Shown here: positions 1 through 64,000 of the stretch, in pieces | Layout: every line of letters begins with the position of its first letter | Position numbering within the stretch: position 1 is the first letter of the stretch | DNA from: Escherichia coli | Lineage (GTDB): Bacteria > Pseudomonadota > Gammaproteobacteria > Enterobacterales > Enterobacteriaceae | Strand: one strand, 5' to 3' | Length of the DNA stretch: 64,000 nucleotides | NCBI RefSeq assembly: GCF_024298765.1 | Contig: NZ_CP101211.1 | Position numbers and translations under genes: made by a program | The notes under the pieces: generated by a model | Databases searched by the model: none | Told to the model about the DNA's origin: nothing | What the model saw: the letters and a program-made list of their open reading frames with translations, nothing else

Positions 1-75
1 CTCCGTCTTCAATTTGCTACAATGGCGGCGGCAGCCACAGCCTCCGCCCCAACCCATACAGAAGGTGAACACTGA
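1..75 (+). CDS. mrx: 3' end of mrx (MFS protein of mph(A) operon), cut by the window edge
   Basis: Bases 1-1418 are the reverse complement of 13931-15348 (identical ORF translations on opposite strands); mrx ends at 15274 in the full copy, which maps to 75 here. Confidence 0.6.
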   Translation, partial: LRLQFATMAAAATASAPTHTEGEH

Positions 76-659
76 TGCCCCGCCCCAAGCTCAAGTCCGA
101 TGACGAGGTACTCGAGGCCGCCACCGTAGTGCTGAAGCGTTGCGGTCCCATAGAGTTCACGCTCAGCGGAGTAGCAAAGGAGGTGGGGCTCTCCCGCGCA
201 GCGTTAATCCAGCGCTTCACCAACCGCGATACGCTGCTGGTGAGGATGATGGAGCGCGGCGTCGAGCAGGTGCGGCATTACCTGAATGCGATACCGATAG
301 GCGCAGGGCCGCAAGGGCTCTGGGAATTTTTGCAGGTGCTCGTTCGGAGCATGAACACTCGCAACGACTTCTCGGTGAACTATCTCATCTCCTGGTACGA
401 GCTCCAGGTGCCGGAGCTACGCACGCTTGCGATCCAGCGGAACCGCGCGGTGGTGGAGGGGATCCGCAAGCGACTGCCCCCAGGTGCTCCTGCGGCAGCT
501 GAGTTGCTCCTGCACTCGGTCATCGCTGGCGCGACGATGCAGTGGGCCGTCGATCCGGATGGTGAGCTAGCTGATCATGTGCTGGCTCAGATCGCTGCCA
601 TCCTGTGTTTAATGTTTCCCGAACACGACGATTTCCAACTCCTCCAGGCACATGCGTAA
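75..659 (+). CDS. mphR(A): TetR-family macrolide-responsive repressor MphR(A)
   Basis: 194-aa ORF MPRPKLKSDDEVLEAATVVLKRCG..., recognised as MphR(A); identical to the copy at 14690-15274. Confidence 0.9.
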   Translation: MPRPKLKSDDEVLEAATVVLKRCGPIEFTLSGVAKEVGLSRAALIQRFTNRDTLLVRMMERGVEQVRHYLNAIPIGAGPQGLWEFLQVLVRSMNTRNDFSVNYLISWYELQVPELRTLAIQRNRAVVEGIRKRLPPGAPAAAELLLHSVIAGATMQWAVDPDGELADHVLAQIAAILCLMFPEHDDFQLLQAHA

Positions 660-1097
660 ACGGAGGTGTGCAGAGTCCCTGCGGCAGGCGACGAACACGA
701 CCGTCGTCGATTAGTACCGGTACGGTCGGTGGTATCGAAGTCTTGATCACCACTCAGGTCTACGGCTTACAAATGGTGACCATCCCGATACTTGCGTCAG
801 AGCACCGGGCCGATTCTTTGACAGTGAATCACTCCCGTAAGGTTGTGCCGGTGTGGGTGTCCCGGGTCGAGACGATACTCCGCCAATGCGCCCAGCAAAC
901 AACCTGGCCATCGCAGGTGGTGGGGAGCGGTGTGGCGGATGAGTTGGACAAGTTGGTGTAGCAGCACGAGCACGGCGAGATAACATCGCAGGAGTTCGAC
1001 ATGCTCAAGAGACAGCTGATTGCGAATCGCGATGCAGATTCATAACCCGATTGCGGGTTGGCTTCACTCCACCATCACCGAGCAGACTAGCACGGCG

Positions 1098-1418
1098 GGC
1101 TCTGTTGCAAAGATTGGCGGCAGTCAGAGGTAGGCTGTCGCTCTGCGCCGATCAGGCGGCTGCTGCGAAATGGTGGTTGAGCATGCCCATGGCCTCCGTC
1201 AGCGCCGAGGGCCCAATGCCAAAAGCTCTCTCCACAAGGCGCACCTCGCCCCTGATGCCGGGCTGCAGGCACCAGGGGCGAGCCTGTCCTTTGCGCAGGG
1301 CTCGCATGACTTCGAATCCCTTGATCGTGGCATAGGCCGTGGGGATCGATTTGAAACCGCGCACCGGCTTGATCAGTATCTTGAGCTTTCCGTGATCGGC
1401 CTCGATCACGTTATTGAG
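1098..1418 (-). mobile_element. IS6100 3' fragment (about 321 bp), truncated by IS26
   Basis: IS6100 terminal repeat GGCTCTGTTGCAAA at 1098 and IS6100 tnpA C-terminal codons on the minus strand; the identity with the full copy (13372-14251) stops at the IS26 end at 1419. Confidence 0.85.
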
Positions 1419-2200
1419 GGCACTGTTGCAAATAGTCGGTGGTGATAAACTTATCATCCCCTTTTGCTGATGGAGCTGCACATGAACCCATTCAAAGGCC
1501 GGCATTTTCAGCGTGACATCATTCTGTGGGCCGTACGCTGGTACTGCAAATACGGCATCAGTTACCGTGAGCTGCAGGAGATGCTGGCTGAACGCGGAGT
1601 GAATGTCGATCACTCCACGATTTACCGCTGGGTTCAGCGTTATGCGCCTGAAATGGAAAAACGGCTGCGCTGGTACTGGCGTAACCCTTCCGATCTTTGC
1701 CCGTGGCACATGGATGAAACCTACGTGAAGGTCAATGGCCGCTGGGCGTATCTGTACCGGGCCGTCGACAGCCGGGGCCGCACTGTCGATTTTTATCTCT
1801 CCTCCCGTCGTAACAGCAAAGCTGCATACCGGTTTCTGGGTAAAATCCTCAACAACGTGAAGAAGTGGCAGATCCCGCGATTCATCAACACGGATAAAGC
1901 GCCCGCCTATGGTCGCGCGCTTGCTCTGCTCAAACGCGAAGGCCGGTGCCCGTCTGACGTTGAACACCGACAGATTAAGTACCGGAACAACGTGATTGAA
2001 TGCGATCATGGCAAACTGAAACGGATAATCGGCGCCACGCTGGGATTTAAATCCATGAAGACGGCTTACGCCACCATCAAAGGTATTGAGGTGATGCGTG
2101 CACTACGCAAAGGCCAGGCCTCAGCATTTTATTATGGTGATCCCCTGGGCGAAATGCGCCTGGTAAGCAGAGTTTTTGAAATGTAAGGCCTTTGAATAAG
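1419..2200 (+). mobile_element. IS26, lacking the last 38 bp including its right terminal repeat
   Basis: Left repeat GGCACTGTTGCAAA at 1419 and intact tnpA; sequence diverges from the other IS26 copies after TTTGAATAAG at 2200 instead of continuing ACAAAAGGCTGCC...TTTGCAACAGTGCC. Confidence 0.85.
1464..2186 (+). CDS. tnpA: IS26 transposase (supplied ORF has a 6-aa N-terminal extension)
   Basis: Translation [31 protein letters not shown]... matches IS26 Tnp26. Confidence 0.95.
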   Translation: MLMELHMNPFKGRHFQRDIILWAVRWYCKYGISYRELQEMLAERGVNVDHSTIYRWVQRYAPEMEKRLRWYWRNPSDLCPWHMDETYVKVNGRWAYLYRAVDSRGRTVDFYLSSRRNSKAAYRFLGKILNNVKKWQIPRFINTDKAPAYGRALALLKREGRCPSDVEHRQIKYRNNVIECDHGKLKRIIGATLGFKSMKTAYATIKGIEVMRALRKGQASAFYYGDPLGEMRLVSRVFEM

Positions 2201-2226
2201 GAGAGCATGAAAAACCTCGGGGCAGC
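2201..2226 (+). repeat. Left terminal inverted repeat of the ISKra4-family element
   Basis: About 21 of 26 positions match the reverse complement of 5026-5051. Confidence 0.7.
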
Positions 2227-2292
2227 CATCGAATGATGCCATCTACAGGGGTTAAAATAACCACCATCATTTCATAACAATACCTGCTGACT

Positions 2293-2883
2293 ATGAAGAT
2301 CTACGTCATCAAAATAGCAGTTCATGGAGTCAGTCCGATGGTCTGGCGTCGGCTGAGAATTGCTGCCGACACGTCACTGGCCGCGCTTCACTTCATTTTC
2401 CAGATAGTGCAGGGCTGGGGGGACGACCATCTCCATCAATTTCACATTTATGGCAAAGATTACGGTATCTCCTACGAAGGAGGCATCGGTTTTGTCGATA
2501 ATCCGTTCCGGGTCGTGATTGATGATTTTGCTTTTGATGCTGGCGATCGCTTTACCTATGAATACAATTTCTTTGAGCACTGGCTTCATGACATTCGTGT
2601 TGAGGCCATTTATGAAAACTCTACGCTGAAAGCGCCGTTTTGTATAAGCGGCCATGGTATGCCCGGAGCCACAGCTGCGGATGAGTTCGATAAAACCCTG
2701 GCGTTTCTTGAAGCTATCGTTAATGCGGATGATGAAACAACGGTCGGCGAGATCCGCCCTTTTGCTGACGACCTGGATGCTGTCAGGTTCAACCGCCACA
2801 AAATCAACCGGCAACTGAGCAGGCTCGACCTTGCATCTCCGGTACTGGAGCCTGAAGTTATCTGGCTGGGCCGTCGTCGCTGA
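2293..2883 (+). CDS. Passenger protein of the IS (pRiA4b ORF-3-like), function unknown
   Basis: 196-aa ORF inside the IS boundaries, upstream of the recombinase and transposase genes; family name from memory only. Confidence 0.6.
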   Translation: MKIYVIKIAVHGVSPMVWRRLRIAADTSLAALHFIFQIVQGWGDDHLHQFHIYGKDYGISYEGGIGFVDNPFRVVIDDFAFDAGDRFTYEYNFFEHWLHDIRVEAIYENSTLKAPFCISGHGMPGATAADEFDKTLAFLEAIVNADDETTVGEIRPFADDLDAVRFNRHKINRQLSRLDLASPVLEPEVIWLGRRR

Positions 2884-3019
2884 CTGATGTCTATAAAGGT
2901 ATACGTTTTCAGCATGCCTCTCAGATCCCCGAAAAAATGTCTATAAACCTCCCTAAATCAGTGTTTATGGATTATTCTTTAAATCTCTATGATGTTTAAA
3001 GACCTTCCGGAGGTTTTGC

Positions 3020-3592
3020 GTGCAATATGCCTACATCAGGGTAAGCTCGGCCGATCAGAATACGGCCCGTCAGGAAGAGGCATTGTCAAAGGCGGGTTTT
3101 CAGCCTGATAAAATTTGTGTTGAGCATGCCAGCGCGAAGGACACAAACCGCCCGGGGTTACAGGAACTCCTGGGGCAATTACGCCCTGGTGATACGCTTC
3201 TGGTTCATTCCATCGATCGCCTTTGCCGGAATATGTCGGATATGTGCGCTGTCACCACCCGGCTTCGTGACCAGGGCGTTACCCTTATTTTTCTGAAAGA
3301 GCAGCTGACGTTCAGCGCCGGCACAAACAATCCGATGCAGGAACTGCAGCTGCACATGATGTCGGCATTCAGCCAGTTTGAACGAGCCTTACTGAAGGAA
3401 AGGCAGGCCGACGGCATCGCCGCGAAAAAAGCACGGGGTGAAAAAACAGGGCGCCCCGGCGCCGATATCAAAAAGATCCAGGAAATTGACGCACTCAGAA
3501 GCAGAGGGGTCAGGCTCAGGATCGCCTGCGACCATGCGGGCCTTGGCGTTTCCACATATTATAAGCTTCGTCACCAGATGAACAACCAGTAG
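3020..3592 (+). CDS. Serine recombinase (resolvase/invertase family)
   Basis: N-terminus YAYIRVSSADQN with the catalytic Ser context and a C-terminal helix-turn-helix; 190 aa. Confidence 0.8.
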   Translation: MQYAYIRVSSADQNTARQEEALSKAGFQPDKICVEHASAKDTNRPGLQELLGQLRPGDTLLVHSIDRLCRNMSDMCAVTTRLRDQGVTLIFLKEQLTFSAGTNNPMQELQLHMMSAFSQFERALLKERQADGIAAKKARGEKTGRPGADIKKIQEIDALRSRGVRLRIACDHAGLGVSTYYKLRHQMNNQ

Positions 3593-3625
3593 CCGGGAGA
3601 TAGTCATCCACCACAGCAGGAGGCA

Positions 3626-5020
3626 ATGATGCAACTGACGCTCCAGATAGTCATCACCGATGAATCAGGCTCCAGTCGAACGGAGGAACTGATGACAATC
3701 CAGAAATCAGGGGAGACCCGGAACGACATCGGATTATCGGTGTCAGAATCCAAGCTGTTGCTGAATACGGTCCAGCAGTCGGTGGTCCAGCTGCAGGCAG
3801 ACGAATATACTCAACACCATATCCGGTGCCCTCACTGCCTTGCTGCGCGCAGAATCAAAGGCAAACAGAAAATACGGTACCGGACGCTGTTTGGCGTTAT
3901 TCCGGTATCCGGGCTTCGGGTGTACCGGTGCCGTTGTGAAGAGAGTGATACAAAGACAGTCAGTTTGCTCAGCGACTGGGCCGGCGATTATTCTCACCCG
4001 GCACTGAAATATATTGAAACCCGCTGGGCCTCGATGATCTCCTATGAAATGACGACTCGTCTGCTGAAAGATATTCTGCCGGTGGGCCACAGCCTGAATG
4101 CCTCAACGGTGAGGAATCATTTATGCCAGGTGGCGCAGCGTCTTGACGCTGAGGCTGAAGCTCATTCAGGTTTTCTTTCCGGCTGCCCCCGCGACTGGGG
4201 GAACCTGCCCAGGCCAGGAAAACCGCTTGTGGTGGGTATAGATGGTGGTTATGTTCGCGATCGGGATGACAAAAAGCGTAATTTTGAAATTATTGCCGGG
4301 AAGTCTTTTTCCGTTGGTGCGCCTGCTGACACCCGCCGCTTCGGTTTTGTTCAGAAGGATGACTGTCATCCGGAACGCAGGCTCATGACCCACCTTTCAG
4401 CGCAGGGAATGCAGGCCAACCAGCAGATATTTTTTCTGTCCGACGGCGCGGATAATCTCAGGGACCTCCAGTTCGGTATGTACCCTGAGTCAACGCATGT
4501 GCTGGACTGGTTTCATATCACCATGAGGCTGAAGGTGCTCATGCAATATGCCCGGGGACTGCTGGTATCAGATCCAGAGGCGGGGAGTAAAGTTCTGGCA
4601 CTGCTGGAAAGCATTAAACGATATCTCTGGCATGGCAATGTTGTCGCTGCGCTGGAACATATTGATAATTGCGTTATGTATTGCGATGACCCTGAACTCA
4701 GCTATCCTAGCCTGAAATCCCTGCAAAAACATCTGGATGAAATGTATACCTACATCCGGAATAATAAGATGATGATCCCAAACTACGGCGAAATGCGTCG
4801 GTACGGAGAGCCGGTATCAACCGCGTTTGTGGAATCCACGATCAATGAAGTGATCGCCAGACGAATGGCCAAAAAGCAGCAGATGCAGTGGAGCAGAAAA
4901 GGGGCTCATTATTTGTTACAGACCCGGACCGCCGTTTTGAATAACGAACTGCAGGATAAATTTGTCTGCTGGTATCCGGGTTTTCAAAGTGACGGGAAGG
5001 GACCAGCGATGGCAGCATAG
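3626..5020 (+). CDS. ISKra4-family DDE transposase
   Basis: 464-aa ORF with an N-terminal Cys cluster (CPHC...CRC) and a transposase-like core; sits against the right inverted repeat. Confidence 0.75.
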   Translation: MMQLTLQIVITDESGSSRTEELMTIQKSGETRNDIGLSVSESKLLLNTVQQSVVQLQADEYTQHHIRCPHCLAARRIKGKQKIRYRTLFGVIPVSGLRVYRCRCEESDTKTVSLLSDWAGDYSHPALKYIETRWASMISYEMTTRLLKDILPVGHSLNASTVRNHLCQVAQRLDAEAEAHSGFLSGCPRDWGNLPRPGKPLVVGIDGGYVRDRDDKKRNFEIIAGKSFSVGAPADTRRFGFVQKDDCHPERRLMTHLSAQGMQANQQIFFLSDGADNLRDLQFGMYPESTHVLDWFHITMRLKVLMQYARGLLVSDPEAGSKVLALLESIKRYLWHGNVVAALEHIDNCVMYCDDPELSYPSLKSLQKHLDEMYTYIRNNKMMIPNYGEMRRYGEPVSTAFVESTINEVIARRMAKKQQMQWSRKGAHYLLQTRTAVLNNELQDKFVCWYPGFQSDGKGPAMAA

Positions 5021-5025
5021 CTCAC

Positions 5026-5051
5026 GCTGCCCCAATATTTTTTATGCTCTC
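5026..5051 (-). repeat. Right terminal inverted repeat of the ISKra4-family element
   Basis: Reverse complement matches 2201-2226 at about 21 of 26 positions. Confidence 0.7.
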
Positions 5052-5481
5052 GGTCGTATGGAAGCTGGACCGCCTCGGTCGTGATCTTCGTCATCTCATT
5101 AATACAGTGCACGACCTGACCGCGAGGGGGACCGGTCTGAAAGTGCTGACCGGTCACGGGGCGACTATCGACACAACAACGGCCGCTGGCAAGCTTGTCT
5201 TCGGTATCTTTGCCGCACTGGCGGAGTTTGAGCGCGAACTGATTGCTGAAAGAACGACTGCAGGTCTGGCATCAGCAAGAGCCCGTGGGCGGAACGGCGG
5301 CCGACCTTATAAAATGACGCCAGTCAAACTGCGACTGGCAATGGCATCAATGGGACAATCAGAAACAAAGGTCAGTACGCTATGCCAGGAACTTGGGATA
5401 ACCCGGCAAACTTTGTACAGGCATATTTCCCCTGTTGGTCAACTGCGGGCGGACGGGATCAAGCTGCTCAACCGTGGATAA
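5052..5481 (+). pseudogene. tnpR: Resolvase gene fragment lacking its 5' end including the catalytic Ser region
   Basis: Reading frame begins VVWKLDRLGRD immediately after the IS right repeat; C-terminal helix-turn-helix present, N-terminal about 60 codons absent. Confidence 0.7.
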
Positions 5482-5538
5482 TTTGAACGGACGGAAAAAT
5501 CTGGGGTTCCGGCGTAGTACCCCTATCACCTCCACATT

Positions 5539-5552
5539 TTTGCAACAGTGCC
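5539..5552 (-). repeat. Isolated IS26-type 14-bp terminal repeat (IS6-family end remnant)
   Basis: Exact TTTGCAACAGTGCC; the adjacent inner sequence resembles but does not match IS26. Confidence 0.4.
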
Positions 5553-5802
5553 TTATAAATGGCAGCCTTATGTTTACTTGCCAAGATGGGCTACCATATG
5601 ATGTTTTATACTGAGCAATATTAATATTATCTTTAATGGAAAAATTAAGCCCACTAAGTGACCCACTGCTATATGGCTCTATTGTGAAGACGCCTGAGGG
5701 TAAAAATTTATACATGGTTGTCCCTATGTCTATTATTGCAAGGTTGACAATATTATTCGTTTTATAAATTTGAGCGTTTAAAATCACACATCAAAGCAAT
5801 TA

Positions 5803-5866
5803 GTCAGGATAAACAACAATACCCAGTGCTTCGAGAATCAGTTCTTGCTGCCAGGCTGCAATTTTG
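5803..5866 (-). pseudogene. qnrS1: qnrS1 3' fragment (last 20 codons plus stop)
   Basis: Minus-strand translation KIAAWQQELILEALGIVVYPD* continues the 5' fragment at 8397-8994 across the 8-bp duplication. Confidence 0.85.
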
Positions 5867-6686
5867 GGCACTGTTGCAAAGTTAGCGATGAGGCAGCCTT
5901 TTGTCTTATTCAAAGGCCTTACATTTCAAAAACTCTGCTTACCAGGCGCATTTCGCCCAGGGGATCACCATAATAAAATGCTGAGGCCTGGCCTTTGCGT
6001 AGTGCACGCATCACCTCAATACCTTTGATGGTGGCGTAAGCCGTCTTCATGGATTTAAATCCCAGCGTGGCGCCGATTATCCGTTTCAGTTTGCCATGAT
6101 CGCATTCAATCACGTTGTTCCGGTACTTAATCTGTCGGTGTTCAACGTCAGACGGGCACCGGCCTTCGCGTTTGAGCAGAGCAAGCGCGCGACCATAGGC
6201 GGGCGCTTTATCCGTGTTGATGAATCGCGGGATCTGCCACTTCTTCACGTTGTTGAGGATTTTACCCAGAAACCGGTATGCAGCTTTGCTGTTACGACGG
6301 GAGGAGAGATAAAAATCGACAGTGCGGCCCCGGCTGTCGACGGCCCGGTACAGATACGCCCAGCGGCCATTGACCTTCACGTAGGTTTCATCCATGTGCC
6401 ACGGGCAAAGATCGGAAGGGTTACGCCAGTACCAGCGCAGCCGTTTTTCCATTTCAGGCGCATAACGCTGAACCCAGCGGTAAATCGTGGAGTGATCGAC
6501 ATTCACTCCGCGTTCAGCCAGCATCTCCTGCAGCTCACGGTAACTGATGCCGTATTTGCAGTACCAGCGTACGGCCCACAGAATGATGTCACGCTGAAAA
6601 TGCCGGCCTTTGAATGGGTTCATGTGCAGCTCCATCAGCAAAAGGGGATGATAAGTTTATCACCACCGACTATTTGCAACAGTGCC
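5867..6686 (-). mobile_element. IS26 (820 bp, complete)
   Basis: 14-bp terminal repeats at both ends, with tnpA on the minus strand. Confidence 0.95.
5919..6641 (-). CDS. tnpA: IS26 transposase
   Basis: Identical translation to the other IS26 tnpA copies. Confidence 0.95.
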   Translation of the reverse strand: MLMELHMNPFKGRHFQRDIILWAVRWYCKYGISYRELQEMLAERGVNVDHSTIYRWVQRYAPEMEKRLRWYWRNPSDLCPWHMDETYVKVNGRWAYLYRAVDSRGRTVDFYLSSRRNSKAAYRFLGKILNNVKKWQIPRFINTDKAPAYGRALALLKREGRCPSDVEHRQIKYRNNVIECDHGKLKRIIGATLGFKSMKTAYATIKGIEVMRALRKGQASAFYYGDPLGEMRLVSRVFEM

Positions 6687-6754
6687 CGCTTAAAAATAAT
6701 AAAAGCAGACTTGACCTGATAGTTTGGCTGTGAGCAATTATGTGCTTAGTGCAT

Positions 6755-6825
6755 CTAACTTTGTTTTAGGGCGACTGCCCTGCTGCGTAACATCGTTGCT
6801 GCTCCATAACATCAAACATCGACCC
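6755..6825 (-). other. attI1 recombination site of a class 1 integron, apparently with no cassette
   Basis: 5'-conserved segment ...GTCGCCCTAAAACAAAGTTAGAT followed on the cassette strand by what I recall as the start of the qacE cassette, cut by IS26 at 6686; boundaries approximate. Confidence 0.6.
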
Positions 6826-6894
6826 ACGGCGTAACGCGCTTGCTGCTTGGATGCCCGAGGCATAGACTGTACAAAAAAACAGTCATAACAAGCC

Positions 6895-7576
6895 ATGAAA
6901 ACCGCCACTGCGCCGTTACCACCGCTGCGTTCGGTCAAGGTTCTGGACCAGTTGCGTGAGCGCATACGCTACTTGCATTACAGTTTACGAACCGAACAGG
7001 CTTATGTCCACTGGGTTCGTGCCTTCATCCGTTTCCACGGTGTGCGTCACCCGGCAACCTTGGGCAGCAGCGAAGTCGAGGCATTTCTGTCCTGGCTGGC
7101 GAACGAGCGCAAGGTTTCGGTCTCCACGCATCGTCAGGCATTGGCGGCCTTGCTGTTCTTCTACGGCAAGGTGCTGTGCACGGATCTGCCCTGGCTTCAG
7201 GAGATCGGAAGACCTCGGCCGTCGCGGCGCTTGCCGGTGGTGCTGACCCCGGATGAAGTGGTTCGCATCCTCGGTTTTCTGGAAGGCGAGCATCGTTTGT
7301 TCGCCCAGCTTCTGTATGGAACGGGCATGCGGATCAGTGAGGGTTTGCAACTGCGGGTCAAGGATCTGGATTTCGATCACGGCACGATCATCGTGCGGGA
7401 GGGCAAGGGCTCCAAGGATCGGGCCTTGATGTTACCCGAGAGCTTGGCACCCAGCCTGCGCGAGCAGCTGTCGCGTGCACGGGCATGGTGGCTGAAGGAC
7501 CAGGCCGAGGGCCGCAGCGGCGTTGCGCTTCCCGACGCCCTTGAGCGGAAGTATCCGCGCGCCGGGCATTCCTGGC
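6895..7576 (+). pseudogene. intI1: Class 1 integrase gene truncated at its 3' end by IS26 (about 227 codons kept)
   Basis: Translation [44 protein letters not shown]... matches IntI1; reading frame runs into the IS26 repeat at 7577. Confidence 0.9.
6982..7010 (-). promoter_or_regulatory. Integron cassette promoter Pc, hybrid variant (-35 TGGACA, -10 TAAACT, 17-bp spacer)
   Basis: On the cassette strand: TGGACAtaagcctgttcggttcgTAAACT inside intI1. Confidence 0.7.
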
Positions 7577-8396
7577 GGCACTGTTGCAAATAGTCGGTGG
7601 TGATAAACTTATCATCCCCTTTTGCTGATGGAGCTGCACATGAACCCATTCAAAGGCCGGCATTTTCAGCGTGACATCATTCTGTGGGCCGTACGCTGGT
7701 ACTGCAAATACGGCATCAGTTACCGTGAGCTGCAGGAGATGCTGGCTGAACGCGGAGTGAATGTCGATCACTCCACGATTTACCGCTGGGTTCAGCGTTA
7801 TGCGCCTGAAATGGAAAAACGGCTGCGCTGGTACTGGCGTAACCCTTCCGATCTTTGCCCGTGGCACATGGATGAAACCTACGTGAAGGTCAATGGCCGC
7901 TGGGCGTATCTGTACCGGGCCGTCGACAGCCGGGGCCGCACTGTCGATTTTTATCTCTCCTCCCGTCGTAACAGCAAAGCTGCATACCGGTTTCTGGGTA
8001 AAATCCTCAACAACGTGAAGAAGTGGCAGATCCCGCGATTCATCAACACGGATAAAGCGCCCGCCTATGGTCGCGCGCTTGCTCTGCTCAAACGCGAAGG
8101 CCGGTGCCCGTCTGACGTTGAACACCGACAGATTAAGTACCGGAACAACGTGATTGAATGCGATCATGGCAAACTGAAACGGATAATCGGCGCCACGCTG
8201 GGATTTAAATCCATGAAGACGGCTTACGCCACCATCAAAGGTATTGAGGTGATGCGTGCACTACGCAAAGGCCAGGCCTCAGCATTTTATTATGGTGATC
8301 CCCTGGGCGAAATGCGCCTGGTAAGCAGAGTTTTTGAAATGTAAGGCCTTTGAATAAGACAAAAGGCTGCCTCATCGCTAACTTTGCAACAGTGCC
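7577..8396 (+). mobile_element. IS26 (820 bp, complete)
   Basis: 14-bp terminal repeats at 7577 and 8383-8396. Confidence 0.95.
7622..8344 (+). CDS. tnpA: IS26 transposase
   Basis: Identical translation to the other IS26 tnpA copies. Confidence 0.95.
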   Translation: MLMELHMNPFKGRHFQRDIILWAVRWYCKYGISYRELQEMLAERGVNVDHSTIYRWVQRYAPEMEKRLRWYWRNPSDLCPWHMDETYVKVNGRWAYLYRAVDSRGRTVDFYLSSRRNSKAAYRFLGKILNNVKKWQIPRFINTDKAPAYGRALALLKREGRCPSDVEHRQIKYRNNVIECDHGKLKRIIGATLGFKSMKTAYATIKGIEVMRALRKGQASAFYYGDPLGEMRLVSRVFEM

Positions 8397-8994
8397 CAAT
8401 TTTGATACCTGATGTATCGACTTTGCGGGGATCTAAACCGTCGAGTTCGGCGTGGCATAAATTGGCACCCTGTAGGCTAAATTGCCCCCAGACATCTTCG
8501 GAAAAAACACCTCGACTTAAGTCTGACTCTTTCAGTGATGCACCCGCTAGGTTCGTTCCTATCCAGCGATTTTCAAACAACTCACATTTTTCTAAACAAA
8601 CCCTCTCCATATTGGCATAGGAAAGATTACATCCAGAAATAAATGCTGAGCAAAAGTACATACGATTACTCACTTGATGGGCAAAGTTTGTTCGGGAAAA
8701 GTTGGCACCTTTTAAATCACACGCACGGAACTCTATACCGTAGCAATTGGCATTACTGAAGTTTGCCATCGCAAGTTGGCATTGTTGGAAACTTGCATCA
8801 CGAAGATCTGCGACATCAAAGTGGCAGCCTTCGATATCACCCTGTTCAATGAACTTGCAGTTGACGAATGTCGTATCACGCAAGTTAGCACGTCGAAAGT
8901 CGCTGCGAATGAATGTGCAAGCGGTGAAGGTGAGATCACTTAAGTCTTTATGTGAAAAGTTGTGGTGCCGATATGTATGATTGTAGGTTTCCAT
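8397..8994 (-). pseudogene. qnrS1: qnrS1 5' fragment (first about 199 codons), interrupted
   Basis: METYNHTYRHHNFSHKDLSDLTFTACTFIRSDF... pentapeptide-repeat protein matching QnrS1; the supplied ORF tail is read-through into the IS26 repeat. Confidence 0.9.
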
Positions 8995-9361
8995 GAGTAC
9001 TCCTTGTTGAAAGGAGGGCTAGACTACCATTATACATATGCCAAGACATTAAAATAAAAGCCTGTTACATCAACACATTACAACCCCTCAATTTACCTGT
9101 TTTAAGTGGTCAAATTGGCGCGTAGAGCGCCTATCGCTCTTGCATTGGCACGCGGCCCTGTTGAAAAAAGTTATTCGCTTTAGATAGGGTTAGGAGAGCC
9201 GTGCTTCGCCGGTAAAAAATCGGACTATCCGACGCAGGGCGGACTCATCGGCGGAGAAGCAAACTTTGACTATATCTCCCTACACTTGGAAGAGGGCTAG
9301 ACTGGCCCCATAGATCACCAGACACTTCGACTCTCTTAAAATAAGAGGTAGTCTTGGAACT

Positions 9362-9553
9362 ATGTTTAATACCAGTCAGAACGATAAGATGGTTGAAGTG
9401 TTATCAGGACCTGAGCGGCGTCGGCGTCGTACACCGCAGGAAAAAATTGCCATTATTCAGCAGACTATGGAGCCCGGTATGACCGTGTCTCATGTCGCGC
9501 GCCTGCATGGCATCAATGCAAACCAGATATTCAAATGGCGCAAGCAATATTAA
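9362..9553 (+). pseudogene. IS2-like orfA with an in-frame TAA stop after codon 63
   Basis: ...QIFKWRKQY* then, in the same frame, [21 protein letters not shown]..., which matches the continuation of IS2 OrfA. Confidence 0.6.
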
Positions 9554-9870
9554 GACGGTTCACTGACGGCTGTTGCATCGGGCGAGGAAGTGGTGCCGGC
9601 CTCCGAACTCGCTGCCGCCAATAAGCAAATTCGCGAACTCCAGCGCCTTCTGGGCAAAAAGACGATGGAAGCCGAGATACTCAAAGAGGCCGTGGAGTTC
9701 GGCCGGGCAAAAAAATGGATTGCGCATGCGCCCTCGTTGCCTGGGAACGACGAATAAGCGACGTTTGCAGAAGTCTTGGCGTGTCGCGTGCGCAGTTGAG
9801 CATTCGGGTTCACCGGCCATCTGACTGACAGGATCGCAGACGGCAGCCCCGTTCTGACGATACCACCGTA

Positions 9871-10413
9871 TTGTCCCGGATAAACATGGCGGTGGCTGAC
9901 CTGCCGACGTATGGTTATCGCCGTGTGTGGGCGCTGCTGCGACGGGAGTCGGAGCGGGACGGCCTGCCTGTGGTTAATGCAAAGCGGGTGTATCGCATTA
10001 TGAGAACGCATAATCTGCTTCTTGAACGTAAACCCGCTGATCCTTGCCGTAAGCGGGCCCATAAGGGGCGCGTAGCAGTAGCGGAAAGTAACCGGCGCTG
10101 GTGCTCAGATGGCTTTGAGTTCCGCTGTGATAATGGCGAAAAGCTGCGGGTGACCTTCGCGCAGGACTGCTGCGACAGGGAGATCATTGACTGGGCAGCG
10201 AGCACCGGAGGCTATGACAAAGAAACGGTGCAGGATGTCATGCTGGGTGCGGTGGAAAAACGCTTCGGAAGGCAGTTGCCAACAGTGCCGGCGTTCGCCC
10301 GGTTGCTGGGACTGGAGCCTTGTACGACAGCAGTGCGAAGCCCGGAAAGCAATGGCATAGCAGAAAGCTTCGTGATGACGATAAAACGGGACTACATCAG
10401 CATCAGGATTTTA
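9871..10413 (+). pseudogene. IS2-like orfB (integrase core), C-terminally truncated
   Basis: ...[23 protein letters not shown] then the Tn3-family repeat; the true orfB start lies upstream in the -1 frame. Confidence 0.7.
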
Positions 10414-10451
10414 GGGGTCTGACGCTCAGTGGAACGAAAACTCACGTTAAG
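10414..10451 (-). repeat. 38-bp terminal inverted repeat of Tn2/Tn3 (tnpA end)
   Basis: GGGGTCTGACGCTCAGTGGAACGAAAACTCACGTTAAG; the tnpA stop lies inside it. Confidence 0.9.
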
Positions 10452-13371
10452 CAACGTTTTCTGCCTCTGACGCCTCTTTTAATGGTCTCAGATGTCCTTT
10501 GGTCACCAGTTCTGCCAGCGTGAAGGAATAATGGCCGAGCATATTGATATGTCCGTGGCAAAGCGGGGAGAGGCGTGCGATATCTTCATCATTCAGTGTT
10601 TCACCCTGCGCCCGGAGATGATCCAGGGCTGCCTGCATATAAATAGTGTTCCATAACACGACGGCGTTAGTGACCAGCCCCAGTGTGCCCAGTTGATCTT
10701 CCTGACCGTCGGTATATCGTTTTCTTATCTCACCTTTTTGACCGTGACAGATGGCTCTGGCAACGGCATGGCGACTTTCTCCCCGATTAAGCTGGGTCAG
10801 AATGCGCCGGCGGTAATCTTCATCATCAATATAATTAAGCAGATACAGCGTTTTGTTGATGCGCCCCACTTCAATGATTGCCTGAGTCAGTCCGGAAGGA
10901 CGTTCACTTTTCAGCAATGAACGGACCAGCACTGAAACCTGTACTTTGCCCAGCTTCAGGGAGCCAGCGGTCCGGATCATTTCGTCCCACTGAAGGACTA
11001 TTTTTCGGGGATCTGATTGCCCTCTGGCAATATCATTCAGCACGCCATAGTCGGCATCATGGTCCATTCGCCAGAAAACCGAAGCACCGGCATCAGCCAG
11101 GCGTGGAGAAAACTGGTATCCCAGCAGCCAGAAAAGGCCAAAGACAAGTTCGCTGGCACCTGCTGTATCGGTCATAATTTCGGTTGGATTCAGCCCGGTC
11201 TCCTGTTCCAGAAGACCTTCCAGCACAAAGATAGAGTCCCTCAGCGTCCCCGGTATAACGATGCCATGAAAGCCGGAATACTGATCGGACACAAAGTTGT
11301 ACCAGGTGATCCCTCTGTTATTACCAAAGTATTTGCGGTTCGGTCCGGCATTGATTGTTCTGACTGGCGTAACAAAGCGCATTCCATCTGCAGATGCCAC
11401 TTCTCCTCCACCCCATATCTGTGCCAGTGGCAGCGTTGCCTGAAAATCAACCAGTCTGGCATTAGCGCTGGTGATAGTTTCAGCCCGCAGATAGTTCGCT
11501 TTTGTCCAGTTCAGCCGGTGTCGGGTCAGTGCAGGAACATTTGATCTGATCAGTGGTTCCAGACCGATATTGCAGGCTTCAGCCATCAGCACGGCGCTGA
11601 TGCTGACGGGCAGATCATCAACTCTGGCACTGGCTTCACTAGCATGGAAAAACTCATCAGCAAATCCGGTATGGGCGTTAATTTCGAGCAGCAACTCCGT
11701 TAAATCCACCGGAGGGAGTAGATCACTGATCATTTTGCTCAGTCGTTTCAGACTGTCCGGCTCATCAAGACTGGCGAGGGGAGAAATTGTCAACCGGGGC
11801 TTCGGGCCAGAAACATCGAGTTCGACAGCCTCATTTTCGCAAAGACGTGCAGCAACCTGTCTGTAACGACTATCAAGCTGATGACCCAGAGATTTTATTG
11901 CTTCCTGCGGGTCTGTCGGGTGCCCCAAAGAACGATAAACCTTAATCCGGTTTGCCTGCCAGTCAGCACCCTGTAGTAATCTTGCACGAGGATCTCCCCA
12001 CCGGTTACTGCCGGTAACGTAGACATCCCTCCGCCTCAGACTATCCTGCAGTTTACTGAGAAAGCAGAGCGTGTATCCCCTGCGGGTGATATGTTTTTCC
12101 TTGTTAATCACCAGCCGTTTCCATGACCGACTGATAATTTCCGTTGGTGCGTCGTCAAAAAACTGCCGCCGTGAGCTGAACTCCCGGCTGAGGTAGTCAC
12201 AGGCATTCAGAGTGGTAACCCCGGCAGGTGCGGATGAAAATTTAACGGTATTCAGCAGATGGGGCAGGAAACGACGAACGCGCCCGTACTGCTCCACCAT
12301 TTCTTCATGAAAATTATCGTCTGAGGGCCGGGCAATTTCACGGACAAGCGTGATGATTTCAGCCAGCTTTTGCCTTGGGATGTAGCTGAACACCTCAGCA
12401 CGAATCGATTCGTCCGGTGTTTCTTCTTTCAGCAGGTACGAACATGCGCTGGCGAGCGCCAATGCAGATTTATCCAGATCCTTCAGCGAGCGGAGCCGTT
12501 TTTTCTGCCCAATCTTTCTGGCGTCACGGATGATAACGGCCAGCATGGCGTCCAGAACGTCCAATGCATCATCCAGCGCCAGCGTTTCCCATGCAAGGAC
12601 AAAGGCAACCAGAACCGCCATCCTTTTCTGCGGTGACATCCTGGCAATATTGAACACCGAAGTCATACCAGCATAACGTGCGAGATTTTTCAGGCGCACA
12701 GCCGGGAGTGTACTCAGGTTTTCAGCATGCAGGCCAAAATCGTTCAGAGTTTTCCAGCGTTCAATTGCTTCATTAAACGCCGGACCACTGATGGTCACAG
12801 GGCCCTTTTTCAGTGATTCCAGTAAAGACAGGCGGCTGCAATCAGTTGGCCCCAGCAGCATCTCCAGCTGTGAACGCTGTTCGGCTGACGGTATCAGTGC
12901 CAGTTTGTTCCACAGGCGCAACGTCGCCTTTTCCCTTACCTCTGAAATCAACCGGGTCAGCGTAGTGGCTCCGGGGAGAATAATACGATGTTGCATAAGC
13001 CACCCTGTCGCCAGATCGAAAAGCAGGCCAGGACGTTCGTTGCTTATCCAGCTCCGGGTATATAAAAGACGGGTAAGGCGAAATGTCCAGGGCCAGGCAA
13101 ATTCACGATACTGATAGTGCTGACGTATCAGCGCTGCATGCTCACGGCGGGTATTTTCCCTCTGACCGTATTCTGCAAGAACGGTGATATCACGAATCCC
13201 GAGCTGTCTGGCGGTAAAATGCCGGACGCCGGAAGGAATATGATTCATATCGGTGAGGAAGGTGCCCAGAAAACGGACACATCCAATTTGCAGGGCAATG
13301 CCCAGACGGTTGTGATCACCTCTGCTTTTTCCGATAAATTCCTTGTCTGCTTCATCAAGGTGAAAATATCG
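10447..13371 (-). pseudogene. tnpA: Tn2/Tn3-family transposase lacking about 27 N-terminal codons (IS6100 insertion)
   Basis: Native sequence begins RYFHLDEADKEFIGKSRGDHNRLGIALQ...; the first 25 codons of the supplied ORF are IS6100 sequence. Confidence 0.85.
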
Positions 13372-14251
13372 GGCTCTGTTGCAAAAATCGTGAAGCTTGA
13401 GCATGCTTGGCGGAGATTGGACGGACGGAACGATGACGGATTTCAAGTGGCGCCATTTCCAGGGTGATGTGATCCTGTGGGCGGTGCGCTGGTATTGTCG
13501 CTATCCGATCAGCTATCGCGACCTTGAGGAAATGCTGGCGGAACGCGGCATTTCGGTCGACCATACGACGATCTATCGCTGGGTCCAGTGCTACGCCCCG
13601 GAGATGGAGAAGCGGCTGCGCTGGTTCTGGCGGCGTGGCTTTGATCCGAGCTGGCGCCTGGATGAAACCTACGTCAAGGTGCGGGGCAAGTGGACCTACC
13701 TGTACCGGGCAGTCGACAAGCGGGGCGACACGATCGATTTCTACCTGTCGCCGACCCGCAGCGCCAAGGCAGCGAAGCGGTTCCTGGGCAAGGCCCTGCG
13801 AGGCCTGAAGCACTGGGAAAAGCCTGCCACGCTCAATACCGACAAAGCGCCGAGCTATGGTGCAGCGATCACCGAATTGAAGCGCGAAGGAAAGCTGGAC
13901 CGGGAGACGGCCCACCGGCAGGTGAAGTATCTCAATAACGTGATCGAGGCCGATCACGGAAAGCTCAAGATACTGATCAAGCCGGTGCGCGGTTTCAAAT
14001 CGATCCCCACGGCCTATGCCACGATCAAGGGATTCGAAGTCATGCGAGCCCTGCGCAAAGGACAGGCTCGCCCCTGGTGCCTGCAGCCCGGCATCAGGGG
14101 CGAGGTGCGCCTTGTGGAGAGAGCTTTTGGCATTGGGCCCTCGGCGCTGACGGAGGCCATGGGCATGCTCAACCACCATTTCGCAGCAGCCGCCTGATCG
14201 GCGCAGAGCGACAGCCTACCTCTGACTGCCGCCAATCTTTGCAACAGAGCC
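13372..14251 (+). mobile_element. IS6100 (880 bp, complete)
   Basis: Terminal repeats GGCTCTGTTGCAAA at 13372 and at 14238-14251. Confidence 0.9.
13397..14197 (+). CDS. tnpA: IS6100 transposase (true start may be the Met at 13433)
   Basis: ...[39 protein letters not shown]..., an IS6-family transposase. Confidence 0.9.
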   Translation: MSMLGGDWTDGTMTDFKWRHFQGDVILWAVRWYCRYPISYRDLEEMLAERGISVDHTTIYRWVQCYAPEMEKRLRWFWRRGFDPSWRLDETYVKVRGKWTYLYRAVDKRGDTIDFYLSPTRSAKAAKRFLGKALRGLKHWEKPATLNTDKAPSYGAAITELKREGKLDRETAHRQVKYLNNVIEADHGKLKILIKPVRGFKSIPTAYATIKGFEVMRALRKGQARPWCLQPGIRGEVRLVERAFGIGPSALTEAMGMLNHHFAAAA

Positions 14252-14689
14252 CGCCGTGCTAGTCTGCTCGGTGATGGTGGAGTGAAGCCAACCCGCAATC
14301 GGGTTATGAATCTGCATCGCGATTCGCAATCAGCTGTCTCTTGAGCATGTCGAACTCCTGCGATGTTATCTCGCCGTGCTCGTGCTGCTACACCAACTTG
14401 TCCAACTCATCCGCCACACCGCTCCCCACCACCTGCGATGGCCAGGTTGTTTGCTGGGCGCATTGGCGGAGTATCGTCTCGACCCGGGACACCCACACCG
14501 GCACAACCTTACGGGAGTGATTCACTGTCAAAGAATCGGCCCGGTGCTCTGACGCAAGTATCGGGATGGTCACCATTTGTAAGCCGTAGACCTGAGTGGT
14601 GATCAAGACTTCGATACCACCGACCGTACCGGTACTAATCGACGACGGTCGTGTTCGTCGCCTGCCGCAGGGACTCTGCACACCTCCGT

Positions 14690-15274
14690 TTACGCATGTG
14701 CCTGGAGGAGTTGGAAATCGTCGTGTTCGGGAAACATTAAACACAGGATGGCAGCGATCTGAGCCAGCACATGATCAGCTAGCTCACCATCCGGATCGAC
14801 GGCCCACTGCATCGTCGCGCCAGCGATGACCGAGTGCAGGAGCAACTCAGCTGCCGCAGGAGCACCTGGGGGCAGTCGCTTGCGGATCCCCTCCACCACC
14901 GCGCGGTTCCGCTGGATCGCAAGCGTGCGTAGCTCCGGCACCTGGAGCTCGTACCAGGAGATGAGATAGTTCACCGAGAAGTCGTTGCGAGTGTTCATGC
15001 TCCGAACGAGCACCTGCAAAAATTCCCAGAGCCCTTGCGGCCCTGCGCCTATCGGTATCGCATTCAGGTAATGCCGCACCTGCTCGACGCCGCGCTCCAT
15101 CATCCTCACCAGCAGCGTATCGCGGTTGGTGAAGCGCTGGATTAACGCTGCGCGGGAGAGCCCCACCTCCTTTGCTACTCCGCTGAGCGTGAACTCTATG
15201 GGACCGCAACGCTTCAGCACTACGGTGGCGGCCTCGAGTACCTCGTCATCGGACTTGAGCTTGGGGCGGGGCAT
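14690..15274 (-). CDS. mphR(A): TetR-family repressor MphR(A)
   Basis: Identical to the 75-659 copy. Confidence 0.9.
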   Translation of the reverse strand: MPRPKLKSDDEVLEAATVVLKRCGPIEFTLSGVAKEVGLSRAALIQRFTNRDTLLVRMMERGVEQVRHYLNAIPIGAGPQGLWEFLQVLVRSMNTRNDFSVNYLISWYELQVPELRTLAIQRNRAVVEGIRKRLPPGAPAAAELLLHSVIAGATMQWAVDPDGELADHVLAQIAAILCLMFPEHDDFQLLQAHA

Positions 15275-16512
15275 CAGTGTTCACCTTCTGTATGGGTTGG
15301 GGCGGAGGCTGTGGCTGCCGCCGCCATTGTAGCAAATTGAAGACGGAGCGAGAGTAGAGCCACGAGCCCCGCAAACACGGCCGATACAACGAGGCCAGGG
15401 AGCGGACCAGCAAGGTCGACAAACGCGCCGGCCGCAAGCATAACCATGGGCGAGGCTGACAGCATCACCGCCGAGACCGTGCCGAGTACCCGGCCGAGAA
15501 GTTCTGGCGGCGTGCGGTTGTAGATGGCAGCGTTGAGAATGGGAGAGACTGAGCCGGTCAGCAGTCCCACGAGCGCGCCCAACAACATCAGCACCGGCAC
15601 GCCTGGCAACTGTGAAAGCAGAAGCGAGCCCACCGCAGAGCCACAAAATGCCACCGCCAGCCAGTTCTGCGCTGATATCCGGGCGCCGACCGACGCATGA
15701 ATGGCAATGCCAAGGAGACCACCAGCCCCCATCATTGAGGAGAACAGCCCGAGCTCTGCTACTTGGCGTCCTGCATCTACAAACAGCGCAGGCATGATGA
15801 CGCTGCCGTTGGCGCCAACGATGCCCACGAAGATCATCACTATACCAAAGAGAGGGCGCAGCAGGGGTTCGCTCCAGAGAAAAGCGACGCCGGCGCGCAT
15901 GGAGAGAGTCGCCGTCGTGGTCATCGTCCGAGCGGCACGCGCGGGAAGCACCCACGCGCCGAGCAGACCTGCAAGGACGGAGCAGAACGCCGTCAGCCCG
16001 AGCGTTGGCGCAGCGCCAAGCAGGCCGATTGCGGCCCCCCCAAGGGCCGGGCCACCTAGAATCGCGACGTTCCCGATCACCGCTTTCAGTGACGAGACGC
16101 GCTCAACGGAGAGCCCGGCGACGTGGCCGAGTTTGGGCAGCTCACTGTCCTGCGCGGCCATACCGGGTGCGTCGAACGCGGCACCGAGCACCACGCAAGC
16201 GATCAGCCCAGTGTTCGAGAGGGCGCCAACGGCATCGAGCAGTGGGATGCTCGCCATGGCCACGCCGCCCACCACACCCGAGATCAATGCGACGGGCGCG
16301 CGCCCGAACCGATCGACGAGGCCACCACCAACCCACGCGCCGATGATGGTCGCGATGACGCTGCTAGCGGCCGTGGCGCCCGCCCAGGCCGCGCTCTTTG
16401 TATGAGACAGGACGAACCATGGAAGCGCGAGGGCCGCCACCGCGTTGCCGATCCGGAAGAGAAAGGTCGCCGCGAACAGCGTCGCGAGCGGGCTATATCG
16501 ACGTTCGCTCAT
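15274..16512 (-). CDS. mrx: Mrx, MFS-type membrane protein of the mph(A) operon
   Basis: 412-aa hydrophobic ORF between mph(A) and mphR(A) with overlapping stop and start codons. Confidence 0.85.
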   Translation of the reverse strand: MSERRYSPLATLFAATFLFRIGNAVAALALPWFVLSHTKSAAWAGATAASSVIATIIGAWVGGGLVDRFGRAPVALISGVVGGVAMASIPLLDAVGALSNTGLIACVVLGAAFDAPGMAAQDSELPKLGHVAGLSVERVSSLKAVIGNVAILGGPALGGAAIGLLGAAPTLGLTAFCSVLAGLLGAWVLPARAARTMTTTATLSMRAGVAFLWSEPLLRPLFGIVMIFVGIVGANGSVIMPALFVDAGRQVAELGLFSSMMGAGGLLGIAIHASVGARISAQNWLAVAFCGSAVGSLLLSQLPGVPVLMLLGALVGLLTGSVSPILNAAIYNRTPPELLGRVLGTVSAVMLSASPMVMLAAGAFVDLAGPLPGLVVSAVFAGLVALLSLRLQFATMAAAATASAPTHTEGEH

Positions 16513-17414
16513 TCCGCTGCGGCGAGCTGCGCCTTCGCCGCAGCGAGGTACTCTTCGTTACCCGAGTCGAGGGCGAAGAGTGCGTAGGTGACCGCCCCGA
16601 ACGCAAGGCGCTCCGCGATGTGGTGGGCGAGCCGCGGCCACACCCGGCCACCGGCCGCTTCATACGTGAGGAGGAGCTTCGCGAGCCCCTCTTCACCAAA
16701 GACCATAAGGTGCGCGGCCATGTCGATGGCAGGGTCATCAACGCGGGCCTCGCTCCAGTCGATCATCCCGCTGACGCGCTCCGTGTTGTCGATGAGCACA
16801 TGGCCCACGTAGAGATCGCCATGCACCACCACGGAGAAATCTGGCCACGACGAATCGTCGTCGAGCCAGCGCTGCCACCGGTGGAGGCGCTTGTCGTTCA
16901 CCACGAACTCGCGTCGGACGCGGTCAACGTCGTCGGCCACCTTCTGACGGGCCTGCGTCGGTGTACGGATGAGCATCCCCGCATCCACGGCGGCGGAAAT
17001 GGGGACGGCATGCAGGGCGGCGAGCGCGGTCGCGAAGCTCTCCGCGAAGACCTCCGAGTCCTGCGGCACGACCCAGTCGGGCGTGGACGAACCAGGCTGG
17101 ATGACCATCGCAGTCGAGTCTTCGAGCATGGGATAGGCAACGAGCTCGGCGTTGGCCACGCGCCAGTCCGGCACCGCGAACGGCAGGCGATTCTTGAGCA
17201 TTGCCAGCACCCGCGCCTCTGGTTCGACCTTCGCGCTTACCTCGGCTCGGCGCGGGATGCGCAGCACCCACCGACGTCCATCGTCGACGGTGGCGATCAC
17301 GATCCTATAGTCGAGCCCAAGCTCATTGACAGTCAGCGGGCCATGGAGCTTGAGCCCATGTCGGGCTGCAAGTGCGTACAGTTGGGAGGTATCGGCGGTC
17401 GTGACTACGGTCAT
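16509..17414 (-). CDS. mph(A): Macrolide 2'-phosphotransferase Mph(A)
   Basis: 301-aa ORF MTVVTTADTSQLYALAARHGLKLHG...HGDLYVGHVLID..., an APH-like kinase fold. Confidence 0.9.
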   Translation of the reverse strand: MTVVTTADTSQLYALAARHGLKLHGPLTVNELGLDYRIVIATVDDGRRWVLRIPRRAEVSAKVEPEARVLAMLKNRLPFAVPDWRVANAELVAYPMLEDSTAMVIQPGSSTPDWVVPQDSEVFAESFATALAALHAVPISAAVDAGMLIRTPTQARQKVADDVDRVRREFVVNDKRLHRWQRWLDDDSSWPDFSVVVHGDLYVGHVLIDNTERVSGMIDWSEARVDDPAIDMAAHLMVFGEEGLAKLLLTYEAAGGRVWPRLAHHIAERLAFGAVTYALFALDSGNEEYLAAAKAQLAAAE

Positions 17415-17446
17415 GATTCACTCCTGAGGGCTTGACGGGTTTAGCC

Positions 17447-17480
17447 ACCTAAATGTAACAGTCACGTCGGTTATATTCAA
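17447..17480 (-). promoter_or_regulatory. mph(A) promoter and MphR(A) operator region (pseudo-palindrome)
   Basis: AATATAACCGACGTGACTGTTACATT pseudo-palindrome directly upstream of mph(A); limits approximate. Confidence 0.45.
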
Positions 17481-17483
17481 TCC

Positions 17484-18303
17484 GGCACTGTTGCAAAGTT
17501 AGCGATGAGGCAGCCTTTTGTCTTATTCAAAGGCCTTACATTTCAAAAACTCTGCTTACCAGGCGCATTTCGCCCAGGGGATCACCATAATAAAATGCTG
17601 AGGCCTGGCCTTTGCGTAGTGCACGCATCACCTCAATACCTTTGATGGTGGCGTAAGCCGTCTTCATGGATTTAAATCCCAGCGTGGCGCCGATTATCCG
17701 TTTCAGTTTGCCATGATCGCATTCAATCACGTTGTTCCGGTACTTAATCTGTCGGTGTTCAACGTCAGACGGGCACCGGCCTTCGCGTTTGAGCAGAGCA
17801 AGCGCGCGACCATAGGCGGGCGCTTTATCCGTGTTGATGAATCGCGGGATCTGCCACTTCTTCACGTTGTTGAGGATTTTACCCAGAAACCGGTATGCAG
17901 CTTTGCTGTTACGACGGGAGGAGAGATAAAAATCGACAGTGCGGCCCCGGCTGTCGACGGCCCGGTACAGATACGCCCAGCGGCCATTGACCTTCACGTA
18001 GGTTTCATCCATGTGCCACGGGCAAAGATCGGAAGGGTTACGCCAGTACCAGCGCAGCCGTTTTTCCATTTCAGGCGCATAACGCTGAACCCAGCGGTAA
18101 ATCGTGGAGTGATCGACATTCACTCCGCGTTCAGCCAGCATCTCCTGCAGCTCACGGTAACTGATGCCGTATTTGCAGTACCAGCGTACGGCCCACAGAA
18201 TGATGTCACGCTGAAAATGCCGGCCTTTGAATGGGTTCATGTGCAGCTCCATCAGCAAAAGGGGATGATAAGTTTATCACCACCGACTATTTGCAACAGT
18301 GCC
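17484..18303 (-). mobile_element. IS26 (820 bp, complete)
   Basis: 14-bp terminal repeats at both ends. Confidence 0.95.
17536..18258 (-). CDS. tnpA: IS26 transposase
   Basis: Identical translation to the other IS26 tnpA copies. Confidence 0.95.
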   Translation of the reverse strand: MLMELHMNPFKGRHFQRDIILWAVRWYCKYGISYRELQEMLAERGVNVDHSTIYRWVQRYAPEMEKRLRWYWRNPSDLCPWHMDETYVKVNGRWAYLYRAVDSRGRTVDFYLSSRRNSKAAYRFLGKILNNVKKWQIPRFINTDKAPAYGRALALLKREGRCPSDVEHRQIKYRNNVIECDHGKLKRIIGATLGFKSMKTAYATIKGIEVMRALRKGQASAFYYGDPLGEMRLVSRVFEM

Positions 18304-18596
18304 AGAGCGAGGCCCATTGACGCCACAACGTAGGCGAGGCCACCTCCCAGTAGAACGGGGCGGCGCCCCAGTCGGTCCGATAGCGGTCCAAACAAGAGCT
18401 GACCGGCACCAATCATGACCAAGTACGTTGTCAGCGTAAGCTGAATTGTGCTCGCTGTCGTACCAAGCGCGTTTGGCATAAACGGCACTGCTGGCAAGTA
18501 CATGTCCATGCCGAGTGATGCCAATAAATCGAACGGTGATAACAACAACACCGTGGCGGCAAGGGAGTACCGCCAACTAAAGTTTTTTGAGCGCAC
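18304..18596 (-). pseudogene. cmlA: cmlA chloramphenicol exporter gene, only the first about 97 codons (GTG start), cut by IS26
   Basis: VRSKNFSWRYSLAATVLLLSPFDLLASLGMDMYLPAVPFMPNALG... matches the CmlA N-terminus. Confidence 0.8.
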
Positions 18597-18916
18597 GAAA
18601 CCATCTCCTTGAACAAAGGATTTGGCGGCGCTCCCGTAGAGCAAAAGGATTCATGAGAACGCCGCAACAACCGAAAAATGAAGGTTGCTGCGGCTTACTT
18701 GTCTGCGTTCTTGGAAGTGCTCATCTGCTGACTATCTCATGATTGAATTTGAATCGTAACAACTTTCAAGCAACTCTGCGAGGAGCCTTATTGTGCGCCC
18801 AACGCCGCCATAAACGGCGACAGGGTGGCGCGCCTATTGCGCATAAAATGGCGAAGCCATGCGCAACAGGCGCGGAATCTCTGGCGTCCGGTTTGATGGC
18901 TTTGTTATGCAAAGGA

Positions 18917-19369
18917 CTAGTCTTCAATGACGTGTAAACCACGGCGCTTTAAGTCCTCTAACGAATCCAACATTCCCCTTATTAATTCAACAGGATGCCC
19001 CTCCCAGTCTTCAACAACGCCAACAATTCTCAAGGGTTCGCAGGTTCTATAGGACTGTGTTGGATTACCGGGAAATTTTTTGTTCGTAAGATTCGGATCG
19101 TCTTCGAACGGTCCTGTTGGCTCAACTATGTATATGTAGCCGCGACCCTCGAGGCCAGACAGTGACATAGCAAGTTCAGCTCCCCAAACTGCTGGCTCCA
19201 TCAAGGCTGAAAAGTAGATGTGCTTAAGAATACGACCGTCCTCGAAATGAGAGATGAACCCTGTGGTTAGCAAGTCACCAATCGCCAAATTGGCTTTGGT
19301 TCCATGATAGAACGGTCCTTGCACCTGCTTGTAATTATCATGAGAGATGGGAATCCAATCTTTTACCAT
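18917..19369 (-). CDS. arr: Rifampin ADP-ribosyltransferase Arr (arr-2 or arr-3 group)
   Basis: 150 aa from MVKDWIPISHDNYKQVQGPFYHGTKANL...; the supplied ORF extends upstream into the attC. Confidence 0.8.
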   Translation of the reverse strand: MVKDWIPISHDNYKQVQGPFYHGTKANLAIGDLLTTGFISHFEDGRILKHIYFSALMEPAVWGAELAMSLSGLEGRGYIYIVEPTGPFEDDPNLTNKKFPGNPTQSYRTCEPLRIVGVVEDWEGHPVELIRGMLDSLEDLKRRGLHVIED

Positions 19370-19399
19370 TTTAAGACCCTTAATTGTTGGGATTTGGCT

Positions 19400-19479
19400 G
19401 CATAACGTCGCTATCAATCGCGGAAAAGGCGTAGTGCGCGAAGCGAACGAAGCTTTTTGCCGTCGATTGCATAGCTTTG
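19400..19479 (-). other. attC of the dfrA cassette (approximate)
   Basis: Imperfectly palindromic stretch between the dfrA stop and arr, ending in a GTTATGC core. Confidence 0.4.
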
Positions 19480-19962
19480 TTAACCCTTTTTCCAAATTTG
19501 ATAGCAATAGTTAATGTTTGAAGTAAAGTGTTGCTCAAAAACAACTTCGAAGGTATTTGGAATACTCGGGAAGAAAACATCCCCCTCTGGCTCGATGTCG
19601 ATCGTCGATAAGTGGAGCGTAGAGGCCATGGGTAATGTTTCTCGGTAAATTTCTCCGCCACCAGACACTATAACGTGACCGGTGAATTCAGCTAGCCTGT
19701 CCATGGCCTCTTCGATTGACTGAAATACAACTACATTGTCATCATTTGATGTCCAACCTGAGCGGGTAACGACCGCGTATTTCCTATTGGGGAGTGCGCC
19801 CATAGATTCAAACGTCTTGCGACCCACCAGAAGCCACTGATTGTAGGTCAATGCTTTAAAAAGTAGCTGCTCCCCTTTCGCGGACCAGGGTATGTCTGGA
19901 CCGCAACCAATCACGCCGTTTTTCGCTTTCGCAGCCATCAATGATACTTTCAAGGTTCTCAT
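19480..19962 (-). CDS. dfrA14: Trimethoprim-resistant dihydrofolate reductase DfrA (dfrA5/dfrA14 group)
   Basis: 160-aa [58 protein letters not shown]...; first cassette after attI1. The allele is a best guess from the dfrA-arr-cmlA order. Confidence 0.7.
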
Positions 19963-19967
19963 CCTGG

Positions 19968-20040
19968 GTTAACTTTGTTTTAGGGCGACTGCCCTGCTGC
20001 GTAACATCGTTGCTGCTCCATAACATCAAACATCGACCCA
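19968..20040 (-). other. attI1 (second copy) with the GTTAACC cassette junction
   Basis: Same 5'-conserved segment as 6755-6825 but joined to the dfrA cassette. Confidence 0.6.
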
Positions 20041-20108
20041 CGGCGTAACGCGCTTGCTGCTTGGATGCCCGAGGCATAGACTGTACAAAAAAACAGTCAT
20101 AACAAGCC

Positions 20109-20553
20109 ATGAAAACCGCCACTGCGCCGTTACCACCGCTGCGTTCGGTCAAGGTTCTGGACCAGTTGCGTGAGCGCATACGCTACTTGCATTACAGTTT
20201 ACGAACCGAACAGGCTTATGTCCACTGGGTTCGTGCCTTCATCCGTTTCCACGGTGTGCGTCACCCGGCAACCTTGGGCAGCAGCGAAGTCGAGGCATTT
20301 CTGTCCTGGCTGGCGAACGAGCGCAAGGTTTCGGTCTCCACGCATCGTCAGGCATTGGCGGCCTTGCTGTTCTTCTACGGCAAGGTGCTGTGCACGGATC
20401 TGCCCTGGCTTCAGGAGATCGGAAGACCTCGGCCGTCGCGGCGCTTGCCGGTGGTGCTGACCCCGGATGAAGTGGTTCGCATCCTCGGTTTTCTGGAAGG
20501 CGAGCATCGTTTGTTCGCCCAGCTTCTGTATGGAACGGGCATGCGGATCAGTG
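20109..20553 (+). pseudogene. intI1: intI1 truncated after about 148 codons by IS26
   Basis: Same N-terminus as the 6895 copy; reading frame enters the IS26 repeat at 20554. Confidence 0.9.
20196..20224 (-). promoter_or_regulatory. Pc cassette promoter, hybrid variant (TGGACA / TAAACT)
   Basis: Identical to 6982-7010; drives dfrA-arr. Confidence 0.7.
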
Positions 20554-21373
20554 GGCACTGTTGCAAAGTTAGCGATGAGGCAGCCTTTTGTCTTATTCAA
20601 AGGCCTTACATTTCAAAAACTCTGCTTACCAGGCGCATTTCGCCCAGGGGATCACCATAATAAAATGCTGAGGCCTGGCCTTTGCGTAGTGCACGCATCA
20701 CCTCAATACCTTTGATGGTGGCGTAAGCCGTCTTCATGGATTTAAATCCCAGCGTGGCGCCGATTATCCGTTTCAGTTTGCCATGATCGCATTCAATCAC
20801 GTTGTTCCGGTACTTAATCTGTCGGTGTTCAACGTCAGACGGGCACCGGCCTTCGCGTTTGAGCAGAGCAAGCGCGCGACCATAGGCGGGCGCTTTATCC
20901 GTGTTGATGAATCGCGGGATCTGCCACTTCTTCACGTTGTTGAGGATTTTACCCAGAAACCGGTATGCAGCTTTGCTGTTACGACGGGAGGAGAGATAAA
21001 AATCGACAGTGCGGCCCCGGCTGTCGACGGCCCGGTACAGATACGCCCAGCGGCCATTGACCTTCACGTAGGTTTCATCCATGTGCCACGGGCAAAGATC
21101 GGAAGGGTTACGCCAGTACCAGCGCAGCCGTTTTTCCATTTCAGGCGCATAACGCTGAACCCAGCGGTAAATCGTGGAGTGATCGACATTCACTCCGCGT
21201 TCAGCCAGCATCTCCTGCAGCTCACGGTAACTGATGCCGTATTTGCAGTACCAGCGTACGGCCCACAGAATGATGTCACGCTGAAAATGCCGGCCTTTGA
21301 ATGGGTTCATGTGCAGCTCCATCAGCAAAAGGGGATGATAAGTTTATCACCACCGACTATTTGCAACAGTGCC
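20554..21373 (-). mobile_element. IS26 (820 bp, complete); right edge of the resistance region
   Basis: 14-bp terminal repeats at both ends. Confidence 0.95.
20606..21328 (-). CDS. tnpA: IS26 transposase
   Basis: Identical translation to the other IS26 tnpA copies. Confidence 0.95.
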
Positions 21374-21517
21374 ACGCAAAGACGTAATGAGCAGTGTATC
21401 CCCTGCCACAATACCCTCTTCAGGGATGCTGTCAGTGGACGTCCAGTACTGACCCGCCAGCAAAGAATGAAATCGCTCTAAACGGTCAATGCTATTTTTG
21501 CTGACCAGGTCACCCAT
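21374..21517 (-). pseudogene. Backbone gene of unknown function cut after 48 codons by IS26
   Basis: Ribosome-binding site then ATG at 21517; MGDLVSKNSIDRLERFHSLLAGQYWTSTDSIPEEGIVAGDTLLITSLR runs straight into the IS26 repeat. Confidence 0.5.
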
Positions 21518-21767
21518 ATACTTTTCCTTCCAGATTCGTGTGTTAGGTGAATCATACCAGATTGCCCTTGCCGTCTAATAACGCAGAAAACTGTGAATCC
21601 AAAATTCCTTAAATTCAAACCTGTCCAATATAAAAGATGGCTCTTTTTCTTATCCAGTGTTAAGCGATAATGCTCAATTTTATTTCATTATTGTCAGAAT
21701 CAAAATAATCTGAAAATAAAAAAGGCTTCAGAATTGAAGCCTCTATATTATACAACGTGAATGTATT

Positions 21768-22124
21768 TTATTTATCTTTCACCGGGTTCATTTCCCAGTA
21801 TCTTTCACGTACGTTTTCTTGGCAATGGTCCGCTCGCTCCGGCGTGTCCCTTTTACGAGTAGCAAATGCTTCAATTACGGCATTCAAGTCTTTTTCTTTG
21901 ATTTTAGATCCAACAGGCAAGTTTTCTTCAAACTCAGTCCTTACCAGTTCTTTCGTTTTTTTATAATCGGTTTCACTTTGGATTTCAGGTTTTAAACAAA
22001 TATCGGCAACCATCACATCTGATTTGCCCGGGATCGGTTTTTTCCCGTTTTCAGATGCAAGGACCGCAGAGGAGGTAAAGGCGACAGACAGAGTTGCACA
22101 TAACAGAAGGTATTTTAATTTCAT
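21768..22124 (-). CDS. Hypothetical secreted protein (signal peptide)
   Basis: MKLKYLLLCATLSVAFTSSAVLA... signal-like N-terminus; 118 aa. Confidence 0.5.
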   Translation of the reverse strand: MKLKYLLLCATLSVAFTSSAVLASENGKKPIPGKSDVMVADICLKPEIQSETDYKKTKELVRTEFEENLPVGSKIKEKDLNAVIEAFATRKRDTPERADHCQENVRERYWEMNPVKDK

Positions 22125-22273
22125 GACTCACTCCATGATTATCAATGATGGTTGCTCAGACACATCATTTATACCATGCCTGTCACCGAATACGAGATCC
22201 CCATATTTTGGCTTTAAATATTATCCAATAGGGTTTCATACACCTGGCTTCTGAAAGCAAGGTTCAAGGAGCT

Positions 22274-22891
22274 TCAGGGGGAAATCAGATTGTTGTCGAC
22301 CCAGTACTTGTGCAAACCTACCACCCAATTCCTGGAAATGGACGAAAGTTCATGCGCCAGTTCACGACAGCATTCAGGCGTAAAAATACGTATGGGTCCT
22401 GAAGTACCGATATCAACAGACATGATAAACTCCAGAATGTTGCCATGGCATAGGTTGTTTCTCAGCCTGACAATTTCTGCTTCAGGTGTTCTCCCGGCTG
22501 CTACCTTAACCAACATATCCTGCTCGGCTGGAAATGAAAGTAATTCTACCGGCACCCCTTCCTGCTTGGCCTTTCTCAGTAAGGCATTACTCATTACGGA
22601 GATACCCTCCAAGTCCACCAGCTCAGGAGCTGCATGCTGATCGTTAACTGTTGGTTTCAGCATCAGCGACTTCAACGTAACCATGAGTGATGTTTCAATC
22701 CCGTTCAGGAAGCTCGTACAGGCCGGTATCCATAGTTCGTGATGCAACGCCTCGGTTGCTTGTTTAAAGAACCAGTCAATCACGGGGACAGTGTGATAAT
22801 CATAATAGTGATTTATCTCGCTGAATCTTGACATATAAGCATCGTACTCAGCCTGGTCTTCAGGAGATAAAAAATTTGGTGGGAGGGGCAT
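22274..22891 (-). CDS. Hypothetical protein
   Basis: 205-aa ORF divergent from umuD. Confidence 0.45.
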   Translation of the reverse strand: MPLPPNFLSPEDQAEYDAYMSRFSEINHYYDYHTVPVIDWFFKQATEALHHELWIPACTSFLNGIETSLMVTLKSLMLKPTVNDQHAAPELVDLEGISVMSNALLRKAKQEGVPVELLSFPAEQDMLVKVAAGRTPEAEIVRLRNNLCHGNILEFIMSVDIGTSGPIRIFTPECCRELAHELSSISRNWVVGLHKYWVDNNLISP

Positions 22892-23047
22892 CAGAATCCT
22901 TTCATCCTAGCTTGTATACCTTCTTCGTAGGCCAGCTCGCCATTATCGGTAAAAGATGGTTTTTGGTGTTTGTGACAAAGCTTAATTTTTCGTCAGGCTC
23001 GATAGCGTTACCGGAGAGATTTGATCTTTTCTCTGTAACTCGCAATA

Positions 23048-23063
23048 CTGTTTATACATACAG
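23048..23063 (+). promoter_or_regulatory. LexA (SOS) box upstream of umuD
   Basis: CTGTTTATACATACAG matches the CTGT-N8-ACAG consensus, about 20 bp before the umuD start. Confidence 0.75.
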
Positions 23064-23084
23064 TATGAGAATTCGAGTGTAGCT

Positions 23085-23519
23085 ATGTCTGTTATCCTTG
23101 AGCACATTAGCAACAAGCCTTACGAAATGGCACCTTTTTTCAGTGATTTACTGAGCTGTGGAGTGATGAGTCCGTGCGCCGGGCATGAAGATAATGAATT
23201 AAATTTGCATGAATATGTAGTCCGTAACCGCCCCTCAACCTTCTTTGTCAGGGCGGCGGGCCTCAGTATGATCAATGCCGGTATCAATGATGGCGCTATT
23301 CTGGTTGTGGATCGGTCTTTAACGGCACGACACGGCTCTATCGTCGTTGCGCTGGTGGATGGAGAGTTCACGGTAAAGATCTTACACACGTATCCTGAGC
23401 TGCTTTTGATGCCTTCTAATCCAGCCTATAAGCCGATACGTGTAAATCCCGAATCCCTTGAGATATGGGGCGTCGTCACCTTTGCACTGAATCAGTTTAG
23501 CCATGTACATGCACGTTGA
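23085..23519 (+). CDS. umuD: UmuD/MucA-like S24 peptidase (error-prone polymerase accessory subunit)
   Basis: LexA-like C-terminal domain; start/stop overlap with the downstream Y-family polymerase gene. Confidence 0.8.
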   Translation: MSVILEHISNKPYEMAPFFSDLLSCGVMSPCAGHEDNELNLHEYVVRNRPSTFFVRAAGLSMINAGINDGAILVVDRSLTARHGSIVVALVDGEFTVKILHTYPELLLMPSNPAYKPIRVNPESLEIWGVVTFALNQFSHVHAR

Positions 23520-24762
23520 TATTAACGGGGCCTATGCGGCATTTGAGTGTGCGATGGATCCCAAGCTGGCAAAAAAGCCGCTCATCATAGCCAGCAATAA
23601 CGATTCGTCCGTCATTGCAATGAATAAACTGGCTAAAAGCGTTGGTATTAAGCGTGGGACCCCAATTTTTAAGTGCAGGGATTTGATTCAGCAACACCAG
23701 ATCGAAGTCCGGAGCTCTAACTTTACTTTGTATGAAGACTACTCAAATCGCTTCCATGAAACGCTGGAAAGCTTCGCGCCTCAATCGAGTCGATATAGCA
23801 TAGATGAAAATTTCATGTTATTGAAAAACATGAACAAGATAATAGATTATGAAGATTACGGCCGGTTGATCAGAAGTACACTTCTTCATAATCTGTCCCT
23901 TACCTGTGGTGTGGGGTGTTCAAGCACCAAAACCCTGGCTAAATTATGCACCTATGCGAGCAAACGATGGGCAGCTACAGGCGGGGTTGTAGTTTTGACT
24001 GATCAGGCCAGGATCAGGAAGCTCCTGGGCCTTATCAGTACCAGAGAAATATGGGGTATTGGTCAAAAGATCAGTGAACGCCTGTCGGCTTTCGGGATCA
24101 TCACTGCCGGTGATTTTTATAATAGCGACGTTCGCTTTTTACGTAAAAGCTTTGGCGTTGAAATCGAGCGTACCTGGCGGGAACTGCATGGCGAACCATG
24201 TTTCCGGCTGCATGAATCCCCTCCTGTCCGGCAACAGATTATCGTTTCCAGAAGTTTTGGTCAGCGCCTTAATGAGATAGGCAAGCTACATGAGGCAGTT
24301 TCATTTTTTACCGCCCGGGCGGCAGAGCAGCTGCGCAAGGATGGCTCGTGGACCCGTCAAATCACAGTCTTCATTCAGAGCAGCAATTATGCGCAAGGTG
24401 AAAACCGCTACAGCAATTGTGGTATCGAGCCGCTTACCGCTACACAGGACACCCGCGATCTGGTTGATGCAGCCATGACCATCCTGAACCGCATTTACAA
24501 ACCCGGGATAGCGTATGCGAAAGCTGGGGTAATGCTCTCCGCTATGACTGACGGCACAGAGCAACTCAGCCTGTTTGATGAGCGCCCGGCCAGGCCTGGC
24601 AGTCAGGCACTGATGAAAGTTATGGACCGGTTCAATAAAGAAAAGCGCGGAGCTCTGTTTTTGCTGGGGGAAGGCATTCAACAGGATTTTCGTATGAAAC
24701 AGGCCATGCTATCACCGAGATATACGACCCGCTGGGATGAATTACTCGTTGTAAAAGCGTAG
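23503..24762 (+). CDS. umuC: UmuC/MucB-like Y-family DNA polymerase
   Basis: 419-aa ORF starting ...HVDINGAYAAFE... with a typical Y-family layout. Confidence 0.8.
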   Translation: MYMHVDINGAYAAFECAMDPKLAKKPLIIASNNDSSVIAMNKLAKSVGIKRGTPIFKCRDLIQQHQIEVRSSNFTLYEDYSNRFHETLESFAPQSSRYSIDENFMLLKNMNKIIDYEDYGRLIRSTLLHNLSLTCGVGCSSTKTLAKLCTYASKRWAATGGVVVLTDQARIRKLLGLISTREIWGIGQKISERLSAFGIITAGDFYNSDVRFLRKSFGVEIERTWRELHGEPCFRLHESPPVRQQIIVSRSFGQRLNEIGKLHEAVSFFTARAAEQLRKDGSWTRQITVFIQSSNYAQGENRYSNCGIEPLTATQDTRDLVDAAMTILNRIYKPGIAYAKAGVMLSAMTDGTEQLSLFDERPARPGSQALMKVMDRFNKEKRGALFLLGEGIQQDFRMKQAMLSPRYTTRWDELLVVKA

Positions 24763-24781
24763 CGGCCATGACCGGCATGGC
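24761..24781 (+). terminator. Hairpin between convergent umuC and the DsbA-like gene
   Basis: GCGGCCATG-accgg-CATGGCCG stem-loop; no clear T-tract. Confidence 0.35.
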
Positions 24782-24807
24782 CGTACTCATCAAAAGTGAA
24801 AGTAACT

Positions 24808-25617
24808 TTAGGCCCCGCGAGCTTTTTCGATTGCGCCCTGCAAAGTTGCTGCGTCCATAGCCCCGGGGATAAATGTGGTAGTCGCCGCATTCGGCTTTTT
24901 CATATTCATAATGATGAAGCCGGGTGTGCCGGTGATCCCAAGCGCTTCGCCCAGCTGCATGTTGCCGGAGATCACGTTTTCATATCGGTTTTTTTCCCTG
25001 TCAGAAAACGTGCTGTTAAACCCTGACTTATCCACCACAGTATTAAAGTCGCTGAGTTCGAATTTGCGTTGAGAGGTCATGAAGGTATGAGCCACAGCCA
25101 TCAGGTTGTTGTGGTATTTACGATAGGCTTCAGCACCGAAATTCTGATAGACGTGCAGACCCGTAGCGGCCCCCATGGCAGATACAGGTTTTGAACCGGC
25201 AAAAATCGGGAATTCTTTAAAGAAGAATTTTACATCTTTGCTCTGATTCATTACCGATTCAACAACAGGTGTAACCCGCATGCAGTAAATACACTGATAG
25301 TCGAAGAACTCGATTACCGCGACGTCGGCGTCATCCGGGCCGATGTTTGGCGTCTCCTTGGTATCCAGCAGAGCTGGCGCATATGGAATTATTCGTTCCA
25401 CTGAGGCACTTACGTTCTGATTTTCCAGCGCCTTACCTGCTTCCACTAAATAATGGGGATTTTTTACCAGGTAAGTAGCGGCAATTTTGCCAATTTCTTC
25501 CTCACTGAGCACCTTCGGTTTAAAATAAGTTGCCGCGATTAACGCCGAGGCAGCGGTAGCAATTACCGCAGAAATTAAAATCGTGGCCATCGGTTTTAAA
25601 TAAAATTCTTTAGACAT
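24808..25617 (-). CDS. DsbA-like thiol:disulfide oxidoreductase (thioredoxin fold, CIYC motif)
   Basis: N-terminal membrane or signal segment plus a CxxC active site (FFDYQCIYCM). Confidence 0.65.
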   Translation of the reverse strand: MSKEFYLKPMATILISAVIATAASALIAATYFKPKVLSEEEIGKIAATYLVKNPHYLVEAGKALENQNVSASVERIIPYAPALLDTKETPNIGPDDADVAVIEFFDYQCIYCMRVTPVVESVMNQSKDVKFFFKEFPIFAGSKPVSAMGAATGLHVYQNFGAEAYRKYHNNLMAVAHTFMTSQRKFELSDFNTVVDKSGFNSTFSDREKNRYENVISGNMQLGEALGITGTPGFIIMNMKKPNAATTTFIPGAMDAATLQGAIEKARGA

Positions 25618-25723
25618 AGCTACCTTTATGCTTTTCAGCCTGTTAGTTATTAACCTGCGATGGATTATACTGGCCCGGTAAATCGGAATTATTCGTGAAA
25701 CAATGCTTTTTGGAGATTAAAGG

Positions 25724-26335
25724 ATGATTAGGCAGGGCTTTATACTCACAACCGCAATGCTTTTGAGTGGTTGTGGATATCATTTCGCAAACCAGGTAGA
25801 TGCGTACGATCTAATGCCTCGTCCTGTTACAAATAAAAGGTTTCAGATAGTCCCTCCGGACGAAAGTATTCAGTCCAGAATGTTTTCAGGCCGTTTTGCT
25901 GATGGATTAGCAAAAAAAGGAGTCATTATTTCCACTCACCAGCCAGATTATGTGCTCAGGTTCCGAATGAGCAGCTCACAGGAGAACATGCAGTATAGCG
26001 AGCAGCTTCTTACTGGGGTGACAGGCTACGTTGTAGATAAAAAGACAACGAGAACTGACAAGCATGGCGAATCGCATACTGACTATGACTACAGGCCGGT
26101 CGATGGGGTAATAGGCACTGAGACGATGTCGCAGATGCACTATATGCGACAGCTGGATGTCGAGGTATACCCGTCAGCGAAAGGAGCAAAGCAGGTTCTG
26201 AAAGTGAGTATGCAAAGCAATGCACCTGTGCCGTCAGACAGCATTGCTTATTCAGCAATGATCGACGCCTTTACTGATAAATTTGATGCGCCGCTGCGTT
26301 CCGGAAATTATGTTGCAGTGATCCCCTGGAACTGA
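25724..26335 (+). CDS. Hypothetical lipoprotein
   Basis: Lipobox LLSGC near the N-terminus. Confidence 0.55.
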   Translation: MIRQGFILTTAMLLSGCGYHFANQVDAYDLMPRPVTNKRFQIVPPDESIQSRMFSGRFADGLAKKGVIISTHQPDYVLRFRMSSSQENMQYSEQLLTGVTGYVVDKKTTRTDKHGESHTDYDYRPVDGVIGTETMSQMHYMRQLDVEVYPSAKGAKQVLKVSMQSNAPVPSDSIAYSAMIDAFTDKFDAPLRSGNYVAVIPWN

Positions 26336-26394
26336 AAGCAGACGGCGGGAAGAGAATGTTCAAAAGTGACTTTTGGACACGCACATAAACGTGG

Positions 26395-26817
26395 CTATCG
26401 CCCTCCCCCATTAAAATCATAAAGTCGGTAAAGATCGCCCATCGTGATGGAATTGGGCTTATTAATGATTAGATACTGTAACTGTTCTTTATGTTGAGTA
26501 CTGGCGGCTGCATTCATAAGCACTTCCAGGTAGAACTTGTAGCCTATGCTTCGCTCTGAATACATATACTGGAACTGCATCAGTAAAATGCCTGACATAA
26601 CATACAACAGCAGCAGACTGAGTAACACAGTGCTATCAGGCTGTTCCAGTGCCATACTGACATACCCTGAACCCAGAATGCACAGAAGCCAACCCGTCAT
26701 TAGAGCAGGCACCCTACGACTCAGACGTTCATAACAACGTTTTATTACGGGATCCCGGAGATACTTTTTGTCAGGTATCCCCGTTGCCCTGATGACGAAG
26801 TTACTGAGTATCGACAT
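26395..26817 (-). CDS. Hypothetical membrane protein
   Basis: Hydrophobic segments; 140 aa. Confidence 0.45.
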   Translation of the reverse strand: MSILSNFVIRATGIPDKKYLRDPVIKRCYERLSRRVPALMTGWLLCILGSGYVSMALEQPDSTVLLSLLLLYVMSGILLMQFQYMYSERSIGYKFYLEVLMNAAASTQHKEQLQYLIINKPNSITMGDLYRLYDFNGGGR

Positions 26818-26850
26818 CTTTTTTCCTTCTGGACGCTCTCAGTCAATAAA

Positions 26851-27249
26851 TCAGGCCAGGCGCTCATTGAAAGCTACCACGAGCTGCGAATCGGGATTTT
26901 TTACCAGTTCGGGCCGGATAACTTTTAGTTGCCTCGTTGGGGCGAGCTCATCTGTAGGCCTGATGGTGGTATTACCCGGCCCCTTGCGGGTACTGTCGGT
27001 GTTTACCTTGAGCTTTTTATTTCCCAGGTAGCTTTCCATCTTTTTAGAGATGGTGTCACCTGTGGTCGCAACACCAGAGAGTTCCTTTAGTTGTTCACCT
27101 TGATCCATTTGTACCGATGACATCAGAAATACGATTCCTGGATCGTTTTCCGTTCCACAGGCTCCGTACTGACATTGTGCAGCGAAAACGGGCTGTACAC
27201 CTACAGCAACCAGCATTAACGTACTCAGTAAAGTAGATTTCATACACAC
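26851..27249 (-). CDS. Hypothetical secreted protein
   Basis: Signal-like MKSTLLSTLMLVAVGVQPVFA; sits directly downstream of the DsbC-like gene. Confidence 0.5.
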   Translation of the reverse strand: MCMKSTLLSTLMLVAVGVQPVFAAQCQYGACGTENDPGIVFLMSSVQMDQGEQLKELSGVATTGDTISKKMESYLGNKKLKVNTDSTRKGPGNTTIRPTDELAPTRQLKVIRPELVKNPDSQLVVAFNERLA

Positions 27250-27262
27250 CTCTTACAGTCGG

Positions 27263-27275
27263 AAAAGTTACTTTT
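27263..27275. repeat. 13-bp palindrome AAAAGTTACTTTT (backbone motif copy)
   Basis: Exact copy; overlaps the DsbC-like stop codon, 14 bp before the next gene start. Confidence 0.8.
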
Positions 27276-28017
27276 GCGCAGCGCCCATTTGGGTCACCAG
27301 GTTTTCCGGGCTCAGCCACCCCGTAAATAACTGCGGTTTGCCGCTTAGTGTCACCATGGTAGGAGTACCTTGCAGCGGGATTGTTGAGGCCACCTGGAAA
27401 TGCGATTTGATAATGTTTAAGCAAGCCTCATCAGGACGTCCTTCCGGGATAGTTGAAACCGGATTCATCGCTGCATCCAGAGCTTCGTTTGGCTTTGCTG
27501 AACACCAGATTTTGGCCATGTTCCCGGCTACTACCGAGTTCAGTCCTGCACGTGGGAATGCAAGAAACTTAATCGAAATACCGGCATCAAGATAAGACTT
27601 CAGATCATGATGCAGTTTTTGGCAGTATCCACAGGTTATATCGGTAAAGATAGCAAGCCGGTATTTTTCGTTTGGTGATTTGTAGTCGATGGATTTTGTT
27701 TTGGATGCGAATTCCCGGACGCCCATTAAAATGGCCTGCTCAGTGGTGTTTACCACATCTTTACCTTTCACGTGGAATAAGCTTCCGGTAAAAATGTAAT
27801 CTCCGTCTTTGCTCACGTAACTTACCCCCTCCCTGGAAATCACCGTAAAAATATCTTTTACTGGCGAGGGTTCGACGTGCTCGATTGAAAGCCCAATGGC
27901 TTTGAGCTTATCCCGGGCTGCATCTGGCAGTACCATTGTATTAACCGGCTCGGCATTCATCGTGAAGGCGGTACTTAATGAAAGAAGTAATACCGATGCC
28001 TTAATAATTTTTTTCAT
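27268..28017 (-). CDS. DsbC-like disulfide isomerase (CGYC motif)
   Basis: Signal peptide, dimerisation-type N-domain and a thioredoxin domain with CGYC. Confidence 0.7.
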   Translation of the reverse strand: MKKIIKASVLLLSLSTAFTMNAEPVNTMVLPDAARDKLKAIGLSIEHVEPSPVKDIFTVISREGVSYVSKDGDYIFTGSLFHVKGKDVVNTTEQAILMGVREFASKTKSIDYKSPNEKYRLAIFTDITCGYCQKLHHDLKSYLDAGISIKFLAFPRAGLNSVVAGNMAKIWCSAKPNEALDAAMNPVSTIPEGRPDEACLNIIKSHFQVASTIPLQGTPTMVTLSGKPQLFTGWLSPENLVTQMGAAQK

Positions 28018-28164
28018 TTATGCTCCTTGAATCGAGCACTAATATTATCACGCCCAAAAATTCCAGAATTTTGCTTAAACGCTTAAATCAACGGGTAAAG
28101 CCGAAAGAAAGTCGATAGATATATGGGAGAATAGATAAAACGTAGATTCAGTGGAGAAATCGTT

Positions 28165-28704
28165 GTGTTTACACCACCAGCAGATGATGTGAAACCTATT
28201 CCCGTTCCTGATGAGATTTACACTCAGTGCATTACGGATGCCGCCCGCTTCTTCGGAATTGATGCCGAACTGGTTTTTACGTTGTTTGACAATGAAGGCG
28301 GTAAGGTTGGTACTTTCAGCAGGAATACTAACGGCACTTATGATATTGGCCCGATGCAGATCAACTCATCCAATCTGCCTGAAATAAAAAAGCATTTCCC
28401 GACTGTAACGTGGCGGGTTCTGGCTTACGATGCTTGCGCTAGTTTCTGGGTTGGAACATGGTGGCTCTACAGAAAAATTGTTGATCGCAAGGGCAATGTG
28501 TTTGAAGGGATTGCAGATTACAACAGCAAAACCCCAAAGGTACGTGCAAAGTACATATTTAACTTCATGGTAAAGTACAATCGCCGGATCCAGCAGCGTA
28601 ACGGGATGGGTGAGCTTTATCAATGGACCCAACAACCTCCTCGATACAATGGCCATATAGCTAAAAATGTCCCGGAGCAAAACCCGACTCCTGTTGTTAA
28701 ATAA
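28165..28704 (+). CDS. Lytic transglycosylase-like protein (transfer-associated)
   Basis: SLT-like motifs (GPMQIN); size and position typical of a conjugation-associated transglycosylase. Confidence 0.55.
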   Translation: MFTPPADDVKPIPVPDEIYTQCITDAARFFGIDAELVFTLFDNEGGKVGTFSRNTNGTYDIGPMQINSSNLPEIKKHFPTVTWRVLAYDACASFWVGTWWLYRKIVDRKGNVFEGIADYNSKTPKVRAKYIFNFMVKYNRRIQQRNGMGELYQWTQQPPRYNGHIAKNVPEQNPTPVVK

Positions 28705-28786
28705 ATTCAACCTGATATTACAGAAGATCATCGAGTAGCTTGGGTACCCCCCCGCAAAAAATTCGCATAGACTCAGGGGTAATAAA

Positions 28787-29353
28787 TTGTCTTTTTCTGC
28801 AAGAAATATATTTAAGATTCTCTCTTCTTTCTTGATGCAGAAAAGCCCTCTTCATGAAGAAGTATGTGTTCCTGAAGAAACAACAGCTGGTTTATGGGGC
28901 CCTCTCCCTGATTCGCATGTCGTGCTTTTCTTAGATTTCGATGGGGTTTGTCACAGGTGCAAAAATGAAACCTTTGAGCGAATGCCATTGGTGGAAAAAT
29001 TACTGGATAAATGCCCTTCCATGGTGATTGTCATCTCCAGTTCGTGGCGTGAATGTGCCAGTATAACTTACCTGAAATCTCTTTTCCGGCTACCTTATAG
29101 AGACAAAGTCATAGGTGCTACCGATTCGGTATATTTAAAACCTAATCAGTCAGGTGTGCGGGCTGCTGAGTGTGAGGACTTTGTATTTTCACATCGAGTT
29201 AAAGCATTTATCTGCCTTGATGACGACGAATCATTATTCCCGGTCGGTTATCCACATTTGCAAAAAACCAATTATTACACCGGCCTCACCGAATCTGATC
29301 TTGCAGCTCTTAACACCAGGTATCATCTGCTTATGAAACGTTGGGCTTCCTGA
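28787..29353 (+). CDS. HAD-like hydrolase-fold protein, function unknown
   Basis: VLFLDFDGV matches HAD motif I (DxDG). Confidence 0.45.
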   Translation: MSFSARNIFKILSSFLMQKSPLHEEVCVPEETTAGLWGPLPDSHVVLFLDFDGVCHRCKNETFERMPLVEKLLDKCPSMVIVISSSWRECASITYLKSLFRLPYRDKVIGATDSVYLKPNQSGVRAAECEDFVFSHRVKAFICLDDDESLFPVGYPHLQKTNYYTGLTESDLAALNTRYHLLMKRWAS

Positions 29354-29356
29354 ATT

Positions 29357-29368
29357 AAAGTAACTTTT
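29357..29368. repeat. Backbone palindrome copy (12 of 13)
   Basis: AAAGTAACTTTT directly after the HAD-like gene stop. Confidence 0.7.
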
Positions 29369-29460
29369 ACGGAGAGCATGCCCGCATTATCAGTTCTATG
29401 CTTCTCCATTTCTGCCCCGGGTCAAAGCATTGCACAGTTGGAAGAAAACATGCCGGTCTC

Positions 29461-30750
29461 TTAAGCTTGCTGCTCAGTTTGGTTCCGGTGCTGAAAAACC
29501 TGCCAACGGTGCTTTAGGAATTCAGTATTGATGGGTTTACGCAGCGGCTTAATAAACTCTCCTTGATATGCCGCTAAATCATGATCTACCGCCAAAGCTT
29601 CAGCGAGAATGTTAACCTCCAACGTCACCGGATGAATGGCAATCATGTTTGCGTCGAAAAGATCGTGTATATCATGGCGTAAGAGCAACCCATTTGTATA
29701 ATGGTCTACTCCTCCGTTACGATGCTCCATCAGATGAGCAGCCTCAGTGCGCTGGCGCAGTCTAGAGCCTGTAATCACACATTGGTCATAACAGTTGTTG
29801 CGGACGGCTTCTGCAAATGAGGCCTGATCTGGTCGTGTCTCGACAGTTGTCTTACTACCCTTACGCTTACCCGGTACAGTAGTTTCATCAGGAATATTCG
29901 GCTGAAGCTCCTTTTCTTCTATACCATCAGTCTTCATAGCGACCATAATCGCGGCCGGTGGAGATTTAGGCTGATCTTCCTGCGATCTTTCGCGGCCACC
30001 AACTGGATACCCTAGAAAACCCTCAATGATCTCTAGTGGAGGTAATGTAGCGTTTGAACGTGCATAAATAGCGAACTCTGCGGCACGTCCGCCGGGAATA
30101 TATCTACGTACCAGTATTGGAAGAGAGGCTTCTTCATCTGGTTCCTCTTTTTCCGACAGGATTATTCGTTCGGTGAGACGGGCTGAATTTTTTTTCATTT
30201 CACTCAACAGTCTATTGCGTTCTTTTACCTTTCGGTCATTATCCTCCAACATCTTACGATGACTAACCTTAGCCAGATGGTCTTCCAGTTCCTGTATATA
30301 TTCGGGATCGATAGTATCAATTAGACCGAACGCCATCAACCGCTCCCCCCTTGTTTTACAAGATTCTAGCCGAACGCGAATGTACTCCTTACGCTTGGCC
30401 ATCAAATGTTCTTTTTGTTTTTTTTCTCGAATTACACGGAGCTGAGTATTGTAATTAGAATAAACGGTTTCGCTATTCTGCTCTGTCTCTAGAGCAAATT
30501 TTTGTAGGTGTTCACGTAGTTTTTTACGGGTATTTTTGGGGGCATGCATTACGGTACGCTCAATGTATGAGCCTGTGCAGCGTAAAGAAAGTACAGTTTC
30601 AGCATGGGAATAACCAGCATTGAGACGATAGCGGGCAATTTTAAGCAAATTATTAAAGTGTGCACCATTACATATACCTAGTTCTTCCAAGACACGACGT
30701 TCTCTATCATTAATAGATGGATGGTTAATATCTTTTACTTTGTTTGCCAT
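29461..30750 (-). CDS. HNH-endonuclease-domain protein with a long charged N-terminal region
   Basis: C-terminal CYDQCVITG...AHLMEHRNGGVDHYTNGLLLRHDIHDLFD is an HNH-type motif; the N-terminal 300 aa are Lys/Glu/Arg-rich. Confidence 0.6.
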   Translation of the reverse strand: MANKVKDINHPSINDRERRVLEELGICNGAHFNNLLKIARYRLNAGYSHAETVLSLRCTGSYIERTVMHAPKNTRKKLREHLQKFALETEQNSETVYSNYNTQLRVIREKKQKEHLMAKRKEYIRVRLESCKTRGERLMAFGLIDTIDPEYIQELEDHLAKVSHRKMLEDNDRKVKERNRLLSEMKKNSARLTERIILSEKEEPDEEASLPILVRRYIPGGRAAEFAIYARSNATLPPLEIIEGFLGYPVGGRERSQEDQPKSPPAAIMVAMKTDGIEEKELQPNIPDETTVPGKRKGSKTTVETRPDQASFAEAVRNNCYDQCVITGSRLRQRTEAAHLMEHRNGGVDHYTNGLLLRHDIHDLFDANMIAIHPVTLEVNILAEALAVDHDLAAYQGEFIKPLRKPINTEFLKHRWQVFQHRNQTEQQA

Positions 30751-30833
30751 GTCCTGTGTCTCAGTGCCTATTCAGCCGGAACATCTACTACATAAAGAAC
30801 GAGATTGTACAGAAATCAGCTAAGTTTATGAAT

Positions 30834-30864
30834 AAAAAAGGCCGCAAATTTATACTTTGCGGCC
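30834..30864 (-). terminator. Rho-independent terminator after trhG
   Basis: GGCCGCAAA / TTTGCGGCC stem followed by a T-run on the minus strand. Confidence 0.65.
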
Positions 30865-30930
30865 TTCACTGTTTAACACCATATTTTAGTAAATACGTTT
30901 AATTTTCATTAGGTTATATTTGAAACTCAC

Positions 30931-33900
30931 CTACCTTTTATTTTCATTAAGCCACTGATCCGCTTTATCGACACGTGACTGGTAAGGCTCATTTGTGTTG
31001 CTCAGCTCTGACTTCATGTACTGAATGAATTCATCTGCTTTCTGAGGCCCAAAGCGTGGGTCATCCGTCAATTGCTGCCGGATAGCCCTTTCAGAGTTCT
31101 GCGCTGCATTCGCATAAGTCGAAACGCCGTCGCTGCTAATACTCTGATACCGGTCACTTACAGCTGCGACGCCATCAGACATCTGCATGTGATTAAGGAC
31201 TTTACCCTGGAGAGAATCAGGCATATTTGCAGGGTTAGAGGCATCATTTGCTATCGATGTCTGGGTTTGAAGGATGCCCGCTCCCGTAAGCATCTCATTT
31301 ACCGGTTTCGCCCCAACGCTGGTTAGCGTATCCGAAACAAATTGCTGGCCCCCGAGTAGCGCACCAGAAATCGCGCCCCGCTCAGTGTTGGCCTCTATCT
31401 TTTCCCCAACCAAGCGATCTGTGACGGTCTGAGTGCGGTTACCAACGAGACCACCGCCCGACCCACCCTCTCCTAGGTTTGCCCGTACGACTGACTCAAG
31501 TGAACCATCAGCTCTGTTATGAGTGTTGAAACTGCTATGGATGCTCTGAACGTCATTCATACTCCAGTTAACGTTATAGTTACCCAGTTCATTAAGGATC
31601 TTCTGGGTATCCGCTTTGAGCTGCTCTCTTTCGGCACCGGTAGCCATGGTGCTGGCACCATAGGTAAAGACAGCTTGCTGTGCCAATTCAGCTCGCTTAT
31701 CGTCCCGGCTTAAGTTCGGGTTGTTGGCAACACGACTAAAGTAGTTATCAGTGTTATTAGATAAGCCACGAACTTGACCGCTCTGATACATACTGTTCAA
31801 AGCAGTGGCTCGTTGATCCATTCCATCACCAACCACCCGACCTCCGGTAGCCTTTTCCAGATCGTTAAATGTGCCTTCTGCATTTCTGACATCCTGACCT
31901 GAATTGACGACTTTCTCTACACCCTGATTATTCAGTACAGGGCCATTCGTTTTGAGAGAATTGAGCACATTCCTTTCTTCATCAGAATAAGTGCGGCCCA
32001 CGTTGTTGTTATGTATTCCCTGAATATCGCCTTTGCCCGCGTTATCAAGGTTATACGGAGTAAAGCCAGCTTCACTTTTTCCAGGGACACGCTGAGTCGC
32101 GTCCTGAGCGTTGGAGGAAAGACCGAGTTTAGCCTGCGAATCAACACTTCCACCCAGTTCCCCTACGCGTGACGCACTCATCACGCCAGACGTATTTACG
32201 CTGTCAGGAGTTCTATCCTGTGCCTGAGTGATAGTATTAATTCCTGACCCTTCGCCTGAAATTCTGTCGAGCTGATTGGTGATAGGTAGCAGCTGCTGTG
32301 CATTACCACCGAAGTCGGAAACCAGACTTTTAAGCAGGCTGGAGGTTTCACGGAGATCCTGTTTATTACTTTCGGCCGTCTCTCCCCGGGCGGTATCAAT
32401 CGCAATTTTTTGCTCACTGAAATCTCGTGTTGCAGCCACAAGCGCGTCAGTACGTTGAAGCTGCGAACCAAGCTGATTACTGGCCTTGAAGGTATCGTTA
32501 TAGGAGTTGAATTTCTCCATAAACGCATTCTCATCCAGCCCATTCTTACGAGCAAAATTCCTTACATCATCATCACTGAAGTTTTTGTTGCGAATAGAAT
32601 CGGAGAACCTGTCCAGGTTAATGCTTTGTTTAGAATCAAGGCTCATTCCACTATTGGAGCTGGCGTTAGTCGATACCGATGTAGAAATGTTTTGCGCCAT
32701 CGTCTGTGTCGCCTGGTTCATTTTCGACGATGCTTCTTTAAACGCATTAGTATTGGATATCTGATCGCTGCTTACCTGAGACGCCGCTTTACTGAACTGG
32801 TCAGTCAAAGCAGAATCCTGGCTAAGCTGATTCGTGATTGCTTTTGAAAGGTCATTTGAAAGCGAGTCACTGCCTGTATTGGTCTTAGATGCGCCGCTAC
32901 TCAATTGCCCTGCTACAGCTGCTTTCAGCCCGGCTCCGTTGCCAGTTCCAGCACCTCCATTAAGCCCAGCGTTTAGAATAACATTTGAAGCAATGCTGGC
33001 CATCTGAGACGCACTCACCCCATGTTTCGTTGCAATACCTTCTGCTACAGAGGCACCAATCTTATCCGAGATCTGCTTCATTGTTTGCAGGTTGGTTGAG
33101 AACTGCTGGCTCGACTGTCCTGACCTTCCAATTTCACTCATCTGACTGTAACCAGCCTGGAATGAATTACTTGCCGCACTCATAACTGATGAGGTTACAG
33201 CTGATCCTTGCCCCTGGCTGTTAGCGATACTTGAACCAGCATTCCACATTCCAAGACGGAAATTACTTGAATCAACTGCGCCGCCATCGCTGTATCCCTG
33301 ACCGGTACTGGTCAAGGCGGTTCGTGTCACGTCACCAAATGAAGATTTACCGCTGTTAGGGCCATCCCATACTTTGGGCGTTACATGACCAGTATCCACC
33401 GGCGCATCGGGGGTCACTCCCTTAACCGCATTCATCATCGGGTGAATCGACTGTGTCATCAGGAATAATGTGAGTACCGGAATCAGAGCATAAAGCGCGG
33501 AAGCAACAGACAGGTATGAACTGTATGTTTCCGCAAGCCCTGGGAGCCCCATCCACGTGACGGCATTATTCTGGCTGTTGAGGGTGCTCCAGGTATCCAG
33601 ATCGGCCGTCGCGACTTTCTTCACATACGCGTTGACCATTACTGCCGTAAGCGGCCACATATTCACGAAGAGAATAAGTTGCAAATATTTCGCCGCAGCG
33701 GCAACACCATTACCACCTAACGCCAGCAGCATAAGCAAAGCAAATGGAGCAACCATGTAAGCAAACATCTCAAGGAATGCGATTGCTGCTCCAGACAGTT
33801 GTAACCACAACTGGCCCTGTGAAGCCATTGTGTTGGTTCGCTTCAGAGAAGCCTCAAACAACTGCATATCGGAAGCCAGACCGAGTGGGGTCTTATATTT

Positions 33901-34884
33901 GCTTGCGCCATTTCTGAGCTCATTCATTATGAACAGGTTCAGGGTGGCGTCATACGAACCAATAGCCTTACCGTACATACCATTTGCTGACGCCATAACA
34001 TCAGTAAAACTTGCGCCGGTAGGTGCACCATTTGCTTCGTCTGGAGTAAGGATGCCGTTTGTCTGTCCTATAAGGGAAATAGTCTGGCGAGCTTCAGCTG
34101 TACTGGTAACCTGTTTCACAGTTGACCAGACCTCATCACACGTACCAGATTTTGAACCGTTAGCGCCAACAATACTGGCAGAGGCATTCTTCAGTGCGCC
34201 TTTCATCGCCTGATTAATCCGGTCCATGCTATCTGCCAGATTAGCTGAGAAAATATCGTTAAAAATAGTTTCTTTACCGGCAATATTTGCGCTTGAGTTT
34301 TGGGTAGCCTTCAGGCAGTTGTATGCAAGAGACTGAACGGTAGCACATACGTTCATTGGCCCTAGCCCGCTGGCCGGTTCAGGAAATGCAGAACAGTAGC
34401 CCTGGCTATCGCCGCCCCATTGCAAAAACTTCACGAATCGGATCATCGGACCGAGGGTGATGTCATCGTCCAGAGTTGTTGCAGACAGGTCCACCGGAGA
34501 AAGCGGATCAAACGCAGTTTTATAATCCTTCAGCAAACCCTGGCTTAAGTTAGTGGTGACGGTGGCCATCGCAGCAATAAAAATTGGAATTCCGTCGACG
34601 TTTCTGACCTCTCCCGACTTTACAGATTCAATAGTTACATCCACTCGAACCATTGCCATCATGAAAAGGATCAACCCCAAAAACCAGGAGAAAAACGGTA
34701 ATTCATTTTTGGTCGGAGCCTGAAGCCATAGCCACGTTTTATAGAATAGGCTCACACCTGCTACAACGGCGGCCGTGGTCAGGAACTCTTTTACACCAGT
34801 ATATTGAGAAAAGATTAGGGCAATACCGGTAAAAGCCGACCAGACAAAATCAATATCACCCAGGGTATATATGTTGTAATCCAT
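30931..34884 (-). CDS. trhG: F/H-type conjugative transfer protein TraG/TrhG (mating-pair stabilisation, large inner-membrane protein)
   Basis: 1317 aa, polytopic N-terminal half and Ser/Gly/Asn-rich periplasmic region; follows traH. Confidence 0.7.
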   Translation of the reverse strand: MDYNIYTLGDIDFVWSAFTGIALIFSQYTGVKEFLTTAAVVAGVSLFYKTWLWLQAPTKNELPFFSWFLGLILFMMAMVRVDVTIESVKSGEVRNVDGIPIFIAAMATVTTNLSQGLLKDYKTAFDPLSPVDLSATTLDDDITLGPMIRFVKFLQWGGDSQGYCSAFPEPASGLGPMNVCATVQSLAYNCLKATQNSSANIAGKETIFNDIFSANLADSMDRINQAMKGALKNASASIVGANGSKSGTCDEVWSTVKQVTSTAEARQTISLIGQTNGILTPDEANGAPTGASFTDVMASANGMYGKAIGSYDATLNLFIMNELRNGASKYKTPLGLASDMQLFEASLKRTNTMASQGQLWLQLSGAAIAFLEMFAYMVAPFALLMLLALGGNGVAAAAKYLQLILFVNMWPLTAVMVNAYVKKVATADLDTWSTLNSQNNAVTWMGLPGLAETYSSYLSVASALYALIPVLTLFLMTQSIHPMMNAVKGVTPDAPVDTGHVTPKVWDGPNSGKSSFGDVTRTALTSTGQGYSDGGAVDSSNFRLGMWNAGSSIANSQGQGSAVTSSVMSAASNSFQAGYSQMSEIGRSGQSSQQFSTNLQTMKQISDKIGASVAEGIATKHGVSASQMASIASNVILNAGLNGGAGTGNGAGLKAAVAGQLSSGASKTNTGSDSLSNDLSKAITNQLSQDSALTDQFSKAASQVSSDQISNTNAFKEASSKMNQATQTMAQNISTSVSTNASSNSGMSLDSKQSINLDRFSDSIRNKNFSDDDVRNFARKNGLDENAFMEKFNSYNDTFKASNQLGSQLQRTDALVAATRDFSEQKIAIDTARGETAESNKQDLRETSSLLKSLVSDFGGNAQQLLPITNQLDRISGEGSGINTITQAQDRTPDSVNTSGVMSASRVGELGGSVDSQAKLGLSSNAQDATQRVPGKSEAGFTPYNLDNAGKGDIQGIHNNNVGRTYSDEERNVLNSLKTNGPVLNNQGVEKVVNSGQDVRNAEGTFNDLEKATGGRVVGDGMDQRATALNSMYQSGQVRGLSNNTDNYFSRVANNPNLSRDDKRAELAQQAVFTYGASTMATGAEREQLKADTQKILNELGNYNVNWSMNDVQSIHSSFNTHNRADGSLESVVRANLGEGGSGGGLVGNRTQTVTDRLVGEKIEANTERGAISGALLGGQQFVSDTLTSVGAKPVNEMLTGAGILQTQTSIANDASNPANMPDSLQGKVLNHMQMSDGVAAVSDRYQSISSDGVSTYANAAQNSERAIRQQLTDDPRFGPQKADEFIQYMKSELSNTNEPYQSRVDKADQWLNENKR

Positions 34885-34892
34885 GTCAGACC

Positions 34893-36308
34893 TCAGTTAC
34901 GTGTGCCACGAATACTTTCAGTGAAAGCCTTCCGTTGCAGGCGACGGTTATCCCAGGTTGAAATGACGTCCGAGCTGGTACCGACCTGGCTGTGCGATAG
35001 CTCATAGGCGGCTTTAACCTGTTTTGAGAGATTGTCTGTTAATCGGTTGAGATCATCCCTTTTACCCGACAGCGACTCACTCGGTATGCTCATGGTTGAA
35101 ATTTTGGCCTCAACCTGGCGCAACATGTTGATTACGAGGCTCGTCGCAGCAATAGTGCTTATGTCCTGAATGTATGCGTACCCTTCCGGTGCTTCGAATG
35201 TTTGCAAAGAGTCGATAATGGTCGGGATGCCGATATAGGAGATAATGCGTAATTCATCATCTGAAACACGAACGTCGTTGATGATTTTTTTCTGTACGTT
35301 TAAAAGAAGATCAGAAATGGTATCCTTCAATCCCTTAAAACCACCGTCATTAACTTCTGACATGACAAGGCACTGAGCCTTTCGTGGGGATGATGGATCT
35401 GGTGCCGGAGAACACTTGAGCATTTTAATTGATCCGCCAGCTGGTGGCCCCATGATGTAATCCGTGACAGTCATGGTAGACGGGCGGACTTCCATTCCCG
35501 CTTTTTCGCCTTTGCTATCCCAGTTGATAATGACAGTACCCACGAGAGACATAAGTTGTTCTGCCAATTTATAACCGGATAACTCCGTTACCCCTCCGAT
35601 GTTCATTGTTCCCTTATCAATATCCATGAACGACATATAGAAGAGGTTACCACTGAATTTTTCAGCGAACTCTTCGGGATCCTTTGCTTTAACCTGAGAA
35701 GTGACAGCTTCAGGTGACTTTGTCATCGATGAGCCAAAATCAGGAATGAGACCATTAATCGATCCCAGAATTGAGGCTGGTCCAGAGCTAACTGAGTTAG
35801 CGAACTGGCTTGGCGTACCCACGTTTTCAGAAAGGAAAGAGTAAGTTGCATTGCATGAATCTTTCGCAAATTTATTTAGCGCTTGCAGTTTGTTTTGGAT
35901 GTCATTAATCGTTGCAGCACAGTCAGCACAAATAGCTGAAACAGCAACGTTAAAAGCATAGATAGCCGCACCCTGGGCAATACCACGGGCCACCTGCACA
36001 AGCTGGTCCCCGTTGATCATGCTGAAGGACCCAAGAAAAACGTCAATACCATTACAACCGACAGAAGCTTTTGGAAACGACATGGAAACAAGGTTGGTAT
36101 TAACGTTTGTTGTTCGGTAAGACATTGACCCGCCAACTATGCCTGTACGGGTTGCTGTGGAAAAGGTGGCCGGGCTGGTAGACGTCATCATGCCATTGAA
36201 AATGTTACGCATTGCGTTGTCTGCATTTGCAGTCGGGGCTAAAATTGCAGCACAAACAGAAAGAGACAAAAGTAACTTTTTGAAGTTGAAAACGGCATTA
36301 CTGCGCAT
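34893..36308 (-). CDS. trhH: F/H-type pilus assembly protein TraH/TrhH
   Basis: Signal peptide MRSNAVFNFKKLLLSLSVCAAILAPTANA (start taken at the Met at 36308); about 470 aa. Confidence 0.65.
   Translation of the reverse strand: MRSNAVFNFKKLLLSLSVCAAILAPTANADNAMRNIFNGMMTSTSPATFSTATRTGIVGGSMSYRTTNVNTNLVSMSFPKASVGCNGIDVFLGSFSMINGDQLVQVARGIAQGAAIYAFNVAVSAICADCAATINDIQNKLQALNKFAKDSCNATYSFLSENVGTPSQFANSVSSGPASILGSINGLIPDFGSSMTKSPEAVTSQVKAKDPEEFAEKFSGNLFYMSFMDIDKGTMNIGGVTELSGYKLAEQLMSLVGTVIINWDSKGEKAGMEVRPSTMTVTDYIMGPPAGGSIKMLKCSPAPDPSSPRKAQCLVMSEVNDGGFKGLKDTISDLLLNVQKKIINDVRVSDDELRIISYIGIPTIIDSLQTFEAPEGYAYIQDISTIAATSLVINMLRQVEAKISTMSIPSESLSGKRDDLNRLTDNLSKQVKAAYELSHSQVGTSSDVISTWDNRRLQRKAFTESIRGTRN
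36270..36282. repeat. Backbone palindrome copy AAAAGTAACTTTT, inside the trhH 5' coding region
   Basis: Exact copy encoding FNFKKL of the signal peptide. Confidence 0.75.
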
Positions 36309-37344
36309 AAGTGCCTCCAAAACTGCCGCCAGCATTGAGATAATTGACCGGATCGGCCGTAGGCATGTCATAGCCTTCGAGTTTTTGGTCCATTATTTTT
36401 TGAAGTAAGAATGGGTCTGATTCCATTTCGGATTTATTAACGGTAATAACGCCATCATCACCGATGGTATATTGCCTTTTAATATCTAGAGTTGACTGAA
36501 ACGAAGCGTCATCGATCAGATTCATGCCCTTCGCGGCAAGTATAATAGTGTTCTTTAATTCATCAGCGGAGATCATGCCTTCACTAATGCGCTGAGCTGA
36601 TGTCCCATCCTTTGAAACCAGGAAAATTGTAGGTACCTCTCGAATTTTAAATTGATCAATAATTTGTGCATTGGGGATGTTAAAATCCTGAAAAAGGCCA
36701 TTATGCAATGGCCTTCCATCCATACTGATTGGAAGAATATCTACCGAATAATAGTTCTGCATAAATTGAAGTATTTGGCTCTCTTCGTGGCAAAACTGGC
36801 AAGTACTCTGGAAAAAGAAAAATAAACCTGACTTAGTAAAGATATCTTTCATTACCGTTTGCTGATTTTTTTCAACAACAGTGCGGTGAGCATCCAGTGC
36901 CACCTTTTCCACTGGTTGCCTGCGTTTTTCAGACATCATCGGGTTTTTAAGAAAATAATCTTTTGATTTGTCAGAAAAACGCGTACTGATATCCAGCATT
37001 AACCTTTGCGCCGTGTAATAACGTGATAGATTTTCTGCGGTAGGGTTATCCATTGCCTGCGTTAACAGTCGAGGAATATTCTCTTTTAGCCATTTTGAAT
37101 TTAAATCTACCTTTTCCTCTTTTGAAGGCGAGCTAGCAGCACCGGTTGGTGGCAAAACCTTTTCTTCTTCAGCTTCGCTTTTTTTAGCAGGATCGTCATA
37201 CCAGAAGAAACCCTTCTTATAAGCCTGGCCTGATACAAAGGGCGTATCTTTTATTAGGGGTTGCTCAGGGCTGGCGTGGGCACCAGTAATTACCAAAGAC
37301 ATAAGCAAAACCATCTTTGAAGGCGCTAATGCAATACGAGTCAT
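36298..37344 (-). CDS. trhF: F/H-type pilus assembly protein TraF/TrhF (thioredoxin-like, CQFC)
   Basis: Signal peptide and a thioredoxin-like C-terminal domain with CQFC; first gene of the traF-traH-traG operon. Confidence 0.6.
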   Translation of the reverse strand: MTRIALAPSKMVLLMSLVITGAHASPEQPLIKDTPFVSGQAYKKGFFWYDDPAKKSEAEEEKVLPPTGAASSPSKEEKVDLNSKWLKENIPRLLTQAMDNPTAENLSRYYTAQRLMLDISTRFSDKSKDYFLKNPMMSEKRRQPVEKVALDAHRTVVEKNQQTVMKDIFTKSGLFFFFQSTCQFCHEESQILQFMQNYYSVDILPISMDGRPLHNGLFQDFNIPNAQIIDQFKIREVPTIFLVSKDGTSAQRISEGMISADELKNTIILAAKGMNLIDDASFQSTLDIKRQYTIGDDGVITVNKSEMESDPFLLQKIMDQKLEGYDMPTADPVNYLNAGGSFGGTYAQ

Positions 37345-37937
37345 AGACCGTTCTCCTTTTCTGATGCGGTTATGATGGCATACAAAAAAAAGGTTAGAGC
37401 TCGTATAGCATGGTCGTTTTTATGTTGAAAAGGACGGAAAAGGAGTGCTGACTAAGAAGATAGTCTCGGTGATGGAAAGATCATCCATCTTGCACATTGT
37501 GAAAAATCCGGTGTAACAAAAACATGGTTTTATCGAATATCTAAAAGCAAATATTGCTTTGAAAACAGGTGTATTAAGAGCTGAAAAAAATCATCACCAG
37601 TAACGCTGTTTCTATATTTCAAAGAAGGAATAGCTAAGGATCAAAGAAGCGAACTTAGGCAAGAATATAAAATATATTAATTGAAAGCGATTAAGAAGTC
37701 GTCATGCATAGAAGGTTTTAGAGAACCTAAGTAGTTTTACGTTTTCAACAGAAAAAAAGGTGAACATTTTTTGGAACGAAGAAAGACTGTATAAAGAAAA
37801 ATCAAATTATATCTTTACTTGTCAAGAGTTAATATTTAAGTTGTAACTAATATTTGATTGTAAAGCAAACAACAGAATTTGACTTAAGTCAATATTTAGA
37901 TTCAGACAAGGCAAGTTTCGCGATATCTTTTTTAAAT

Positions 37938-38450
37938 TTAATCTAATTCTTCTTGAGAATACCTCTCTATGGCTGAAGCAGTTGAAGATAATCTGCAACG
38001 TGGACAATAAGCATCATTTGTCACTGGCACAATGTATGGGCGTTTACATTTTTCGCAGGCACCTAGTTCTTCAATTTCTTTCATAGAAGTAAGGATTTCT
38101 ATTATTTTATTAACTTCCGGTGCGCATACAAAGTATCCCAGATTATGAAGGACACTCATTATTCGGTTGAAGTCAATTTGCCGAAAACTCGCTTCCGGAT
38201 TTATTGGATCAAAACCAAAATAGTTAACTGCGACATCAATAACAGCAGAAAAAGCTCGGCGGTTATCTGTGCGTTTGCTCCAGCCCCGGATACCTTTTTT
38301 GAGTTTTGTTTTTGCACCAGGCTCAAAATCGATATTTTCAGCAACATGATTACCGTACAAAATTCGTATTGTATTTTTATTTGCCCCAAGCGACATAGTC
38401 CTTGCTGCTCGCAATAGAGCATTAGCTTTTGTTTGATCGACCTTTGCCAT
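37938..38450 (-). CDS. FlhC-like regulator with a C-terminal C-x2-C-x15-C-x2-C zinc ribbon
   Basis: CEKCKRPYIVPVTNDAYCPRC has the Cys spacing of FlhC-family activators. Confidence 0.5.
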   Translation of the reverse strand: MAKVDQTKANALLRAARTMSLGANKNTIRILYGNHVAENIDFEPGAKTKLKKGIRGWSKRTDNRRAFSAVIDVAVNYFGFDPINPEASFRQIDFNRIMSVLHNLGYFVCAPEVNKIIEILTSMKEIEELGACEKCKRPYIVPVTNDAYCPRCRLSSTASAIERYSQEELD

Positions 38451-38451
38451 A

Positions 38452-39252
38452 TTAATAATCCTTTAACATAACTTTATTTGTTAAAGTGTTGAACACATCC
38501 TGACGGTGACTGGTGAACATAGTGTCATAACGTAATAGTTCCATCAAATCATCACTAACTTTTCCTAACCGGATGTCAGCAGACAATTCATAAGCCCAGG
38601 CAAAAACTTTCGTTTTAAGTGAAACACTCTCTTCAATATGCCCTTGTGAGAAAGCAATTGTACGTGGGAAAAGAACGACATCGTTAATTGTTTTTAACGA
38701 TGAATAACCAATGTCTTTAATAGCATCAGCTGTAGTTGGTTTTAAACCAAAGAAAACACTTACAAACTCTGGTGCGAGCATTGAGATAAAGAACACCTGC
38801 ATAAAGTAGTCATTCTGTATATCAACACATTTAGAACGCAACTCATGAATCTTCTTGGGATTATAGATATCCACTGTACCATTCAGAAAAGTCACTTTTT
38901 CACCGGCATCGTAAATACCATAGTCAATATCATTTGTATCATATTCACGAATTACATTGGAATCACCGTCCAAGACCGCAGAAAAAAACCTCTCCCATGT
39001 AATTTCCTTTCCGAGTGTACGCGGAACCAAAAAACTACCTGGACGTGTTTCCACTTCAAAAGCTAAATCAGCGGCTGTACTAAATCCTTTCCCAAATAGG
39101 CGACGCTGGAGAAGAGGAGTCCCAGTTTGATATGCAGAAGATCCATGCACAGGCAATAACATTAAAAATGCACGGTAACTACGAATAAGCGAAATCTCAG
39201 TGCGGAAAAGTTTACCGAGTAAGCTACGAGTTAAATTATCAGATTCTGACAT
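38452..39252 (-). CDS. Hypothetical protein co-transcribed with the FlhC-like gene
   Basis: 266-aa ORF ending 1 bp before the FlhC-like start. Confidence 0.45.
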   Translation of the reverse strand: MSESDNLTRSLLGKLFRTEISLIRSYRAFLMLLPVHGSSAYQTGTPLLQRRLFGKGFSTAADLAFEVETRPGSFLVPRTLGKEITWERFFSAVLDGDSNVIREYDTNDIDYGIYDAGEKVTFLNGTVDIYNPKKIHELRSKCVDIQNDYFMQVFFISMLAPEFVSVFFGLKPTTADAIKDIGYSSLKTINDVVLFPRTIAFSQGHIEESVSLKTKVFAWAYELSADIRLGKVSDDLMELLRYDTMFTSHRQDVFNTLTNKVMLKDY

Positions 39253-39329
39253 GTGCTGATTGTCCTTGCGCCATTACAATTGTTCAAATCTTCAACATGG
39301 ATTTTTTGTTAGGTGTTCGGTAGGGTGAA

Positions 39330-39342
39330 AAGTAACTTTTAG
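39330..39342. repeat. Backbone palindrome copy AAAAGTAACTTTT
   Basis: Exact copy about 80 bp upstream of the 266-aa gene start. Confidence 0.8.
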
Positions 39343-39349
39343 TATTTTC

Positions 39350-39372
39350 TTAAGGCTTGAATAAGCCTTAAA
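39350..39372 (+). repeat. Inverted repeat TTAAGGCTT-gaata-AGCCTTAA
   Basis: Perfect 9-bp arms, 8 bp downstream of a 13-bp palindrome copy. Confidence 0.5.
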
Positions 39373-39578
39373 TCTATCCCTTCAACCACACCGCTTACTT
39401 GTAACACTTTTTAACCAAACTGACCAGAATTTTATCAAAATTTCTTCGCATGCTAACGAAATGTGAAGCGATTAAAAAAAAACCTAAATCCAGCCCCTCC
39501 CAACGTTGGATTAGAATAACGACGTCTTTCACTGACCGTCATAAACTGACATTTTTACTTTTCATCAACCTCATGCTT

Positions 39579-39744
39579 ACATAGGATCACTAAACAAAGA
39601 AAAGTGACCCTATGAATACCTCACATAGGGTCACTTATGTTTGAAAAGTGACCCTATGTAATGTCGTCATAGGGTCACTTTTTATAAAAGTGTCACTATG
39701 GACAAAGTTCCATAGGGTCATTTTTTTTGGAAAAGTGGCACTAG
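39579..39744 (+). repeat. Array of about 8 copies of CATAGGGTCACT / AGTGACCCTATG in inverted pairs (candidate oriT or operator)
   Basis: Pairs at 39603-39635 and 39647-39679 (9-bp spacers), degenerate pair at 39689-39722, extra half-sites at 39579-39590 and about 39733-39744. Confidence 0.7.
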
Positions 39745-39813
39745 ATATATGTATAACTTTAATAGAGCAATGCACATTATCAAAAGCAATAATCCACAAT
39801 GGTCATTCCCTCA

Positions 39814-39825
39814 AAAGTAACTTTA
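39814..39825. repeat. Backbone palindrome copy (12 of 13)
   Basis: AAAAGTAACTTT about 190 bp upstream of the relaxase operon. Confidence 0.7.
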
Positions 39826-40010
39826 GAGGGTAGCGATGGAAGTGAGGCTAAACTCGCTGTTACTGTTTCTGAAGGCCCCTCCCGAATGGGGGAAACAGCG
39901 AGTGCATTACATCTGTTCAATTCCCTCATCAAAGAGCATTCAAAAATCTTCTGTTCGTGAAAAAAAACGGAAATTTCCTCCGGTATAGTAATTTCACATC
40001 AGGAGGCGTC

Positions 40011-40496
40011 ATGAGTAATTCGAATCTTATAAGTTCTATAGAGCTAACACGTAAAAATTTACGTGCTCAGATTGAAGGTTTGCGTGTTGAGGCTGAAGAT
40101 CTCATTACAAAATACTGGATCAAGTGGAAGGAACGAAACCACCAAGAGATTAACCTTACCCGACATAGCAAAGTTCCAAAGAGGGAGTATCTGGGTTCTT
40201 ACGCACCAAAAGTTGAGCTAATTGGTAATGCCAGAAAAGTAACGATCACTTGGCATCAGTTCAGCCCTTATAAAACAAGAGCGCCTAGTCACATGTCAAA
40301 ACGGGTGCAACCAATGAAAAGTGGAAAATATTCTAAGAACTGTTTTGTAAACCATGCCAGCTGGGAATACGAAATGATTTCTGAAACGGAAGCATTGCTG
40401 GAGCCTTACAGAGAAATGCTTGAGCTCTATCATTCAGCATATATCGAACTTGGACGAAAAATCCGTCAATACTCAAAAACTAAGGTGGCACAATGA
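40011..40496 (+). CDS. Hypothetical protein, first gene of the relaxase operon (possible relaxosome accessory factor)
   Basis: AGGAGG ribosome-binding site before the ATG at 40011; the supplied ORF starts earlier at 39957. Confidence 0.45.
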   Translation: MSNSNLISSIELTRKNLRAQIEGLRVEAEDLITKYWIKWKERNHQEINLTRHSKVPKREYLGSYAPKVELIGNARKVTITWHQFSPYKTRAPSHMSKRVQPMKSGKYSKNCFVNHASWEYEMISETEALLEPYREMLELYHSAYIELGRKIRQYSKTKVAQ

Positions 40497-41230
40497 CCGA
40501 CGCAATTATCACGGACAATGAGCGTATTAACATTGAACCAAAAGATGTAATGGTAAAAGGTTCAAATAAAAAGCAAGGCGTAAACGCTCAAACTTCTACT
40601 CAACGTAGACCAGAGCACCAGGGTATGGCCAAAGTTATTATTAACCCCGGCACCCCAGATTTTAACCGGTTTTTAACTGCCAGAAATGGAGCAGTCATCA
40701 GAGGTTTTGATGATGTGAGTATCGCTATTTCCTCTCTCTTTAAAACGGTTGATGCAGTTAAACATCCTGACCTTGTTCAGGCTATTCAGGATTGGTTCAA
40801 CGAGCTGCATGAAGAAAACAATAAGATGAAAGAAAATCTTGTTGCTTATATTAAGTCAATTGAGTTCGACAAGAATGACTCATTCATGTCATCAACTCAG
40901 TTTGTACCTTTCAGTTTTGAACCAGTACAACTCAACTTCAATAACCACAACACCATGAGGTTTTACAAGTACATCTTCGAGATGAACCAGCTCATGAACA
41001 CAATGTATGAGTACAACTCATTGGGTTTACTGGCTGTAAGCGACTATCCGGTTATGTCTCACAACATTATAAAGAGTATTAATTTATATGTTGAGAATGT
41101 GAAAAAGACTCTGAATGTTTCTCGCCGTAAGGATGGGCCATACAGTCCAGCAGAGTTCATCACCAAAGTAATGCAATATAAAAGTGTGCAGGCATACATT
41201 GCAGCCGAACTGTCAGGCAAACGTCGATAA
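40493..41230 (+). CDS. Hypothetical protein (possible relaxosome component)
   Basis: 245-aa ORF translationally coupled to neighbours. Confidence 0.45.
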   Translation: MTDAIITDNERINIEPKDVMVKGSNKKQGVNAQTSTQRRPEHQGMAKVIINPGTPDFNRFLTARNGAVIRGFDDVSIAISSLFKTVDAVKHPDLVQAIQDWFNELHEENNKMKENLVAYIKSIEFDKNDSFMSSTQFVPFSFEPVQLNFNNHNTMRFYKYIFEMNQLMNTMYEYNSLGLLAVSDYPVMSHNIIKSINLYVENVKKTLNVSRRKDGPYSPAEFITKVMQYKSVQAYIAAELSGKRR

Positions 41231-41233
41231 GGT

Positions 41234-44200
41234 ATGATGATGAATTTCAGGGCGCTGTATTTATGTATTAAACGGATTTTGGGGATATTCTCATCTCAGG
41301 AGAATGATGCAACCTCTGTAATGATTGAGGATATATCAAGCCTCTCTCCTTTTGCGCAGATTCTAGGAGATCAGAAGTACACTGTTCCTGATCATCCAAA
41401 TCCAGAAGTCCTGAAATTCATCGAGTATCCAACTCGTCCGACGGGCATACAGACATTTAATGAACAGTCAATCCTGTCTCTGTATCGGGAAAAGCTGCAC
41501 TCAATTTCAATGATGTTAGCTATCAGCGATAGCGACATCAGGGACGATGCATATACATTTACTAATTTAGTATTAAAGCCCTTGGTTGAATATGTTCGCT
41601 GGATACATCTTTTGCCAGCTTCCGAAAATCATCATCATAATGGTATTGGTGGGTTACTTTCTCACAGCCTGGAAGTGGCCATACTCTCTTTAAAAAATGC
41701 GCATCACTCAGAACTGAGACCAATCGGATATCAAGATGAAGAAGTAGTCCGTAGAAAAGTATATCTCTATGCTGCGTTTATCTGTGGTTTAGTCCATGAT
41801 GCCGGAAAGGTTTACGATCTCGATATTGTAAGCCTGAATTTAGCTAGTCCGATCATTTGGACGCCAAGCTCACAAAGTCTTCTTGACTGGGCACGTGAAA
41901 ATGACGTGGTTGAATACGAAATCCACTGGCGAAAGCGTATTCATAATCAACATAATATCTGGTCCAGCGTTTTCCTTGAGCGAATCCTAAACCCGGTATG
42001 TCTTGCATTTTTGGATCGGGTAAATAAAGAACGTGTTTATTCAAAAATGATCACCGCCCTAAACGTTTATACTGATGGGAATGACTTTTTGTCTAAATGC
42101 GTGAGGACCGCTGATTTCTATTCTACTGGTACAGACCTTAATGTTTTACGTGACCCTATCATGGGTCTGCGTTCTAATGATGCAGCAGCAAGGGCCATTA
42201 GTACCATCAAGCACAACTTTACCAGTATCAATATCAACAATTACAATGCTAAGCCTATGCACATCATTATCGTAAATGGTGAGGTATACCTTAACGAGAA
42301 CGCATTCCTTGATTTTGTTCTCAATGATTTCGAATTACATAAATATAACTTCCCTCAGGGAGAGGCTGGTAAGATGGTATTGGTAGAATCCCTAGTTCAA
42401 CGTGGTTACGTCGAGCCCTATGATGATGAGCGTGTCGTTCACTACTTCATTCCGGGTATCTATTCGGAAAACGAAATATCAAACATCTTTAGAAATGGGA
42501 TAGGGAAACTAGAATTCTATAACCTTCTTAAGCTAAGGTGGATTGGTTTAATCTTTGATTCCTATAAAATCCCTGACTCAGTGCCGGGTCTTTTTAGCGT
42601 TAATGCCAATAAAGACTTTATTTACATTGACGAGCAAAAAACAGTTACTGAATACAGAAGACCAGTGCCCGGTCGGGACGCTATAACTAAAATTACTGAT
42701 ACTGTTGAGACGGCTGTTCTTAAGGTTAATGATTTAGGCCGCTCCACTGCCTCTATTGATGTTGATATACATTCTAAGAAAAATGAAGGCTCATCCGACG
42801 ATTTTGAGAAGAAAGCCGAAAGTGATAATGAAATTGATAATGACACGCAGATAGTTAAATCTGAGGGTGAGGAAGCAGCTGATCCTGTCATTCCTGATAT
42901 AGAAGAAAGTGAAGATGAATCGGCAAAGGACACGGAATCCCATGTCCTGGTCAACCAACTTCATGAACTCCTTTTAAGCGCTCCACTTTCCAATGACTAT
43001 ATAGTGTGTGTAGATGCTGTCCCCTACCTCAACATAGATGCCACTATGGCATTGCTGCCGGGATTAGATGAAAAAGCATTTAGTGAAGAGCCCTATTTCC
43101 AACTGACATTCAGAGAAGGCTCTCTCGATGGAATGTGGATAGTAAGGGACATTGACGATCTGCGTTTAGTCCAGCTCGGCGATAACTGCGCCGGGTTCCA
43201 GCTCACCTATCATGAGCCAAGAAGGCCAACAACTTTAAAGTCACTTTTCAATACTTCTATGTATCAGGCATTAGTGATTAATGATGAGTCTTCTGTTGAA
43301 AACTCTGCCCCACGTCCAAAGCAAACGCTTGAGCTGCCTCCCCCACGTGTAAATGCAGTCGAAGAACATTCTGGCGACGTGGAATATCATGGAACCGATA
43401 GTGCATCCGCGACTGGTCCGCTGAAAACTGAGGCTGTGGAATATGAACATTATCAACATCTTTTTGAGGAAGAAGATGAAGAGCATGAGATCATTGATTA
43501 TACCGATTTCACACAGCTTAGTGTTTCTCGGCCAGAAGTCGGTAGTTGTGCAACAAGCTCTTCGGTCCATAATGAAAAGCTTCTCCCCGAGCCGTCAGAA
43601 TTACCAGAACTTAACCGAGAACAGAACGCTGATCCCCAGGGTACGATTGAACGCTCTATGGATGTTTCTGTAGGACAAGAAAACTCAGAACCAGATACTG
43701 AGGGTAACTGCCCACCACCAGCTGAAGTTGTGTATTCCCAGACCGAAGCAGCCGCAACCAGTGTGATGGCAAGTGAAGAGCCCGCCTTACCTCCTGTACT
43801 TGAAGAATCAAATGGAGAGCATGCGCCCACAGACGCTAAGGGGCATCATCTTTCGCCAGCACTGGCCAGACTGTTCGCCCCAACAGCACCGGTAGAAAAA
43901 CAAAATCCCAAGCGCAACCGGAATAAATCATCGGACAAAGCAGAAGTACAAAAACCAGCATCACCTGTTTCTGGTCACAATCTGAACAGTAAAGTCTTTG
44001 CAACTACTGAATCAGACCAAAATGGTGAATTCTCGCTTATAAGCGAAGGTGACGTTACAGAGCTTGAATTTGTAGAAATTGCGTCAGTACTGCATCAAAT
44101 TCTGTCCAAAATGGAGGTGGCGTTTAAAAGAAAGCGCAAAAACAGATTTATGGTAAGTACTCCTAATACTCTCTATCTGACCCAATCTTGCGTGGAAAAA

Positions 44201-44386
44201 TTTGGGTCGCAGTTAGAGGCTCAAGATCTTTTCAATAAGCTTCCTCAGTACCTCGTTAATTCTGGTGCTGTGATCAATACAAAATGCCATGCATTTAACA
44301 TGCCTACTTTGCTGGCCGCATCAGACCGGGCGAAAGTGGACATTGAACGAATTATCAATAACCTGAAAGAGGCTGGGAACCTATAA
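41234..44386 (+). CDS. traI: MOBH-family conjugative relaxase TraI (HD-hydrolase domain)
   Basis: HHHNGIGGLLSHSLEVA...VHDAGKV is the HD-domain signature of MOBH relaxases; 1050 aa with an acidic C-terminal region. Confidence 0.7.
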   Translation: MMMNFRALYLCIKRILGIFSSQENDATSVMIEDISSLSPFAQILGDQKYTVPDHPNPEVLKFIEYPTRPTGIQTFNEQSILSLYREKLHSISMMLAISDSDIRDDAYTFTNLVLKPLVEYVRWIHLLPASENHHHNGIGGLLSHSLEVAILSLKNAHHSELRPIGYQDEEVVRRKVYLYAAFICGLVHDAGKVYDLDIVSLNLASPIIWTPSSQSLLDWARENDVVEYEIHWRKRIHNQHNIWSSVFLERILNPVCLAFLDRVNKERVYSKMITALNVYTDGNDFLSKCVRTADFYSTGTDLNVLRDPIMGLRSNDAAARAISTIKHNFTSININNYNAKPMHIIIVNGEVYLNENAFLDFVLNDFELHKYNFPQGEAGKMVLVESLVQRGYVEPYDDERVVHYFIPGIYSENEISNIFRNGIGKLEFYNLLKLRWIGLIFDSYKIPDSVPGLFSVNANKDFIYIDEQKTVTEYRRPVPGRDAITKITDTVETAVLKVNDLGRSTASIDVDIHSKKNEGSSDDFEKKAESDNEIDNDTQIVKSEGEEAADPVIPDIEESEDESAKDTESHVLVNQLHELLLSAPLSNDYIVCVDAVPYLNIDATMALLPGLDEKAFSEEPYFQLTFREGSLDGMWIVRDIDDLRLVQLGDNCAGFQLTYHEPRRPTTLKSLFNTSMYQALVINDESSVENSAPRPKQTLELPPPRVNAVEEHSGDVEYHGTDSASATGPLKTEAVEYEHYQHLFEEEDEEHEIIDYTDFTQLSVSRPEVGSCATSSSVHNEKLLPEPSELPELNREQNADPQGTIERSMDVSVGQENSEPDTEGNCPPPAEVVYSQTEAAATSVMASEEPALPPVLEESNGEHAPTDAKGHHLSPALARLFAPTAPVEKQNPKRNRNKSSDKAEVQKPASPVSGHNLNSKVFATTESDQNGEFSLISEGDVTELEFVEIASVLHQILSKMEVAFKRKRKNRFMVSTPNTLYLTQSCVEKFGSQLEAQDLFNKLPQYLVNSGAVINTKCHAFNMPTLLAASDRAKVDIERIINNLKEAGNL

Positions 44387-46470
44387 TGTCAGATTCGAAG
44401 AGGACTAACCTCCATGCACAAGAGAATTTTTATCGGCCTATTCTTGAGTATCGTAGTGCCTCAATACTTTTGATTTGTTCGGTTTCTATGCTTTATATGG
44501 GACTTTCTTCAGACGGACTGGACATCGCCCCAATAGTTCTGTTCACCTCAATATTGCTTTTTTTGCTGTGCCTTTATCGTTGCAAAACAGCAGCGCCATT
44601 CTTGATGGCTCATTGGCGTGTATTCAAGCGACATTTCATGTTCGTTAGTCTTGATTCACTGCGTGTAATTAACAAAAGTAACTTTTTCTCCAATGAGCGA
44701 AAGTATCGTCAACTGGTTCAGGATTATCAAAATAAAAATAAGGATATACCCGAGCGAAAGTCCTATTTTTGTGATGGGTTTGAGTGGGGCCCGGAACATG
44801 CGGATCGGGCATATCAAATAGCTAACCTCTCCAGTGATAAACGTGAGATCGAGTTGCCATTCGTCTTCAACCCAATTAAGAGACATTTTGACGCAATGGC
44901 TCGTAAGATGGGCGGCAGCAATGCAATTTTTGCTGTGGAACGTAGGGAACCCATATTTGTAACTGAAGACAATTGGTTTGGTCATACTCTGATAACCGGA
45001 AACGTGGGTACCGGGAAAACGGTGCTACAGCGTTTACTAAGCATTAGCATGCTTCATCTTGGTCATGTTGTTGTTGTCATAGATCCAAAGAACGATGCAG
45101 AGTGGCGAGAATCTCTAATGGAAGAGGCTAAGACCCTCGGTCTTCCTTTCTATAAATTTCATCCTGGCCAGCCAGCATCTTCGGTCTGTATTGATGTCTG
45201 CAACACCTATACTAATGTTTCTGACCTAACATCTCGTCTTTTGAGCTTGGTGACAGTTCCCGGTGAGGTTAACCCATTCGTTCAGTATGCCAAAGCTCTC
45301 GTTTCCAATGTGATTTCCGGGCTTTCTTACATAGAGAAAAAGCCTTCTATTTATCTGATTCACAAGAACATGAAAAGCCACATGTCTATTGTGAATCTTA
45401 CAGTCAAGGTAATGGAGTCATGTTACGCGAGATATTATGGTTACGATGTCTGGACCGAAAAAGTTAAGTACGTCGCTAACGAAACCTTGCCGGTACGTTT
45501 CAAGCGTCTCGCTGAATGGTTTACGGCTCATTTCATGAATTACGAGGGGTCCGAACAAATAGACTGGTTAGATACTGTTTCCCAGCTTATTGATTACTCA
45601 ATGTCCGACCCAGAGCATATGGCTAAAATGACCGCAGGTATTATGCCTGTTTTCGATATGCTCATTGAAAAACCTTTAAATGAGCTTTTATCTCCTAACC
45701 CGAACTCAGTATCATCAAGAGAAATTGTAACAAGCGAAGGGATGTTCAGCACTGGCGGGGTGCTATACATTTCGCTTGATGGCCTTTCAAACCCCGATAC
45801 AGCAGCTGCTATTTCTCAATTAATAATGTCAGATCTGACCTCCTGTGCCGGTAGTCGCTACAACGCTCAGGATGGTGATATGTCAGCTAATTCCAGGATA
45901 AGTATTTTTGTTGATGAGGCACACTCAGCCATTAACAACCCTATGATTAACCTTCTGGCGCAGGGTCGTGCAGCGAAAATTGCACTGTTTATTTGCACCC
46001 AAACCATCTCCGACTTTATTGCTGCGGCAAGTGTTGAAACTGCCAATCGAATTACGGGGCTCTGCAACAATTATATAAGCTTGCGAGTCAACGATACTCC
46101 TACTCAGACGCTTGTTGTAGAGAACTTTGGTAAGAGTGCGATAAGCACAAATATGGTCACTTATACGACCGGTTCAGAAACATCTTTGCCGCATAATAAC
46201 TTCTCAGGTTCAATCTCAGAAAGAAAGCAGACAACTTTAGAAGAGAGTATTCCAAAGGATCTCTTGGGTCAGGTCCCTATGTTTCACATAGTTGCCAGGC
46301 TTCAAGATGGCAGGAAGGTTGTAGGCCAAATCCCTATTGCTGTTGCTGAGAAACAAATGAAGCCAAACACAACTCTGTCGGAAATGCTTTTCAAGAAGGC
46401 CGGAAAAGTTACTTTGCGTCAAAATCTCGATATCAAAAATCTTAATAAATTTCTAAGGAAGTTGCATTGA
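44386..46470 (+). CDS. traG: Type IV coupling protein (TraG of H-type plasmids; TraD/VirD4 family)
   Basis: N-terminal transmembrane helices and Walker A GNVGTGKT; 694 aa. Confidence 0.75.
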   Translation: MSDSKRTNLHAQENFYRPILEYRSASILLICSVSMLYMGLSSDGLDIAPIVLFTSILLFLLCLYRCKTAAPFLMAHWRVFKRHFMFVSLDSLRVINKSNFFSNERKYRQLVQDYQNKNKDIPERKSYFCDGFEWGPEHADRAYQIANLSSDKREIELPFVFNPIKRHFDAMARKMGGSNAIFAVERREPIFVTEDNWFGHTLITGNVGTGKTVLQRLLSISMLHLGHVVVVIDPKNDAEWRESLMEEAKTLGLPFYKFHPGQPASSVCIDVCNTYTNVSDLTSRLLSLVTVPGEVNPFVQYAKALVSNVISGLSYIEKKPSIYLIHKNMKSHMSIVNLTVKVMESCYARYYGYDVWTEKVKYVANETLPVRFKRLAEWFTAHFMNYEGSEQIDWLDTVSQLIDYSMSDPEHMAKMTAGIMPVFDMLIEKPLNELLSPNPNSVSSREIVTSEGMFSTGGVLYISLDGLSNPDTAAAISQLIMSDLTSCAGSRYNAQDGDMSANSRISIFVDEAHSAINNPMINLLAQGRAAKIALFICTQTISDFIAAASVETANRITGLCNNYISLRVNDTPTQTLVVENFGKSAISTNMVTYTTGSETSLPHNNFSGSISERKQTTLEESIPKDLLGQVPMFHIVARLQDGRKVVGQIPIAVAEKQMKPNTTLSEMLFKKAGKVTLRQNLDIKNLNKFLRKLH
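44675..44687. repeat. Backbone palindrome copy AAAAGTAACTTTT, inside the coupling-protein gene
   Basis: Exact copy in coding sequence. Confidence 0.75.
46405..46416. repeat. Backbone palindrome copy (12 of 13)
   Basis: AAAAGTTACTTT about 50 bp before the next gene start. Confidence 0.7.
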
Positions 46471-47579
46471 TGGATGAAAAAATTGTCCTGACGCGCCAGC
46501 AAATTTTAAGCTCTGCACTAAAAGTCAGCAAATGTCGCTCGCTCGTAAAAAGGCGCTTTCAGTCTTTGGGTTTAAAGTACGCAGATTCTCAGGAAGTTCG
46601 AGATCGGCTAACTAAGATAGAAAAAAACGCGTTTCATCATTTGGGAAAATTTTGTCAGAGCAACGATATCGATTCCCTATTCTCCATGGCAAATACCCTG
46701 TCTGAGCTTTTCCTTTTAAAGGGAGAGTTGATCACGACTGATCCCTTTGGGGACCGTGAAACCAGCTACTGGTCGGTACCACAAGGTTCATGCCATGAAT
46801 GGATTCAATCGCTGACCACCAGCGAAGGTCCTGAACGTAAATTCGTTAGTTTCCGTATTTCTTTCGATAACAATGACGAACGGTGTGATCTTGTAAAGAA
46901 GAATGCCCGTATGCTTGGTTGTTATCTTTTGCCTTATTTCGTCGATTTGACACGCACGGTGGGCGCATTCATTAATTTGCCAGGTAGTGTCTCTTTTAAA
47001 CAAGTACAGCGCATCAAACCCCAGATTCATCCAGAAACAACACATAGTCATATAGTTACTATTGAGGACTCTCCCTTTCTTTCTCGGTTAAAATTTAAAA
47101 TCATTACTGCCATAGATCGGCTTCCTGACCCTAATGGCCTTTATACAAACACCTTTAACAGCATTATTGACCGTGCACTGCTGACTCATCTCAAAACCGA
47201 ACAGGAAAAAATAGATAGTCCAAGAGTCTGCAAAAATGTGATTTCGGCTTTTGCCGACTCAACTCTTTCTCTGCCGGTGTTTAACATCGGCCTAAACGAG
47301 CAGTACAGATACTGGACGCCGTGGGGCATCAACTTTATAGAATTTTCCCGCCAGGCCGCAAAAGCAAGGACCGCTGTATTTGTTCCTGATGTGGGACAGA
47401 TCGAGTGGAAAAGCGCAGAGCATAAAGAACTGGCGGAGTTAAGCCTCATCGACCAAATCATACCTAAACAGTACCACTGGCTCCTGGGTATCCCGACGAT
47501 GTGGCGTAACAACTATTGCAATCACGATCAGAGGCTAGCTCTTTTTCGTGAATGGAGGGAAAGCAATGGCTGCGGATAA
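46467..47579 (+). CDS. Hypothetical protein
   Basis: 370-aa ORF overlapping the coupling-protein stop. Confidence 0.45.
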   Translation: MMDEKIVLTRQQILSSALKVSKCRSLVKRRFQSLGLKYADSQEVRDRLTKIEKNAFHHLGKFCQSNDIDSLFSMANTLSELFLLKGELITTDPFGDRETSYWSVPQGSCHEWIQSLTTSEGPERKFVSFRISFDNNDERCDLVKKNARMLGCYLLPYFVDLTRTVGAFINLPGSVSFKQVQRIKPQIHPETTHSHIVTIEDSPFLSRLKFKIITAIDRLPDPNGLYTNTFNSIIDRALLTHLKTEQEKIDSPRVCKNVISAFADSTLSLPVFNIGLNEQYRYWTPWGINFIEFSRQAAKARTAVFVPDVGQIEWKSAEHKELAELSLIDQIIPKQYHWLLGIPTMWRNNYCNHDQRLALFREWRESNGCG

Positions 47580-48228
47580 TACAAGCAGAGCAGCAGTGCT
47601 CAGAACAATGCTTTTTTTTGGCATGGTCATTTATTTTGGTTACAGCCTGGCTTTCCAGAATACTGAGGAGCTCAAATATCAGATTACTCAGGAGGTTAAT
47701 GCAAGCCGGTCCATCATATCAAATGACCGTTGGAAGTCTGTTATTGCAAATAGTGAAGCGACTTTAAATTGGTTGGTACATGACTATAAGTTAATTGACT
47801 ATCTGAATACTATTCTGATCCCTGACACCAAAAAACCAGCCAGAGGTATTAACATTGTTGCTGAAAAATTTACCTCTATTAATTACACTATGGCCAAAAA
47901 CATACCCCTCTTACTTTATCAGTCCATTTTCCGGTGGAACTTAATCCTGGGGTGGCTAATCGTTTTTCTGCCCTATCTATTTGCCATGCTAGCAGATGGA
48001 ATGTACCAGTGGAAATTGAAGAGGTACGTATTTGGTAAGGTTACAGTTCAGTTTTATCGTATTTGGTTTCGAGCATTTTGGGTGATCAGTGCTTTAACGA
48101 TGGTCTACCTGGTCATGCCGAATATGTCACTATTTAACAATATCGCTCAACTTTTCCCACCAGTCGCTTTATTGATACTGGGAATTGCATTGAATCGCTT
48201 GTGGTCTAACTTTCAAAAACTCATGTAA
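47548..48228 (+). CDS. Polytopic membrane protein (possible TraJ-like partner of the coupling protein)
   Basis: Several hydrophobic helices; 226 aa. Confidence 0.45.
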   Translation: MNGGKAMAADNTSRAAVLRTMLFFGMVIYFGYSLAFQNTEELKYQITQEVNASRSIISNDRWKSVIANSEATLNWLVHDYKLIDYLNTILIPDTKKPARGINIVAEKFTSINYTMAKNIPLLLYQSIFRWNLILGWLIVFLPYLFAMLADGMYQWKLKRYVFGKVTVQFYRIWFRAFWVISALTMVYLVMPNMSLFNNIAQLFPPVALLILGIALNRLWSNFQKLM

Positions 48229-48238
48229 AGGTGGTCAG

Positions 48239-49420
48239 ATGTTAAGCAGTAAAAAAAGGAAGTCCCCTACAAATATCAAAGAATCGCTCAATGATAACGC
48301 TGACCGTTTTTATAAGATGTTTCGCATTCATACCACGGCAAAAGTTGCTATGTCGCTAATTGCCATGACCGCTGTAGGGTTTTCTTTCTACAATCTTTAC
48401 GAACAATGGCAGGACGCTGAAGGGAAGAAAGACCATATAGCTGTAATACGGATTTCTGGCGAGATGGGTACCGGCTCGGAAACGGGCGATGGAACAGTGA
48501 TCGCAACAGCTCTTGCCAAAGCTTACAATAATCCCCATGCCAAAGCAGTTATTATCGAGGCAGAGTCAGGTGGTGGTGGTCCCTCTGACGCCATCATTAT
48601 TTACCGCCAGATAAACGCGCTTAAAAACCACCAGCCACAGATTGAACGCGTATCAGATGCCGGTTGCTCTCTTTCATCTGTAGCCGCTGACAAGAGTAAC
48701 AAAACCGGGAGCACAGAACGTGGCGATGAAGCACGGTCGAAGCAAAACTCCCTCGAAGTACTCTCCAGCGGTACCGGTCGTTTTTTCTCTGATATCGCAG
48801 ACTCATATAAACCAATCATCGTTAGTGTGAAAGGCATATGCGCATCCGCATGCTATTACGCGGTATCGCCCGCTGATGCAATTTATGCCGACAGTAATGC
48901 CCTGATCGGTTCTATCGGTGTGCGTATGGACCACTGGAATCTGTCAGAGATCATGAGCACAGTAGGCGTCAAGAATGAGCCCCTTACGGCCGGTGAGTTC
49001 AAAGATGCTCTTGACCCCTTCCACCCATTGTCCGATTCAACGAGGGAGTTCATGCAGAAGGAGATCCTGAACACGATGCATGAAAAATTTATAACTGATG
49101 TTGAACTTGGACGGGGTAAAAAGCTTCTCTCGCGTCATGATGCCGATGCTGTTTCTCTCTATTCAGGCCGTGTATGGCCAACACCTCAGGCAGTTAAGTA
49201 CGGCCTGGTGGATGGAGATCTTACGTCAGTAGAGATCCGTACACGTCTTTCAAAAATGTACTCCACTGACACGTTCAAAAACTACAATGAGCCTCATCGT
49301 AATCTCCGTTCTGCACTCGGCATGCTGATGAGCCTGTCTTCAAATATTGAGAGCCTTACCGGTACCACTACCCGCTTGGTAGAATCTGTTAATGCCACCA
49401 GCTACCCCTCTGTGAGGTAA
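48239..49420 (+). CDS. S49-family (SppA-like) serine peptidase
   Basis: HIAVIRISGEMGTGSE and GICASACYY in the positions of the SppA motifs; N-terminal membrane anchor. Confidence 0.6.
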   Translation: MLSSKKRKSPTNIKESLNDNADRFYKMFRIHTTAKVAMSLIAMTAVGFSFYNLYEQWQDAEGKKDHIAVIRISGEMGTGSETGDGTVIATALAKAYNNPHAKAVIIEAESGGGGPSDAIIIYRQINALKNHQPQIERVSDAGCSLSSVAADKSNKTGSTERGDEARSKQNSLEVLSSGTGRFFSDIADSYKPIIVSVKGICASACYYAVSPADAIYADSNALIGSIGVRMDHWNLSEIMSTVGVKNEPLTAGEFKDALDPFHPLSDSTREFMQKEILNTMHEKFITDVELGRGKKLLSRHDADAVSLYSGRVWPTPQAVKYGLVDGDLTSVEIRTRLSKMYSTDTFKNYNEPHRNLRSALGMLMSLSSNIESLTGTTTRLVESVNATSYPSVR

Positions 49421-49421
49421 C

Positions 49422-50153
49422 ATGGATGCTTTCAATCTGCTGTGGAGCATTACGGGGGTAGCTTTCATTATCCTTATTTTCGTCGTGTTGCTGTGTCTGT
49501 TGGGTTTTATGACCTCTGCCATAGCGGAACGGCGGACTGCAAAGGCAATTGAATCTGGGCTTCCTGAAGAAGCTCAGGGGCTACTTAGTGATCTCACCTT
49601 TCAGTTGTCGGCTCATAGCACTACTCAGGTTGATCACATTCTCGTAGCCCCACATGGTATATACGTCATAGAGCAGAAAAACTACGTAGGCAAGCTCTAC
49701 GGTACTCTGGAGGAAAGCCACTGGCGGAAATGGACTCAGTCCCGAACCCTCAAGTTGCAGAACCCGTTTAAGCAAAACCAGGGGCACATCAGGGCTATTC
49801 AGTCTGCTCTTAAGGCTAGAGAACTGGAATGTATCAATGTCGTCATCATAAACGGACGTTGTAAGTTTGATGGCATCAAGCCGGAATGGTTATGTATGGG
49901 GATGGACGATTTTATCCATAAAGTCAAACAACGACGAGGGCTACGGTTGTTCACACCGGAGTCTGTTCAGCACATCTGTTCGGTGTTGAAGTCAACAAGG
50001 AAGTCGCCAGGGCTCTATACGGACCTTACTCATATTCACAACATAACGACAAAGTACAAAGCCCCGATGAAATTCGAGCAACGAGTAACATACATTCTGC
50101 TCAACTTTATCCATTATCTGTGGGCAAGTCTGTTCACTAAGCAGAAGCCTTAG
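49422..50153 (+). CDS. NERD-domain protein (nuclease-related domain) with an N-terminal transmembrane helix
   Basis: DHILVAPHGIYVIEQKNYVGKLYG...W matches the NERD core; translationally coupled to the peptidase gene. Confidence 0.65.
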   Translation: MDAFNLLWSITGVAFIILIFVVLLCLLGFMTSAIAERRTAKAIESGLPEEAQGLLSDLTFQLSAHSTTQVDHILVAPHGIYVIEQKNYVGKLYGTLEESHWRKWTQSRTLKLQNPFKQNQGHIRAIQSALKARELECINVVIINGRCKFDGIKPEWLCMGMDDFIHKVKQRRGLRLFTPESVQHICSVLKSTRKSPGLYTDLTHIHNITTKYKAPMKFEQRVTYILLNFIHYLWASLFTKQKP

Positions 50154-50189
50154 CGCTCTATCATTGGTAAGGCTGTAAAATGTCTGCAA

Positions 50190-50224
50190 AAGGCCCCATC
50201 GGTAAATTGTTGGGGCTTTTTCTT
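50190..50224 (+). terminator. Rho-independent terminator after the NERD gene
   Basis: GCCCCA / TGGGGC stem followed by TTTTTCTTT. Confidence 0.55.
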
Positions 50225-50439
50225 TGCGTAGTTCTGATACGGTTTATCCTGTGGAGCATTATGGCCACCAGCCAGCTGGTGACTGGCCAACGCTTTGTAT
50301 GACGTAGCCTACTCAGGGCAGGCTATTTTAGAGGGACCGATTTTTATCCGGGCTAATTTAGAAAGAGATAATTTGAACTTAGGCGGGCTGACCACCAGCA
50401 GAGAGGTAAATCACTAGCCGGTGATATTGACAGAAGTCG

Positions 50440-50802
50440 TCAGGGGTTTAACGCCGGAATATTTTGCCAGGCCTCCTGCAAGGTCTGCAAGACTTCTACA
50501 AGTGATAGTGACGGCCACAGGACTGTTTCCGTCATTATCACTCCAGGTGGCTCGCACTCTACTGGTACCAGAATTAAAACAACACGAGTTCCTTTTACCT
50601 GGTAGGCAAGGTTTACTGCCGGTTGGCGGTAGGAGGCCAGTACACCCTCACCATATTGAGCAGGGTTACTTGCCCAGTTCCGCACCATTGCATACACCTG
50701 AGGCATATACCGACTATCCAGATCCCCTTTGGGCCGTCTGAACGGCACGATTTCTTCTGAGCGGTAGGTGGTCGTTGTTGTATTGGTTGTCATCTTTGTC
50801 AC
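50440..50802 (-). CDS. Hypothetical protein
   Basis: 120-aa ORF with a GGGGAGG ribosome-binding site. Confidence 0.4.
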   Translation of the reverse strand: MTKMTTNTTTTTYRSEEIVPFRRPKGDLDSRYMPQVYAMVRNWASNPAQYGEGVLASYRQPAVNLAYQVKGTRVVLILVPVECEPPGVIMTETVLWPSLSLVEVLQTLQEAWQNIPALNP

Positions 50803-50858
50803 CTCCCCTGTTCGTCCATTTAGAGTTTTAAGCTGCTTTACACATCACACTCAACTGA

Positions 50859-51143
50859 TTATTTAAGCTGGTCATCGTCTCTGGCCAGCATAGCCCAACC
50901 ATTCGACTGGTTTTCGCGGGAGTAAGGATTCATTTCAAAATAACTATCTACCGCGTCGCTGTCCGCAACAGAACTGTTGTTAGCTCTCTTTGAACCCTGA
51001 ACCACTACAGCATCAACCTCTGCGGCTTTCCCGTTGCGCTGTACCAGGATTTTAACCGTCTTGGGCTTACGTCTTGCGAGCAGTTTGTTGGCGATAAAAA
51101 GCACAACAATCCAGGCCAAAAGCACGTATAAAAATTTATTCAT
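50859..51143 (-). CDS. Small membrane protein
   Basis: N-terminal transmembrane helix; AAGGAGGG ribosome-binding site. Confidence 0.5.
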   Translation of the reverse strand: MNKFLYVLLAWIVVLFIANKLLARRKPKTVKILVQRNGKAAEVDAVVVQGSKRANNSSVADSDAVDSYFEMNPYSRENQSNGWAMLARDDDQLK

Positions 51144-51305
51144 AATGCCCTCCTTTGTATGTGATTATTATACCTGCTTCCATTGCAGGCCAAACAGGTT
51201 CGGTGTATGAAAAATAGACTTCTCTCCGGCGTATAGCAATCTACTTACTGATCTGTTTTCGTATCAAACTGTATGGCATAACCGAGGGGCGTACGTGGTG
51301 AGTCA

Positions 51306-51318
51306 GAAAGTTACTTTT
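51306..51318. repeat. Backbone palindrome copy (12 of 13)
   Basis: GAAAGTTACTTTT upstream of the 94-aa membrane protein gene. Confidence 0.7.
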
Positions 51319-51499
51319 CCGTAATAGTTAATTTCAGATCCTTCTTCCAGTTACGCTTCAGTATAAAACCGATACCCTCTAATTCAGCATCCTTCACGTT
51401 TAATACGCTTCACTTTAAGGCAGGGCTTTTCGGTTGATATGAATTCTTTTTCCGGTTGCTGGACATGGGTTTCATCCTGATAGTTAAAATTGCAGGCTA

Positions 51500-51802
51500 T
51501 CAGTCACCACCACCACCTCCTCCTCCTCCTCCTCCACCGCCACCATCACAACCACCAGCTATGCTATTTTCACCATTACAATCACCTCCGAGGGGGTTCA
51601 AATGGCTGCTCCCCTGTAGATGGTGTCCTTGCCAGATCGAACCCGAACCAGCGCCTCCTGAGCGTCTTTGCTTGCCCTGAGGCAATTGTGCAGGCTCACC
51701 AGCACCGGCGGTCCCAAAAATGTCCCGGGCAATTTTATAAAGAAGGTAAAAAGGTACGCCCAGCATCATAAAAAAGATTACTGAAAATATTACACGTTCC
51801 AT
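51500..51802 (-). CDS. Small membrane-anchored protein with a Gly-rich C-terminal tail
   Basis: AGGAG ribosome-binding site 7 nt before the ATG; N-terminal transmembrane helix; the tail is encoded by the CCN repeat. Confidence 0.45.
   Translation of the reverse strand: MERVIFSVIFFMMLGVPFYLLYKIARDIFGTAGAGEPAQLPQGKQRRSGGAGSGSIWQGHHLQGSSHLNPLGGDCNGENSIAGGCDGGGGGGGGGGGGGD
51507..51545 (+). repeat. Trinucleotide (CCN)13 simple sequence repeat
   Basis: caccaccaccacctcctcctcctcctcctccaccgccacc. Confidence 0.8.
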
Positions 51803-52234
51803 TGATGATCTCCTGTCTTGTGAGAGACCAGTTATATCAGGGTGATTCAGTATTTCCGTTTAGAAAAGAGTACTAATTTGGCCCTGTTCGATCTTAATTT
51901 GCCATCCGGGAAAAAGTCATAGGGATAGGCCTGCCAGAGTCAATAACTTCCAGTGATCTGGAGGAGACCCCGGCTCTCTGAGCCCTCATGGATGGTACGG
52001 CTTTACCCCCTGTAAACAGATTCACGTTCCGCAGGACAAACATCGACTACTGACGTCTCATATTTGCTGACGCTAATCCGACGTCTCATTGCCGTCTGCT
52101 TGTTTTCTTTAAAGGGTGTATTAGACGAATATCAAATCGGAATGGTAGGGGATGTGTGGGCACCATGCCCGGCCCTCTTTGAGCATCTGAGAGATTGGAG
52201 ACCTAGCCGGGTAAGATAGCTACTTTCTTACGGG

Positions 52235-52603
52235 TTACCCTTCAAATCCAAAGACGAAACGGACGCTGCCGTTCTCCACGTGGAGACGCTTTACTTCTTC
52301 GACAAATTCCTGGATCACCTCTCCGGCGTTATCGGGTGGTATGGCTGACAAAATTTCTTCCGAAGTCAGCCATGAGTATGAATGTTCACCGAATAAATCA
52401 TCATCTTCGGACGGTATATCATCAGGTAATCCGCGTAATGCGTGGATAAAAACTGCTGATGTGCTCGCCCTTTCACGATCTACATCAAATCCGAGCCAGG
52501 CAAAGTGGAGATATGATCGGTCCCCTTTATAATTGCTTGATAAATTAATCCATTTACCAGGCTTTTCTTCCCTTTGAAATCGCCAGCAGATATCAACGCC
52601 CAT
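52235..52603 (-). CDS. Hypothetical protein
   Basis: 122 aa; last gene of a seven-gene minus-strand cluster. Confidence 0.4.
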   Translation of the reverse strand: MGVDICWRFQREEKPGKWINLSSNYKGDRSYLHFAWLGFDVDRERASTSAVFIHALRGLPDDIPSEDDDLFGEHSYSWLTSEEILSAIPPDNAGEVIQEFVEEVKRLHVENGSVRFVFGFEG

Positions 52604-52767
52604 TAAGAAACTCCATTACTATCGTTCGTATGAGATAACTATCATTTCAGAATACTATGACTTCTTCCCGTATAGAACTAATCGCTCACGCCAACTGGGC
52701 GAAGCCAACCGGTTCCGCCACTTCGCTCATTGGTTTTTAGGCGTAAGCACTGAAGCCAGTCTCCATG

Positions 52768-53310
52768 CTAACTGGCGAGCCTGCGAAAGTCAGACTCGTT
52801 GTTATAAAGCGGCATATCGTAAGCGGTGTCTGAAATGAACATGCGGATCTGCTCAAGCGTCATGCCACAATGAAAACGGTTTACGCTCACATTGGCCCGG
52901 GGGAAGTCAGCACAAAACGCATTCAAAACATTTTCATGGACAATGCCAATGTTGATCAACGCAGCTGGCCCGTTGTCACGGAAGGATACGACACGGAATC
53001 CCCCATACCAGCCTGAATGGGAGAAAAATGAAAATGCGCCGGATGCCAGACCATTAGACAGGTCATAGCGCAATTTCCCGCACAGAGACTGGCTGTCTTT
53101 GCTGTACACGCGATTAATGAAAATACCGGGACCAACTTCTACCGGCTGCTTGTTGCTTGCTAAACACGGAAAGCCCACCAGCGAAACCTCCCTTTCTCCT
53201 GACCAGTTTACCTGATACCCGGCAGTGAGAAAGTCCGTCAGTTCTACGCCAGAAAGAGCATTAATGGCCGCGATATCGGTAGTCAAAATATTTACGTTTT
53301 TCATATTCAT
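52768..53310 (-). CDS. Hypothetical protein
   Basis: 180 aa. Confidence 0.4.
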   Translation of the reverse strand: MNMKNVNILTTDIAAINALSGVELTDFLTAGYQVNWSGEREVSLVGFPCLASNKQPVEVGPGIFINRVYSKDSQSLCGKLRYDLSNGLASGAFSFFSHSGWYGGFRVVSFRDNGPAALINIGIVHENVLNAFCADFPRANVSVNRFHCGMTLEQIRMFISDTAYDMPLYNNESDFRRLAS

Positions 53311-53371
53311 CTCATCTTTATTCTAAAGTGCGTTTTTTGTCTATCAGCCCGAGGATTGAAAATTTGAATAT

Positions 53372-53809
53372 TTAATGTGACAGATAAATACCTGTCACTT
53401 TTTCAAAAACAGCCTGTAATTGAATATCGAGAGAGTTCATTTTAAAATCCACCAGCTCAGCTTTATTATCGCAAACCAAATAAAAATAGGAGTCAAATGC
53501 GTCTGTATCTTCATCTTTAAAAATACGGAAGGAATTAATTTTATCATGCCCTTCAAATTCGGCATGAATACCATAGCGAACCGAGCCGTCATCGAACTGA
53601 ACAACCCGTCGTACAGAATTAATCCGGACGTACTGTTTTAAGGCCCTCGCGAAATCGGCATTTAACGCCAACGCTCGTAAGATTGAATCAGCGGTTTCAT
53701 TCTGCTTTTTACGATCGTATTCAAATATCCCACAGCCGGTGTTACGAAAGACCGGCTGAAGAGCATTAACCAGGTTGAAGGAATCCACGTTTCTGTCGTT
53801 TCTGTACAT
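53372..53809 (-). CDS. Hypothetical protein
   Basis: 145 aa. Confidence 0.4.
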   Translation of the reverse strand: MYRNDRNVDSFNLVNALQPVFRNTGCGIFEYDRKKQNETADSILRALALNADFARALKQYVRINSVRRVVQFDDGSVRYGIHAEFEGHDKINSFRIFKDEDTDAFDSYFYLVCDNKAELVDFKMNSLDIQLQAVFEKVTGIYLSH

Positions 53810-53853
53810 GAGATATCTCCTGCCCCTCCGCTATACGAAGGGGCTTGATAGGG

Positions 53854-54150
53854 TTACTGCCAGGCTGCGATCACTTCTTCGCACTGGAAATGAGATAAGC
53901 ACTGCTGGAGTAGAAGAGCCAGCACCGCTGTGTTAGGGACGCGATTGTTACACCACGCGTTGAAAAGCAGCTGCCATGGACCGGCATAATACCCGGCCAG
54001 TTTCTTTTTTTGTTTAGCTGTACGGCAGCGGGAAATGGCCTGCTGATAAAGGCTTTCATTCTCATCACCAGCCCGTTTTTGCAGAGTGCGATAAATATAC
54101 GAATAAAGACTGTCAGAACAGTTTGAAGCGTACGCCAGTTGTTTTTTCAT
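53854..54150 (-). CDS. Hypothetical protein
   Basis: 98 aa. Confidence 0.4.
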   Translation of the reverse strand: MKKQLAYASNCSDSLYSYIYRTLQKRAGDENESLYQQAISRCRTAKQKKKLAGYYAGPWQLLFNAWCNNRVPNTAVLALLLQQCLSHFQCEEVIAAWQ

Positions 54151-54270
54151 AATACCTCCTGTTTAGAAGTATTATATGTAAACAGCCTCAGCGGCTAATA
54201 ACCCGTAGCAATATAATTTGCATTTTTTCTATTTCTGAAGACGCTTTTTAAATTAATATTTACTGAGTTA

Positions 54271-54549
54271 TCACAACTTATTATTCTTCCCGTCTGCTGT
54301 TTTATTAATCCCCCAGTTAGTAATCACGCCAAGTCGGCGCAATTTTTCACGTTGTTCATAAATAAAAAAATCGCCAAGGCAGTCTTTTAAAACTTCACTA
54401 TCCTGATATTTTATTTTTTGAAGCATCCTCGCAACTATGGCGCGTTTCAGGAATATGGCTGCATCAGACTCAAGCATTTGTGAGGACTGTCTGACGGTCT
54501 CCTGCATGTCGACGATACTGCTGAGCTTTCGTCTGACCACGCTTAGCAT
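54271..54549 (-). CDS. Hypothetical protein
   Basis: 92 aa. Confidence 0.4.
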   Translation of the reverse strand: MLSVVRRKLSSIVDMQETVRQSSQMLESDAAIFLKRAIVARMLQKIKYQDSEVLKDCLGDFFIYEQREKLRRLGVITNWGINKTADGKNNKL

Positions 54550-54733
54550 AGTGTCCGGGAACCGCTTAGCGGCTGAATGTAACCCGCAACAACGTTACGC
54601 ATTGTTTTACTCACTGCAATTTTCCATTTAAGTCTGTTTGTTCCACCAGCTGCTAACATCAGCGTTATTCATCCTGAGGTTTCGCCCGCGATTGACAGAT
54701 CAGAGGCAGCATGGATGAAATTGCCAGAGTAGA

Positions 54734-55015
54734 TCACTGCATACGCGAATAGTGGTTTGTATTCAGTTCTGCGTTTGCCTGCTTTTCCAGTGCTGTCATA
54801 ACCCGGCGGAGCATCGCCAGAGCCTGAACAGGCGAGCTCCCAAACTGCACTTTCACTTCAGCCGTATCATGATCCTGAATCAGGTCGAGTATATTCACTT
54901 CGATCCCTGCCCCGTTTTCATCTTTTGCCGTGCACTGAATACTTACCCGGGTCACCGAATCCGTCAGGACTGGCAGTGGGTTAGTTTTGTCTACGTTGAT
55001 AACAGCCTTCTTCAT
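54734..55015 (-). CDS. Hypothetical protein
   Basis: 93 aa. Confidence 0.4.
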   Translation of the reverse strand: MKKAVINVDKTNPLPVLTDSVTRVSIQCTAKDENGAGIEVNILDLIQDHDTAEVKVQFGSSPVQALAMLRRVMTALEKQANAELNTNHYSRMQ

Positions 55016-55080
55016 TGCCCTGTTTCCCCTTGTCCTGAAAAAGTTACCGACCCGTCCGGATGGAGGGGTCGGTCAGAAAA

Positions 55081-56265
55081 TCATGACTGTCCCTTGTTCA
55101 TCTTATCAGCATGCTTACGCAGGTACTCTTTCAGGTCAGCATGAGCGTTGATGATATCGTTCATTTCATCATTGGTCAGAACAAGCGTGTAAGTATCAGT
55201 ACTGACAGATTCACCTTCTTTAAGCTTGGCTTCTTCAGCAATACGTTCAAAAATCGGGATCGCGGTGTCTGCAATGACGGTCACAGTCTTTTTGTTCAGA
55301 ACGCTGGACATGGAAGGTGCTTTACCTGCCGGGTTCTGTTTAGGAGCGCTGTCCTTTGGAGCTGGAGCCGGTTCCTGTACCGGTGGCGTATCCAGCGTCT
55401 CCGTATTGCTTTCATCGTTCAGTTGATCCGGTACCGGGGTGTTATCGGTAGTATCATCTGCCGGTTGCTCAGCACCGATGTTTTCCGGAGTCTGCGGATC
55501 TGCCATGCGCTCTTCTACCTTGGCAGCTTTGACGAATTTCAGCGTGTTTTTCGTCGCCTTGCCATAGATGGAGATCGCTTTGTTGATGTTATCTACCGCA
55601 TCCTCACCGCTGTACATATACTCGTCCAGTGCAACGTACATGCTCACCTGATCGCTCACAAGCATGGTCTGTAGTTCAGAAGGCAGGTCCAGTACGCGAA
55701 CCATCTGGCGAAGATGCTGCTCTGATTTACCACGTTTTTTTGCCAGTTCCGCAAAGGTCTTAGGCTCTTCTTTATCTTCAACCAGACGCTTAATTGAAAG
55801 CGCTTCAGCTACGACAGACAGCGCCAGGTTGGAGTTGCCGGTCAGGGTGAAGAGTTCTGCTTTTGAAGCGCTACCGCGAAACTCTTCGCAGCGAATACGA
55901 GTAATGCGTTCACGCCCTTCTGCTTCCAGCTGGCGGTTTGCAATAGCGATGGAACGGATACGGCAAGCCCCCTGACGCAGTACAGGTACGCCATTAACCA
56001 TCTGAACAACGATAGGCGTCACGCTGAACGGGTCTTCCATGTAGGCATCGGCCAGGCTGTTCAGGTGTTCCACAACGTGAGGCATTGAATAGTAGAGCTC
56101 GCCCATACCGGCCGTGCGGGTGTTAAAGCCTTCCTGCTCTACAACAACCGAAGGGTCAATGATAAGGCCGTTGCCTTTACGGGCACCGTTACCAGTGCGT
56201 TCCAGGTAACCACGAAGGCTGATTTCGTTGCTGTTGTTTTTTACTTCAGTTTCGATTGCGGACAT
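55081..56265 (-). CDS. ParB-like nuclease-domain protein with an acidic, Pro-rich linker
   Basis: N-terminal region ...FNTR...IVVQMVNGVPVLRQGACRIRSIAIA resembles the ParB/Srx fold (GxRR-type motif); 394 aa. Confidence 0.5.
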   Translation of the reverse strand: MSAIETEVKNNSNEISLRGYLERTGNGARKGNGLIIDPSVVVEQEGFNTRTAGMGELYYSMPHVVEHLNSLADAYMEDPFSVTPIVVQMVNGVPVLRQGACRIRSIAIANRQLEAEGRERITRIRCEEFRGSASKAELFTLTGNSNLALSVVAEALSIKRLVEDKEEPKTFAELAKKRGKSEQHLRQMVRVLDLPSELQTMLVSDQVSMYVALDEYMYSGEDAVDNINKAISIYGKATKNTLKFVKAAKVEERMADPQTPENIGAEQPADDTTDNTPVPDQLNDESNTETLDTPPVQEPAPAPKDSAPKQNPAGKAPSMSSVLNKKTVTVIADTAIPIFERIAEEAKLKEGESVSTDTYTLVLTNDEMNDIINAHADLKEYLRKHADKMNKGQS

Positions 56266-56356
56266 TTTTGTTCTCTTTTTTGGTTGGTTGTTTAACTGCG
56301 CTACAACACAACAATACCAGGTTCGACATTTTTCCTAATAGGTTGCGGAGAAGAAA

Positions 56357-56369
56357 AAGTAACTTTTTT
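56357..56369. repeat. Backbone palindrome copy AAAAGTAACTTTT
   Basis: Exact copy about 90 bp upstream of the ParB-like gene. Confidence 0.8.
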
Positions 56370-56480
56370 TAAAAATTTTCCTGAGGCAATACTACTCGAT
56401 CCGTCCGTTTTAAATCTTCACAACAGTGGGCCGTTTTTACGTTTAAGCAAAATAACTGGTTCAGAAGGTGACTCAGAGAG

Positions 56481-56493
56481 AAAAGTTACTTTT
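56481..56493. repeat. Backbone palindrome copy AAAAGTTACTTTT
   Basis: Exact copy about 215 bp upstream of the ParB-like gene. Confidence 0.8.
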
Positions 56494-56680
56494 CCGGTTG
56501 TCTGGGCCAGTGATGGGAGAGTGGCAGGACAGGAATGGCTAAACCGGTGCGGGTCTCTTGTAAGTCGCAGGGGATTCAGGAGATATAGAGGTAAACTGGT
56601 ACGTTCAGTTTTTGGATTGAGCCGGGCTTTTGGCCCGGGCTTAAGGAAGCAGAAATTTGAACGAACTGGCAGGTAATGCT

Positions 56681-56857
56681 TTATGCCGCCGACAGCTGGC
56701 CGTCAGTGCTTTGCTGTTCTGGTTTGACAGTTGGGGGATAACCGGCAGTTAGCCGCTGGCATTCCGCATCACAGAAAGCCCTGAGGTTGCTGAAGACGGA
56801 CTCCATGAAATCAGCATGAGCATACGAGTCTACAGGACGTGTCTTGTTATCTTTCAT
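56681..56857 (-). CDS. Small hypothetical protein (58 aa)
   Basis: GAGGAG ribosome-binding site 6 nt before the ATG at 56857. Confidence 0.3.
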   Translation of the reverse strand: MKDNKTRPVDSYAHADFMESVFSNLRAFCDAECQRLTAGYPPTVKPEQQSTDGQLSAA

Positions 56858-57366
56858 CTTGTTCTCCTCAATCATTATTAAAACCAGCGGATTTAGTTTC
56901 TGGCGCTCCATCTGCTGACCGGCTTTCCCAGAGAGCAGCGATGTGTCGGGTTCTTTTTCTCATTTTATCGTTTTCATCGGGCCCATCCGGGCGTATAAGA
57001 GACCGATTTGGCATGTTTAGGAAACGTACTGGCGTAATTAAAAGCTGAGGTTGGATTTGGAATAAAAGGATGCTTTTCCCGTTTGTCGGGTCTTTCGCCA
57101 CCGCTGCACGATGATTCTGTCAGGCATTCTGCGCCCTCCCAGGCTGCACATCTGGAAACAAGCGTTGGGATGTTCCCTTCCCCTGCTCACCGTAGAAAGA
57201 TCGGCAAGTCCCGACGGTCGTTCCGTACGAGCCGGGTCCAAATAATGAATAAATAAAACGCCGCTTCAATTGTATTGACAATAGAAGTCAGGAGGATCAT
57301 AGTGTCATTCATGGTGCGGCTTTCGCACCACCGCCCCGGCGGTACCGGGCAGAACTGGAGTACCTC

Positions 57367-58311
57367 ATGAAACTTTCCCGTCAGACGACTTCTGATACTT
57401 CTGTTGATGGCCGTTCACGCGCATATGCCTGGGGCCGTGTCCATTATTTCATTATCGAACATGCACCAATGGCTGAGCTGGTCGCTATTGACGAGCTGCT
57501 GGAAAAAGCTGGCTGGAGCAATGACGGCTGTCCGAACTATGAGAAAGATGACGAGTTTGGTAATGCTGGTTACAGCTGTGGTTACTGGATCGATATTGAC
57601 AGCGTGGGAAGCTTCAAGGCTGACTACAAACGTCTTAAGGGGGAGATTAGTGCGCATATCGCCTCAAAGGCGGCAGAGGTGGAGATCCGCGTACTGGACT
57701 CGATGTCCGACAAAGAATGTAAAGATGTTGCCTCGGTGGCATCTACTGTTCGCCGTGACTTACGTACGCAGTCCGAATCGCTTCATTCACTGCGTACAAT
57801 CGTAACGGTTGATCATTACAATCCCTATGTGACCACCAGCCGCCCGCTGAGCATTTCCGCCTGGACACTTATCCACGACTGTCTGAAAACAGGCACCATC
57901 AATGACGTCTGTTCACGGTTGAGTTCATTAATCCTGCACTCTGAAGCCGCGATTGCCCGTTGTAAGGGAAGCTCCGACTACTCTTCGGAACACGCTCAGC
58001 TATCGTTTTTTGCTGGTAACGACTATGTCACCAGACGCACCCTTGTTGATGCAGCTCACGAAGAGGCTCTGCGAATGAACCGCCGCTTTGATGAACGCAT
58101 TGCAATGAACGCGGATTCTGATGCCAGAAGGCTCCAGTGCGAATTCAACCTTAGCAACCATGTCGTACAGCGTAGGACCGTTGAATCTGCTCATATCCAG
58201 GCACTCAATGAAGACGTCACCCGTTCACAGGCGGAACCACGCTGCCCTGGAAAGCTTCTTCTGAATATGACCAGTCATGAGGAAGTGCGGGACTCACTGA
58301 GCGCCTGTTAG
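57367..58311 (+). CDS. Hypothetical protein
   Basis: 314 aa. Confidence 0.45.
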   Translation: MKLSRQTTSDTSVDGRSRAYAWGRVHYFIIEHAPMAELVAIDELLEKAGWSNDGCPNYEKDDEFGNAGYSCGYWIDIDSVGSFKADYKRLKGEISAHIASKAAEVEIRVLDSMSDKECKDVASVASTVRRDLRTQSESLHSLRTIVTVDHYNPYVTTSRPLSISAWTLIHDCLKTGTINDVCSRLSSLILHSEAAIARCKGSSDYSSEHAQLSFFAGNDYVTRRTLVDAAHEEALRMNRRFDERIAMNADSDARRLQCEFNLSNHVVQRRTVESAHIQALNEDVTRSQAEPRCPGKLLLNMTSHEEVRDSLSAC

Positions 58312-58407
58312 TCCAGCGACACCCCCTGCGGCTCTACTACCGGGCCGCAGTCTGCTCCTGCCCAGATGGTGCCAGTGGTGTAATGAATTTGTTTAATAAG
58401 GCTAAGT

Positions 58408-59010
58408 ATGATGAATAAAGAACAACTAATCGACAAACTGGAACGCGTGGTATGTGGTCAGTACTCCTACGAAATGCAGGAGCTTGCGTATTCGGCCCTC
58501 TGCTGCATTAAAGGCACCCCGGACGACTGCGCTAAGTTCCCTGTTACGCGTCCGCTGCCTGACACCTTAGTGGACGTATGGGACGAAATCGGGCAATACC
58601 TTGGCACAGGCAAAGCCATTGAAACTCGCAGTTGCGGCGTTTCGCTTCTGCTTCATGGACACTGCTACGATTCAAATCATGTGCTTTACTGGCGCAATGC
58701 TGGCGCACTTCCAGCAGCTTGCGATACGCCACTGGCTGGTGGGTCTCGCAAACTGTTCACCTGCTCAGCCTGTGGAGTGGACGGTCTGGATGAACCACCT
58801 GAAACCAGTTGCCACTGCTGCACAGAGGGGGCCCACTGGGTTGAGAGCAGGCTCTTCACCTCCGGGCAGGCAGACCCTGAAGAATTTAGACCCGTGGCGG
58901 TCGTGAAAGAGTGTGCAGGCTCAACGCCGGATGATCGGCTCATCTGGAGTGTGATTGAACAGCTCAACGGCGAACTGGCGGAAGGCGATAAACTATTTAA
59001 GCGACGCTGA
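58408..59010 (+). CDS. Cys-rich hypothetical protein
   Basis: 17 Cys in 200 aa, including CSACG and SCHCC clusters. Confidence 0.45.
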   Translation: MMNKEQLIDKLERVVCGQYSYEMQELAYSALCCIKGTPDDCAKFPVTRPLPDTLVDVWDEIGQYLGTGKAIETRSCGVSLLLHGHCYDSNHVLYWRNAGALPAACDTPLAGGSRKLFTCSACGVDGLDEPPETSCHCCTEGAHWVESRLFTSGQADPEEFRPVAVVKECAGSTPDDRLIWSVIEQLNGELAEGDKLFKRR

Positions 59011-59063
59011 CAGATCACGGCAGCATTTATAACAGACGAACTCCAGAATAATTTAAAGCAACC

Positions 59064-59420
59064 ATGAACATGAAAAAGCCCAAAGCTGCATTACAGAATG
59101 CCATGAAAGAAGATGTGCCAGCTGTGACACAGATTCAGATGCGATCTACGGTTTCCAGAAAGGTTCGCTATGTAAAACAGGCAAATCGAGAGGGTCTGAA
59201 ATTATCTGAGTGGATGTCGCGGCATCTCGACGCTGTCTGTGATACCGCAGATGAGATTCATAAAGGCAAACGCTCAACTCCGGTTGCGCCTGGGAAGATT
59301 CCCCCAGAGGTATACCAGGTGATATACGATCAGTGCGGCGGGTTCGTGGAGTGTGATGCTAATGCCCAGGTTATCTGGGAAGCCTGCCGTAATGCCATTC
59401 TTAACGGAGACAAAGGGTAA
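59064..59420 (+). CDS. Hypothetical protein
   Basis: 118 aa. Confidence 0.4.
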   Translation: MNMKKPKAALQNAMKEDVPAVTQIQMRSTVSRKVRYVKQANREGLKLSEWMSRHLDAVCDTADEIHKGKRSTPVAPGKIPPEVYQVIYDQCGGFVECDANAQVIWEACRNAILNGDKG

Positions 59421-59450
59421 ACGGCAGGTATCGCCTGTCATTTTACCCTT

Positions 59451-59669
59451 GTGAGGACAATACTGATGAACCATGAGAGCCGAACTGTATACCTGAACAC
59501 GGCCATTGAGGCCCTGCTGAAAGCTGAGGCGGCTCTGAACGATCTGGCATTAGCCTATGAGCTTAAACCTGATGAAAAGGCAAGCGCATGCCATCCCAGA
59601 ACCGGCACACTTTCCACTGCGTCCCAGGTAAAAAAACTCCGCCGTGTCCTTGAGAAGCAGAAGGTATGA
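59451..59669 (+). CDS. Small hypothetical protein
   Basis: 72 aa. Confidence 0.35.
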   Translation: MRTILMNHESRTVYLNTAIEALLKAEAALNDLALAYELKPDEKASACHPRTGTLSTASQVKKLRRVLEKQKV

Positions 59670-59986
59670 AGGGCTGCATCAGCCAGGCCCGGATATAAAT
59701 ACATGCTCTGCCAGGTGAGTACCACTGCCCGGTAGCCGAATGATAAGTTTTGATTTCACGGTTGCAATTTCTCCCTCTGGCATCACTGCTCCACGATGCA
59801 CCCCGATCAGCTTAGCGTCTGAAAATGAAGATGCACCGGACCTGCATGAAGCGGAACGGTGCCCAGCTGAGTGTTTGTGGGCACAATGAACCGCAATTTC
59901 ATGATGGGAATGAAAGATGGCTGGTGGCCCGCTGATATGAACGCTTACCCTGCATAACGTTACTAACCACAATCTTTTCACTAAAA

Positions 59987-60021
59987 GAAAAAAGGGTTCC
60001 TCCGCTTTAGAGGAACCCTTT
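59987..60021. terminator. Bidirectional terminator hairpin
   Basis: A-run, GGGTTCCTC / GAGGAACCC stem, then T-run. Confidence 0.55.
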
Positions 60022-60060
60022 CAAAAGGTGCCGATGGCATACTAATCCACACCCTGAAAA

Positions 60061-60079
60061 GAGGGGGGTTGCCCCCCTC
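60061..60079 (-). terminator. Hairpin directly after the hok stop codon
   Basis: GAGGGGGG-tt-gCCCCCCTC with T-rich flank on the minus strand. Confidence 0.55.
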
Positions 60080-60087
60080 TTTGTCAG

Positions 60088-60246
60088 CTACTTACCGGAT
60101 TCGTAGGCCAGGATAGCAAATACCTCCCTTGTTCCGTCTTTCATCCGCAACTCGCAAAGCGAGTTTCGTGTGAGCCAGGTGAATATCAACAGCGTTAAAC
60201 AAACTATTAATATGCACAAAACAATGGGTTGGTTCGGCATTTTCAT
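60088..60246 (-). CDS. hok: Hok-family type I toxin (52 aa)
   Basis: [52 protein letters not shown] is close to plasmid Hok/FlmA. Confidence 0.85.
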
Positions 60247-60344
60247 GGCCTTCTTCTCCTTGCATTTAAGCAGGCAAGAGGCTACGCTGTGTGTGACTAG
60301 CATACAGGGGCCTCGGGTTGTACTGACCCCAGAAAGTTGGACAG

Positions 60345-61196
60345 TTAAACACGAGGCATATAGGTCTGATTCCGATATTCAATTGGAGTCAGACCTTTTA
60401 ATTTCAGGCTAATTCTTCTGCTGTTGTAGTATTCAATATATTCCGTAACAGCATCCTTCAGCTCGCTTATATTACTGAACTCATCAAGATAAAAACACTC
60501 CGACTTTAAGGTTCCAAAGAAACACTCCACCACAGCATTATCCAGACAATTGCCTTTTCTGGACATGCTTTGTTTAATACCATGTTCTTTAAGGATATTT
60601 TGATATCTTCTCATACGATACTGCCATCCCTGGTCAGAGTGCAGAACAGGATGCTCGTGAGGATTAAGCTTTTTGAATGCCTGATCGAGCATATTCTCGA
60701 CCATGTTCATCACTGGTCTTTCCGAAAGGCTGTAAGAAATAACTTCGTTGTTGAAGAGATCTATTACTGGAGACAAATACAGCTTGCGCCCATTGACTGC
60801 AAATTCAGTAACATCGGTAACCCACTTCTCGTTTGGCCGCGTAGCCTTGAAATCTCTTTGGAGAACATTGGGGGCGGTTTGCCCTACCTCTCCTCTGTAA
60901 GAGCGGTATCGCTTGACCTTAATCGCTGCCTTCAGTGAGAGGATTCCCATCAGGCGCTGAACAGCTTTATGGTTAATCTGTTTCCCTTCTCGATGAAGAG
61001 ACAGCGTTACCCTACGGTATCCGTATCGGCCTCTATTCTCATGATAAATCTCACCAATACGCTTTTTAACGTCCGCATACTTGTCAGGCTTGCTGAGAGC
61101 CTTTAGATGGTAATAAAACGTACTGCGCGGTATCTCCGCAGCCCTGAGAAGCTCATCAAGAGGATAAAACTGCCTTAGCTCGTTGAGTACTTTCAC
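60345..61196 (-). CDS. insK: IS150 OrfB (InsK, integrase core)
   Basis: [33 protein letters not shown]..., DDE integrase core; overlaps orfA by 4 nt in the -1 frame. Confidence 0.9.
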
Positions 61197-61714
61197 TTTT
61201 TCGTGGGATGAGCTAAGGCTTTCAGCTTTTTTAGATACACAAGCCGCGTTTCAAGAAATCGAACTTGCCTTTCAAGATCCTCAATGCGTCGGTCTTTTGA
61301 CAGCTCCAATGCTGATGCCGCTTTTTCTGGATCAACTGATATTGCAATGTTTCTTTTGGTGCCAATCTTGAGCGCGCGTAAACCAGCTTCTCCGCGCTCT
61401 TCATAAACCTTCAGCCACCTGGCTACAGAACCACTACCAGCAAGCATAAAGTGAGCAGCAGCCTGATTAAGGGACATGTGCTGCTCGATCACCGCTTTCA
61501 CGACCTTAATACGCAACTCAGGATCAGCACTAACACCTTTAGGTTTGGGAATTAAACCTTTTTCTCCATGTTTTTCATAGAGGGCAACCCATGTCCTGAC
61601 CTGGGTTCGGGGGACACCAAAACGTGCCGAGATGATCCTGTAACCATCATCAGTAGTGAAGTAGTGATTCACGACTTCAAGGCGCTTTTCAAAAGGGTAT
61701 TTTGGCTTTGACAT
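61193..61714 (-). CDS. insJ: IS150 OrfA (InsJ)
   Basis: MSKPKYPFEKRLEVVNHYFTTDDGYRIISARFGVPRTQVRTW... Confidence 0.9.
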   Translation of the reverse strand: MSKPKYPFEKRLEVVNHYFTTDDGYRIISARFGVPRTQVRTWVALYEKHGEKGLIPKPKGVSADPELRIKVVKAVIEQHMSLNQAAAHFMLAGSGSVARWLKVYEERGEAGLRALKIGTKRNIAISVDPEKAASALELSKDRRIEDLERQVRFLETRLVYLKKLKALAHPTKK

Positions 61715-62046
61715 ATCAGGGGCTATTCCATTTCATCGTCCAACAAAATGGGTGCAGTACAGGTTAATTGAAAAATTACTCGGGGCTTTCTGCTTTTACC
61801 ACAGTCAAACAGTGTTACCGCTGGCTGGGGCAAAAGCCTCCAGCACCAGCGTCATTATATCACTCTGCCCTGATCAGCCAAACACCCTGCCTGCATAAAT
61901 CATTGATTTATAATTTATTTGACATGAGTCACTTCCGGTTGTCGGAGACAGTCTTTTTACACTAAAGAAAAGGGTAACGGGCAGCTGCTTGGTCGGAACA
62001 TACAGTGCAGTTCCTGCCCGTTTAATTTCCGGATGCAATGGTAGGA

Positions 62047-62652
62047 TCAGGAGGCACTGGTTCCGTTGATTAGGGAAAGCTTATGTGCCTGAATACGGCT
62101 GTATTCGAGATGGGATGGAATATTACAGATGCGCTCCAGTCGATCATGCAGCCTCGTGTAGGTCAGTCGATGAATACCGGACATTTCATCAAGTAGCCAG
62201 CGCTTGATGTAAGGGTTACAGGAAAGCCGGGCAAGATCGTCGTCATCCACTTCGTCAAAGAACCAGTACTGCTCCATCGGGACTACCTGAAATATCCACG
62301 GCCGGGGATAGTCCCCTGTGACAACCAAAAACCATGCGAGAAAGCATAGACACAGCTCAACGATCATCAGCATCGAAAATTGCGAATAACTTAGACCAGG
62401 CACATAGGGTGAACTATCCGCAACATACCCCCTGAACAATTCCGCCACAAGGTAGCCCAATAGCGACAAGGCCAGCATCAGGGTCAGGATTAATCCCCCA
62501 TTAAACGCTACCGAAGCCTTTTGAACCCGATCAGGTGCTGTCCGGCTGCGATAGTTGGTCACTACTCTTTCTACAAGTGCCCTTATGGCAGCCTGTTCTT
62601 TACTGACATCAGCTCCGGAAAAACCGGACGGGCTTTTATTTAATTCAGTCAT
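62047..62652 (-). CDS. Hypothetical membrane protein
   Basis: Two hydrophobic helices; 201 aa. Confidence 0.45.
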   Translation of the reverse strand: MTELNKSPSGFSGADVSKEQAAIRALVERVVTNYRSRTAPDRVQKASVAFNGGLILTLMLALSLLGYLVAELFRGYVADSSPYVPGLSYSQFSMLMIVELCLCFLAWFLVVTGDYPRPWIFQVVPMEQYWFFDEVDDDDLARLSCNPYIKRWLLDEMSGIHRLTYTRLHDRLERICNIPSHLEYSRIQAHKLSLINGTSAS

Positions 62653-62867
62653 ACCCCACTCCTGTTATGTGCTCTACTGAACAAACACGTAGATCATACA
62701 GAGCTCACGGACGCACTCCTGCCAGATAAAGGAGGGAATTTGGCTGTAAGACGGTTAGCCAACAGTTCAGGTTATGCGTGGGATCCGGCCAGTCAGAAAG
62801 GATTCCGTTATTAACAGGCAAGGTTAAAGGCAGATGGACGTTGAAATTGTGGATGCTAAAAGGGGTA

Positions 62868-63149
62868 TTACTCTTTTTCCTGCATAGCGGCTTTTTCAGC
62901 CCGGGTGGCCAGGCGAGCATTTCCGAAAGGTTCACGGACAAGCAGGGGCTTCTCCTTCTTCCAGCCCCTGATAGCCGTTTCTCCAAAACGACGTGGTGCA
63001 TTGCCGTTCCAGCGAGCAATCACATGATTATCATGAATTTCTATAATGACAACGGGGTGGACAATGACCGTTGTAATGGTGGTATTTCCCATTTTGGTAC
63101 GGGTTACAGACCAAACCTGCATCCCGGATTCCAGCTGGCTGATTTTCAT
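62868..63149 (-). CDS. Hypothetical protein
   Basis: 93 aa. Confidence 0.35.
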   Translation of the reverse strand: MKISQLESGMQVWSVTRTKMGNTTITTVIVHPVVIIEIHDNHVIARWNGNAPRRFGETAIRGWKKEKPLLVREPFGNARLATRAEKAAMQEKE

Positions 63150-63523
63150 ATTATATCCTTAAGCCAACACGAACTGCGCCACAAAAATTAATGTGGCGCA
63201 ATTTACCATAAACAATAAACATCAGATACCCGTGAAGAGATTTCCCTTTATTTTAAAATTCTTCTGGAGAAAAAATGATATTTCCAGAAGAAGTCAGCGA
63301 AATTCAGAAACGGCCATCACAATGGTGCTGCGCTGACGCTGGCGTTCTGCCTTGCGCTGCCTGCGGCGATAGATCTATTTTGCGCTGACGTAAGGGCAGT
63401 CCTCACGGGTATACCAGCAGCAGCCGCAAGGTTCGGGCCGGGGTTTTCCGGCAAGTCCAAATGGTTTCATCAAGTCACCTTTTTAATATTTTTAATGGCA
63501 AGATACTTCCCTAACACATTGTT

Positions 63524-63835
63524 TTATCGCATATAACGCTGTTGCATAAACAGATACAGATAACCCTCAGGAGAAAACATGCAAAGGTTATCAGTGATAA
63601 CCGCATCCAGATACCGAGTGTCAGTCTGTAAACGTTTTATCACCAGAAAATGTGCTGCCGCAGCCTTAATGCCAGAACTACCGTTTACAACATTATGTAT
63701 ACCCGCTTCGAATAACGAACGAGCATGAATTACCTTTTCCCGGGCCGCTTCGATCTCCGCATTAATAACGCATTGCCGCGCCTGGATGACTGCCTCTCCG
63801 GTTAAATCGCGGAAATTCATTAGAGATGTGATCAT
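63524..63835 (-). CDS. Hypothetical protein
   Basis: GGAGAG ribosome-binding site 6 nt before the ATG; 103 aa. Confidence 0.45.
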   Translation of the reverse strand: MITSLMNFRDLTGEAVIQARQCVINAEIEAAREKVIHARSLFEAGIHNVVNGSSGIKAAAAHFLVIKRLQTDTRYLDAVITDNLCMFSPEGYLYLFMQQRYMR

Positions 63836-64000
63836 GATTAACTCTCCAGATTATGTGGAATCATTATAACAACTGGCATCCCGCCACAAATAACCTGAGA
63901 AAAATTCTTTGAAATATTCCTATATATAAGGAATTACAGTCGGAAAAGAAACGATGAAATAGCGCCGACCGCTTAAAATCGATAAATTAAAATGGACGGC

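Follow-up and report, generated by a model that had tools for sequence, protein, structure and literature searches.

An IS26-bounded remnant of a class 1 integron carrying dfrA14 and arr-2 in Escherichia coli

The 2,250-bp segment at positions 18304-20553, the exact stretch between two IS26 copies, is very probably a class 1 integron remnant that acts as a trimethoprim and rifampicin resistance expression unit and can be moved by IS26. It lies within a 64,000-nucleotide stretch of Escherichia coli DNA, referred to here as the window. Judged by its sequence, the locus is a known and ordinary module that has already been described. Consistent with the preliminary description, profile matches give the cassette order dfrA-arr-cmlA, and both ends have been cut by IS26, with 820-bp copies adjoining the remnants of intI1 and cmlA (Table 1). 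The ancestor would have been a class 1 integron with the array dfrA14-arr-2-cmlA5-(blaOXA-10-aadA1), on which two independent IS26 events would have acted, one removing the distal two-thirds of intI1 and the other everything past codon 97 of cmlA5.

Table 1. Features of the integron remnant and of the IS26 copies that bound it
Feature	Position	Strand	Evidence
Left IS26, complete, 820 bp	17484..18303	-	Terminal repeats; identity to other IS26 copies; NCBIfam transpos_IS6, 275 bits
cmlA5 cassette remnant, first 499 bp of cassette	18304..18802	-	efflux_CmlA profile; tblastn; coordinates
arr-2 cassette, 603 bp	18803..19405	-	rifampin_ARR; attC fold; boundaries
dfrA14 cassette, 567 bp	19406..19972	-	trim_DfrA1_like; attC fold; boundaries
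attI1 site, intact	19947..20019	-	Rfam RF02912 'AAC_AAD_leader / attI site'
P2, inactive (TTGTTA, 14-bp spacer, TACAGT; GGG insertion absent)	20080..20105	-	Pattern match
intI1 remnant, codons 1-148 + 1 nt of 337	20109..20553	+	NCBIfam PRK15417, positions 1-148/337
PcH1 cassette promoter, TGGACA-N17-TAAACT	20196..20224 (20224->20196)	-	Found by three independent routes
Right IS26, complete, 820 bp, oriented as left copy	20554..21373	-	Terminal repeats; identity to left copy

The two flanking IS26 copies are identical (0 differences over 820 bp each) and in direct orientation, with tnp26 on the minus strand in both (18240->17536 in the left copy). Their terminal repeats, GGCACTGTTGCAAA, are located at 17484/18303 and 20554/21373, and this repeat is matched 13 times in the window, where chance would give 0.09 matches. 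The IRL end of the left copy adjoins the cmlA remnant, and the right copy connects the intI1 remnant with an IncHI2 backbone that, from 21374 onward, is colinear with those of pXJW9B277-HI2-N and pMTY18780-1. IS26 directly adjoins cmlA nt 293 and intI1 nt 445, with no integron sequence past either, and both the 3' conserved segment (qacEΔ1-sul1) and a tni module with IRi and IRt ends are absent at the locus. In class 1 integrons IRi lies past the 3' end of intI1, that is, within the part deleted here. The window also contains an additional IS26 composite within qnrS1.

The intI1 remnant scores 344 bits against PRK15417, below the full-length cut-off of 435; the locus thus lacks a complete 337-aa tyrosine recombinase, the catalytic C-terminal half being gone, and PGAP annotates intI1 on identical DNA as a pseudogene without its C-terminus. 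A second intI1 sequence at 6895-7576 was considered as the missing half and rejected, as it is another 5' remnant and not the complementary 3' part. An IS26 inversion splitting the integron inside the window was also rejected, the missing halves of intI1 and cmlA both being absent from the window.

The intI1 stub still carries the cassette promoter. The hybrid Pc promoter proposed earlier could be assigned to PcH1, whose sequence is the one that PMC2791841 defines in its Table 1; it has no TGN extended -10 motif, the triplet immediately upstream being TCG, and the IntI1 residues R32 and H39 encoded here are those that go with PcW or PcH1 (PMC2791841). An active P2 requires a 17-bp spacer (PMC2791841). 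The attI1 match scores 64.2 bits (gathering score 56), covers model positions 1-75/75 and extends over the first bases of the dfrA14 cassette; the crossover GTT is at 19973->19971 and the core AAAACAAAGTTA at 19981->19970. An Rfam scan of 17000-22000 returned no RNA element besides this match.

Each of the two complete cassettes closes with a GTTRRRY core and has an attC region that folds into a hairpin. The dfrA14 attC terminates in GTTATGC (19406->19400) and its bottom strand folds at -19.9 kcal/mol (z = -3.2); the arr-2 attC terminates in GTTGGGC (18803->18797), in a region that folds with z = -4.6. The dfrA14 coding sequence runs 19953->19480 (157 aa, PGAP start), or encodes 160 aa from an ATG at 19962, and the interval 19480-19962 scores 300 bits against trim_DfrA1_like (cut-off 250). 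The arr-2 coding sequence (19369->18917, 150 aa) scores 223 bits against rifampin_ARR (cut-off 130). The alleles dfrA14 and arr-2 named in the preliminary description proved correct: on DNA identical over 2,250 bp, AMRFinderPlus calls both genes, each at 100% to its reference protein, and PGAP gives the same names (DfrA14, WP_004201280.1; Arr-2, WP_000237816.1). PcH1, of intermediate strength, would read from within the intI1 stub across attI1 into dfrA14 first and arr-2 second, so that trimethoprim and rifampicin resistance would be expected. Cassette movement by an integrase of the locus itself would be impossible; an IntI1 provided in trans could nevertheless use attI1 and both attC sites, all of which are intact.

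The third cassette retains nt 1-293 of cmlA, from a GTG at 18596 down to 18304, corresponding to positions 1-97/419 of the efflux_CmlA profile, and tblastn with full CmlA5 aligns residues 1-98 at 100%. With 97 codons and 2 nt of 419 left of cmlA, and 148 of 337 codons left of intI1, neither gene can work, as had been proposed. The nine-codon cmlA leader MSTSKNADK is intact (18724->18695), and the open frame runs 16 codons into IS26 to a stop at 18254-18252, giving 114 aa. The predicted product, 98 CmlA residues (about 3 of 12 membrane helices) followed by 16 encoded by IS26, cannot export chloramphenicol, and PGAP records the gene on the identical pMTY18780-1 DNA as an MFS transporter pseudogene without its C-terminus. 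An intact cmlA elsewhere, which would have offered another source of chloramphenicol resistance, was not found in the window by tblastn with full CmlA5, and the window holds no floR either. Related IncHI2 plasmids are reported to carry floR (PMC9396133, PMC9241639); such a gene outside the window would account for chloramphenicol resistance if the isolate had any. The proposed allele cmlA5 is supported by context, but the surviving fragment cannot itself identify the allele, because RGI labels the identical fragment cmlA6 at 100%. The name cmlA5 derives from context only, in that all 2,250 bp match arrays with full cmlA5 at 100%.

On its sequence organization the locus is an IS26 pseudo-compound transposon, because the remnant is flanked on each side by an intact IS26 and the two copies are in direct orientation, and its Tn402-type mobility has been lost. 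Pseudo-compound transposons and translocatable units of IS26 are reportedly the subject of a model by Harmer, Moran and Hall. The preliminary description of the integron as immobile as a unit remains valid for integron or Tn402-type movement but overlooks this direct pair of intact copies. Transfer or loss of the unit could occur by way of a 3,070-bp translocatable unit, made up of the 2,250 bp and a single 820-bp IS26, or by homologous recombination between the IS26 copies. No Tn number was found for it.

Many sequenced plasmids annotated with DfrA14 and Arr-2 match the 2,250 bp at 100% identity, as do plasmids whose third gene is full cmlA5. For recurrence of the junctions the analysis used records that align to a 6-kb query in a single piece, along with direct blastn of retrieved loci. 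At least five complete IncHI2 plasmids of E. coli, pMTY18780-1 among them, align without interruption to the 6-kb arrangement mph(A)-IS26-array-IS26-IncHI2 backbone. Counts from 80-bp junction queries (78 records for cmlA, 610 for intI1) were set aside as upper bounds, given that they join separate 40-bp pieces lying within ~540 bp; the figure of 610 is clearly inflated, its top rows being two-piece joins with E = 8e-13. The majority of occurrences come from a single IncHI2 plasmid lineage that shares the junction with the backbone on the right, and much of the recurrence would therefore reflect vertical inheritance rather than movement.

With six or more copies or fragments of IS26, the window presents a classic cause of misassembly, and the truncated ends could in principle be false joins across collapsed repeats, the real integron being complete. 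This can practically be dismissed: at least 15 complete E. coli genomes, sequenced independently, carry both IS26 junctions within a single unbroken alignment, one of these genomes having been checked base by base, the junctions also appear in PLSDB among plasmids of Salmonella, E. coli, Shigella and Enterobacter and in the literature (PMC10100706), and the rest of intI1 and cmlA is, as noted, missing from the window. A fixed relic, in which dfrA14 and arr-2 are expressed but the unit is immobile and has spread with one clonal IncHI2 lineage only, is unlikely but deserves more weight. It would account for the IS26-IncHI2 backbone junction common to most matches and for the absence of a target-site duplication around the module when the 8-bp flanks of all four complete IS26 copies were compared (TTCAATCC, AGAGCGAG, GATCAGTG, ACGCAAAG). 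However, the missing duplication is uninformative, because a translocatable unit inserted next to an existing IS26 makes none, and the direct pair of intact copies is the very configuration that forms such units. Moreover, the neighbours vary among records on both sides: on the left, mph(A) in the window and pMTY18780-1 is replaced by ISEcp1-blaCTX-M-55 in pXJW9B277, and the right neighbour differs in three records. Such changes beside IS26 can also come from homologous recombination without transposase. Finally, a 3,070-bp segment of exactly this content, given as "dfrA14/arr-2/ΔcmlA5 … IntI1 truncated by IS26", was reported in 2023 as gained within resistance regions of the S. Kentucky ST198 chromosome (PMC10100706), a gain established by comparing related resistance regions and not an observed transposition.

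A further alternative, which appears very improbable, gives the cmlA stub an active role: transcripts started at Pc and at the cmlA promoter, together with translation of the 114-aa CmlA'-IS26 fusion, would feed into the left tnp26 and make the transposase level drug-responsive. The cassettes and the left tnp26 are indeed on the same strand, the leader peptide has been preserved, and the TGA that stops the fusion frame overlaps, as TGATG, an in-frame ATG that precedes the tnp26 ATG at 18240 by 12 nt. But this arrangement is pure sequence coincidence, as any frame-matched read-in to IRL makes the same overlap; the literature searched offers no support, and terminator-like stems are present inside the stub at 18575-18549, although such stems were no more frequent in the scan than chance predicts. 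The chance is slimmer still that the fusion frame is attenuator-controlled, in which case chloramphenicol could raise Tnp26 in cis and hence the mobility or amplification of the trimethoprim/rifampicin module.

With the remnant read as an IS26-movable trimethoprim/rifampicin unit, the 'cmlA' called here by annotation tools (by RGI as cmlA6 at 100%) should not be taken as phenicol resistance, whereas dfrA14 and arr-2 may be counted as presumably expressed. The module illustrates how IS26 trims integrons to small portable two-gene resistance units, which ride epidemic IncHI2 plasmids together with blaCTX-M-55, qnrS1 and mph(A) in E. coli and Salmonella. The locus leaves current understanding unchanged.

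Comparison with the full array dfrA14-arr-2-cmlA5-blaOXA-10-aadA1 shows 100% identity over attI1, the dfrA14 and arr-2 cassettes and the beginning of the cmlA5 cassette, and likewise over the Pc-bearing region 20197-20553. Relative to that array, the locus is without intI1 codons 149-337, cmlA5 codons 98-419, blaOXA-10, aadA1 and the 3' conserved segment, and therefore without integrase activity and without phenicol, beta-lactam and streptomycin determinants. The plasmid pCTXM55_025985 has a longer form that includes full cmlA5 and an OXA-10-like remnant, and forms with blaOXA-10 and aadA1 are found in several E. coli records. With IS26 pseudo-compound transposons the locus shares two intact, direct IS26 copies around a resistance segment and the lack of a flanking duplication; for this unit, movement is predicted from sequence. 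The closest relatives are pMTY18780-1_IncHI2 (AP023198) and pXJW9B277-HI2-N (CP068042), in which the module is 100% identical, with the same junctions to both IS26 copies, and the S. Kentucky ST198 regions (PMC10100706), which carry the same IS26-ΔintI1-dfrA14-arr-2-ΔcmlA5-IS26 module. In pMTY18780-1 even the neighbours on either side, mph(A) and the IncHI2 backbone, are those of the window. Compared with the known IncHI2 modules, the wider resistance region alone differs, the window having the IS26 composite in qnrS1 and ISEcp1-blaCTX-M-55 not adjacent to the module.

The segment 18304-20553 is a dfrA14-arr-2 class 1 integron remnant that fills exactly the 2,250 bp between two complete IS26 copies, identical in sequence and in the same orientation (see table). 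The dfrA-arr-cmlA array noticed in the preliminary description therefore coincides with the inter-IS26 interval, and its account of intI1 and cmlA as truncated by IS26 holds, with 445 nt and 293 nt left, respectively, and IS26 abutting each gene. A scan of the window for the IS26 terminal repeat GGCACTGTTGCAAA returned 13 matches with at most one mismatch, where chance would give 0.09.

Features of the module, its surroundings and the qnrS1 composite
Feature	Position	Strand	Details
mph(A)-mrx(A)-mphR(A)-IS6100	17414 down to about 13372		left of module
Left IS26, complete	17484-18303	- (tnp26)	820 bp
Stub ORF end in IS26	18232-18303	-	16 IS26 codons; TGA 18254-18252; tnp26 ATG 18240
cmlA nt 1-293 (stub)	GTG start 18596, end 18304	-	NCBIfam efflux_CmlA, positions 1-97 of 419 only
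cmlA leader	18724->18695	-	MSTSKNADK, nine codons; within cmlA remnant
cmlA cassette remnant	18802->18304	-	first 499 bp
arr-2 cassette	19405->18803	-	603 bp; CDS 19369->18917; NCBIfam rifampin_ARR, 223 bits (cut-off 130)
dfrA14 cassette	19972->19406	-	567 bp; CDS end 19480; NCBIfam trim_DfrA1_like, 300 bits (cut-off 250)
attI1, intact	20019->19947	-	Rfam RF02912
P2, inactive form	20105->20080	-	14-bp spacer, no GGG insertion
ΔintI1	from 20109	+	445 nt = 148 codons + 1 nt, then IS26
Pc promoter	20224->20196	-	TGGACA-17 bp-TAAACT; inside intI1 stub
Right IS26, complete	20554-21373	- (tnp26)	820 bp
Composite IS26, first	5867-6686		orientation opposite to second
aadA cassette start	6687-6755		69 bp; inside composite, with attI1
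intI1 codons 1-227 with PcH1	6895-7576		inside composite
Composite IS26, second	7577-8396		orientation opposite to first
qnrS1, interrupted	8994->8397, resumes 5866->5808	-

In a profile search, the ΔintI1 match to the integron-integrase model PRK15417 covers positions 1-148 of 337 and scores below the full-length cut-off. The Pc promoter inside ΔintI1 was found both by our own pattern search and by a generic promoter scan, and its sequence identifies it as the 'hybrid 1' variant PcH1 under the definitions of Jové et al. 2010 (PMC2791841, Table 1), in line with the hybrid Pc proposed earlier. TCG directly precedes the -10 hexamer of PcH1, which therefore carries no TGN extension, and the IntI1 encoded by the stub has R32 and H39, the residues tabulated for IntI1 of PcW and PcH1 (PMC2791841). 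The RF02912 ('AAC_AAD_leader / attI site') match at 19947-20019 spans the full model length (64.2 bits, gathering score 56) and simply marks attI1. Rfam describes this family as a 'putative aminoglycoside riboswitch / attI site'; here the next cassette is dfrA14, with no aac or aad gene.

Both complete cassettes end in GTTRRRY cores, and each attC region folds as a long hairpin with imperfect pairing (-19.9 kcal/mol, z = -3.2, for the dfrA14 bottom strand; -35.9 kcal/mol, z = -4.6, for arr-2). Many PLSDB plasmids match all 2,250 bp at 100% identity, and in those records AMRFinderPlus calls dfrA14 and arr-2, each at 100% identity. On the identical stretch of the IncHI2 plasmid pMTY18780-1_IncHI2, RefSeq/PGAP annotates DfrA14 (WP_004201280.1) and Arr-2 (WP_000237816.1), together with an MFS-transporter pseudogene and an intI1 pseudogene, both 'missing C-terminus'. 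These calls in identical DNA confirm the two alleles proposed earlier. The third proposed allele, cmlA5, is favoured by the 100% identity of the module to full cmlA5 arrays; however, the fragment by itself is no basis for an allele, because its 98 surviving residues are 100% identical to CmlA5 (tblastn) and yet RGI labels it cmlA6, also at 100%. The name cmlA5 thus derives from the array context. The RGI/CARD-based PLSDB annotation labels the non-functional 5' fragment 18304-18648 as 'cmlA6, 100% identity', which readily leads to phenicol resistance being wrongly entered in resistome tables.

Upstream of the two intact cassettes lie an intact PcH1 and attI1; neither the integrase gene nor cmlA is complete. 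From what is known of integron expression, PcH1 would transcribe dfrA14 as the first cassette and then arr-2 as the second, with predicted resistance to trimethoprim and rifampicin, respectively. The CmlA stub ORF encodes 114 aa (98 residues plus 16 from IS26), which would be unable to build a 12-helix MFS pump, and therefore no chloramphenicol resistance is expected from 18304-20553. A tblastn search with full CmlA5 found no intact cmlA elsewhere in the 64-kb window, nor any other cmlA or floR-like gene, and there is no cat gene among the annotated regions colinear with the window. The phenotype predicted in the preliminary description agrees with this gene content.

Misassembly at IS26 as the origin of the junctions is excluded in practice, the same junctions recurring in many independently finished genomes. 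A 6-kb query (16400-22400, mph(A)-IS26-module-IS26-backbone) compared with complete E. coli genomes aligns as one unbroken piece at ~100% identity (at most 1-2 mismatches) in five complete E. coli plasmids (TUM18780, TUM18530, R2, XJ6.1 and strain 11); one unbroken alignment crosses both module IS26 junctions in at least 15 genomes among the matches listed, and at least 80% of the query is covered in 29 genomes. A split of the integron by inversion within the window was rejected, the complementary intI1 and cmlA5 halves being absent from it. Transcription from Pc and the cmlA promoter, along with stub translation, might also feed the left tnp26 and couple chloramphenicol-responsive expression to the transposase: both promoters point into tnp26 in the sense direction, and the stop codon of the stub ORF overlaps, as TGATG, an in-frame ATG located 12 nt before the tnp26 start codon. 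The support is one of sequence geometry, however, and such coupling is unlikely.

The earlier statement that the integron is immobile as a unit stands in the Tn402 sense, because the module has lost both the integrase and the Tn402-type ends, but two intact direct IS26 copies give it the configuration of a pseudo-compound transposon. In the Harmer-Hall model, such a directly oriented pair can release a translocatable unit consisting of one IS26 and the adjoining segment, here predicted at 820 + 2,250 = 3,070 bp. A segment of exactly this size is reported as an acquisition in S. Kentucky (PMC10100706). The neighbours also vary: on the left, mph(A) in the window and pMTY18780-1 is replaced by ISEcp1-blaCTX-M-55 in pXJW9B277, and the right neighbour differs in three E. 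coli records. Comparison of the IS26 flanks revealed no 8-bp duplication around the module. Its absence is expected when a translocatable unit inserts beside a pre-existing IS26 and equally from IS26-IS26 homologous recombination; both fit the data, which cannot separate them. The IncHI2 backbone junction is common to most occurrences, and vertical spread of one plasmid lineage thus explains most of the recurrence. On structure, promoter, alleles and predicted phenotype the preliminary description is correct; only its statement on mobility and the basis for cmlA5 call for qualification.

The more unusual features of the window fall outside 18304-20553, chief among them the interruption of qnrS1 (region 5808-8994) by a 2,530-bp composite (5867-8396) whose two IS26 copies are inverted relative to each other. 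The outer flanks of the composite carry the 8-bp direct duplication CAATTTTG, and the uninterrupted site is present in pXJW9B277 and pMTY18780-1. An inverted IS26 pair bracketed by a direct duplication resembles the product of true composite transposition, an unusual event for this element. The insertion removes the C-terminal 19 residues of QnrS1, which may consequently be inactive. In p13P484A-2 (NZ_CP019282.1) the same 2,530 bp lie between Tn3-family tnpA and blaTEM remnants, with no duplication; no PLSDB record and no complete E. coli record contains the qnrS1 insertion as a single piece. Close to the qnrS1 3' flank, at 5539-5552, is an orphan 14-bp IS26 terminal repeat that the reference plasmids also have. 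The side of the macrolide module at 14355-15348, comprising mphR(A), the 3' end of mrx(A) and flanking sequence, recurs at 1-994 as its reverse complement, as deduced from the alignment of both copies to one part of pMTY18780-1; this suggests either a second mph(A) operon copy past the left window end or an IS26/IS6100-mediated inverted duplication. A complete IS6100 of 880 bp, with terminal repeats GGCTCTGTTGCAAA, spans 13372-14251; a partial copy from 1098 is cut by a truncated IS26 at 1419-2200 (782 bp, without one end; region 1098-2200).

The module is already known and ordinary in IncHI2 multiresistance regions. The IncHI2 backbone of pXJW9B277-HI2-N, with its umuDC, trh/tra, mobI/mobH and traD genes, runs colinear with positions 21374-64000 (99.98%), and the module occurs in IncHI2-sized PLSDB plasmids of Salmonella, E. 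coli, Shigella and Enterobacter. PMC10100706 reports the segment as a gain in resistance regions on the chromosome of S. Kentucky ST198 isolates and compares these regions with pMTY18780-1. The resistance genes listed for sister IncHI2 plasmids include arr-2 and dfrA14 but not cmlA, and their phenicol resistance is assigned to floR elsewhere on the plasmid (PMC9396133, PMC9241639). In pCTXM55_025985 the identical 2,250 bp belong to a longer array, in which cmlA5 is full-length (100% by AMRFinder) and an OXA-10-like remnant is present, and several E. coli records carry the longer array dfrA14-arr-2-cmlA5-blaOXA-10-aadA1.

Follow-up and report, generated by a model that had tools for sequence, protein, structure and literature searches.

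Does a backbone gene that is cut by the outermost IS26 of a resistance region tell us where that region was originally inserted? The question is raised by a stretch of 64,000 nucleotides of Escherichia coli DNA (hereafter the window), in which an open reading frame with a ribosome-binding site runs, after 48 codons, straight into the terminal repeat of an IS26. The original prediction took this cut as the place where the resistance region had been inserted, and expected the remainder of the gene, probably beyond the left edge of the window, to define the size and the target of the insertion. We confirm that a true backbone gene has been cut and that the stub forms the right-hand edge of the resistance region. 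However, comparison with related plasmids leads to another reading: the stub is very probably the dead 5' remnant of an IncHI2 backbone ORF, left at an IS26 edge which is an inherited deletion scar and not an insertion site, and which was reached in six steps. The features of the locus are collected in Table 1.

Table 1. Features around the right-hand edge of the resistance region (positions are those of the window).
Feature	Position	Strand	Description
intI1 fragment	20109-20553	+	148 codons, then cut by the inner end of the IS26 at 20554-21373
IS26	20554-21373	- (transposase)	820 bp, complete; outermost copy, right side of the resistance region
Read-through tail	21347-21373	-	8 codons and a stop that come from the terminal repeat of IS26
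5' stub	21374-21517	-	First 48 codons of an IncHI2 backbone ORF; allele WP_000502667.1 (388-aa chimera), descended from the 1111-aa WP_000502666.1
Native upstream region	21518-21767	-	AAGGA; promoter-like hexamer pairs 21716-21687 and 21656-21627 and terminator-like hairpin 21744-21721 (hexamers and hairpin from a consensus scan only)
Upstream backbone ORFs	21768-22124 (118 aa); 22274-22891 (205 aa)	-	Accompany the gene of the stub in IncHI-type plasmids

The element that abuts the stub has all the attributes of IS26. In addition to its length of 820 bp, both of its 14-bp terminal repeats are exact (GGCACTGTTGCAAA) and it carries a single transposase gene (20606-21310, minus strand, 705 nt), identical to the copies annotated WP_001067855.1 in related plasmids. 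We then compared the 8-mers around it. The left one, GATCAGTG, is unlike the right one, ACGCAAAG, and an 8-bp target-site duplication is therefore absent at this copy; this does not affect its identity as an IS26 but means that it is not a simple insertion. On its inner side, the ORF 20109-20660 encodes the N-terminus of IntI1 and continues into the IS26. This intI1 fragment belongs to a dfrA14-arr-2-cmlA6 fragment integron remnant, an arrangement which is also found in plasmid pXJW9B277-HI2-N.

Since no IS26 repeat was found rightward of 21373 in the window and the DNA there is continuous backbone, this copy is the last one on the right side. Indeed, positions 21374-29933 match an uninterrupted IncHI2 backbone with 99.86% identity over about 8.5 kb, with umuD/umuC from 23085, after the 118-aa and 205-aa ORFs, and dsbA-like genes further along; positions 39001-64000 are IncHI2 Tra1 backbone at 100% (MOBH/TraD Tra1 region). 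About 42 kb of the window beyond the IS26 is IncHI2 backbone. The assignment of the window to IncHI2 is made from this backbone, the replicon genes falling outside the window, and consists of a collinear, high-identity match to IncHI2A-typed plasmids (umuDC, dsbA/dsbC-like genes and the MOBH Tra1 region).

The stub starts with an ATG at 21517-21515 on the minus strand, preceded by GGAAGGAAAAGTAT, and the ribosome-binding site AAGGA (21525-21529) lies 7 nt from this ATG. From there, 48 codons lead to 21374 and to an IS26 beyond which no other was seen, just as had been claimed. The 144 nt of the stub show no difference from the start of the gene in pM160133_p1, a single one from the intact 388-aa allele (NZ_CP027411.1) and two from the 1111-aa allele, and 47 of its 48 residues are identical to those of the R478-type protein. 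Given this match to gene starts in relatives, the stub is a real gene start and no chance reading frame. Homology to the intact allele ends exactly at the edge of the IS26, where ...CTTTGCGT is followed by GGCACTGTTGCAAA in the window and by TACGTTGAAGAT in the intact allele. The 250 bp upstream of the stub (21518-21767), in which the terminator-like hairpin closes the preceding gene, are identical to the intact locus in NZ_CP027411.1, so that the stub may still be transcribed. Together with the tail taken from IS26, it forms an ORF of 56 aa (21347-21517), listed in RefSeq as hypothetical protein WP_152919720.1, and the identical 171-nt CDS is annotated in pSTM6-275 and pXJW9B277-HI2-N.

The backbone flank of the stub was found by megablast in 925 plasmids, essentially all of them large conjugative IncHI2 replicons. 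In the R478-type IncHI2 plasmids, the gene that begins with the 48 codons of the stub is 3336 bp long (5384-8719 of the R478-type locus examined) and encodes a hypothetical protein of 1111 aa (WP_000502666.1); it is followed by a 171-aa ORF and then by a 163-aa ORF. At least 80% of the length of this gene is present in 298 PLSDB records. A second allele, encoding 388 aa (WP_000502667.1), is intact and annotated in 17 plasmids, for example in the S. Heidelberg plasmid NZ_CP027411.1, at 8417-9583 of the locus extracted from it. The gene is thus coding in related backbones, as anticipated. The 388-aa protein is an in-frame fusion of residues 1-239 of the 1111-aa protein with residues 14-163 of a membrane protein, encoded by the 163-aa ORF located two genes 3' of the 1111-aa gene in R478-type plasmids, and comparison of the backbones attributes this chimera to a deletion of 3.8 kb. 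Its RefSeq entry is that of an ordinary hypothetical protein. As the fusion is present at the empty site described below, 3.8 kb of backbone had been lost in the lineage of the window before the resistance element arrived, and the idea that the insertion had hit the original gene finds no support: the target was already a deletion-derived chimera before any insertion. Membership of the 1111-aa family would call for homology over about 1100 residues, of which residues 1-48 alone remain in the window; the stub consequently descends from this family but cannot be a functional member of it, and we regard it as a dead pseudogene fragment.

We searched for the rest of the gene. By blastn with the R478-type locus and with the intact 388-aa locus, no match to the gene past nt 144 was detected in the window, which agrees with the proposal that the remainder lies outside it. 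The second part of this proposal, a partner half located beside another IS26 with an 8-bp duplication, found no support. In the window and in 83 kb (98,000-181,000) of pXJW9B277-HI2-N, a segment that spans both resistance regions (two loci) of this plasmid, no other IS26 end is adjoined by ACGCAAAG or CTTTGCGT; elsewhere these 8-mers occur only within IS26 itself or at unrelated sites of the backbone. Moreover, nt 145-745 of the gene are absent from the records of the lineage, in each of which the 144-bp stub is the sole match to the 3336-bp gene.

A probable earlier stage of the locus is preserved in pM160133_p1. In this plasmid, 719 bp homologous to the R478 allele and a further 26 bp are followed by 57 bp of a Tn1721-type inverted repeat, then by an IS26 in the same orientation as that of the window. 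The 57-bp remnant ends with ...GGTTCCCCC, which is the Tn1721-type 38-bp repeat. Relative to pM160133_p1, the window lacks exactly 658 bp (57 + 26 + 575) adjoining the IS26. The proposed check for a deletion at the junction points to one: a near-identical relative, a candidate predecessor, has its IS26 further out, and the product is devoid of both the intervening DNA and any duplication. The 745-bp state of pM160133_p1 probably preceded the 144-bp state, as judged from this comparison, but the plasmids in the 719-bp state need not be its direct ancestors.

The other Tn1721 repeat (...GGGCTCCCC) is found in pXJW9B277-HI2-N, where it abuts TTTAAGATTTTGG..., a backbone sequence homologous to the DNA downstream of the R478 gene. 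Once the two junctions are co-oriented, TTTAA adjoins the Tn1721 repeat at both of them (as TTAAA, its reverse complement, in pM160133_p1). Such a 5-bp direct duplication is typical of the Tn3 family. We therefore predicted the empty site, made of the two flanks and a single TTTAA, and observed it with 100% identity over 319 bp in NZ_CP027411.1 and in 17 records overall. The 38-bp repeats, the 5-bp duplication and the empty target of a Tn1721-family insertion are all found in relatives and none of them within the window. They place this insertion at nt 745 of the 388-aa chimera, 601 bp further in than the IS26 junction. The surviving 3' part of the ORF (420 bp, from nt 741) abuts the right repeat of Tn1721 and not an IS26, and this Tn1721-IRR/TTTAA/3'-ORF junction occurs in 617 records. 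It is from these relatives that we infer where the 3' part of the gene lies in the replicon of the window, and that it is there at all: the complete replicon is expected to contain the Tn1721 IRR (...CGCAGAATTCTGCGGGCTCCCC), then TTTAAGATTTTGGCAAGC, with the final 420 bp of the ORF after it.

The distance between the two halves of the gene varies among relatives. In pSTM6-275, the 3' part is collinear with the stub and 11.5 kb away from it, with the tet(A) module of Tn1721, the tnpR of Tn21, In27 (dfrA12-gcuF-aadA2-qacEΔ1) with a sul1 fragment, and IS26 in between. In pXJW9B277-HI2-N, 51 kb separate the halves, which are in inverted orientation, and the interval includes 11 kb of backbone. Their spacing is therefore no measure of "the insertion", contrary to what had been expected, and nt 145-745 have gone. 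More broadly, as TTTAA marks a Tn1721-type insertion that came first and lies 601 bp further in, the IS26 junction is secondary, and the gene cut by the outermost IS26 does not reveal the original insertion site of the resistance region.

In pXJW9B277-HI2-N (124,987-176,552), a backbone segment of about 11 kb, with thermonuclease, cytosine methyltransferase, DUF1173 and DUF4942 genes, is inverted with respect to the umuDC side and sits between the two resistance regions, while the order in pSTM6-275 is collinear. This indicates that the inversion would be a later, large rearrangement within the lineage. An inversion mediated by Tn1721 as the primary event was considered and rejected, since the TTTAA repeats are direct, the empty site exists and pSTM6-275 is collinear.

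Transposons that are hybrids of Tn1721 and Tn21 are reported in IncHI2 plasmids of ST3 and ST4 (PMC7355605), and a sul1 disrupted by IS26 was noted in an IncHI2 plasmid (PMC5923156). With their 38-bp repeats, TTTAA duplication and empty target, the relatives considered here resemble the known Tn1721 and Tn1721/Tn21 hybrid insertions of IncHI2, the element between the halves in pSTM6-275 being of the hybrid type. The window differs from them in that the IRL end and 601 bp of the target have gone, hence no feature of Tn1721 is left at its boundary. The insertion site also differs, being a chimeric ORF near umuDC here and tnsA in the ST4 plasmid (PMC7355605).

Taken together, these comparisons make the following six-step history very probable. 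The starting point would be an R478-type IncHI2 plasmid with the 1111-aa gene followed by the 171-aa and 163-aa ORFs. In the sub-lineage of the window, the 3.8-kb deletion would then have fused codons 1-239 to codons 14-163 of the 163-aa ORF, giving the 388-aa chimera. A Tn1721 or a Tn1721/Tn21-hybrid transposon would next have entered the chimera at nt 745, with duplication of TTTAA, and an IS26 would have inserted into this transposon, all of the IRL end being removed except 57 bp. These 57 bp and 601 bp of the ORF would subsequently have been lost through the same IS26, which brought its terminal repeat against nt 144 with no target duplication; the loss may have come about through intramolecular replicative transposition into nt 144/145, or through an insertion there and subsequent recombination between two IS26. 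Finally, exchange, expansion and, in some relatives, inversion driven by IS26 would have altered the interior, the junction being inherited unchanged. It is from sequence comparison that we infer the order of these events, the mechanism of the deletion and the content beyond the left edge of the window.

Adjacent deletions free of duplication are a known product of intramolecular replicative transposition by IS26. As the 719-bp and 144-bp states do not share the DNA inward of the IS26, a one-step adjacent deletion would also need a later exchange mediated by IS26. In the other route, a second IS26 would insert at nt 144/145 with an 8-bp duplication and then recombine, by a homologous or a Tnp26-dependent conservative event, with a direct copy at the IRL remnant, deleting 658 bp and one IS26. 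Its product would be what we observe, namely a single IS26 without duplication in the orientation seen in pM160133_p1, and directly repeated copies of IS26 are numerous in the window and in its relatives; however, no plasmid with a pair of IS26 bracketing nt 145-745 was seen among the matches inspected. We hold this second route for a realistic possibility, though one to be entertained only tentatively. The two deletion routes would lead to the same product and are indistinguishable by sequence, and the second is a variant of the deletion-scar reading which does not contradict it.

A true alternative to the deletion scar is the arrival of an IS26-bounded resistance region, as a pseudo-compound transposon or a cointegrate, at codon 48 of an intact gene, the other half of which would stand at a far IS26 with an 8-bp duplication. 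The stub does abut an intact terminal repeat of IS26, and the left edge of the window falls inside the resistance region, with the far boundary beyond it. Nevertheless, the flanks differ and no IS26 with a matching 8-mer is present in the window or in the 83 kb of the closest relative, records that bear the junction hold no other piece of the large gene, the 3' piece that survives starts at nt 741 beside a Tn1721 repeat, and an intermediate exists with 719 bp and a remnant of the Tn1721 IRL. We therefore consider such an insertion highly improbable. Equally hard to believe is that the 56-aa ORF (48 native codons and 8 from IS26) has been kept as an expressed and useful new small protein. Both its promoter-like region and its ribosome-binding site have been kept whole and match the parental locus exactly, and the ORF, annotated by RefSeq, is present in 319 plasmids, but these copies are identical by descent and offer no variation that could reveal selection. 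Of the beta domain (residues 24-104) in the AlphaFold model of the 1111-aa protein, its 48 native residues comprise the first strands only, and stubs of 719 bp, 91 bp or 50 bp are tolerated in other plasmids. The RefSeq entry WP_152919720.1 is an artefact of fusion to IS26 and belongs among the pseudogene fragments.

A probe of 184 bp (40 bp of IS26 and the stub) was fully matched in 319 PLSDB records, all IncHI2 plasmids, hosted by Salmonella, E. coli, Klebsiella and Enterobacter. What lies inward of the junction IS26 varies among them: it is a fragment of sul1 in pSTM6-275 and one of intI1 in pXJW9B277-HI2-N, as in the window. The latter plasmid, pXJW9B277-HI2-N (NZ_CP068042.1) is 99.98% identical to the window over positions 17476-25965 (40514-49001 of the locus extracted from it), and this closest relative covers 76% of window positions 1-25000 in one place. 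Both pXJW9B277-HI2-N and pSTM6-275 (NZ_CP019647.1), which are IncHI2(+IncN) plasmids, share with the window the IS26/144-bp junction and the backbone to its right, and pXJW9B277-HI2-N also shares the intI1 fragment-dfrA14-arr-2 segment to its left; they differ from it in the interior of the resistance region.

The junction is comparable to the adjacent deletions by IS26, or "IS26 signature" junctions, of multiresistance regions in Enterobacterales: a truncated gene ends at an intact IS26, no 8-bp duplication is present, and the junction passes down the clone and can serve as a marker. Parallels in IncHI2 plasmids are the reported truncations of intI1, mefB and sul1 (PMC7355605; PMC5923156). 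What sets the present junction apart from reported signatures is its place, nt 144 of a backbone ORF, and its appearance in public records merely as a hypothetical protein. We found no explicit account of it in the papers on IncHI2 plasmids that were consulted, which include the two studies cited (PMC7355605; PMC5923156). The scar is thus ordinary and already contained in hundreds of public IncHI2 plasmid sequences, though undiscussed. The junction of CTTTGCGT with GGCACTGTTGCAAA provides a fixed lineage marker of a size suited to PCR for the 319 sequenced IncHI2 plasmids and, used with the Tn1721-IRR/TTTAA junction, could serve to track the lineage and to orient assemblies of the resistance region.

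We also examined the protein whose gene was lost. For the 1111-aa protein, at least 371 homologues were counted (1100-1190 aa, 36-58% identity), on plasmids and islands of Enterobacterales, Burkholderiales and Rhizobiales, and many residues are invariant across the family. It had no match in Pfam, NCBIfam or PHROGs, and a PDB sequence search returned nothing below E=0.5. The sole PADLOC match, to KwaB (E=0.003 over 70 residues), was treated as due to chance. With the AlphaFold model (pLDDT 78, pTM 0.57), Foldseek against the PDB gave coiled-coil noise only and no convincing structural neighbour. No conserved partner gene was found downstream of the family members. Their neighbours vary (umuDC; an orphan N6/N4 methyltransferase; Acb1/AcrVA2-like/DUF3846; GmrSD_N with an AAA ATPase), and some of them look like defence or anti-defence genes. 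This context hints at a role in plasmid establishment, anti-defence or defence. That the family has a new function of this kind, in which case its loss in a successful multiresistant IncHI2 sub-lineage would be meaningful and not incidental, is a speculation that we consider rather unlikely to hold.

Several other features were observed further left in the window. An inverted pair of IS26 (5867-6686 and 7577-8396) encloses an 890-bp integron fragment (5859-8404 with flanks). Both outer flanks of this pair are the 8-bp sequence CAATTTTG, and the site is uninterrupted in pXJW9B277-HI2-N. The pair cuts qnrS1 (8397-8994, minus strand, start at 8994) after codon 199 of 218, and this quinolone-resistance gene is for that reason probably inactive in the window. 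The closest relative has no equivalent of about 470 bp (5052-5519), and a lone terminal repeat of IS26 lies at 5539-5552.

At the left edge, a perfect duplication in inverted orientation, at least 1418 bp long (1-1418 and 13931-15348), runs off the window. It contains the end of mrx(A), mphR(A) and a part of IS6100, so the macrolide-resistance module is probably present twice, in opposite orientations. Next to the left arm, an IS26 copy (1419-2200) is truncated at 2200 to 782 bp, and a complete IS6100 is located at 13372-14251.

Follow-up and report, generated by a model that had tools for sequence, protein, structure and literature searches.

A predicted LexA-controlled umuDC-type operon for a DNA polymerase V ortholog on the backbone of IncHI2 multiresistance plasmids

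A stretch of 64,000 nucleotides from the Escherichia coli contig NZ_CP101211.1 (assembly GCF_024298765.1), here called the window, raises the question whether a resistance plasmid brings an SOS-regulated error-prone DNA polymerase of its own into its host, and what this would mean for the mutation rate of that host. A sequence-only reading of the window had proposed such an operon at positions 23048-24762, with a consensus LexA box 20 bp upstream of a umuD-like gene which overlaps a umuC-like gene. This span proved to be accurate: it begins at the CTG of the box and ends with the stop codon of the umuC-like gene. The features of the locus are the following:

23021..23026, + strand: TTGATC, the -35-like hexamer of a putative promoter for the operon, within the 16-nt block ATTTGATCTTTTCTCT, which is invariant between IncHI2 and IncHI1
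23044..23049, + strand: putative -10-like hexamer AATACT, read from the sequence 17 nt past the -35-like hexamer and sharing bases with the left arm of the LexA box
23046-23065, no strand assigned: LexA (SOS) box TACTGTTTATACATACAGTA, matching the palindromic consensus TACTG(TA)5CAGTA at 18 of 20 positions
23075..23079, + strand: putative weak Shine-Dalgarno-like sequence GAGTG, 5 nt ahead of the start of the umuD-like gene, within CGAGTGT, which is kept between IncHI2 and IncHI1
23085..23519, + strand: umuD-like gene of 144 amino acids for a predicted S24 self-cleaving accessory subunit, assigned by Pfam, NCBIfam, and structure alignment
23503..24762, + strand: umuC-like gene of 419 amino acids for a predicted Y-family polymerase catalytic subunit, assigned by Pfam, NCBIfam, and alignments
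24763..24783, no strand assigned: GC-rich hairpin CGGCCATG-ACCGG-CATGGCCG within the 45 nt that separate the umuC-like gene from the dsbA-family gene convergent to it

The product of the first gene contains the Pfam domain Peptidase_S24 (PF00717, E=2e-24) and scored 129.8 bits against the NCBIfam model of the UmuD subfamily, NF007621, for which the cut-off is 110. Its best match among solved structures was a chain of E. coli UmuD (8gmt_B, E=1.3e-31). Residues C25-G26, S61, and K98 align with C24-G25, S60, and K97 of UmuD, which are the cleavage site, the nucleophile, and the general base, so that the Ser/Lys dyad and the Cys/Ala-Gly cleavage site of UmuD proteins are both present. Serine 61 and lysine 98 are invariant among UmuD, MucA, the IncHI1 ortholog, and the IncHI2 protein, and in the same alignment the cleavage site is Cys-Gly except in MucA, where it is Ala-Gly. 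By analogy with these relatives the protein would be expected to cleave itself. An identical protein, WP_000111290.1, is annotated as umuD by PGAP. Membership in the HumD family was also considered and was rejected, as the score was 69.3 bits where the NCBIfam equivalog cut-off is 120.

The S24 domain is common to LexA and phage repressors and weak matches to LexA were obtained, which could speak for a LexA-like or SetR-like transcription factor and for a gene pair which is a regulatory module and not a polymerase. Such a regulatory role is excluded by the domain architecture of the protein, which is 144 amino acids long, has no more than a short arm N-terminal to the S24 domain, and is devoid of a DNA-binding domain. 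The score of the protein moreover lies above the cut-off for UmuD and far below that for LexA (59.6 against 110.95 bits), and its partner is a complete polymerase, so that the probability left to a regulatory module is negligible.

This partner, the UmuC-like protein, comprises the Pfam domains IMS (PF00817), IMS_C (PF11799), and DUF4113 (PF13438). It scored 464.7 bits against the NCBIfam model of the UmuC subfamily, NF002955, which has a cut-off of 431, the match covering residues 1-418 of the 419 of the protein and positions 1-422 of the 422 of the profile. A DinB-type identity was rejected, since all DinB-type models remained far under their cut-offs. Aspartate 6, tyrosine 11, which is the steric gate, aspartate 101, and glutamate 102 are invariant in comparison to UmuC, MucB, and the IncHI1 ortholog, and thus the catalytic residues are all in place. 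The clamp-binding motif is found as QLSLF at residues 354-358, with glutamine 354, leucine 355, leucine 357, and phenylalanine 358 invariant, in agreement with the pattern QLxLF. As a sequence search of the PDB found no UmuC structure, the active site was checked on DinB-type structures and on the homolog alignments, and the catalytic motifs of the UmuC-like protein align to the active site of the DinB-type structures. Polymerase activity may be predicted from these comparisons. The identical protein WP_042634445.1 has been named UmuC by PGAP. The identities which had been proposed for the two genes are thus borne out by curated cut-offs as well as by an intact cleavage site, dyad, and set of catalytic carboxylates.

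The two genes overlap, as had been noticed before, and they do so by 17 nt in different frames. Both reading frames are full length with respect to the curated profiles and contain no frameshift and no internal stop; a frameshift or a loss of catalytic residues, either of which would have spoken against the operon, was looked for on the alignment, and neither was found. The interval from the operator to the umuD-like gene contains no third gene resembling impC. The 17-nt overlap, together with the lack of a good ribosome-binding site ahead of the umuC-like gene, suggests translational coupling and a low ratio of polymerase to accessory subunit, as in E. coli. Behind the umuC-like gene, the RNA fold of positions 24750-24810 reached -18.8 kcal/mol (z = -2.67 against shuffles). 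The hairpin located there is possibly a shared terminator of the umuC-like and the dsbA-family genes; this assignment is tentative, because no run of T residues follows the hairpin on the + strand and the terminator scan of positions 22600-25100 did not call it. Neither Pfam nor PADLOC returned a match for the divergent genes of 205 and 118 amino acids or for the lipoprotein gene downstream, and for this reason no functional link between them and the operon was drawn.

For comparison of the control region a true ortholog is available in the "mucAB" genes of IncHI1 plasmids of the R27 type, which were compared via p7PM1-IncHI1-mcr-1 (NZ_CP064026). Amino acid identity is 81% for the UmuD-like and 84% for the UmuC-like protein, at a nucleotide identity of about 75%. 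The IncHI1 locus shares with IncHI2 the 17-nt overlap, the -35 block, and a LexA box at equal spacing, and it has the same flanks, consisting of a divergent gene of about 205 amino acids, a convergent dsbA-family gene, and a lipoprotein gene.

The LexA box in front of the umuD-like gene had been described as a consensus box, which is slightly generous in view of its 18 of 20 matches, but the box is present and unique in the window. Its CTGT-N8-ACAG core is exact (23048-23063), and its two mismatches both lie within the AT spacer, leaving the conserved arms perfect. A search of the 64-kb window with the 20-mer consensus and up to three mismatches returned a single site, TACTGTTTATACATACAGTA with its two mismatches. 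The distance to the ATG of the umuD-like gene at 23085, given before as 20 bp, was measured as 19 nt. The core pattern alone occurs five times across the window where 0.67 occurrences are expected. Two of these five are identical operators upstream of two copies of intI1, and the sites at 26226 and 43871 were rejected as operators, having GC-rich spacers and being most likely due to chance.

A near-consensus CTGT-N8-ACAG in the promoter region is what is found for the LexA (SOS) regulon of Enterobacterales, and the operator is conserved at orthologous loci. The box of a second IncHI2 lineage is identical, and in the alignment with IncHI1 the arms ATACTG...CAGTAT are retained. The IncHI1 box differs in that its arms read CTGG...CCAG, with 16 of 20 consensus positions as against 18 of 20 in IncHI2, and in that its distance to the ATG is shorter by one base. 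When operators taken from database records were compared (for umuDC that of K-12), the IncHI2 box equaled that of E. coli umuDC with 18 of 20 matches, ahead of IncN mucAB with 17 of 20. The umuDC operator of E. coli is one of the tightest LexA sites, and because the IncHI2 box is just as close to the consensus, tight repression of the IncHI2 operon is predicted. On these grounds the operon is a candidate member of the LexA regulon, to whose operator LexA may be expected to bind by analogy with the known sites.

The promoter had to be assigned by hand, since a scan of positions 22600-25100 for the sigma-70 consensus returned sites in background numbers only, none of them a promoter at the operator. 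The threshold of the scan was 9 of 12, and the pair TTGATC and AATACT scores 8 of 12, with a weak match of four out of six in each hexamer. In the IncHI1 ortholog the counterpart of the -10-like hexamer is GATACT at equal spacing, and the region upstream of ATTTGATCTTTTCTCT is unalignable between IncHI2 and IncHI1. The hexamer TTGATC occurs in the promoter region of E. coli umuDC as well, 17 nt before the umuDC LexA box. We infer that TTGATC-17-AATACT is the promoter, and that the operator, which overlaps the putative -10 element, extends over this element and the start site.

In view of the weak hexamers, which the scan passed over, one could regard the LexA box as a sequence relic or as a palindrome that arose by chance, with expression being constitutive or governed by another regulator of the plasmid. 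A match as good as this one is expected 0.00 times in the window, however, its arms and its spacing to the -35-like hexamer have been conserved across saturated synonymous divergence, and its layout copies the proven operators of umuDC and mucAB. In addition, expression in R27 was independent of the plasmid master regulator (PMC7366339). A relic or chance box is accordingly considered very unlikely.

The extent of this divergence was seen in the comparison of the IncHI2 and IncHI1 orthologs, which yielded pS values of 0.69-0.77, which are saturated, a pN of about 0.10, and pN/pS ratios of 0.13-0.15. These ratios are raw values, as the synonymous differences in umuC are beyond saturation and a Jukes-Cantor dS could not be computed for this gene. 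Despite the saturation, the -35 block and the operator half-sites are unchanged and the spacing from the -35 hexamer to the box is identical. The substitution pattern indicates strong purifying selection on both proteins, and the retention of the proteins, the -35 hexamer, and the LexA half-sites at saturated synonymous divergence points to selection on the genes as well as on the operator.

Judged from these sequence comparisons, the operon is real, intact, and probably functional. It is considered highly probable that it is a umuDC-type operon of the IncHI2 backbone, an overlapping unit of two genes which encodes a LexA-controlled ortholog of DNA polymerase V for error-prone lesion bypass.

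The description of the carrier as a resistance plasmid is correct, as it is an IncHI2 multiresistance plasmid with a mosaic of mph(A), arr, and dfrA. From position 1 to about 21400 the window consists of this IS26-rich multiresistance mosaic, which contains mph(A), an arr rifampin ADP-ribosyltransferase gene, a dfrA gene, an ISKra4-family transposase gene, the 5' ends of two class 1 integrons, and IS26 transposase genes in five identical copies. The SOS-controlled integron promoters are located in the same region of the plasmid, and both integrase genes in the window are truncated. From about 21400 onward the sequence is IncHI2 backbone and continues into the transfer region, where TraG, the MobH relaxase, and TraD are encoded.

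Positions 22900-24900, which contain the box and both genes, are 100% identical to many IncHI2 plasmids, large conjugative ones with Salmonella, E. coli, Klebsiella, and Enterobacter as hosts. A 2-kb query matched 945 plasmid records at an identity of at least 95%; coverage of the query reached 80% or more in 899 and stayed below 80% in the other 46, and 934 of the 945 are conjugative. The records inspected were typed as IncHI2A/MOBH and carried the annotation umuD, umuC, and DsbA family protein. In NZ_MW509820 the umuC gene is cut by IS26, and in pCFSAN004025.1 an IS1 has taken the place of the upstream neighbours with promoter and operator left intact. The truncated umuC of NZ_MW509820, together with the 46 records of lower coverage, shows that the plasmid can do without the operon.

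A translated search (tblastn) with the polymerase over all plasmid records gave the following distribution, the figures being those among the matches listed:

identity of 99% or more: 501 records, IncHI2 in the records sampled
identity of 95-99%: 432 records, IncHI2 in the records sampled
identity of 90-95%: 1 record
identity of 80-90%: 212 records, IncHI1 in the records sampled
identity of 60-80%: 0 records among the matches listed
identity below 60%: at least thousands of records, including IncN mucB and copies on plasmids of IncL/M and IncI1 size

Records sampled from each of the identity bands contained an umuD/umuC annotation. The better matches form three tight bands, below which a gap follows. 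With no plasmid copy of 60-80% identity among the matches listed, the IncHI pair stands as a branch of its own within Pol V on the basis of sequence identity. The exact sequence is present, and annotated, in hundreds of public plasmid records, and in this respect the operon is already known and ordinary.

Among the characterised systems, the E. coli umuDC operon (DNA polymerase V) resembles the IncHI2 operon in gene order, in its box with 18 of 20 matches, in the distance of about 19 nt from this box to the start, and in the hexamer TTGATC. The proteins share the Cys-Gly site, the Ser/Lys dyad, the D/D/E triad, the steric-gate tyrosine, and the clamp motif, at identities of 41% for UmuD and 48% for UmuC. 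The differences are that the overlap of the two genes is 1 nt in E. coli as compared to 17 nt in IncHI2, and that umuDC is located on the chromosome and not on the backbone of a conjugative plasmid. The mucAB operon of IncN plasmids (pKM101 / R46 family; DNA polymerase RI) is likewise plasmid-borne, with overlapping genes and the same conserved residues, and its LexA box lies 15 nt before mucA. Orthology of the IncHI2 pair to mucAB proper was rejected, since identity to MucA and MucB is 48% and 46%, respectively, and the cleavage site is Cys-Gly in the IncHI2 protein and Ala-Gly in MucA. Due to this low identity and the Cys-Gly site, the name "mucAB" in R27 is to be read as a family resemblance and not as orthology. 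The impCAB (IncI1), samAB, and rumAB (R391) operons and the mucAB-like genes of IncL/M belong to the same family, from which the alignments took in UmuDC, MucAB, and the IncHI1 ortholog. Plasmid copies with 43-46% identity in the translated search amount to at least thousands and include IncL/M-sized (about 63 kb) and IncI1-sized (about 100 kb) plasmids. Identity of the IncHI pair to characterised orthologs does not exceed 48%.

In a literature search for the IncHI operon only mentions on the level of annotation were found, and no test of LexA binding, induction, cleavage, UV protection, or mutagenesis. Some of the mentions of "umuD" in papers on IncHI2 plasmids concern an unrelated delta-umuD fragment brought in from IncX3 and were set aside. 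A microarray study of R27 reported that mucA and mucB respond neither to HtdA nor to temperature (PMC7366339). This independence agrees with LexA or another host factor being in control, without being a proof of it.

The way in which a LexA-controlled polymerase V ortholog would work on IncHI2 plasmids can be outlined from E. coli UmuDC and pKM101 MucAB. In the undamaged cell a dimer of host LexA would occupy positions 23046-23065, covering the -10 element along with the probable start of transcription, and would keep the operon tightly off. Upon DNA damage, treatment with quinolones, or the arrival of conjugative single-stranded DNA, RecA filaments would form and induce LexA to cleave itself, and the operon would be transcribed. 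The UmuD-like protein would then cleave itself between cysteine 25 and glycine 26 by means of serine 61 and lysine 98, and the shortened form would bind as a dimer to the UmuC-like polymerase. Together with RecA-ATP and with the beta clamp, which would be contacted through QLSLF, this complex would copy across lesions at the cost of mutations. An effect on the mutation rate of the host may be expected by analogy with these two systems.

How strong such an effect might be is a question of its own, as the characterised orthologs of Pol V vary widely, samAB being weak and mucAB and rumAB strong. An intact and SOS-regulated operon might still be phenotypically weak, or even cryptic, in the hosts that usually carry it, like samAB of the Salmonella virulence-associated plasmid, and contribute little to mutation rate and to the evolution of resistance. 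Identities of only 41-48% to the active UmuDC and MucAB proteins are compatible with such a weak operon, as is the cleavage site, which is Cys-Gly as in UmuD, a protein slowly processed compared with MucA and its Ala-Gly site. The near-consensus operator, which predicts very tight repression, and the loss or truncation of the operon in some plasmids with no obvious consequence point in the same direction. On the other hand, the pN/pS of 0.13-0.15 and the retention of all catalytic and partner-binding motifs argue that the product is used, and a weak or cryptic operon is considered unlikely. Just as unlikely appears the opposite case, in which the IncHI pair would rank with MucAB or RumAB as a strong mutator and would measurably speed up the quinolone- or stress-induced evolution of resistance in the host. 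If anything, the Cys-Gly site and the near-consensus operator would favour a restraint of the mutator effect like that of UmuDC.

A further possibility concerns the beneficiary of the polymerase. The operon could mainly serve the plasmid by lesion bypass on plasmid DNA during or after conjugative entry, host mutagenesis then being a side effect. Single-stranded DNA induces SOS in the recipient upon entry, the operon is a conserved feature of the backbone located a few kb from the start of the transfer region (TraG, MobH relaxase, TraD), synteny is equal in IncHI1 and IncHI2, and 934 of 945 carriers are conjugative. Against this, the genes of R27 are not co-regulated with the conjugation genes (PMC7366339). 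A mainly plasmid-serving role is given a somewhat lower probability than a weak or cryptic operon; it is compatible with a LexA-controlled polymerase V ortholog and does not exclude it.

Most IncHI2 and IncHI1 plasmids sequenced so far carry the operon, and plasmids of these two groups are major carriers of resistance genes, among them mcr-1 (p7PM1-IncHI1-mcr-1 is an example) and blaNDM-5. If the operon is active, an SOS-inducible mutator which belongs to the backbone of these plasmids would bear on the pace at which chromosomal resistance arises in their hosts under treatment with quinolones or other SOS-inducing agents.

The predicted LexA operators in the window number three: the box of the umuD-like/umuC-like polymerase operon and two boxes that belong to integrase genes. 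The latter lie at the two class 1 integron 5' ends of the window, where the boxes, reading frames and attachment sites are arranged as follows.

6731-6805, attI1 / AAC_AAD_leader (Rfam match)
6867-6882, LexA box CTGTACAAAAAAACAG just 5' of the intI1 start
6895-7593, intI1 reading frame, 232 amino acids
19947-20019, attI1 / AAC_AAD_leader (Rfam match)
20081-20096, LexA box CTGTACAAAAAAACAG just 5' of the intI1 start
20109-20660, intI1 reading frame, 183 amino acids

The full intI1 gene of pSTM6-275 encodes 337 amino acids, as compared to 232 and 183 here, and the 3' end of both reading frames adjoins or overlaps an IS26 transposase gene. Both SOS-controlled integrases are therefore probably truncated. 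In two further matches to the pattern CTGT-N8-ACAG (26226-26241 and 43871-43886) the spacer is GC-rich, and the first match, if not both, is located within a reading frame. These two are unlikely to be LexA sites.

The IS26 transposase reading frame occurs in five exact copies in the window, which split the resistance region into segments. They are listed here together with resistance genes and a further mobile element carried as cargo.

1464-2186, plus strand, IS26 transposase
3626-5020, plus strand, ISKra4-family (ISKpn19-like) transposase
5919-6641, minus strand, IS26 transposase
7622-8344, plus strand, IS26 transposase
16509-17414, minus strand, Mph(A) macrolide phosphotransferase
17536-18258, minus strand, IS26 transposase
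18917-19507, minus strand, Arr rifampin ADP-ribosyltransferase, integron cassette
19480-19962, minus strand, DfrA trimethoprim-resistance gene, integron cassette
20606-21328, minus strand, IS26 transposase

The last of the IS26 copies marks the junction to the IncHI2 backbone, about 1.7 kb 5' of the umuD-like operon. A step in base composition is found between the resistance mosaic (positions 1-21400, 54% G+C) and the backbone (21400-64000, 45%), with a value of 48% for the polymerase operon.

Two genes on the opposite strand precede the umuD-like gene, and two backbone genes located beyond the operon are listed with them.

21768-22124, minus strand, 118-amino-acid gene
22274-22891, minus strand, 205-amino-acid gene
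24808-25617, minus strand, DsbA-family thioredoxin-fold gene, convergent with the umuC-like gene
29461-30750, minus strand, 429-amino-acid backbone protein, between the polymerase operon and traG

The 205-amino-acid gene shares a 193-bp intergenic region with the operon, and its start is about 155 bp away from the operon LexA box. Searches of Pfam and PADLOC gave no match for either upstream gene, and the N-terminus of the 118-amino-acid product resembles a signal peptide. Both genes are kept at the equivalent position in IncHI1, while pCFSAN004025.1 carries IS1 in their place.

The DsbA-family gene is separated from the umuC-like gene by 45 nt, and the convergent arrangement occurs in IncHI2 as well as IncHI1. 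In E. coli K-12 the chromosomal umuC likewise faces a convergent disulfide-bond gene, which there is dsbB (comparison locus L003, 3001-3531). This pairing in plasmids and in K-12 is curious and probably a coincidence. The 429-amino-acid protein is annotated with an HNH endonuclease motif, and its HNH match in PADLOC is weak (E=1.7e-05).

Among the records compared, PGAP chose two start codons for umuC, which correspond to window positions 23503 and 23509 (NZ_CP039271, comparison locus L005, position 1207). In the IncHI2 record NZ_MW509820 (comparison locus L006, 3007-3516) umuC is cut by IS26 after about 166 codons, and this natural variant provides a ready-made knockout to compare against.

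Follow-up and report, generated by a model that had tools for sequence, protein, structure and literature searches.

Thioredoxin-fold genes are found on several mobile elements of the MOBH/MPF_F type, as represented by Orf206 and Orf212 of Rts1, s054 of SXT, and DsbP, the product of an analogous gene that IncA/C plasmids presumably carry. According to PMC10838148, transfer is efficient only in the presence of Orf206 or s054 in their respective elements, also when the host is dsbC+. MPF_F transfer operons also encode CXXC thioredoxin-fold isomerases, such as TrbB on the F plasmid and HtdT in the Tra2 region of IncHI plasmids, and F TraH requires both DsbA and TrbB (PMC7555446).

That H plasmids bring their own DsbC-type isomerases has been known since the work on R27. 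In a dsbC-null host, deletion of R27 dsbC (Elton et al. 2005, J Bacteriol 187:8267) lowered conjugation about 10^4-fold according to PMC10838148, and no phenotype is given for a wild-type host (PMC10838148), so that the contribution of this gene may be conditional. A second R27 gene, R0135 ('dsbA'), was induced under all conjugation-promoting conditions (PMC7366339); at 25 C and in an htdA mutant, induction reached 3.4-fold for R0135 and 3.1-fold for R0130 (PMC7366339). The function of R0135 was described as unknown (PMC10838148). Two further enzymes of interest serve pili or fimbriae. BcfH of Salmonella is a trimeric oxidase/isomerase contributing to fimbrial biogenesis (PMC8405906; PMC11653150), and SrgA, encoded by the Salmonella virulence plasmid, is a DsbA-superfamily enzyme serving the plasmid-encoded pilus Pef (PMC8405906).

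A conserved IncHI backbone locus beside Tra1

The DNA analysed here (64,000 nt, hereafter the window) belongs to a plasmid typed as IncHI2A, with a MOBH relaxase and an MPF_F mating-pair system, and matches hundreds of sequenced plasmids at 100% identity; its attribution to the H group, made in an earlier note from the sequence alone, was correct. That note had also described two thioredoxin-fold proteins, with CIYC and CGYC motifs, near the pilus genes, in addition to a CQFC-bearing TraF homologue, and all three are present (Table 1), with family assignments that exceed chance by a wide margin. The first two, hereafter ORF A and ORF B, occur on the minus strand exactly where they had been placed, about 3 kb from trhG/trhH/trhF of the transfer region Tra1.

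Table 1. Position and main characteristics of the features discussed in the text
Feature	Position	Strand	Characteristics
Perfect 8-bp hairpin	24763..24783		CGGCCATG-ACCGG-CATGGCCG; lies in the 45 nt that separate convergent umuC from ORF A; seen by direct reading of the sequence
ORF A, DsbA-superfamily oxidoreductase of BcfH/ScsC type, predicted exported	24808..25617	-	269 aa; CIYC; Pfam DSBA
lipo203, lipoprotein	25724..26335	+	Lipobox LLSG-C17; divergent from ORF A, with a 106-nt shared upstream region
orf140, third gene of the dsbC-like operon	26395..26817	-	Starts 33 nt past the orf132 stop; SD sequence
orf132, small secreted protein	26851..27243	-	130 aa from ATG; 24 nt downstream of the dsbC-like gene
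ORF B, DsbC paralogue	27268..28017	-	249 aa; Sec signal peptide; DsbC_N; CGYC; C172/C199; Thr-Pro loop
SLT/TrbN-like lytic transglycosylase	28165..28704	+	Divergent from ORF B; Pfam SLT 23 bits; NCBIfam TrbN 81.7 bits, below cut-off
TrhG (TraG N-terminal family)	30931..34884	-	4 cysteines clustered at residues 164-249
TrhH, exported Mpf protein	34893..36308	-	6 cysteines in the mature part
TrhF, TraF-like pilus-assembly protein, thioredoxin fold	36298..37344	-	348 aa; CQFC at 182-185

IncHI2 plasmids and the one IncHI1 plasmid examined keep the same gene order, SLT / dsbC-like / orf132 / orf140 / lipoprotein / dsbA-like / umuCD, parts of which are retained in Klebsiella IncHI1B/FIB plasmids. 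In this framework, ORF A is monocistronic, located between umuDC and the lipoprotein gene and outside any tra operon, and ORF B is the first gene of a three-gene unit, the other two encoding the IncHI-specific small proteins orf132 and orf140. In R27, R0135 is the orthologue of ORF A, R0130 ('bfpH') that of the SLT/TrbN-like gene, and R0134 the counterpart of lipo203; for ORF B, gene order designates R27 dsbC as the most likely orthologue.

Database searches identified ORF A and ORF B in roughly 940 IncHI2-tier and 270-300 IncHI1-tier plasmids. Such genes could be functionless passengers, redundant with host DsbA and DsbC and kept by linkage, a view with which the wild-type-host result for R27 dsbC is consistent. 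This is highly improbable, as both genes are under strong purifying selection (dN 0.10-0.16 at saturated dS, IncHI1 vs IncHI2), their active sites are invariant, about 1,200 plasmids carry them with uninterrupted reading frames, and the one IS1 insertion examined in this region is intergenic. The proposed association with H-type plasmids holds in that the locus is a feature of the IncHI backbone, but it is not exclusive to H plasmids: analogous genes also occur on IncT Rts1, SXT, F, and some IncF plasmids.

The DsbC paralogue and other CXXC proteins

The description of ORF B as DsbC-like applies to its full length. Its architecture is that of R27 DsbC and E. coli DsbC (EcDsbC), with a signal peptide, a DsbC_N dimerisation domain, a CGYC thioredoxin domain, a Thr-Pro loop, and a further, structural pair of cysteines, and differs from them by a mature N-terminus about 10 residues longer. 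The two Pfam domains scored above their cut-offs, with 51.6 bits for DsbC_N (PF10411; cut-off 25; residues 32-89, aligning to the N-domain of DsbC structures) and 59.8 bits for Thioredoxin_2. ORF B is 33% identical to EcDsbC over its full length (E 7e-46) and gives full-length matches to PDB DsbC entries (E 1e-43 to 8e-37). All four cysteines align with those of EcDsbC, the CGYC at 129-132 being the same motif and C172/C199 corresponding to the second pair, as does the GTP of the Thr-Pro loop. The N-terminus is of the ordinary Sec type (MKKIIKASVLLLSLSTAFTMNA/EP), in which a basic n-region is combined with a hydrophobic core of 14 residues; for this protein, as for ORF A and TrhF, the cleavage site was judged by eye from the N-terminal sequence. 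The IncHI1 orthologue in the same position is 84% identical (dN 0.099, dS saturated). ORF B is a paralogue and was rejected as a housekeeping DsbC, since it scored 178.3 bits against the NCBIfam DsbC equivalog NF008129, below the cut-off of 215.

TrhF was confirmed as a TraF homologue by TIGR02740 (327.6 bits, above the 232.25 cut-off), and also has an ordinary Sec-type N-terminus, read by eye (...LVITGAHA/SP). The three CXXC proteins named in the earlier note do not complete the count. A fourth, HtdT (CDGC), is encoded in Tra2, outside the window but on the same backbone; it is only 24% identical to ORF B and gave no family match in a Pfam search. TrbB, unlike ORF B, has no dimerisation domain. 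Resemblance between ORF B and the thioredoxin-fold proteins of other MOBH/MPF_F elements is low, with 23% identity to Rts1 Orf212 over the N-terminal 146 aa and an E-value of only 3.7e-12 with DsbP.

The two small proteins encoded downstream of ORF B matched no known family in Pfam or NCBIfam searches. With its invariant C24-x4-C29 loop at the mature N-terminus (dN/dS 0.19 vs IncHI1), orf132 is a candidate disulfide-bonded client or partner. The product of orf140 has a strong hydrophobic segment (60-83) and a weaker one (about 36-56), and is probably an inner-membrane protein. It shares 45% identity with its IncHI1 orthologue (dN/dS 0.21); C28 is not conserved, and a DsbB/DsbD-like relay was rejected for this protein, in which only one cysteine is conserved.

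A BcfH/ScsC-type enzyme of the DsbA superfamily

ORF A has two cysteines only, C109 and C112, which together form the CIYC motif, and a G230-T231-P232 loop. Pfam DSBA (PF01323) was detected above its curated cut-off (72.2 bits, E 6.5e-20). The active-site cysteines of ORF A and ORF B align with those of solved Dsb proteins, and N-terminal export signals were recognised by eye in both, in agreement with their initial description as periplasmic. In ORF A, this signal lies in a 24-residue hydrophobic run devoid of charges (residues 9-32), which could be either a signal peptide cut after A23-S24-A25 or an uncleaved membrane anchor; under both readings, the catalytic domain is predicted to be exported. 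The AF2 model (pLDDT 87.8) comprises a Trx fold with an inserted helical domain, a hydrophobic N-terminal helix at 7-31, and a two-helix extension of about 45 residues ahead of the Trx fold (39-83; modelled helices 39-52 and 54-83). ORF A is 75% identical to its IncHI1 orthologue (dN 0.157, dS saturated).

The term 'DsbA-like', used in the earlier note, is valid for ORF A at the superfamily level only. A classical monomeric oxidase of the EcDsbA type was rejected on the basis of an alignment to EcDsbA limited to about 30 residues (E 0.003), a CIYC rather than CPHC-type motif, and the helical extension; EcDsbA was not found among the top 50 Foldseek fold matches. Instead, sequence and predicted fold place ORF A with BcfH and trimeric ScsC. 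In the PDB, the sequence that it matches best is that of BcfH 7JVE (E 1.5e-35, 31% identity over 236 aa), and Foldseek ranked BcfH 7JVE at positions 1-6 (E 7e-20) and ScsC at positions 7-18, followed by FtDsbA1 and WpDsbA2. The Pfam ScsC_N match is sub-threshold in ORF A (18.1 bits, cut-off 25.8) and above cut-off (26.4 bits) in a relative 63% identical to it. Nearer relatives bearing a ScsC_N domain, in which the extension is 4 residues longer than in ORF A, are encoded by the last gene of F-type tra operons, 25 nt past traI. Orf206 of Rts1, for which a conjugation phenotype is proven, is related to ORF A only distantly: the match covers just 54 residues around the active site, and Pseudomonas DsbA2 is the PDB protein that Orf206 matches best.

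Enzymes of the BcfH or trimeric ScsC type are isomerases/reductases or dual oxidase-isomerases. Like ORF A, BcfH (PDB 7JVE; Subedi et al. 2021, Antioxid Redox Signal 35:21) has an N-terminal helical extension, a CxxC motif with an aromatic third residue (CSWC vs CIYC), and a G-T-P loop, and its gene adjoins a pilus or fimbria assembly system. That gene belongs to a chromosomal chaperone-usher fimbrial operon, whereas ORF A is plasmid-borne and next to a T4SS; in addition, the hydrophobic N-terminus of ORF A is longer and possibly uncleaved. Trimeric ScsC proteins of Proteus mirabilis (4XVW/5ID4) and Caulobacter (7RGV) share with ORF A the catalytic-domain fold and probably the type of N-terminal oligomerisation region. 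By analogy with BcfH 7JVE, trimerisation, a trans-proline, and dual activity might be envisaged for ORF A. Yet FtDsbA1, with an N-terminal extension like that of ORF A, is a monomeric oxidase (PMC11653150), and the extension alone is thus no proof of oligomerisation or isomerase activity. SrgA differs from ORF A, which is of the BcfH/ScsC type, in being a monomeric DsbA paralogue of the classical kind, with a CPPC motif.

Recycling partners, candidate clients, and probable role in conjugation

The suggestion that the plasmid supplies its own disulfide-bond machinery is accurate for periplasmic catalysts, but not for a complete set. Using EcDsbB and EcDsbD as tblastn queries (E<=1), no homologue was detected in the window or in the entire pSTM6-275, a fully matching 275.8-kb IncHI2 plasmid taken as a stand-in for the whole plasmid. 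Host DsbB and DsbD must therefore recycle the periplasmic catalysts, a dependence that we infer for ORF A and ORF B from sequence searches.

These data also bear on whether ORF A is an ScsC-like reductase of envelope-stress or copper defence, guarding periplasmic thiols in the hosts of this metal-resistance plasmid rather than promoting conjugation. Its best matches in sequence and fold include ScsC proteins of Proteus, Caulobacter, and Salmonella, ScsC_N is matched, although below threshold, and silver and copper clusters, sil and pco, are present on the matching IncHI2 plasmid. However, ScsC acts with the DsbD-like ScsB in copper tolerance, and the tblastn searches with EcDsbB and EcDsbD revealed no ScsB-, DsbD-, or ScsD-like partner on the plasmid. 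The sil/pco clusters are on a Tn7-like element some 25-50 kb away, whereas ORF A is a backbone gene, syntenic beside Tra1 in the IncHI1 plasmid examined. Its R27 orthologue is co-regulated with transfer genes, its relatives close F-type tra operons, and the fimbrial enzyme BcfH is a better match than any ScsC. A copper-defence role is thus quite improbable.

The largest cysteine loads of the plasmid are found in Mpf proteins, with 32 cysteines in TrhN, 16 in TrhU, 6 in mature TrhH, and 4 in TrhG. TrhN, TrhU, and TrhH are likely substrates of the plasmid Dsb enzymes, and TrhG is a possible client. An alternative would be a general host-range insurance, not specific to the T4SS, in which the dsb-like genes assist any exported plasmid cargo, such as the Ig-like RSP adhesin or resistance enzymes, or compensate for a weak Dsb system of the host. 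Many Enterobacterales genera harbour IncHI plasmids, other exported plasmid proteins contain cysteines (8 in RSP), and the R27 dsbC phenotype was seen only without host DsbC. Nevertheless, the distribution of cysteine loads, the proximity of the genes to Tra1 and to the SLT transglycosylase gene, and their co-induction with tra genes make this explanation unlikely, even if it overlaps with a role in conjugation and is not strictly exclusive of it.

A role of both proteins in pilus/T4SS assembly is the best-supported reading, and it is likely that this conserved module supplies periplasmic disulfide catalysts dedicated to the MPF_F apparatus and H-pilus assembly. In this scheme, ORF B would act as a dimeric DsbC paralogue correcting wrong disulfides in TrhN, TrhU, and TrhH, and as a backup for host DsbC; its isomerase activity, with DsbD keeping the enzyme reduced, is putative, the evidence from the R27 dsbC phenotype in a dsbC-null host and from the lack of a DsbD hit on the plasmid being indirect. 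ORF A would serve this pathway too, by oxidase activity, isomerase activity, or both. It is probably an oligomer held together by the N-terminal helices, and the inner membrane may be its anchoring site; for this protein, we infer the oligomeric state, redox direction, and substrates. Host DsbD and DsbB would provide reduction and oxidation, respectively, and expression of both genes would follow that of the transfer genes.

The occurrence of Dsb proteins on H plasmids is a genuine feature that was largely already described. What is added here is that the second enzyme belongs to the BcfH/ScsC type and is not a DsbA, that the plasmid still needs host DsbB and DsbD, and that some F-type tra operons end with a gene for an enzyme of this type. 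IncHI2 plasmids play a major part in carrying multidrug, colistin, and metal resistance, and with proteins of up to 32 cysteines in the mating apparatus, disulfide catalysis is a real bottleneck for their transfer. A bolder and rather doubtful proposal is that ORF A, and the R0135 family with it, is a membrane-tethered trimeric PDI-like oxidase/isomerase that partly frees IncHI pilus assembly from host DsbA. If so, it might also fold disulfide-dependent cargo, such as MCR-type or beta-lactamase enzymes, strategies using DsbA inhibitors against conjugation or resistance would be blunted, and its counterparts in F-type tra operons would represent a widespread, overlooked class of MPF_F accessory proteins.

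Two minor elements flank ORF A. The hairpin may be a transcription stop common to umuC and ORF A, although it was not flagged by a consensus terminator scan. On the other side, lipo203 yielded an AF2 model (pLDDT 87.3) for which Foldseek found nothing stronger than a weak resemblance to PelC/CsgG/TraT/LptE. The lipo203 family is confined to IncHI-type backbones; one member matches DUF4136, and G16-C17 is invariant.

Thioredoxin-fold proteins of the IncHI2A backbone

The dsbA-like ORF A, the dsbC-like ORF B and the TraF-like TrhF carry the active-site motifs attributed to them in the earlier note (see table). In both Dsb proteins, the active-site cysteines align with those of solved structures, and export signals were found in all three products: those of ORF B and TrhF are of the ordinary Sec type, and ORF A has a hydrophobic N-terminal run. 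TrhF scored 327.6 bits on the TIGR02740 TraF-like model. The observation is confirmed, and its interpretation, a plasmid supplying its own disulfide-bond machinery, is partly supported.

Features of the Dsb module and related loci (window positions unless a comparison locus is named; identity and substitution rates are for IncHI2 versus IncHI1 copies)
Feature	Coordinates (strand)	Description	Amino-acid identity	dN	dS or dN/dS
Resistance cargo	~13000-21300	tet(A)/tetR, then class 1 integron (intI1, dfrA12, aadA2, qacEdelta1), sul1			
ORF A (dsbA-like)	24808-25617 (-)	269 aa; exactly two cysteines, both in CIYC	75%	0.157	dS saturated
Lipoprotein gene	25724-26335 (+)	lipobox LLSG-C17			
orf140			45%	0.513	dN/dS 0.21
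orf132	26851-27243 (-)	130-aa secreted protein	57%	0.332	dN/dS 0.19
ORF B (dsbC-like)	27268-28017 (-)	249 aa; CGYC plus C172 and C199	84%	0.099	dS saturated
SLT	28165-28704 (+)	SLT/TrbN-like lytic transglycosylase; GTG start			
HNH-endonuclease-domain ORF	29461-30750 (-)	429 aa			
TrhF (TraF-like ORF)	36298-37344 (-)	CQFC			
HtdT	L013:7234-7986	pSTM6-275 Tra2; annotated as protein-disulfide isomerase			
ScsC_N + DSBA protein	L007:8001-8789; L009:5839-6627; L004:7914-8702	tra-operon end, some IncF-type plasmids			

Of the DsbA-like/DsbC-like pair proposed earlier, the second member stands: ORF B is a DsbC paralogue. It exceeds the curated Pfam cut-offs for DsbC_N (51.6 bits) and Thioredoxin_2 (59.8 bits), and aligns over its full length with crystal structures of DsbC from Yersinia (4NPB, E 1.2e-43) and E. 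coli (1EEJ, E 8.4e-37). The alignment with E. coli K-12 DsbC (33% identity, E 7e-46) covers the dimerisation domain, CGYC, the second cysteine pair and the Thr-Pro loop. At 178 bits, ORF B stays below the 215 cut-off of the NCBI DsbC equivalog model and is thus a plasmid-borne paralogue distinct from the housekeeping enzyme. Its kinship with IncA/C DsbP is far more remote (E 3.7e-12).

The first member has to be revisited since ORF A, judged by its sequence and predicted fold, is not a classical DsbA. It exceeds the curated cut-off of Pfam DSBA (72.2 bits), and its alignment with E. coli DsbA covers just 30 residues, those surrounding the active site (E 0.003). The closest solved structure is the trimeric fimbrial enzyme BcfH of Salmonella (PDB 7JVE; E 1.5e-35, 31% identity over 236 residues), followed by Francisella DsbA1 and the trimeric ScsC of Proteus and Caulobacter; further matches are a 27-kDa outer-membrane protein homologue, Salmonella ScsC and Wolbachia DsbA2. 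A confident AlphaFold2 model, with 39 homologues in the alignment (pLDDT 87.8), displays a hydrophobic helix (residues 7-31) and helices 39-52 and 54-83, then a thioredoxin fold with a helical insertion. In Foldseek searches of the PDB with this model, ranks 1-6 went to BcfH (best E 7e-20) and ranks 7-18 to ScsC chains, E. coli DsbA being missing among the top 50 matches. The Pfam trimerisation domain ScsC_N scored 18.1 bits at residues 40-67, under the 25.8 threshold; a relative of 63% identity passes it, and relatives of ~40% identity do so strongly. Invariant positions of the family alignment include FDY-C-x-x-C, P137-I138, H169 and G230-T231-P232, as well as P54 of the N-terminal helix. 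ORF A accordingly ranks, from sequence matches and the predicted fold, as a BcfH/ScsC-type enzyme, an incremental addition of this analysis; no paper linking its orthologue R0135, on the IncHI1 plasmid R27, to BcfH was found in an incomplete coverage of the literature, and the link may already be published. Since Francisella DsbA1, a monomeric oxidase, bears a comparable extension, any oligomeric state or redox direction can only be surmised for ORF A.

The N-terminus of ORF A is a 24-residue uncharged hydrophobic run, which could represent an uncleaved anchor or else a signal peptide with its cleavage site after A23-S24-A25. In the family alignment, short signal peptides ending in AQA occur in more distant relatives and not in the IncHI clade; we lean slightly towards the putative anchor.

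A ScsC-like enzyme might instead serve copper defence. This is unlikely for ORF A, which is closer to BcfH than to ScsC, has no ScsB/DsbD partner that could be found on the plasmid, and whose R27 orthologue is regulated along with tra genes. Linkage to sil/pco was also discarded as an argument for this role: these clusters belong to a Tn7-like element distant from the module.

Organization and conservation of the module

Across 24000-29000, the window is matched at 100% identity by numerous large conjugative plasmids from Escherichia, Salmonella, Enterobacter and Klebsiella (999 of the 1009 matching records were typed conjugative). One full match, pSTM6-275, was typed as IncHI2A with a MOBH relaxase and an MPF_F mating-pair system. 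The module is placed between umuDC and the transfer region Tra1, in the order umuD, umuC, dsbA-family gene, small ORFs, thioredoxin-fold gene, lytic transglycosylase, HAD-domain gene, HNH gene, trhG, trhH and TraF-like gene, followed by the oriT region with mobI and the MobH relaxase. Module order is identical in an IncHI1A plasmid, in agreement with the numbering of R27, where R0126 is trhF, R0130 "bfpH, trbN-like" and R0135 "dsbA, outer membrane protein" (PMC7366339). The HNH-domain ORF, found between the HAD gene and trhG in IncHI2, is missing at the corresponding position of the IncHI1 plasmid examined (L002). Upstream of the module, the GC jump to 0.61-0.62 at 14-18 kb is due to a high-GC resistance cargo, located by correspondence to comparison locus L001 (9019-17311), in which the sul1 3' end is overlapped by IS26.

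The dsbC-like gene, orf132 and orf140, each preceded by a Shine-Dalgarno sequence, are separated by 24 and 33 nt, respectively, and form one unit convergent with the lipoprotein gene. The monocistronic dsbA-like gene diverges from the lipoprotein gene (106 nt) and converges on umuC across 45 nt holding a perfect 8-bp hairpin. A sigma-70 consensus scan of 24600-28400 returned 0 promoter-like sites versus 6.7 +/- 2.7 expected from shuffles, a null result that is uninformative on operon starts and suggests non-consensus promoters; these would fit regulated expression (H-NS, HtdA or temperature-dependent). The K-12 locus L019 has an identical layout, with dsbB convergent with umuC and 45 nt past its stop. 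Common ancestry of the two arrangements (window 23085-25617 versus L019) was rejected: the umuC products share 47% amino-acid identity and the downstream proteins are unrelated, and because DNA similarity is limited to umuC the shared layout is probably a coincidence.

Both Dsb proteins are carried at at least 95% identity by ~940 plasmids, and a second identity tier comprises 266-296 plasmids that are probably IncHI1; Dsb genes are an ordinary feature of this plasmid group, with which the earlier note had associated them. Comparison of the IncHI2 and IncHI1 copies, in which synonymous sites of the Dsb genes are saturated, revealed purifying selection on ORF A, ORF B, orf132 and orf140 (see table). 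The low dN with saturated dS is at odds with the Dsb genes being passengers, which is highly improbable. On a Klebsiella IncHI1B/IncFIB plasmid, the dsbC-like gene is kept in an IS1-truncated form, together with two unrelated small ORFs, a dsbA-like gene of 43% identity and the HAD gene. Disruption of the module by IS1 in two plasmids was not retained: in the one examined, IS1 is inserted between the SLT and HAD genes, leaving the Dsb genes intact.

Association with conjugative transfer

That DsbC-type isomerases serve the IncHI transfer system is already known, having been published since 2005. The abstract of Elton et al. 2005 reportedly lists trhF, dsbC and htdT as the three R27 thioredoxin-fold genes, and the DTT hypersensitivity of mating is said to be rescued by DsbC(R27) and HtdT, not by TrhF. 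Based on gene order and domain architecture, we infer that DsbC(R27) is the ORF B orthologue. The ~10^4-fold drop in conjugation upon deletion of R27 dsbC is limited to dsbC-null hosts (PMC10838148). General folding insurance, an explanation overlapping with service to the transfer system, is a rather improbable role for these genes. Also known are the "dsbA" annotation, which dates from the R27 sequence, and co-regulation with transfer genes, reported in 2020: R0135 was induced 3.4-fold and R0130 3.1-fold at the permissive 25 C, with induction also in an htdA mutant (PMC7366339). Rts1 Orf206 was named as an R0135 homologue (PMC10838148) and was rejected here as genetic proof for the ORF A family; it serves as an analogy only, because similarity is confined to a 54-residue stretch surrounding the active site, and among PDB entries Orf206 matches Pseudomonas DsbA2 best.

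In F-type plasmids, a ScsC_N-bearing relative (~40% identity to ORF A) follows traD-traI as the final gene, 25 nt beyond traI. The position recurs in an IncFIB/IncFII plasmid, between the tra region and repA, and one other relative has no obvious linkage. Among plasmids with a homologue, 2463 of 3232 were typed conjugative. That some F-type tra operons end with an enzyme of this type is an incremental addition here; no mention of a ScsC_N + DSBA accessory gene was found in a review of F-like conjugation (PMC7555446).

Redox partners, clients and small neighbours

The plasmid's own disulfide machinery, as claimed earlier, holds for its periplasmic catalysts. HtdT, a fourth CXXC protein of the backbone, is encoded outside the window, in Tra2, between trhB and trhV. 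This thioredoxin-type protein shares 24% identity with ORF B, its CDGC aligning with CGYC, and at E<=0.01 it had no Pfam match. As annotated, HtdT (N-terminus MAKAKEGGVSPSQ...) has no signal peptide, so the start codon is perhaps misannotated. With E. coli DsbB and DsbD as queries, tblastn (E<=1) found nothing in the whole 275.8-kb pSTM6-275 and the window, while the positive controls (dsbC-like and umuDC genes) were recovered. The plasmid therefore contributes only the periplasmic catalysts, whose recycling must rely on host DsbB/DsbD, in agreement with the reported DsbD dependence of F TrbB (PMC7555446); this absence of a membrane redox partner is a further incremental addition. The orf140 product was rejected as a DsbB/DsbD-like partner, with at most two hydrophobic segments, one cysteine conserved between IncHI1 and IncHI2 and no family match; its annotation in pSTM6-275 is shortened to 261 nt.

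The cysteine content of exported Mpf proteins of the backbone is unusually high: TrhN has 32 Cys and TrhU 16, TrhH has 7, one within the signal peptide, and TrhG 4, clustered at residues 164-249. TrhN, TrhU and TrhH are likely clients of the plasmid Dsb enzymes, and TrhG is a possible one. For F TraH, disulfide formation by DsbA and isomerisation by TrbB are both needed (PMC7555446).

The orf132 product, seen only on IncHI-type backbones, displays an invariant C-Q-[YF]-G-[AS]-C loop (C24-x4-C29) immediately behind its signal peptide; a C-terminal block, LKVNTDSTRKGP...DELAP.RQLK.IRPELV, is likewise invariant. The protein matched no known family and may serve the plasmid DsbC as a dedicated client or partner. 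Remote homology with a Klebsiella small protein having a post-signal C-x4-C was discarded (nothing by BLAST; hhalign probability 0.6%).

SLT has no recognisable signal peptide (N-terminus VFTPPADDVKPIPVPDE...) though its substrate is periplasmic, and its start codon or export route is therefore in doubt. The confident AlphaFold2 model of the lipoprotein (pLDDT 87.3) combines an alpha/beta domain with a very long beta-hairpin (strands 86-111 and 117-150), and Foldseek returned weak similarity only (TM 0.3-0.5) to the ring-forming outer-membrane lipoproteins PelC, CsgG, TraT (the F-plasmid surface-exclusion protein) and LptE. In RefSeq, this lipoprotein is annotated at full length in IncHI1; records of IncHI2 start it internally, which leaves a fragment of 116-122 aa.
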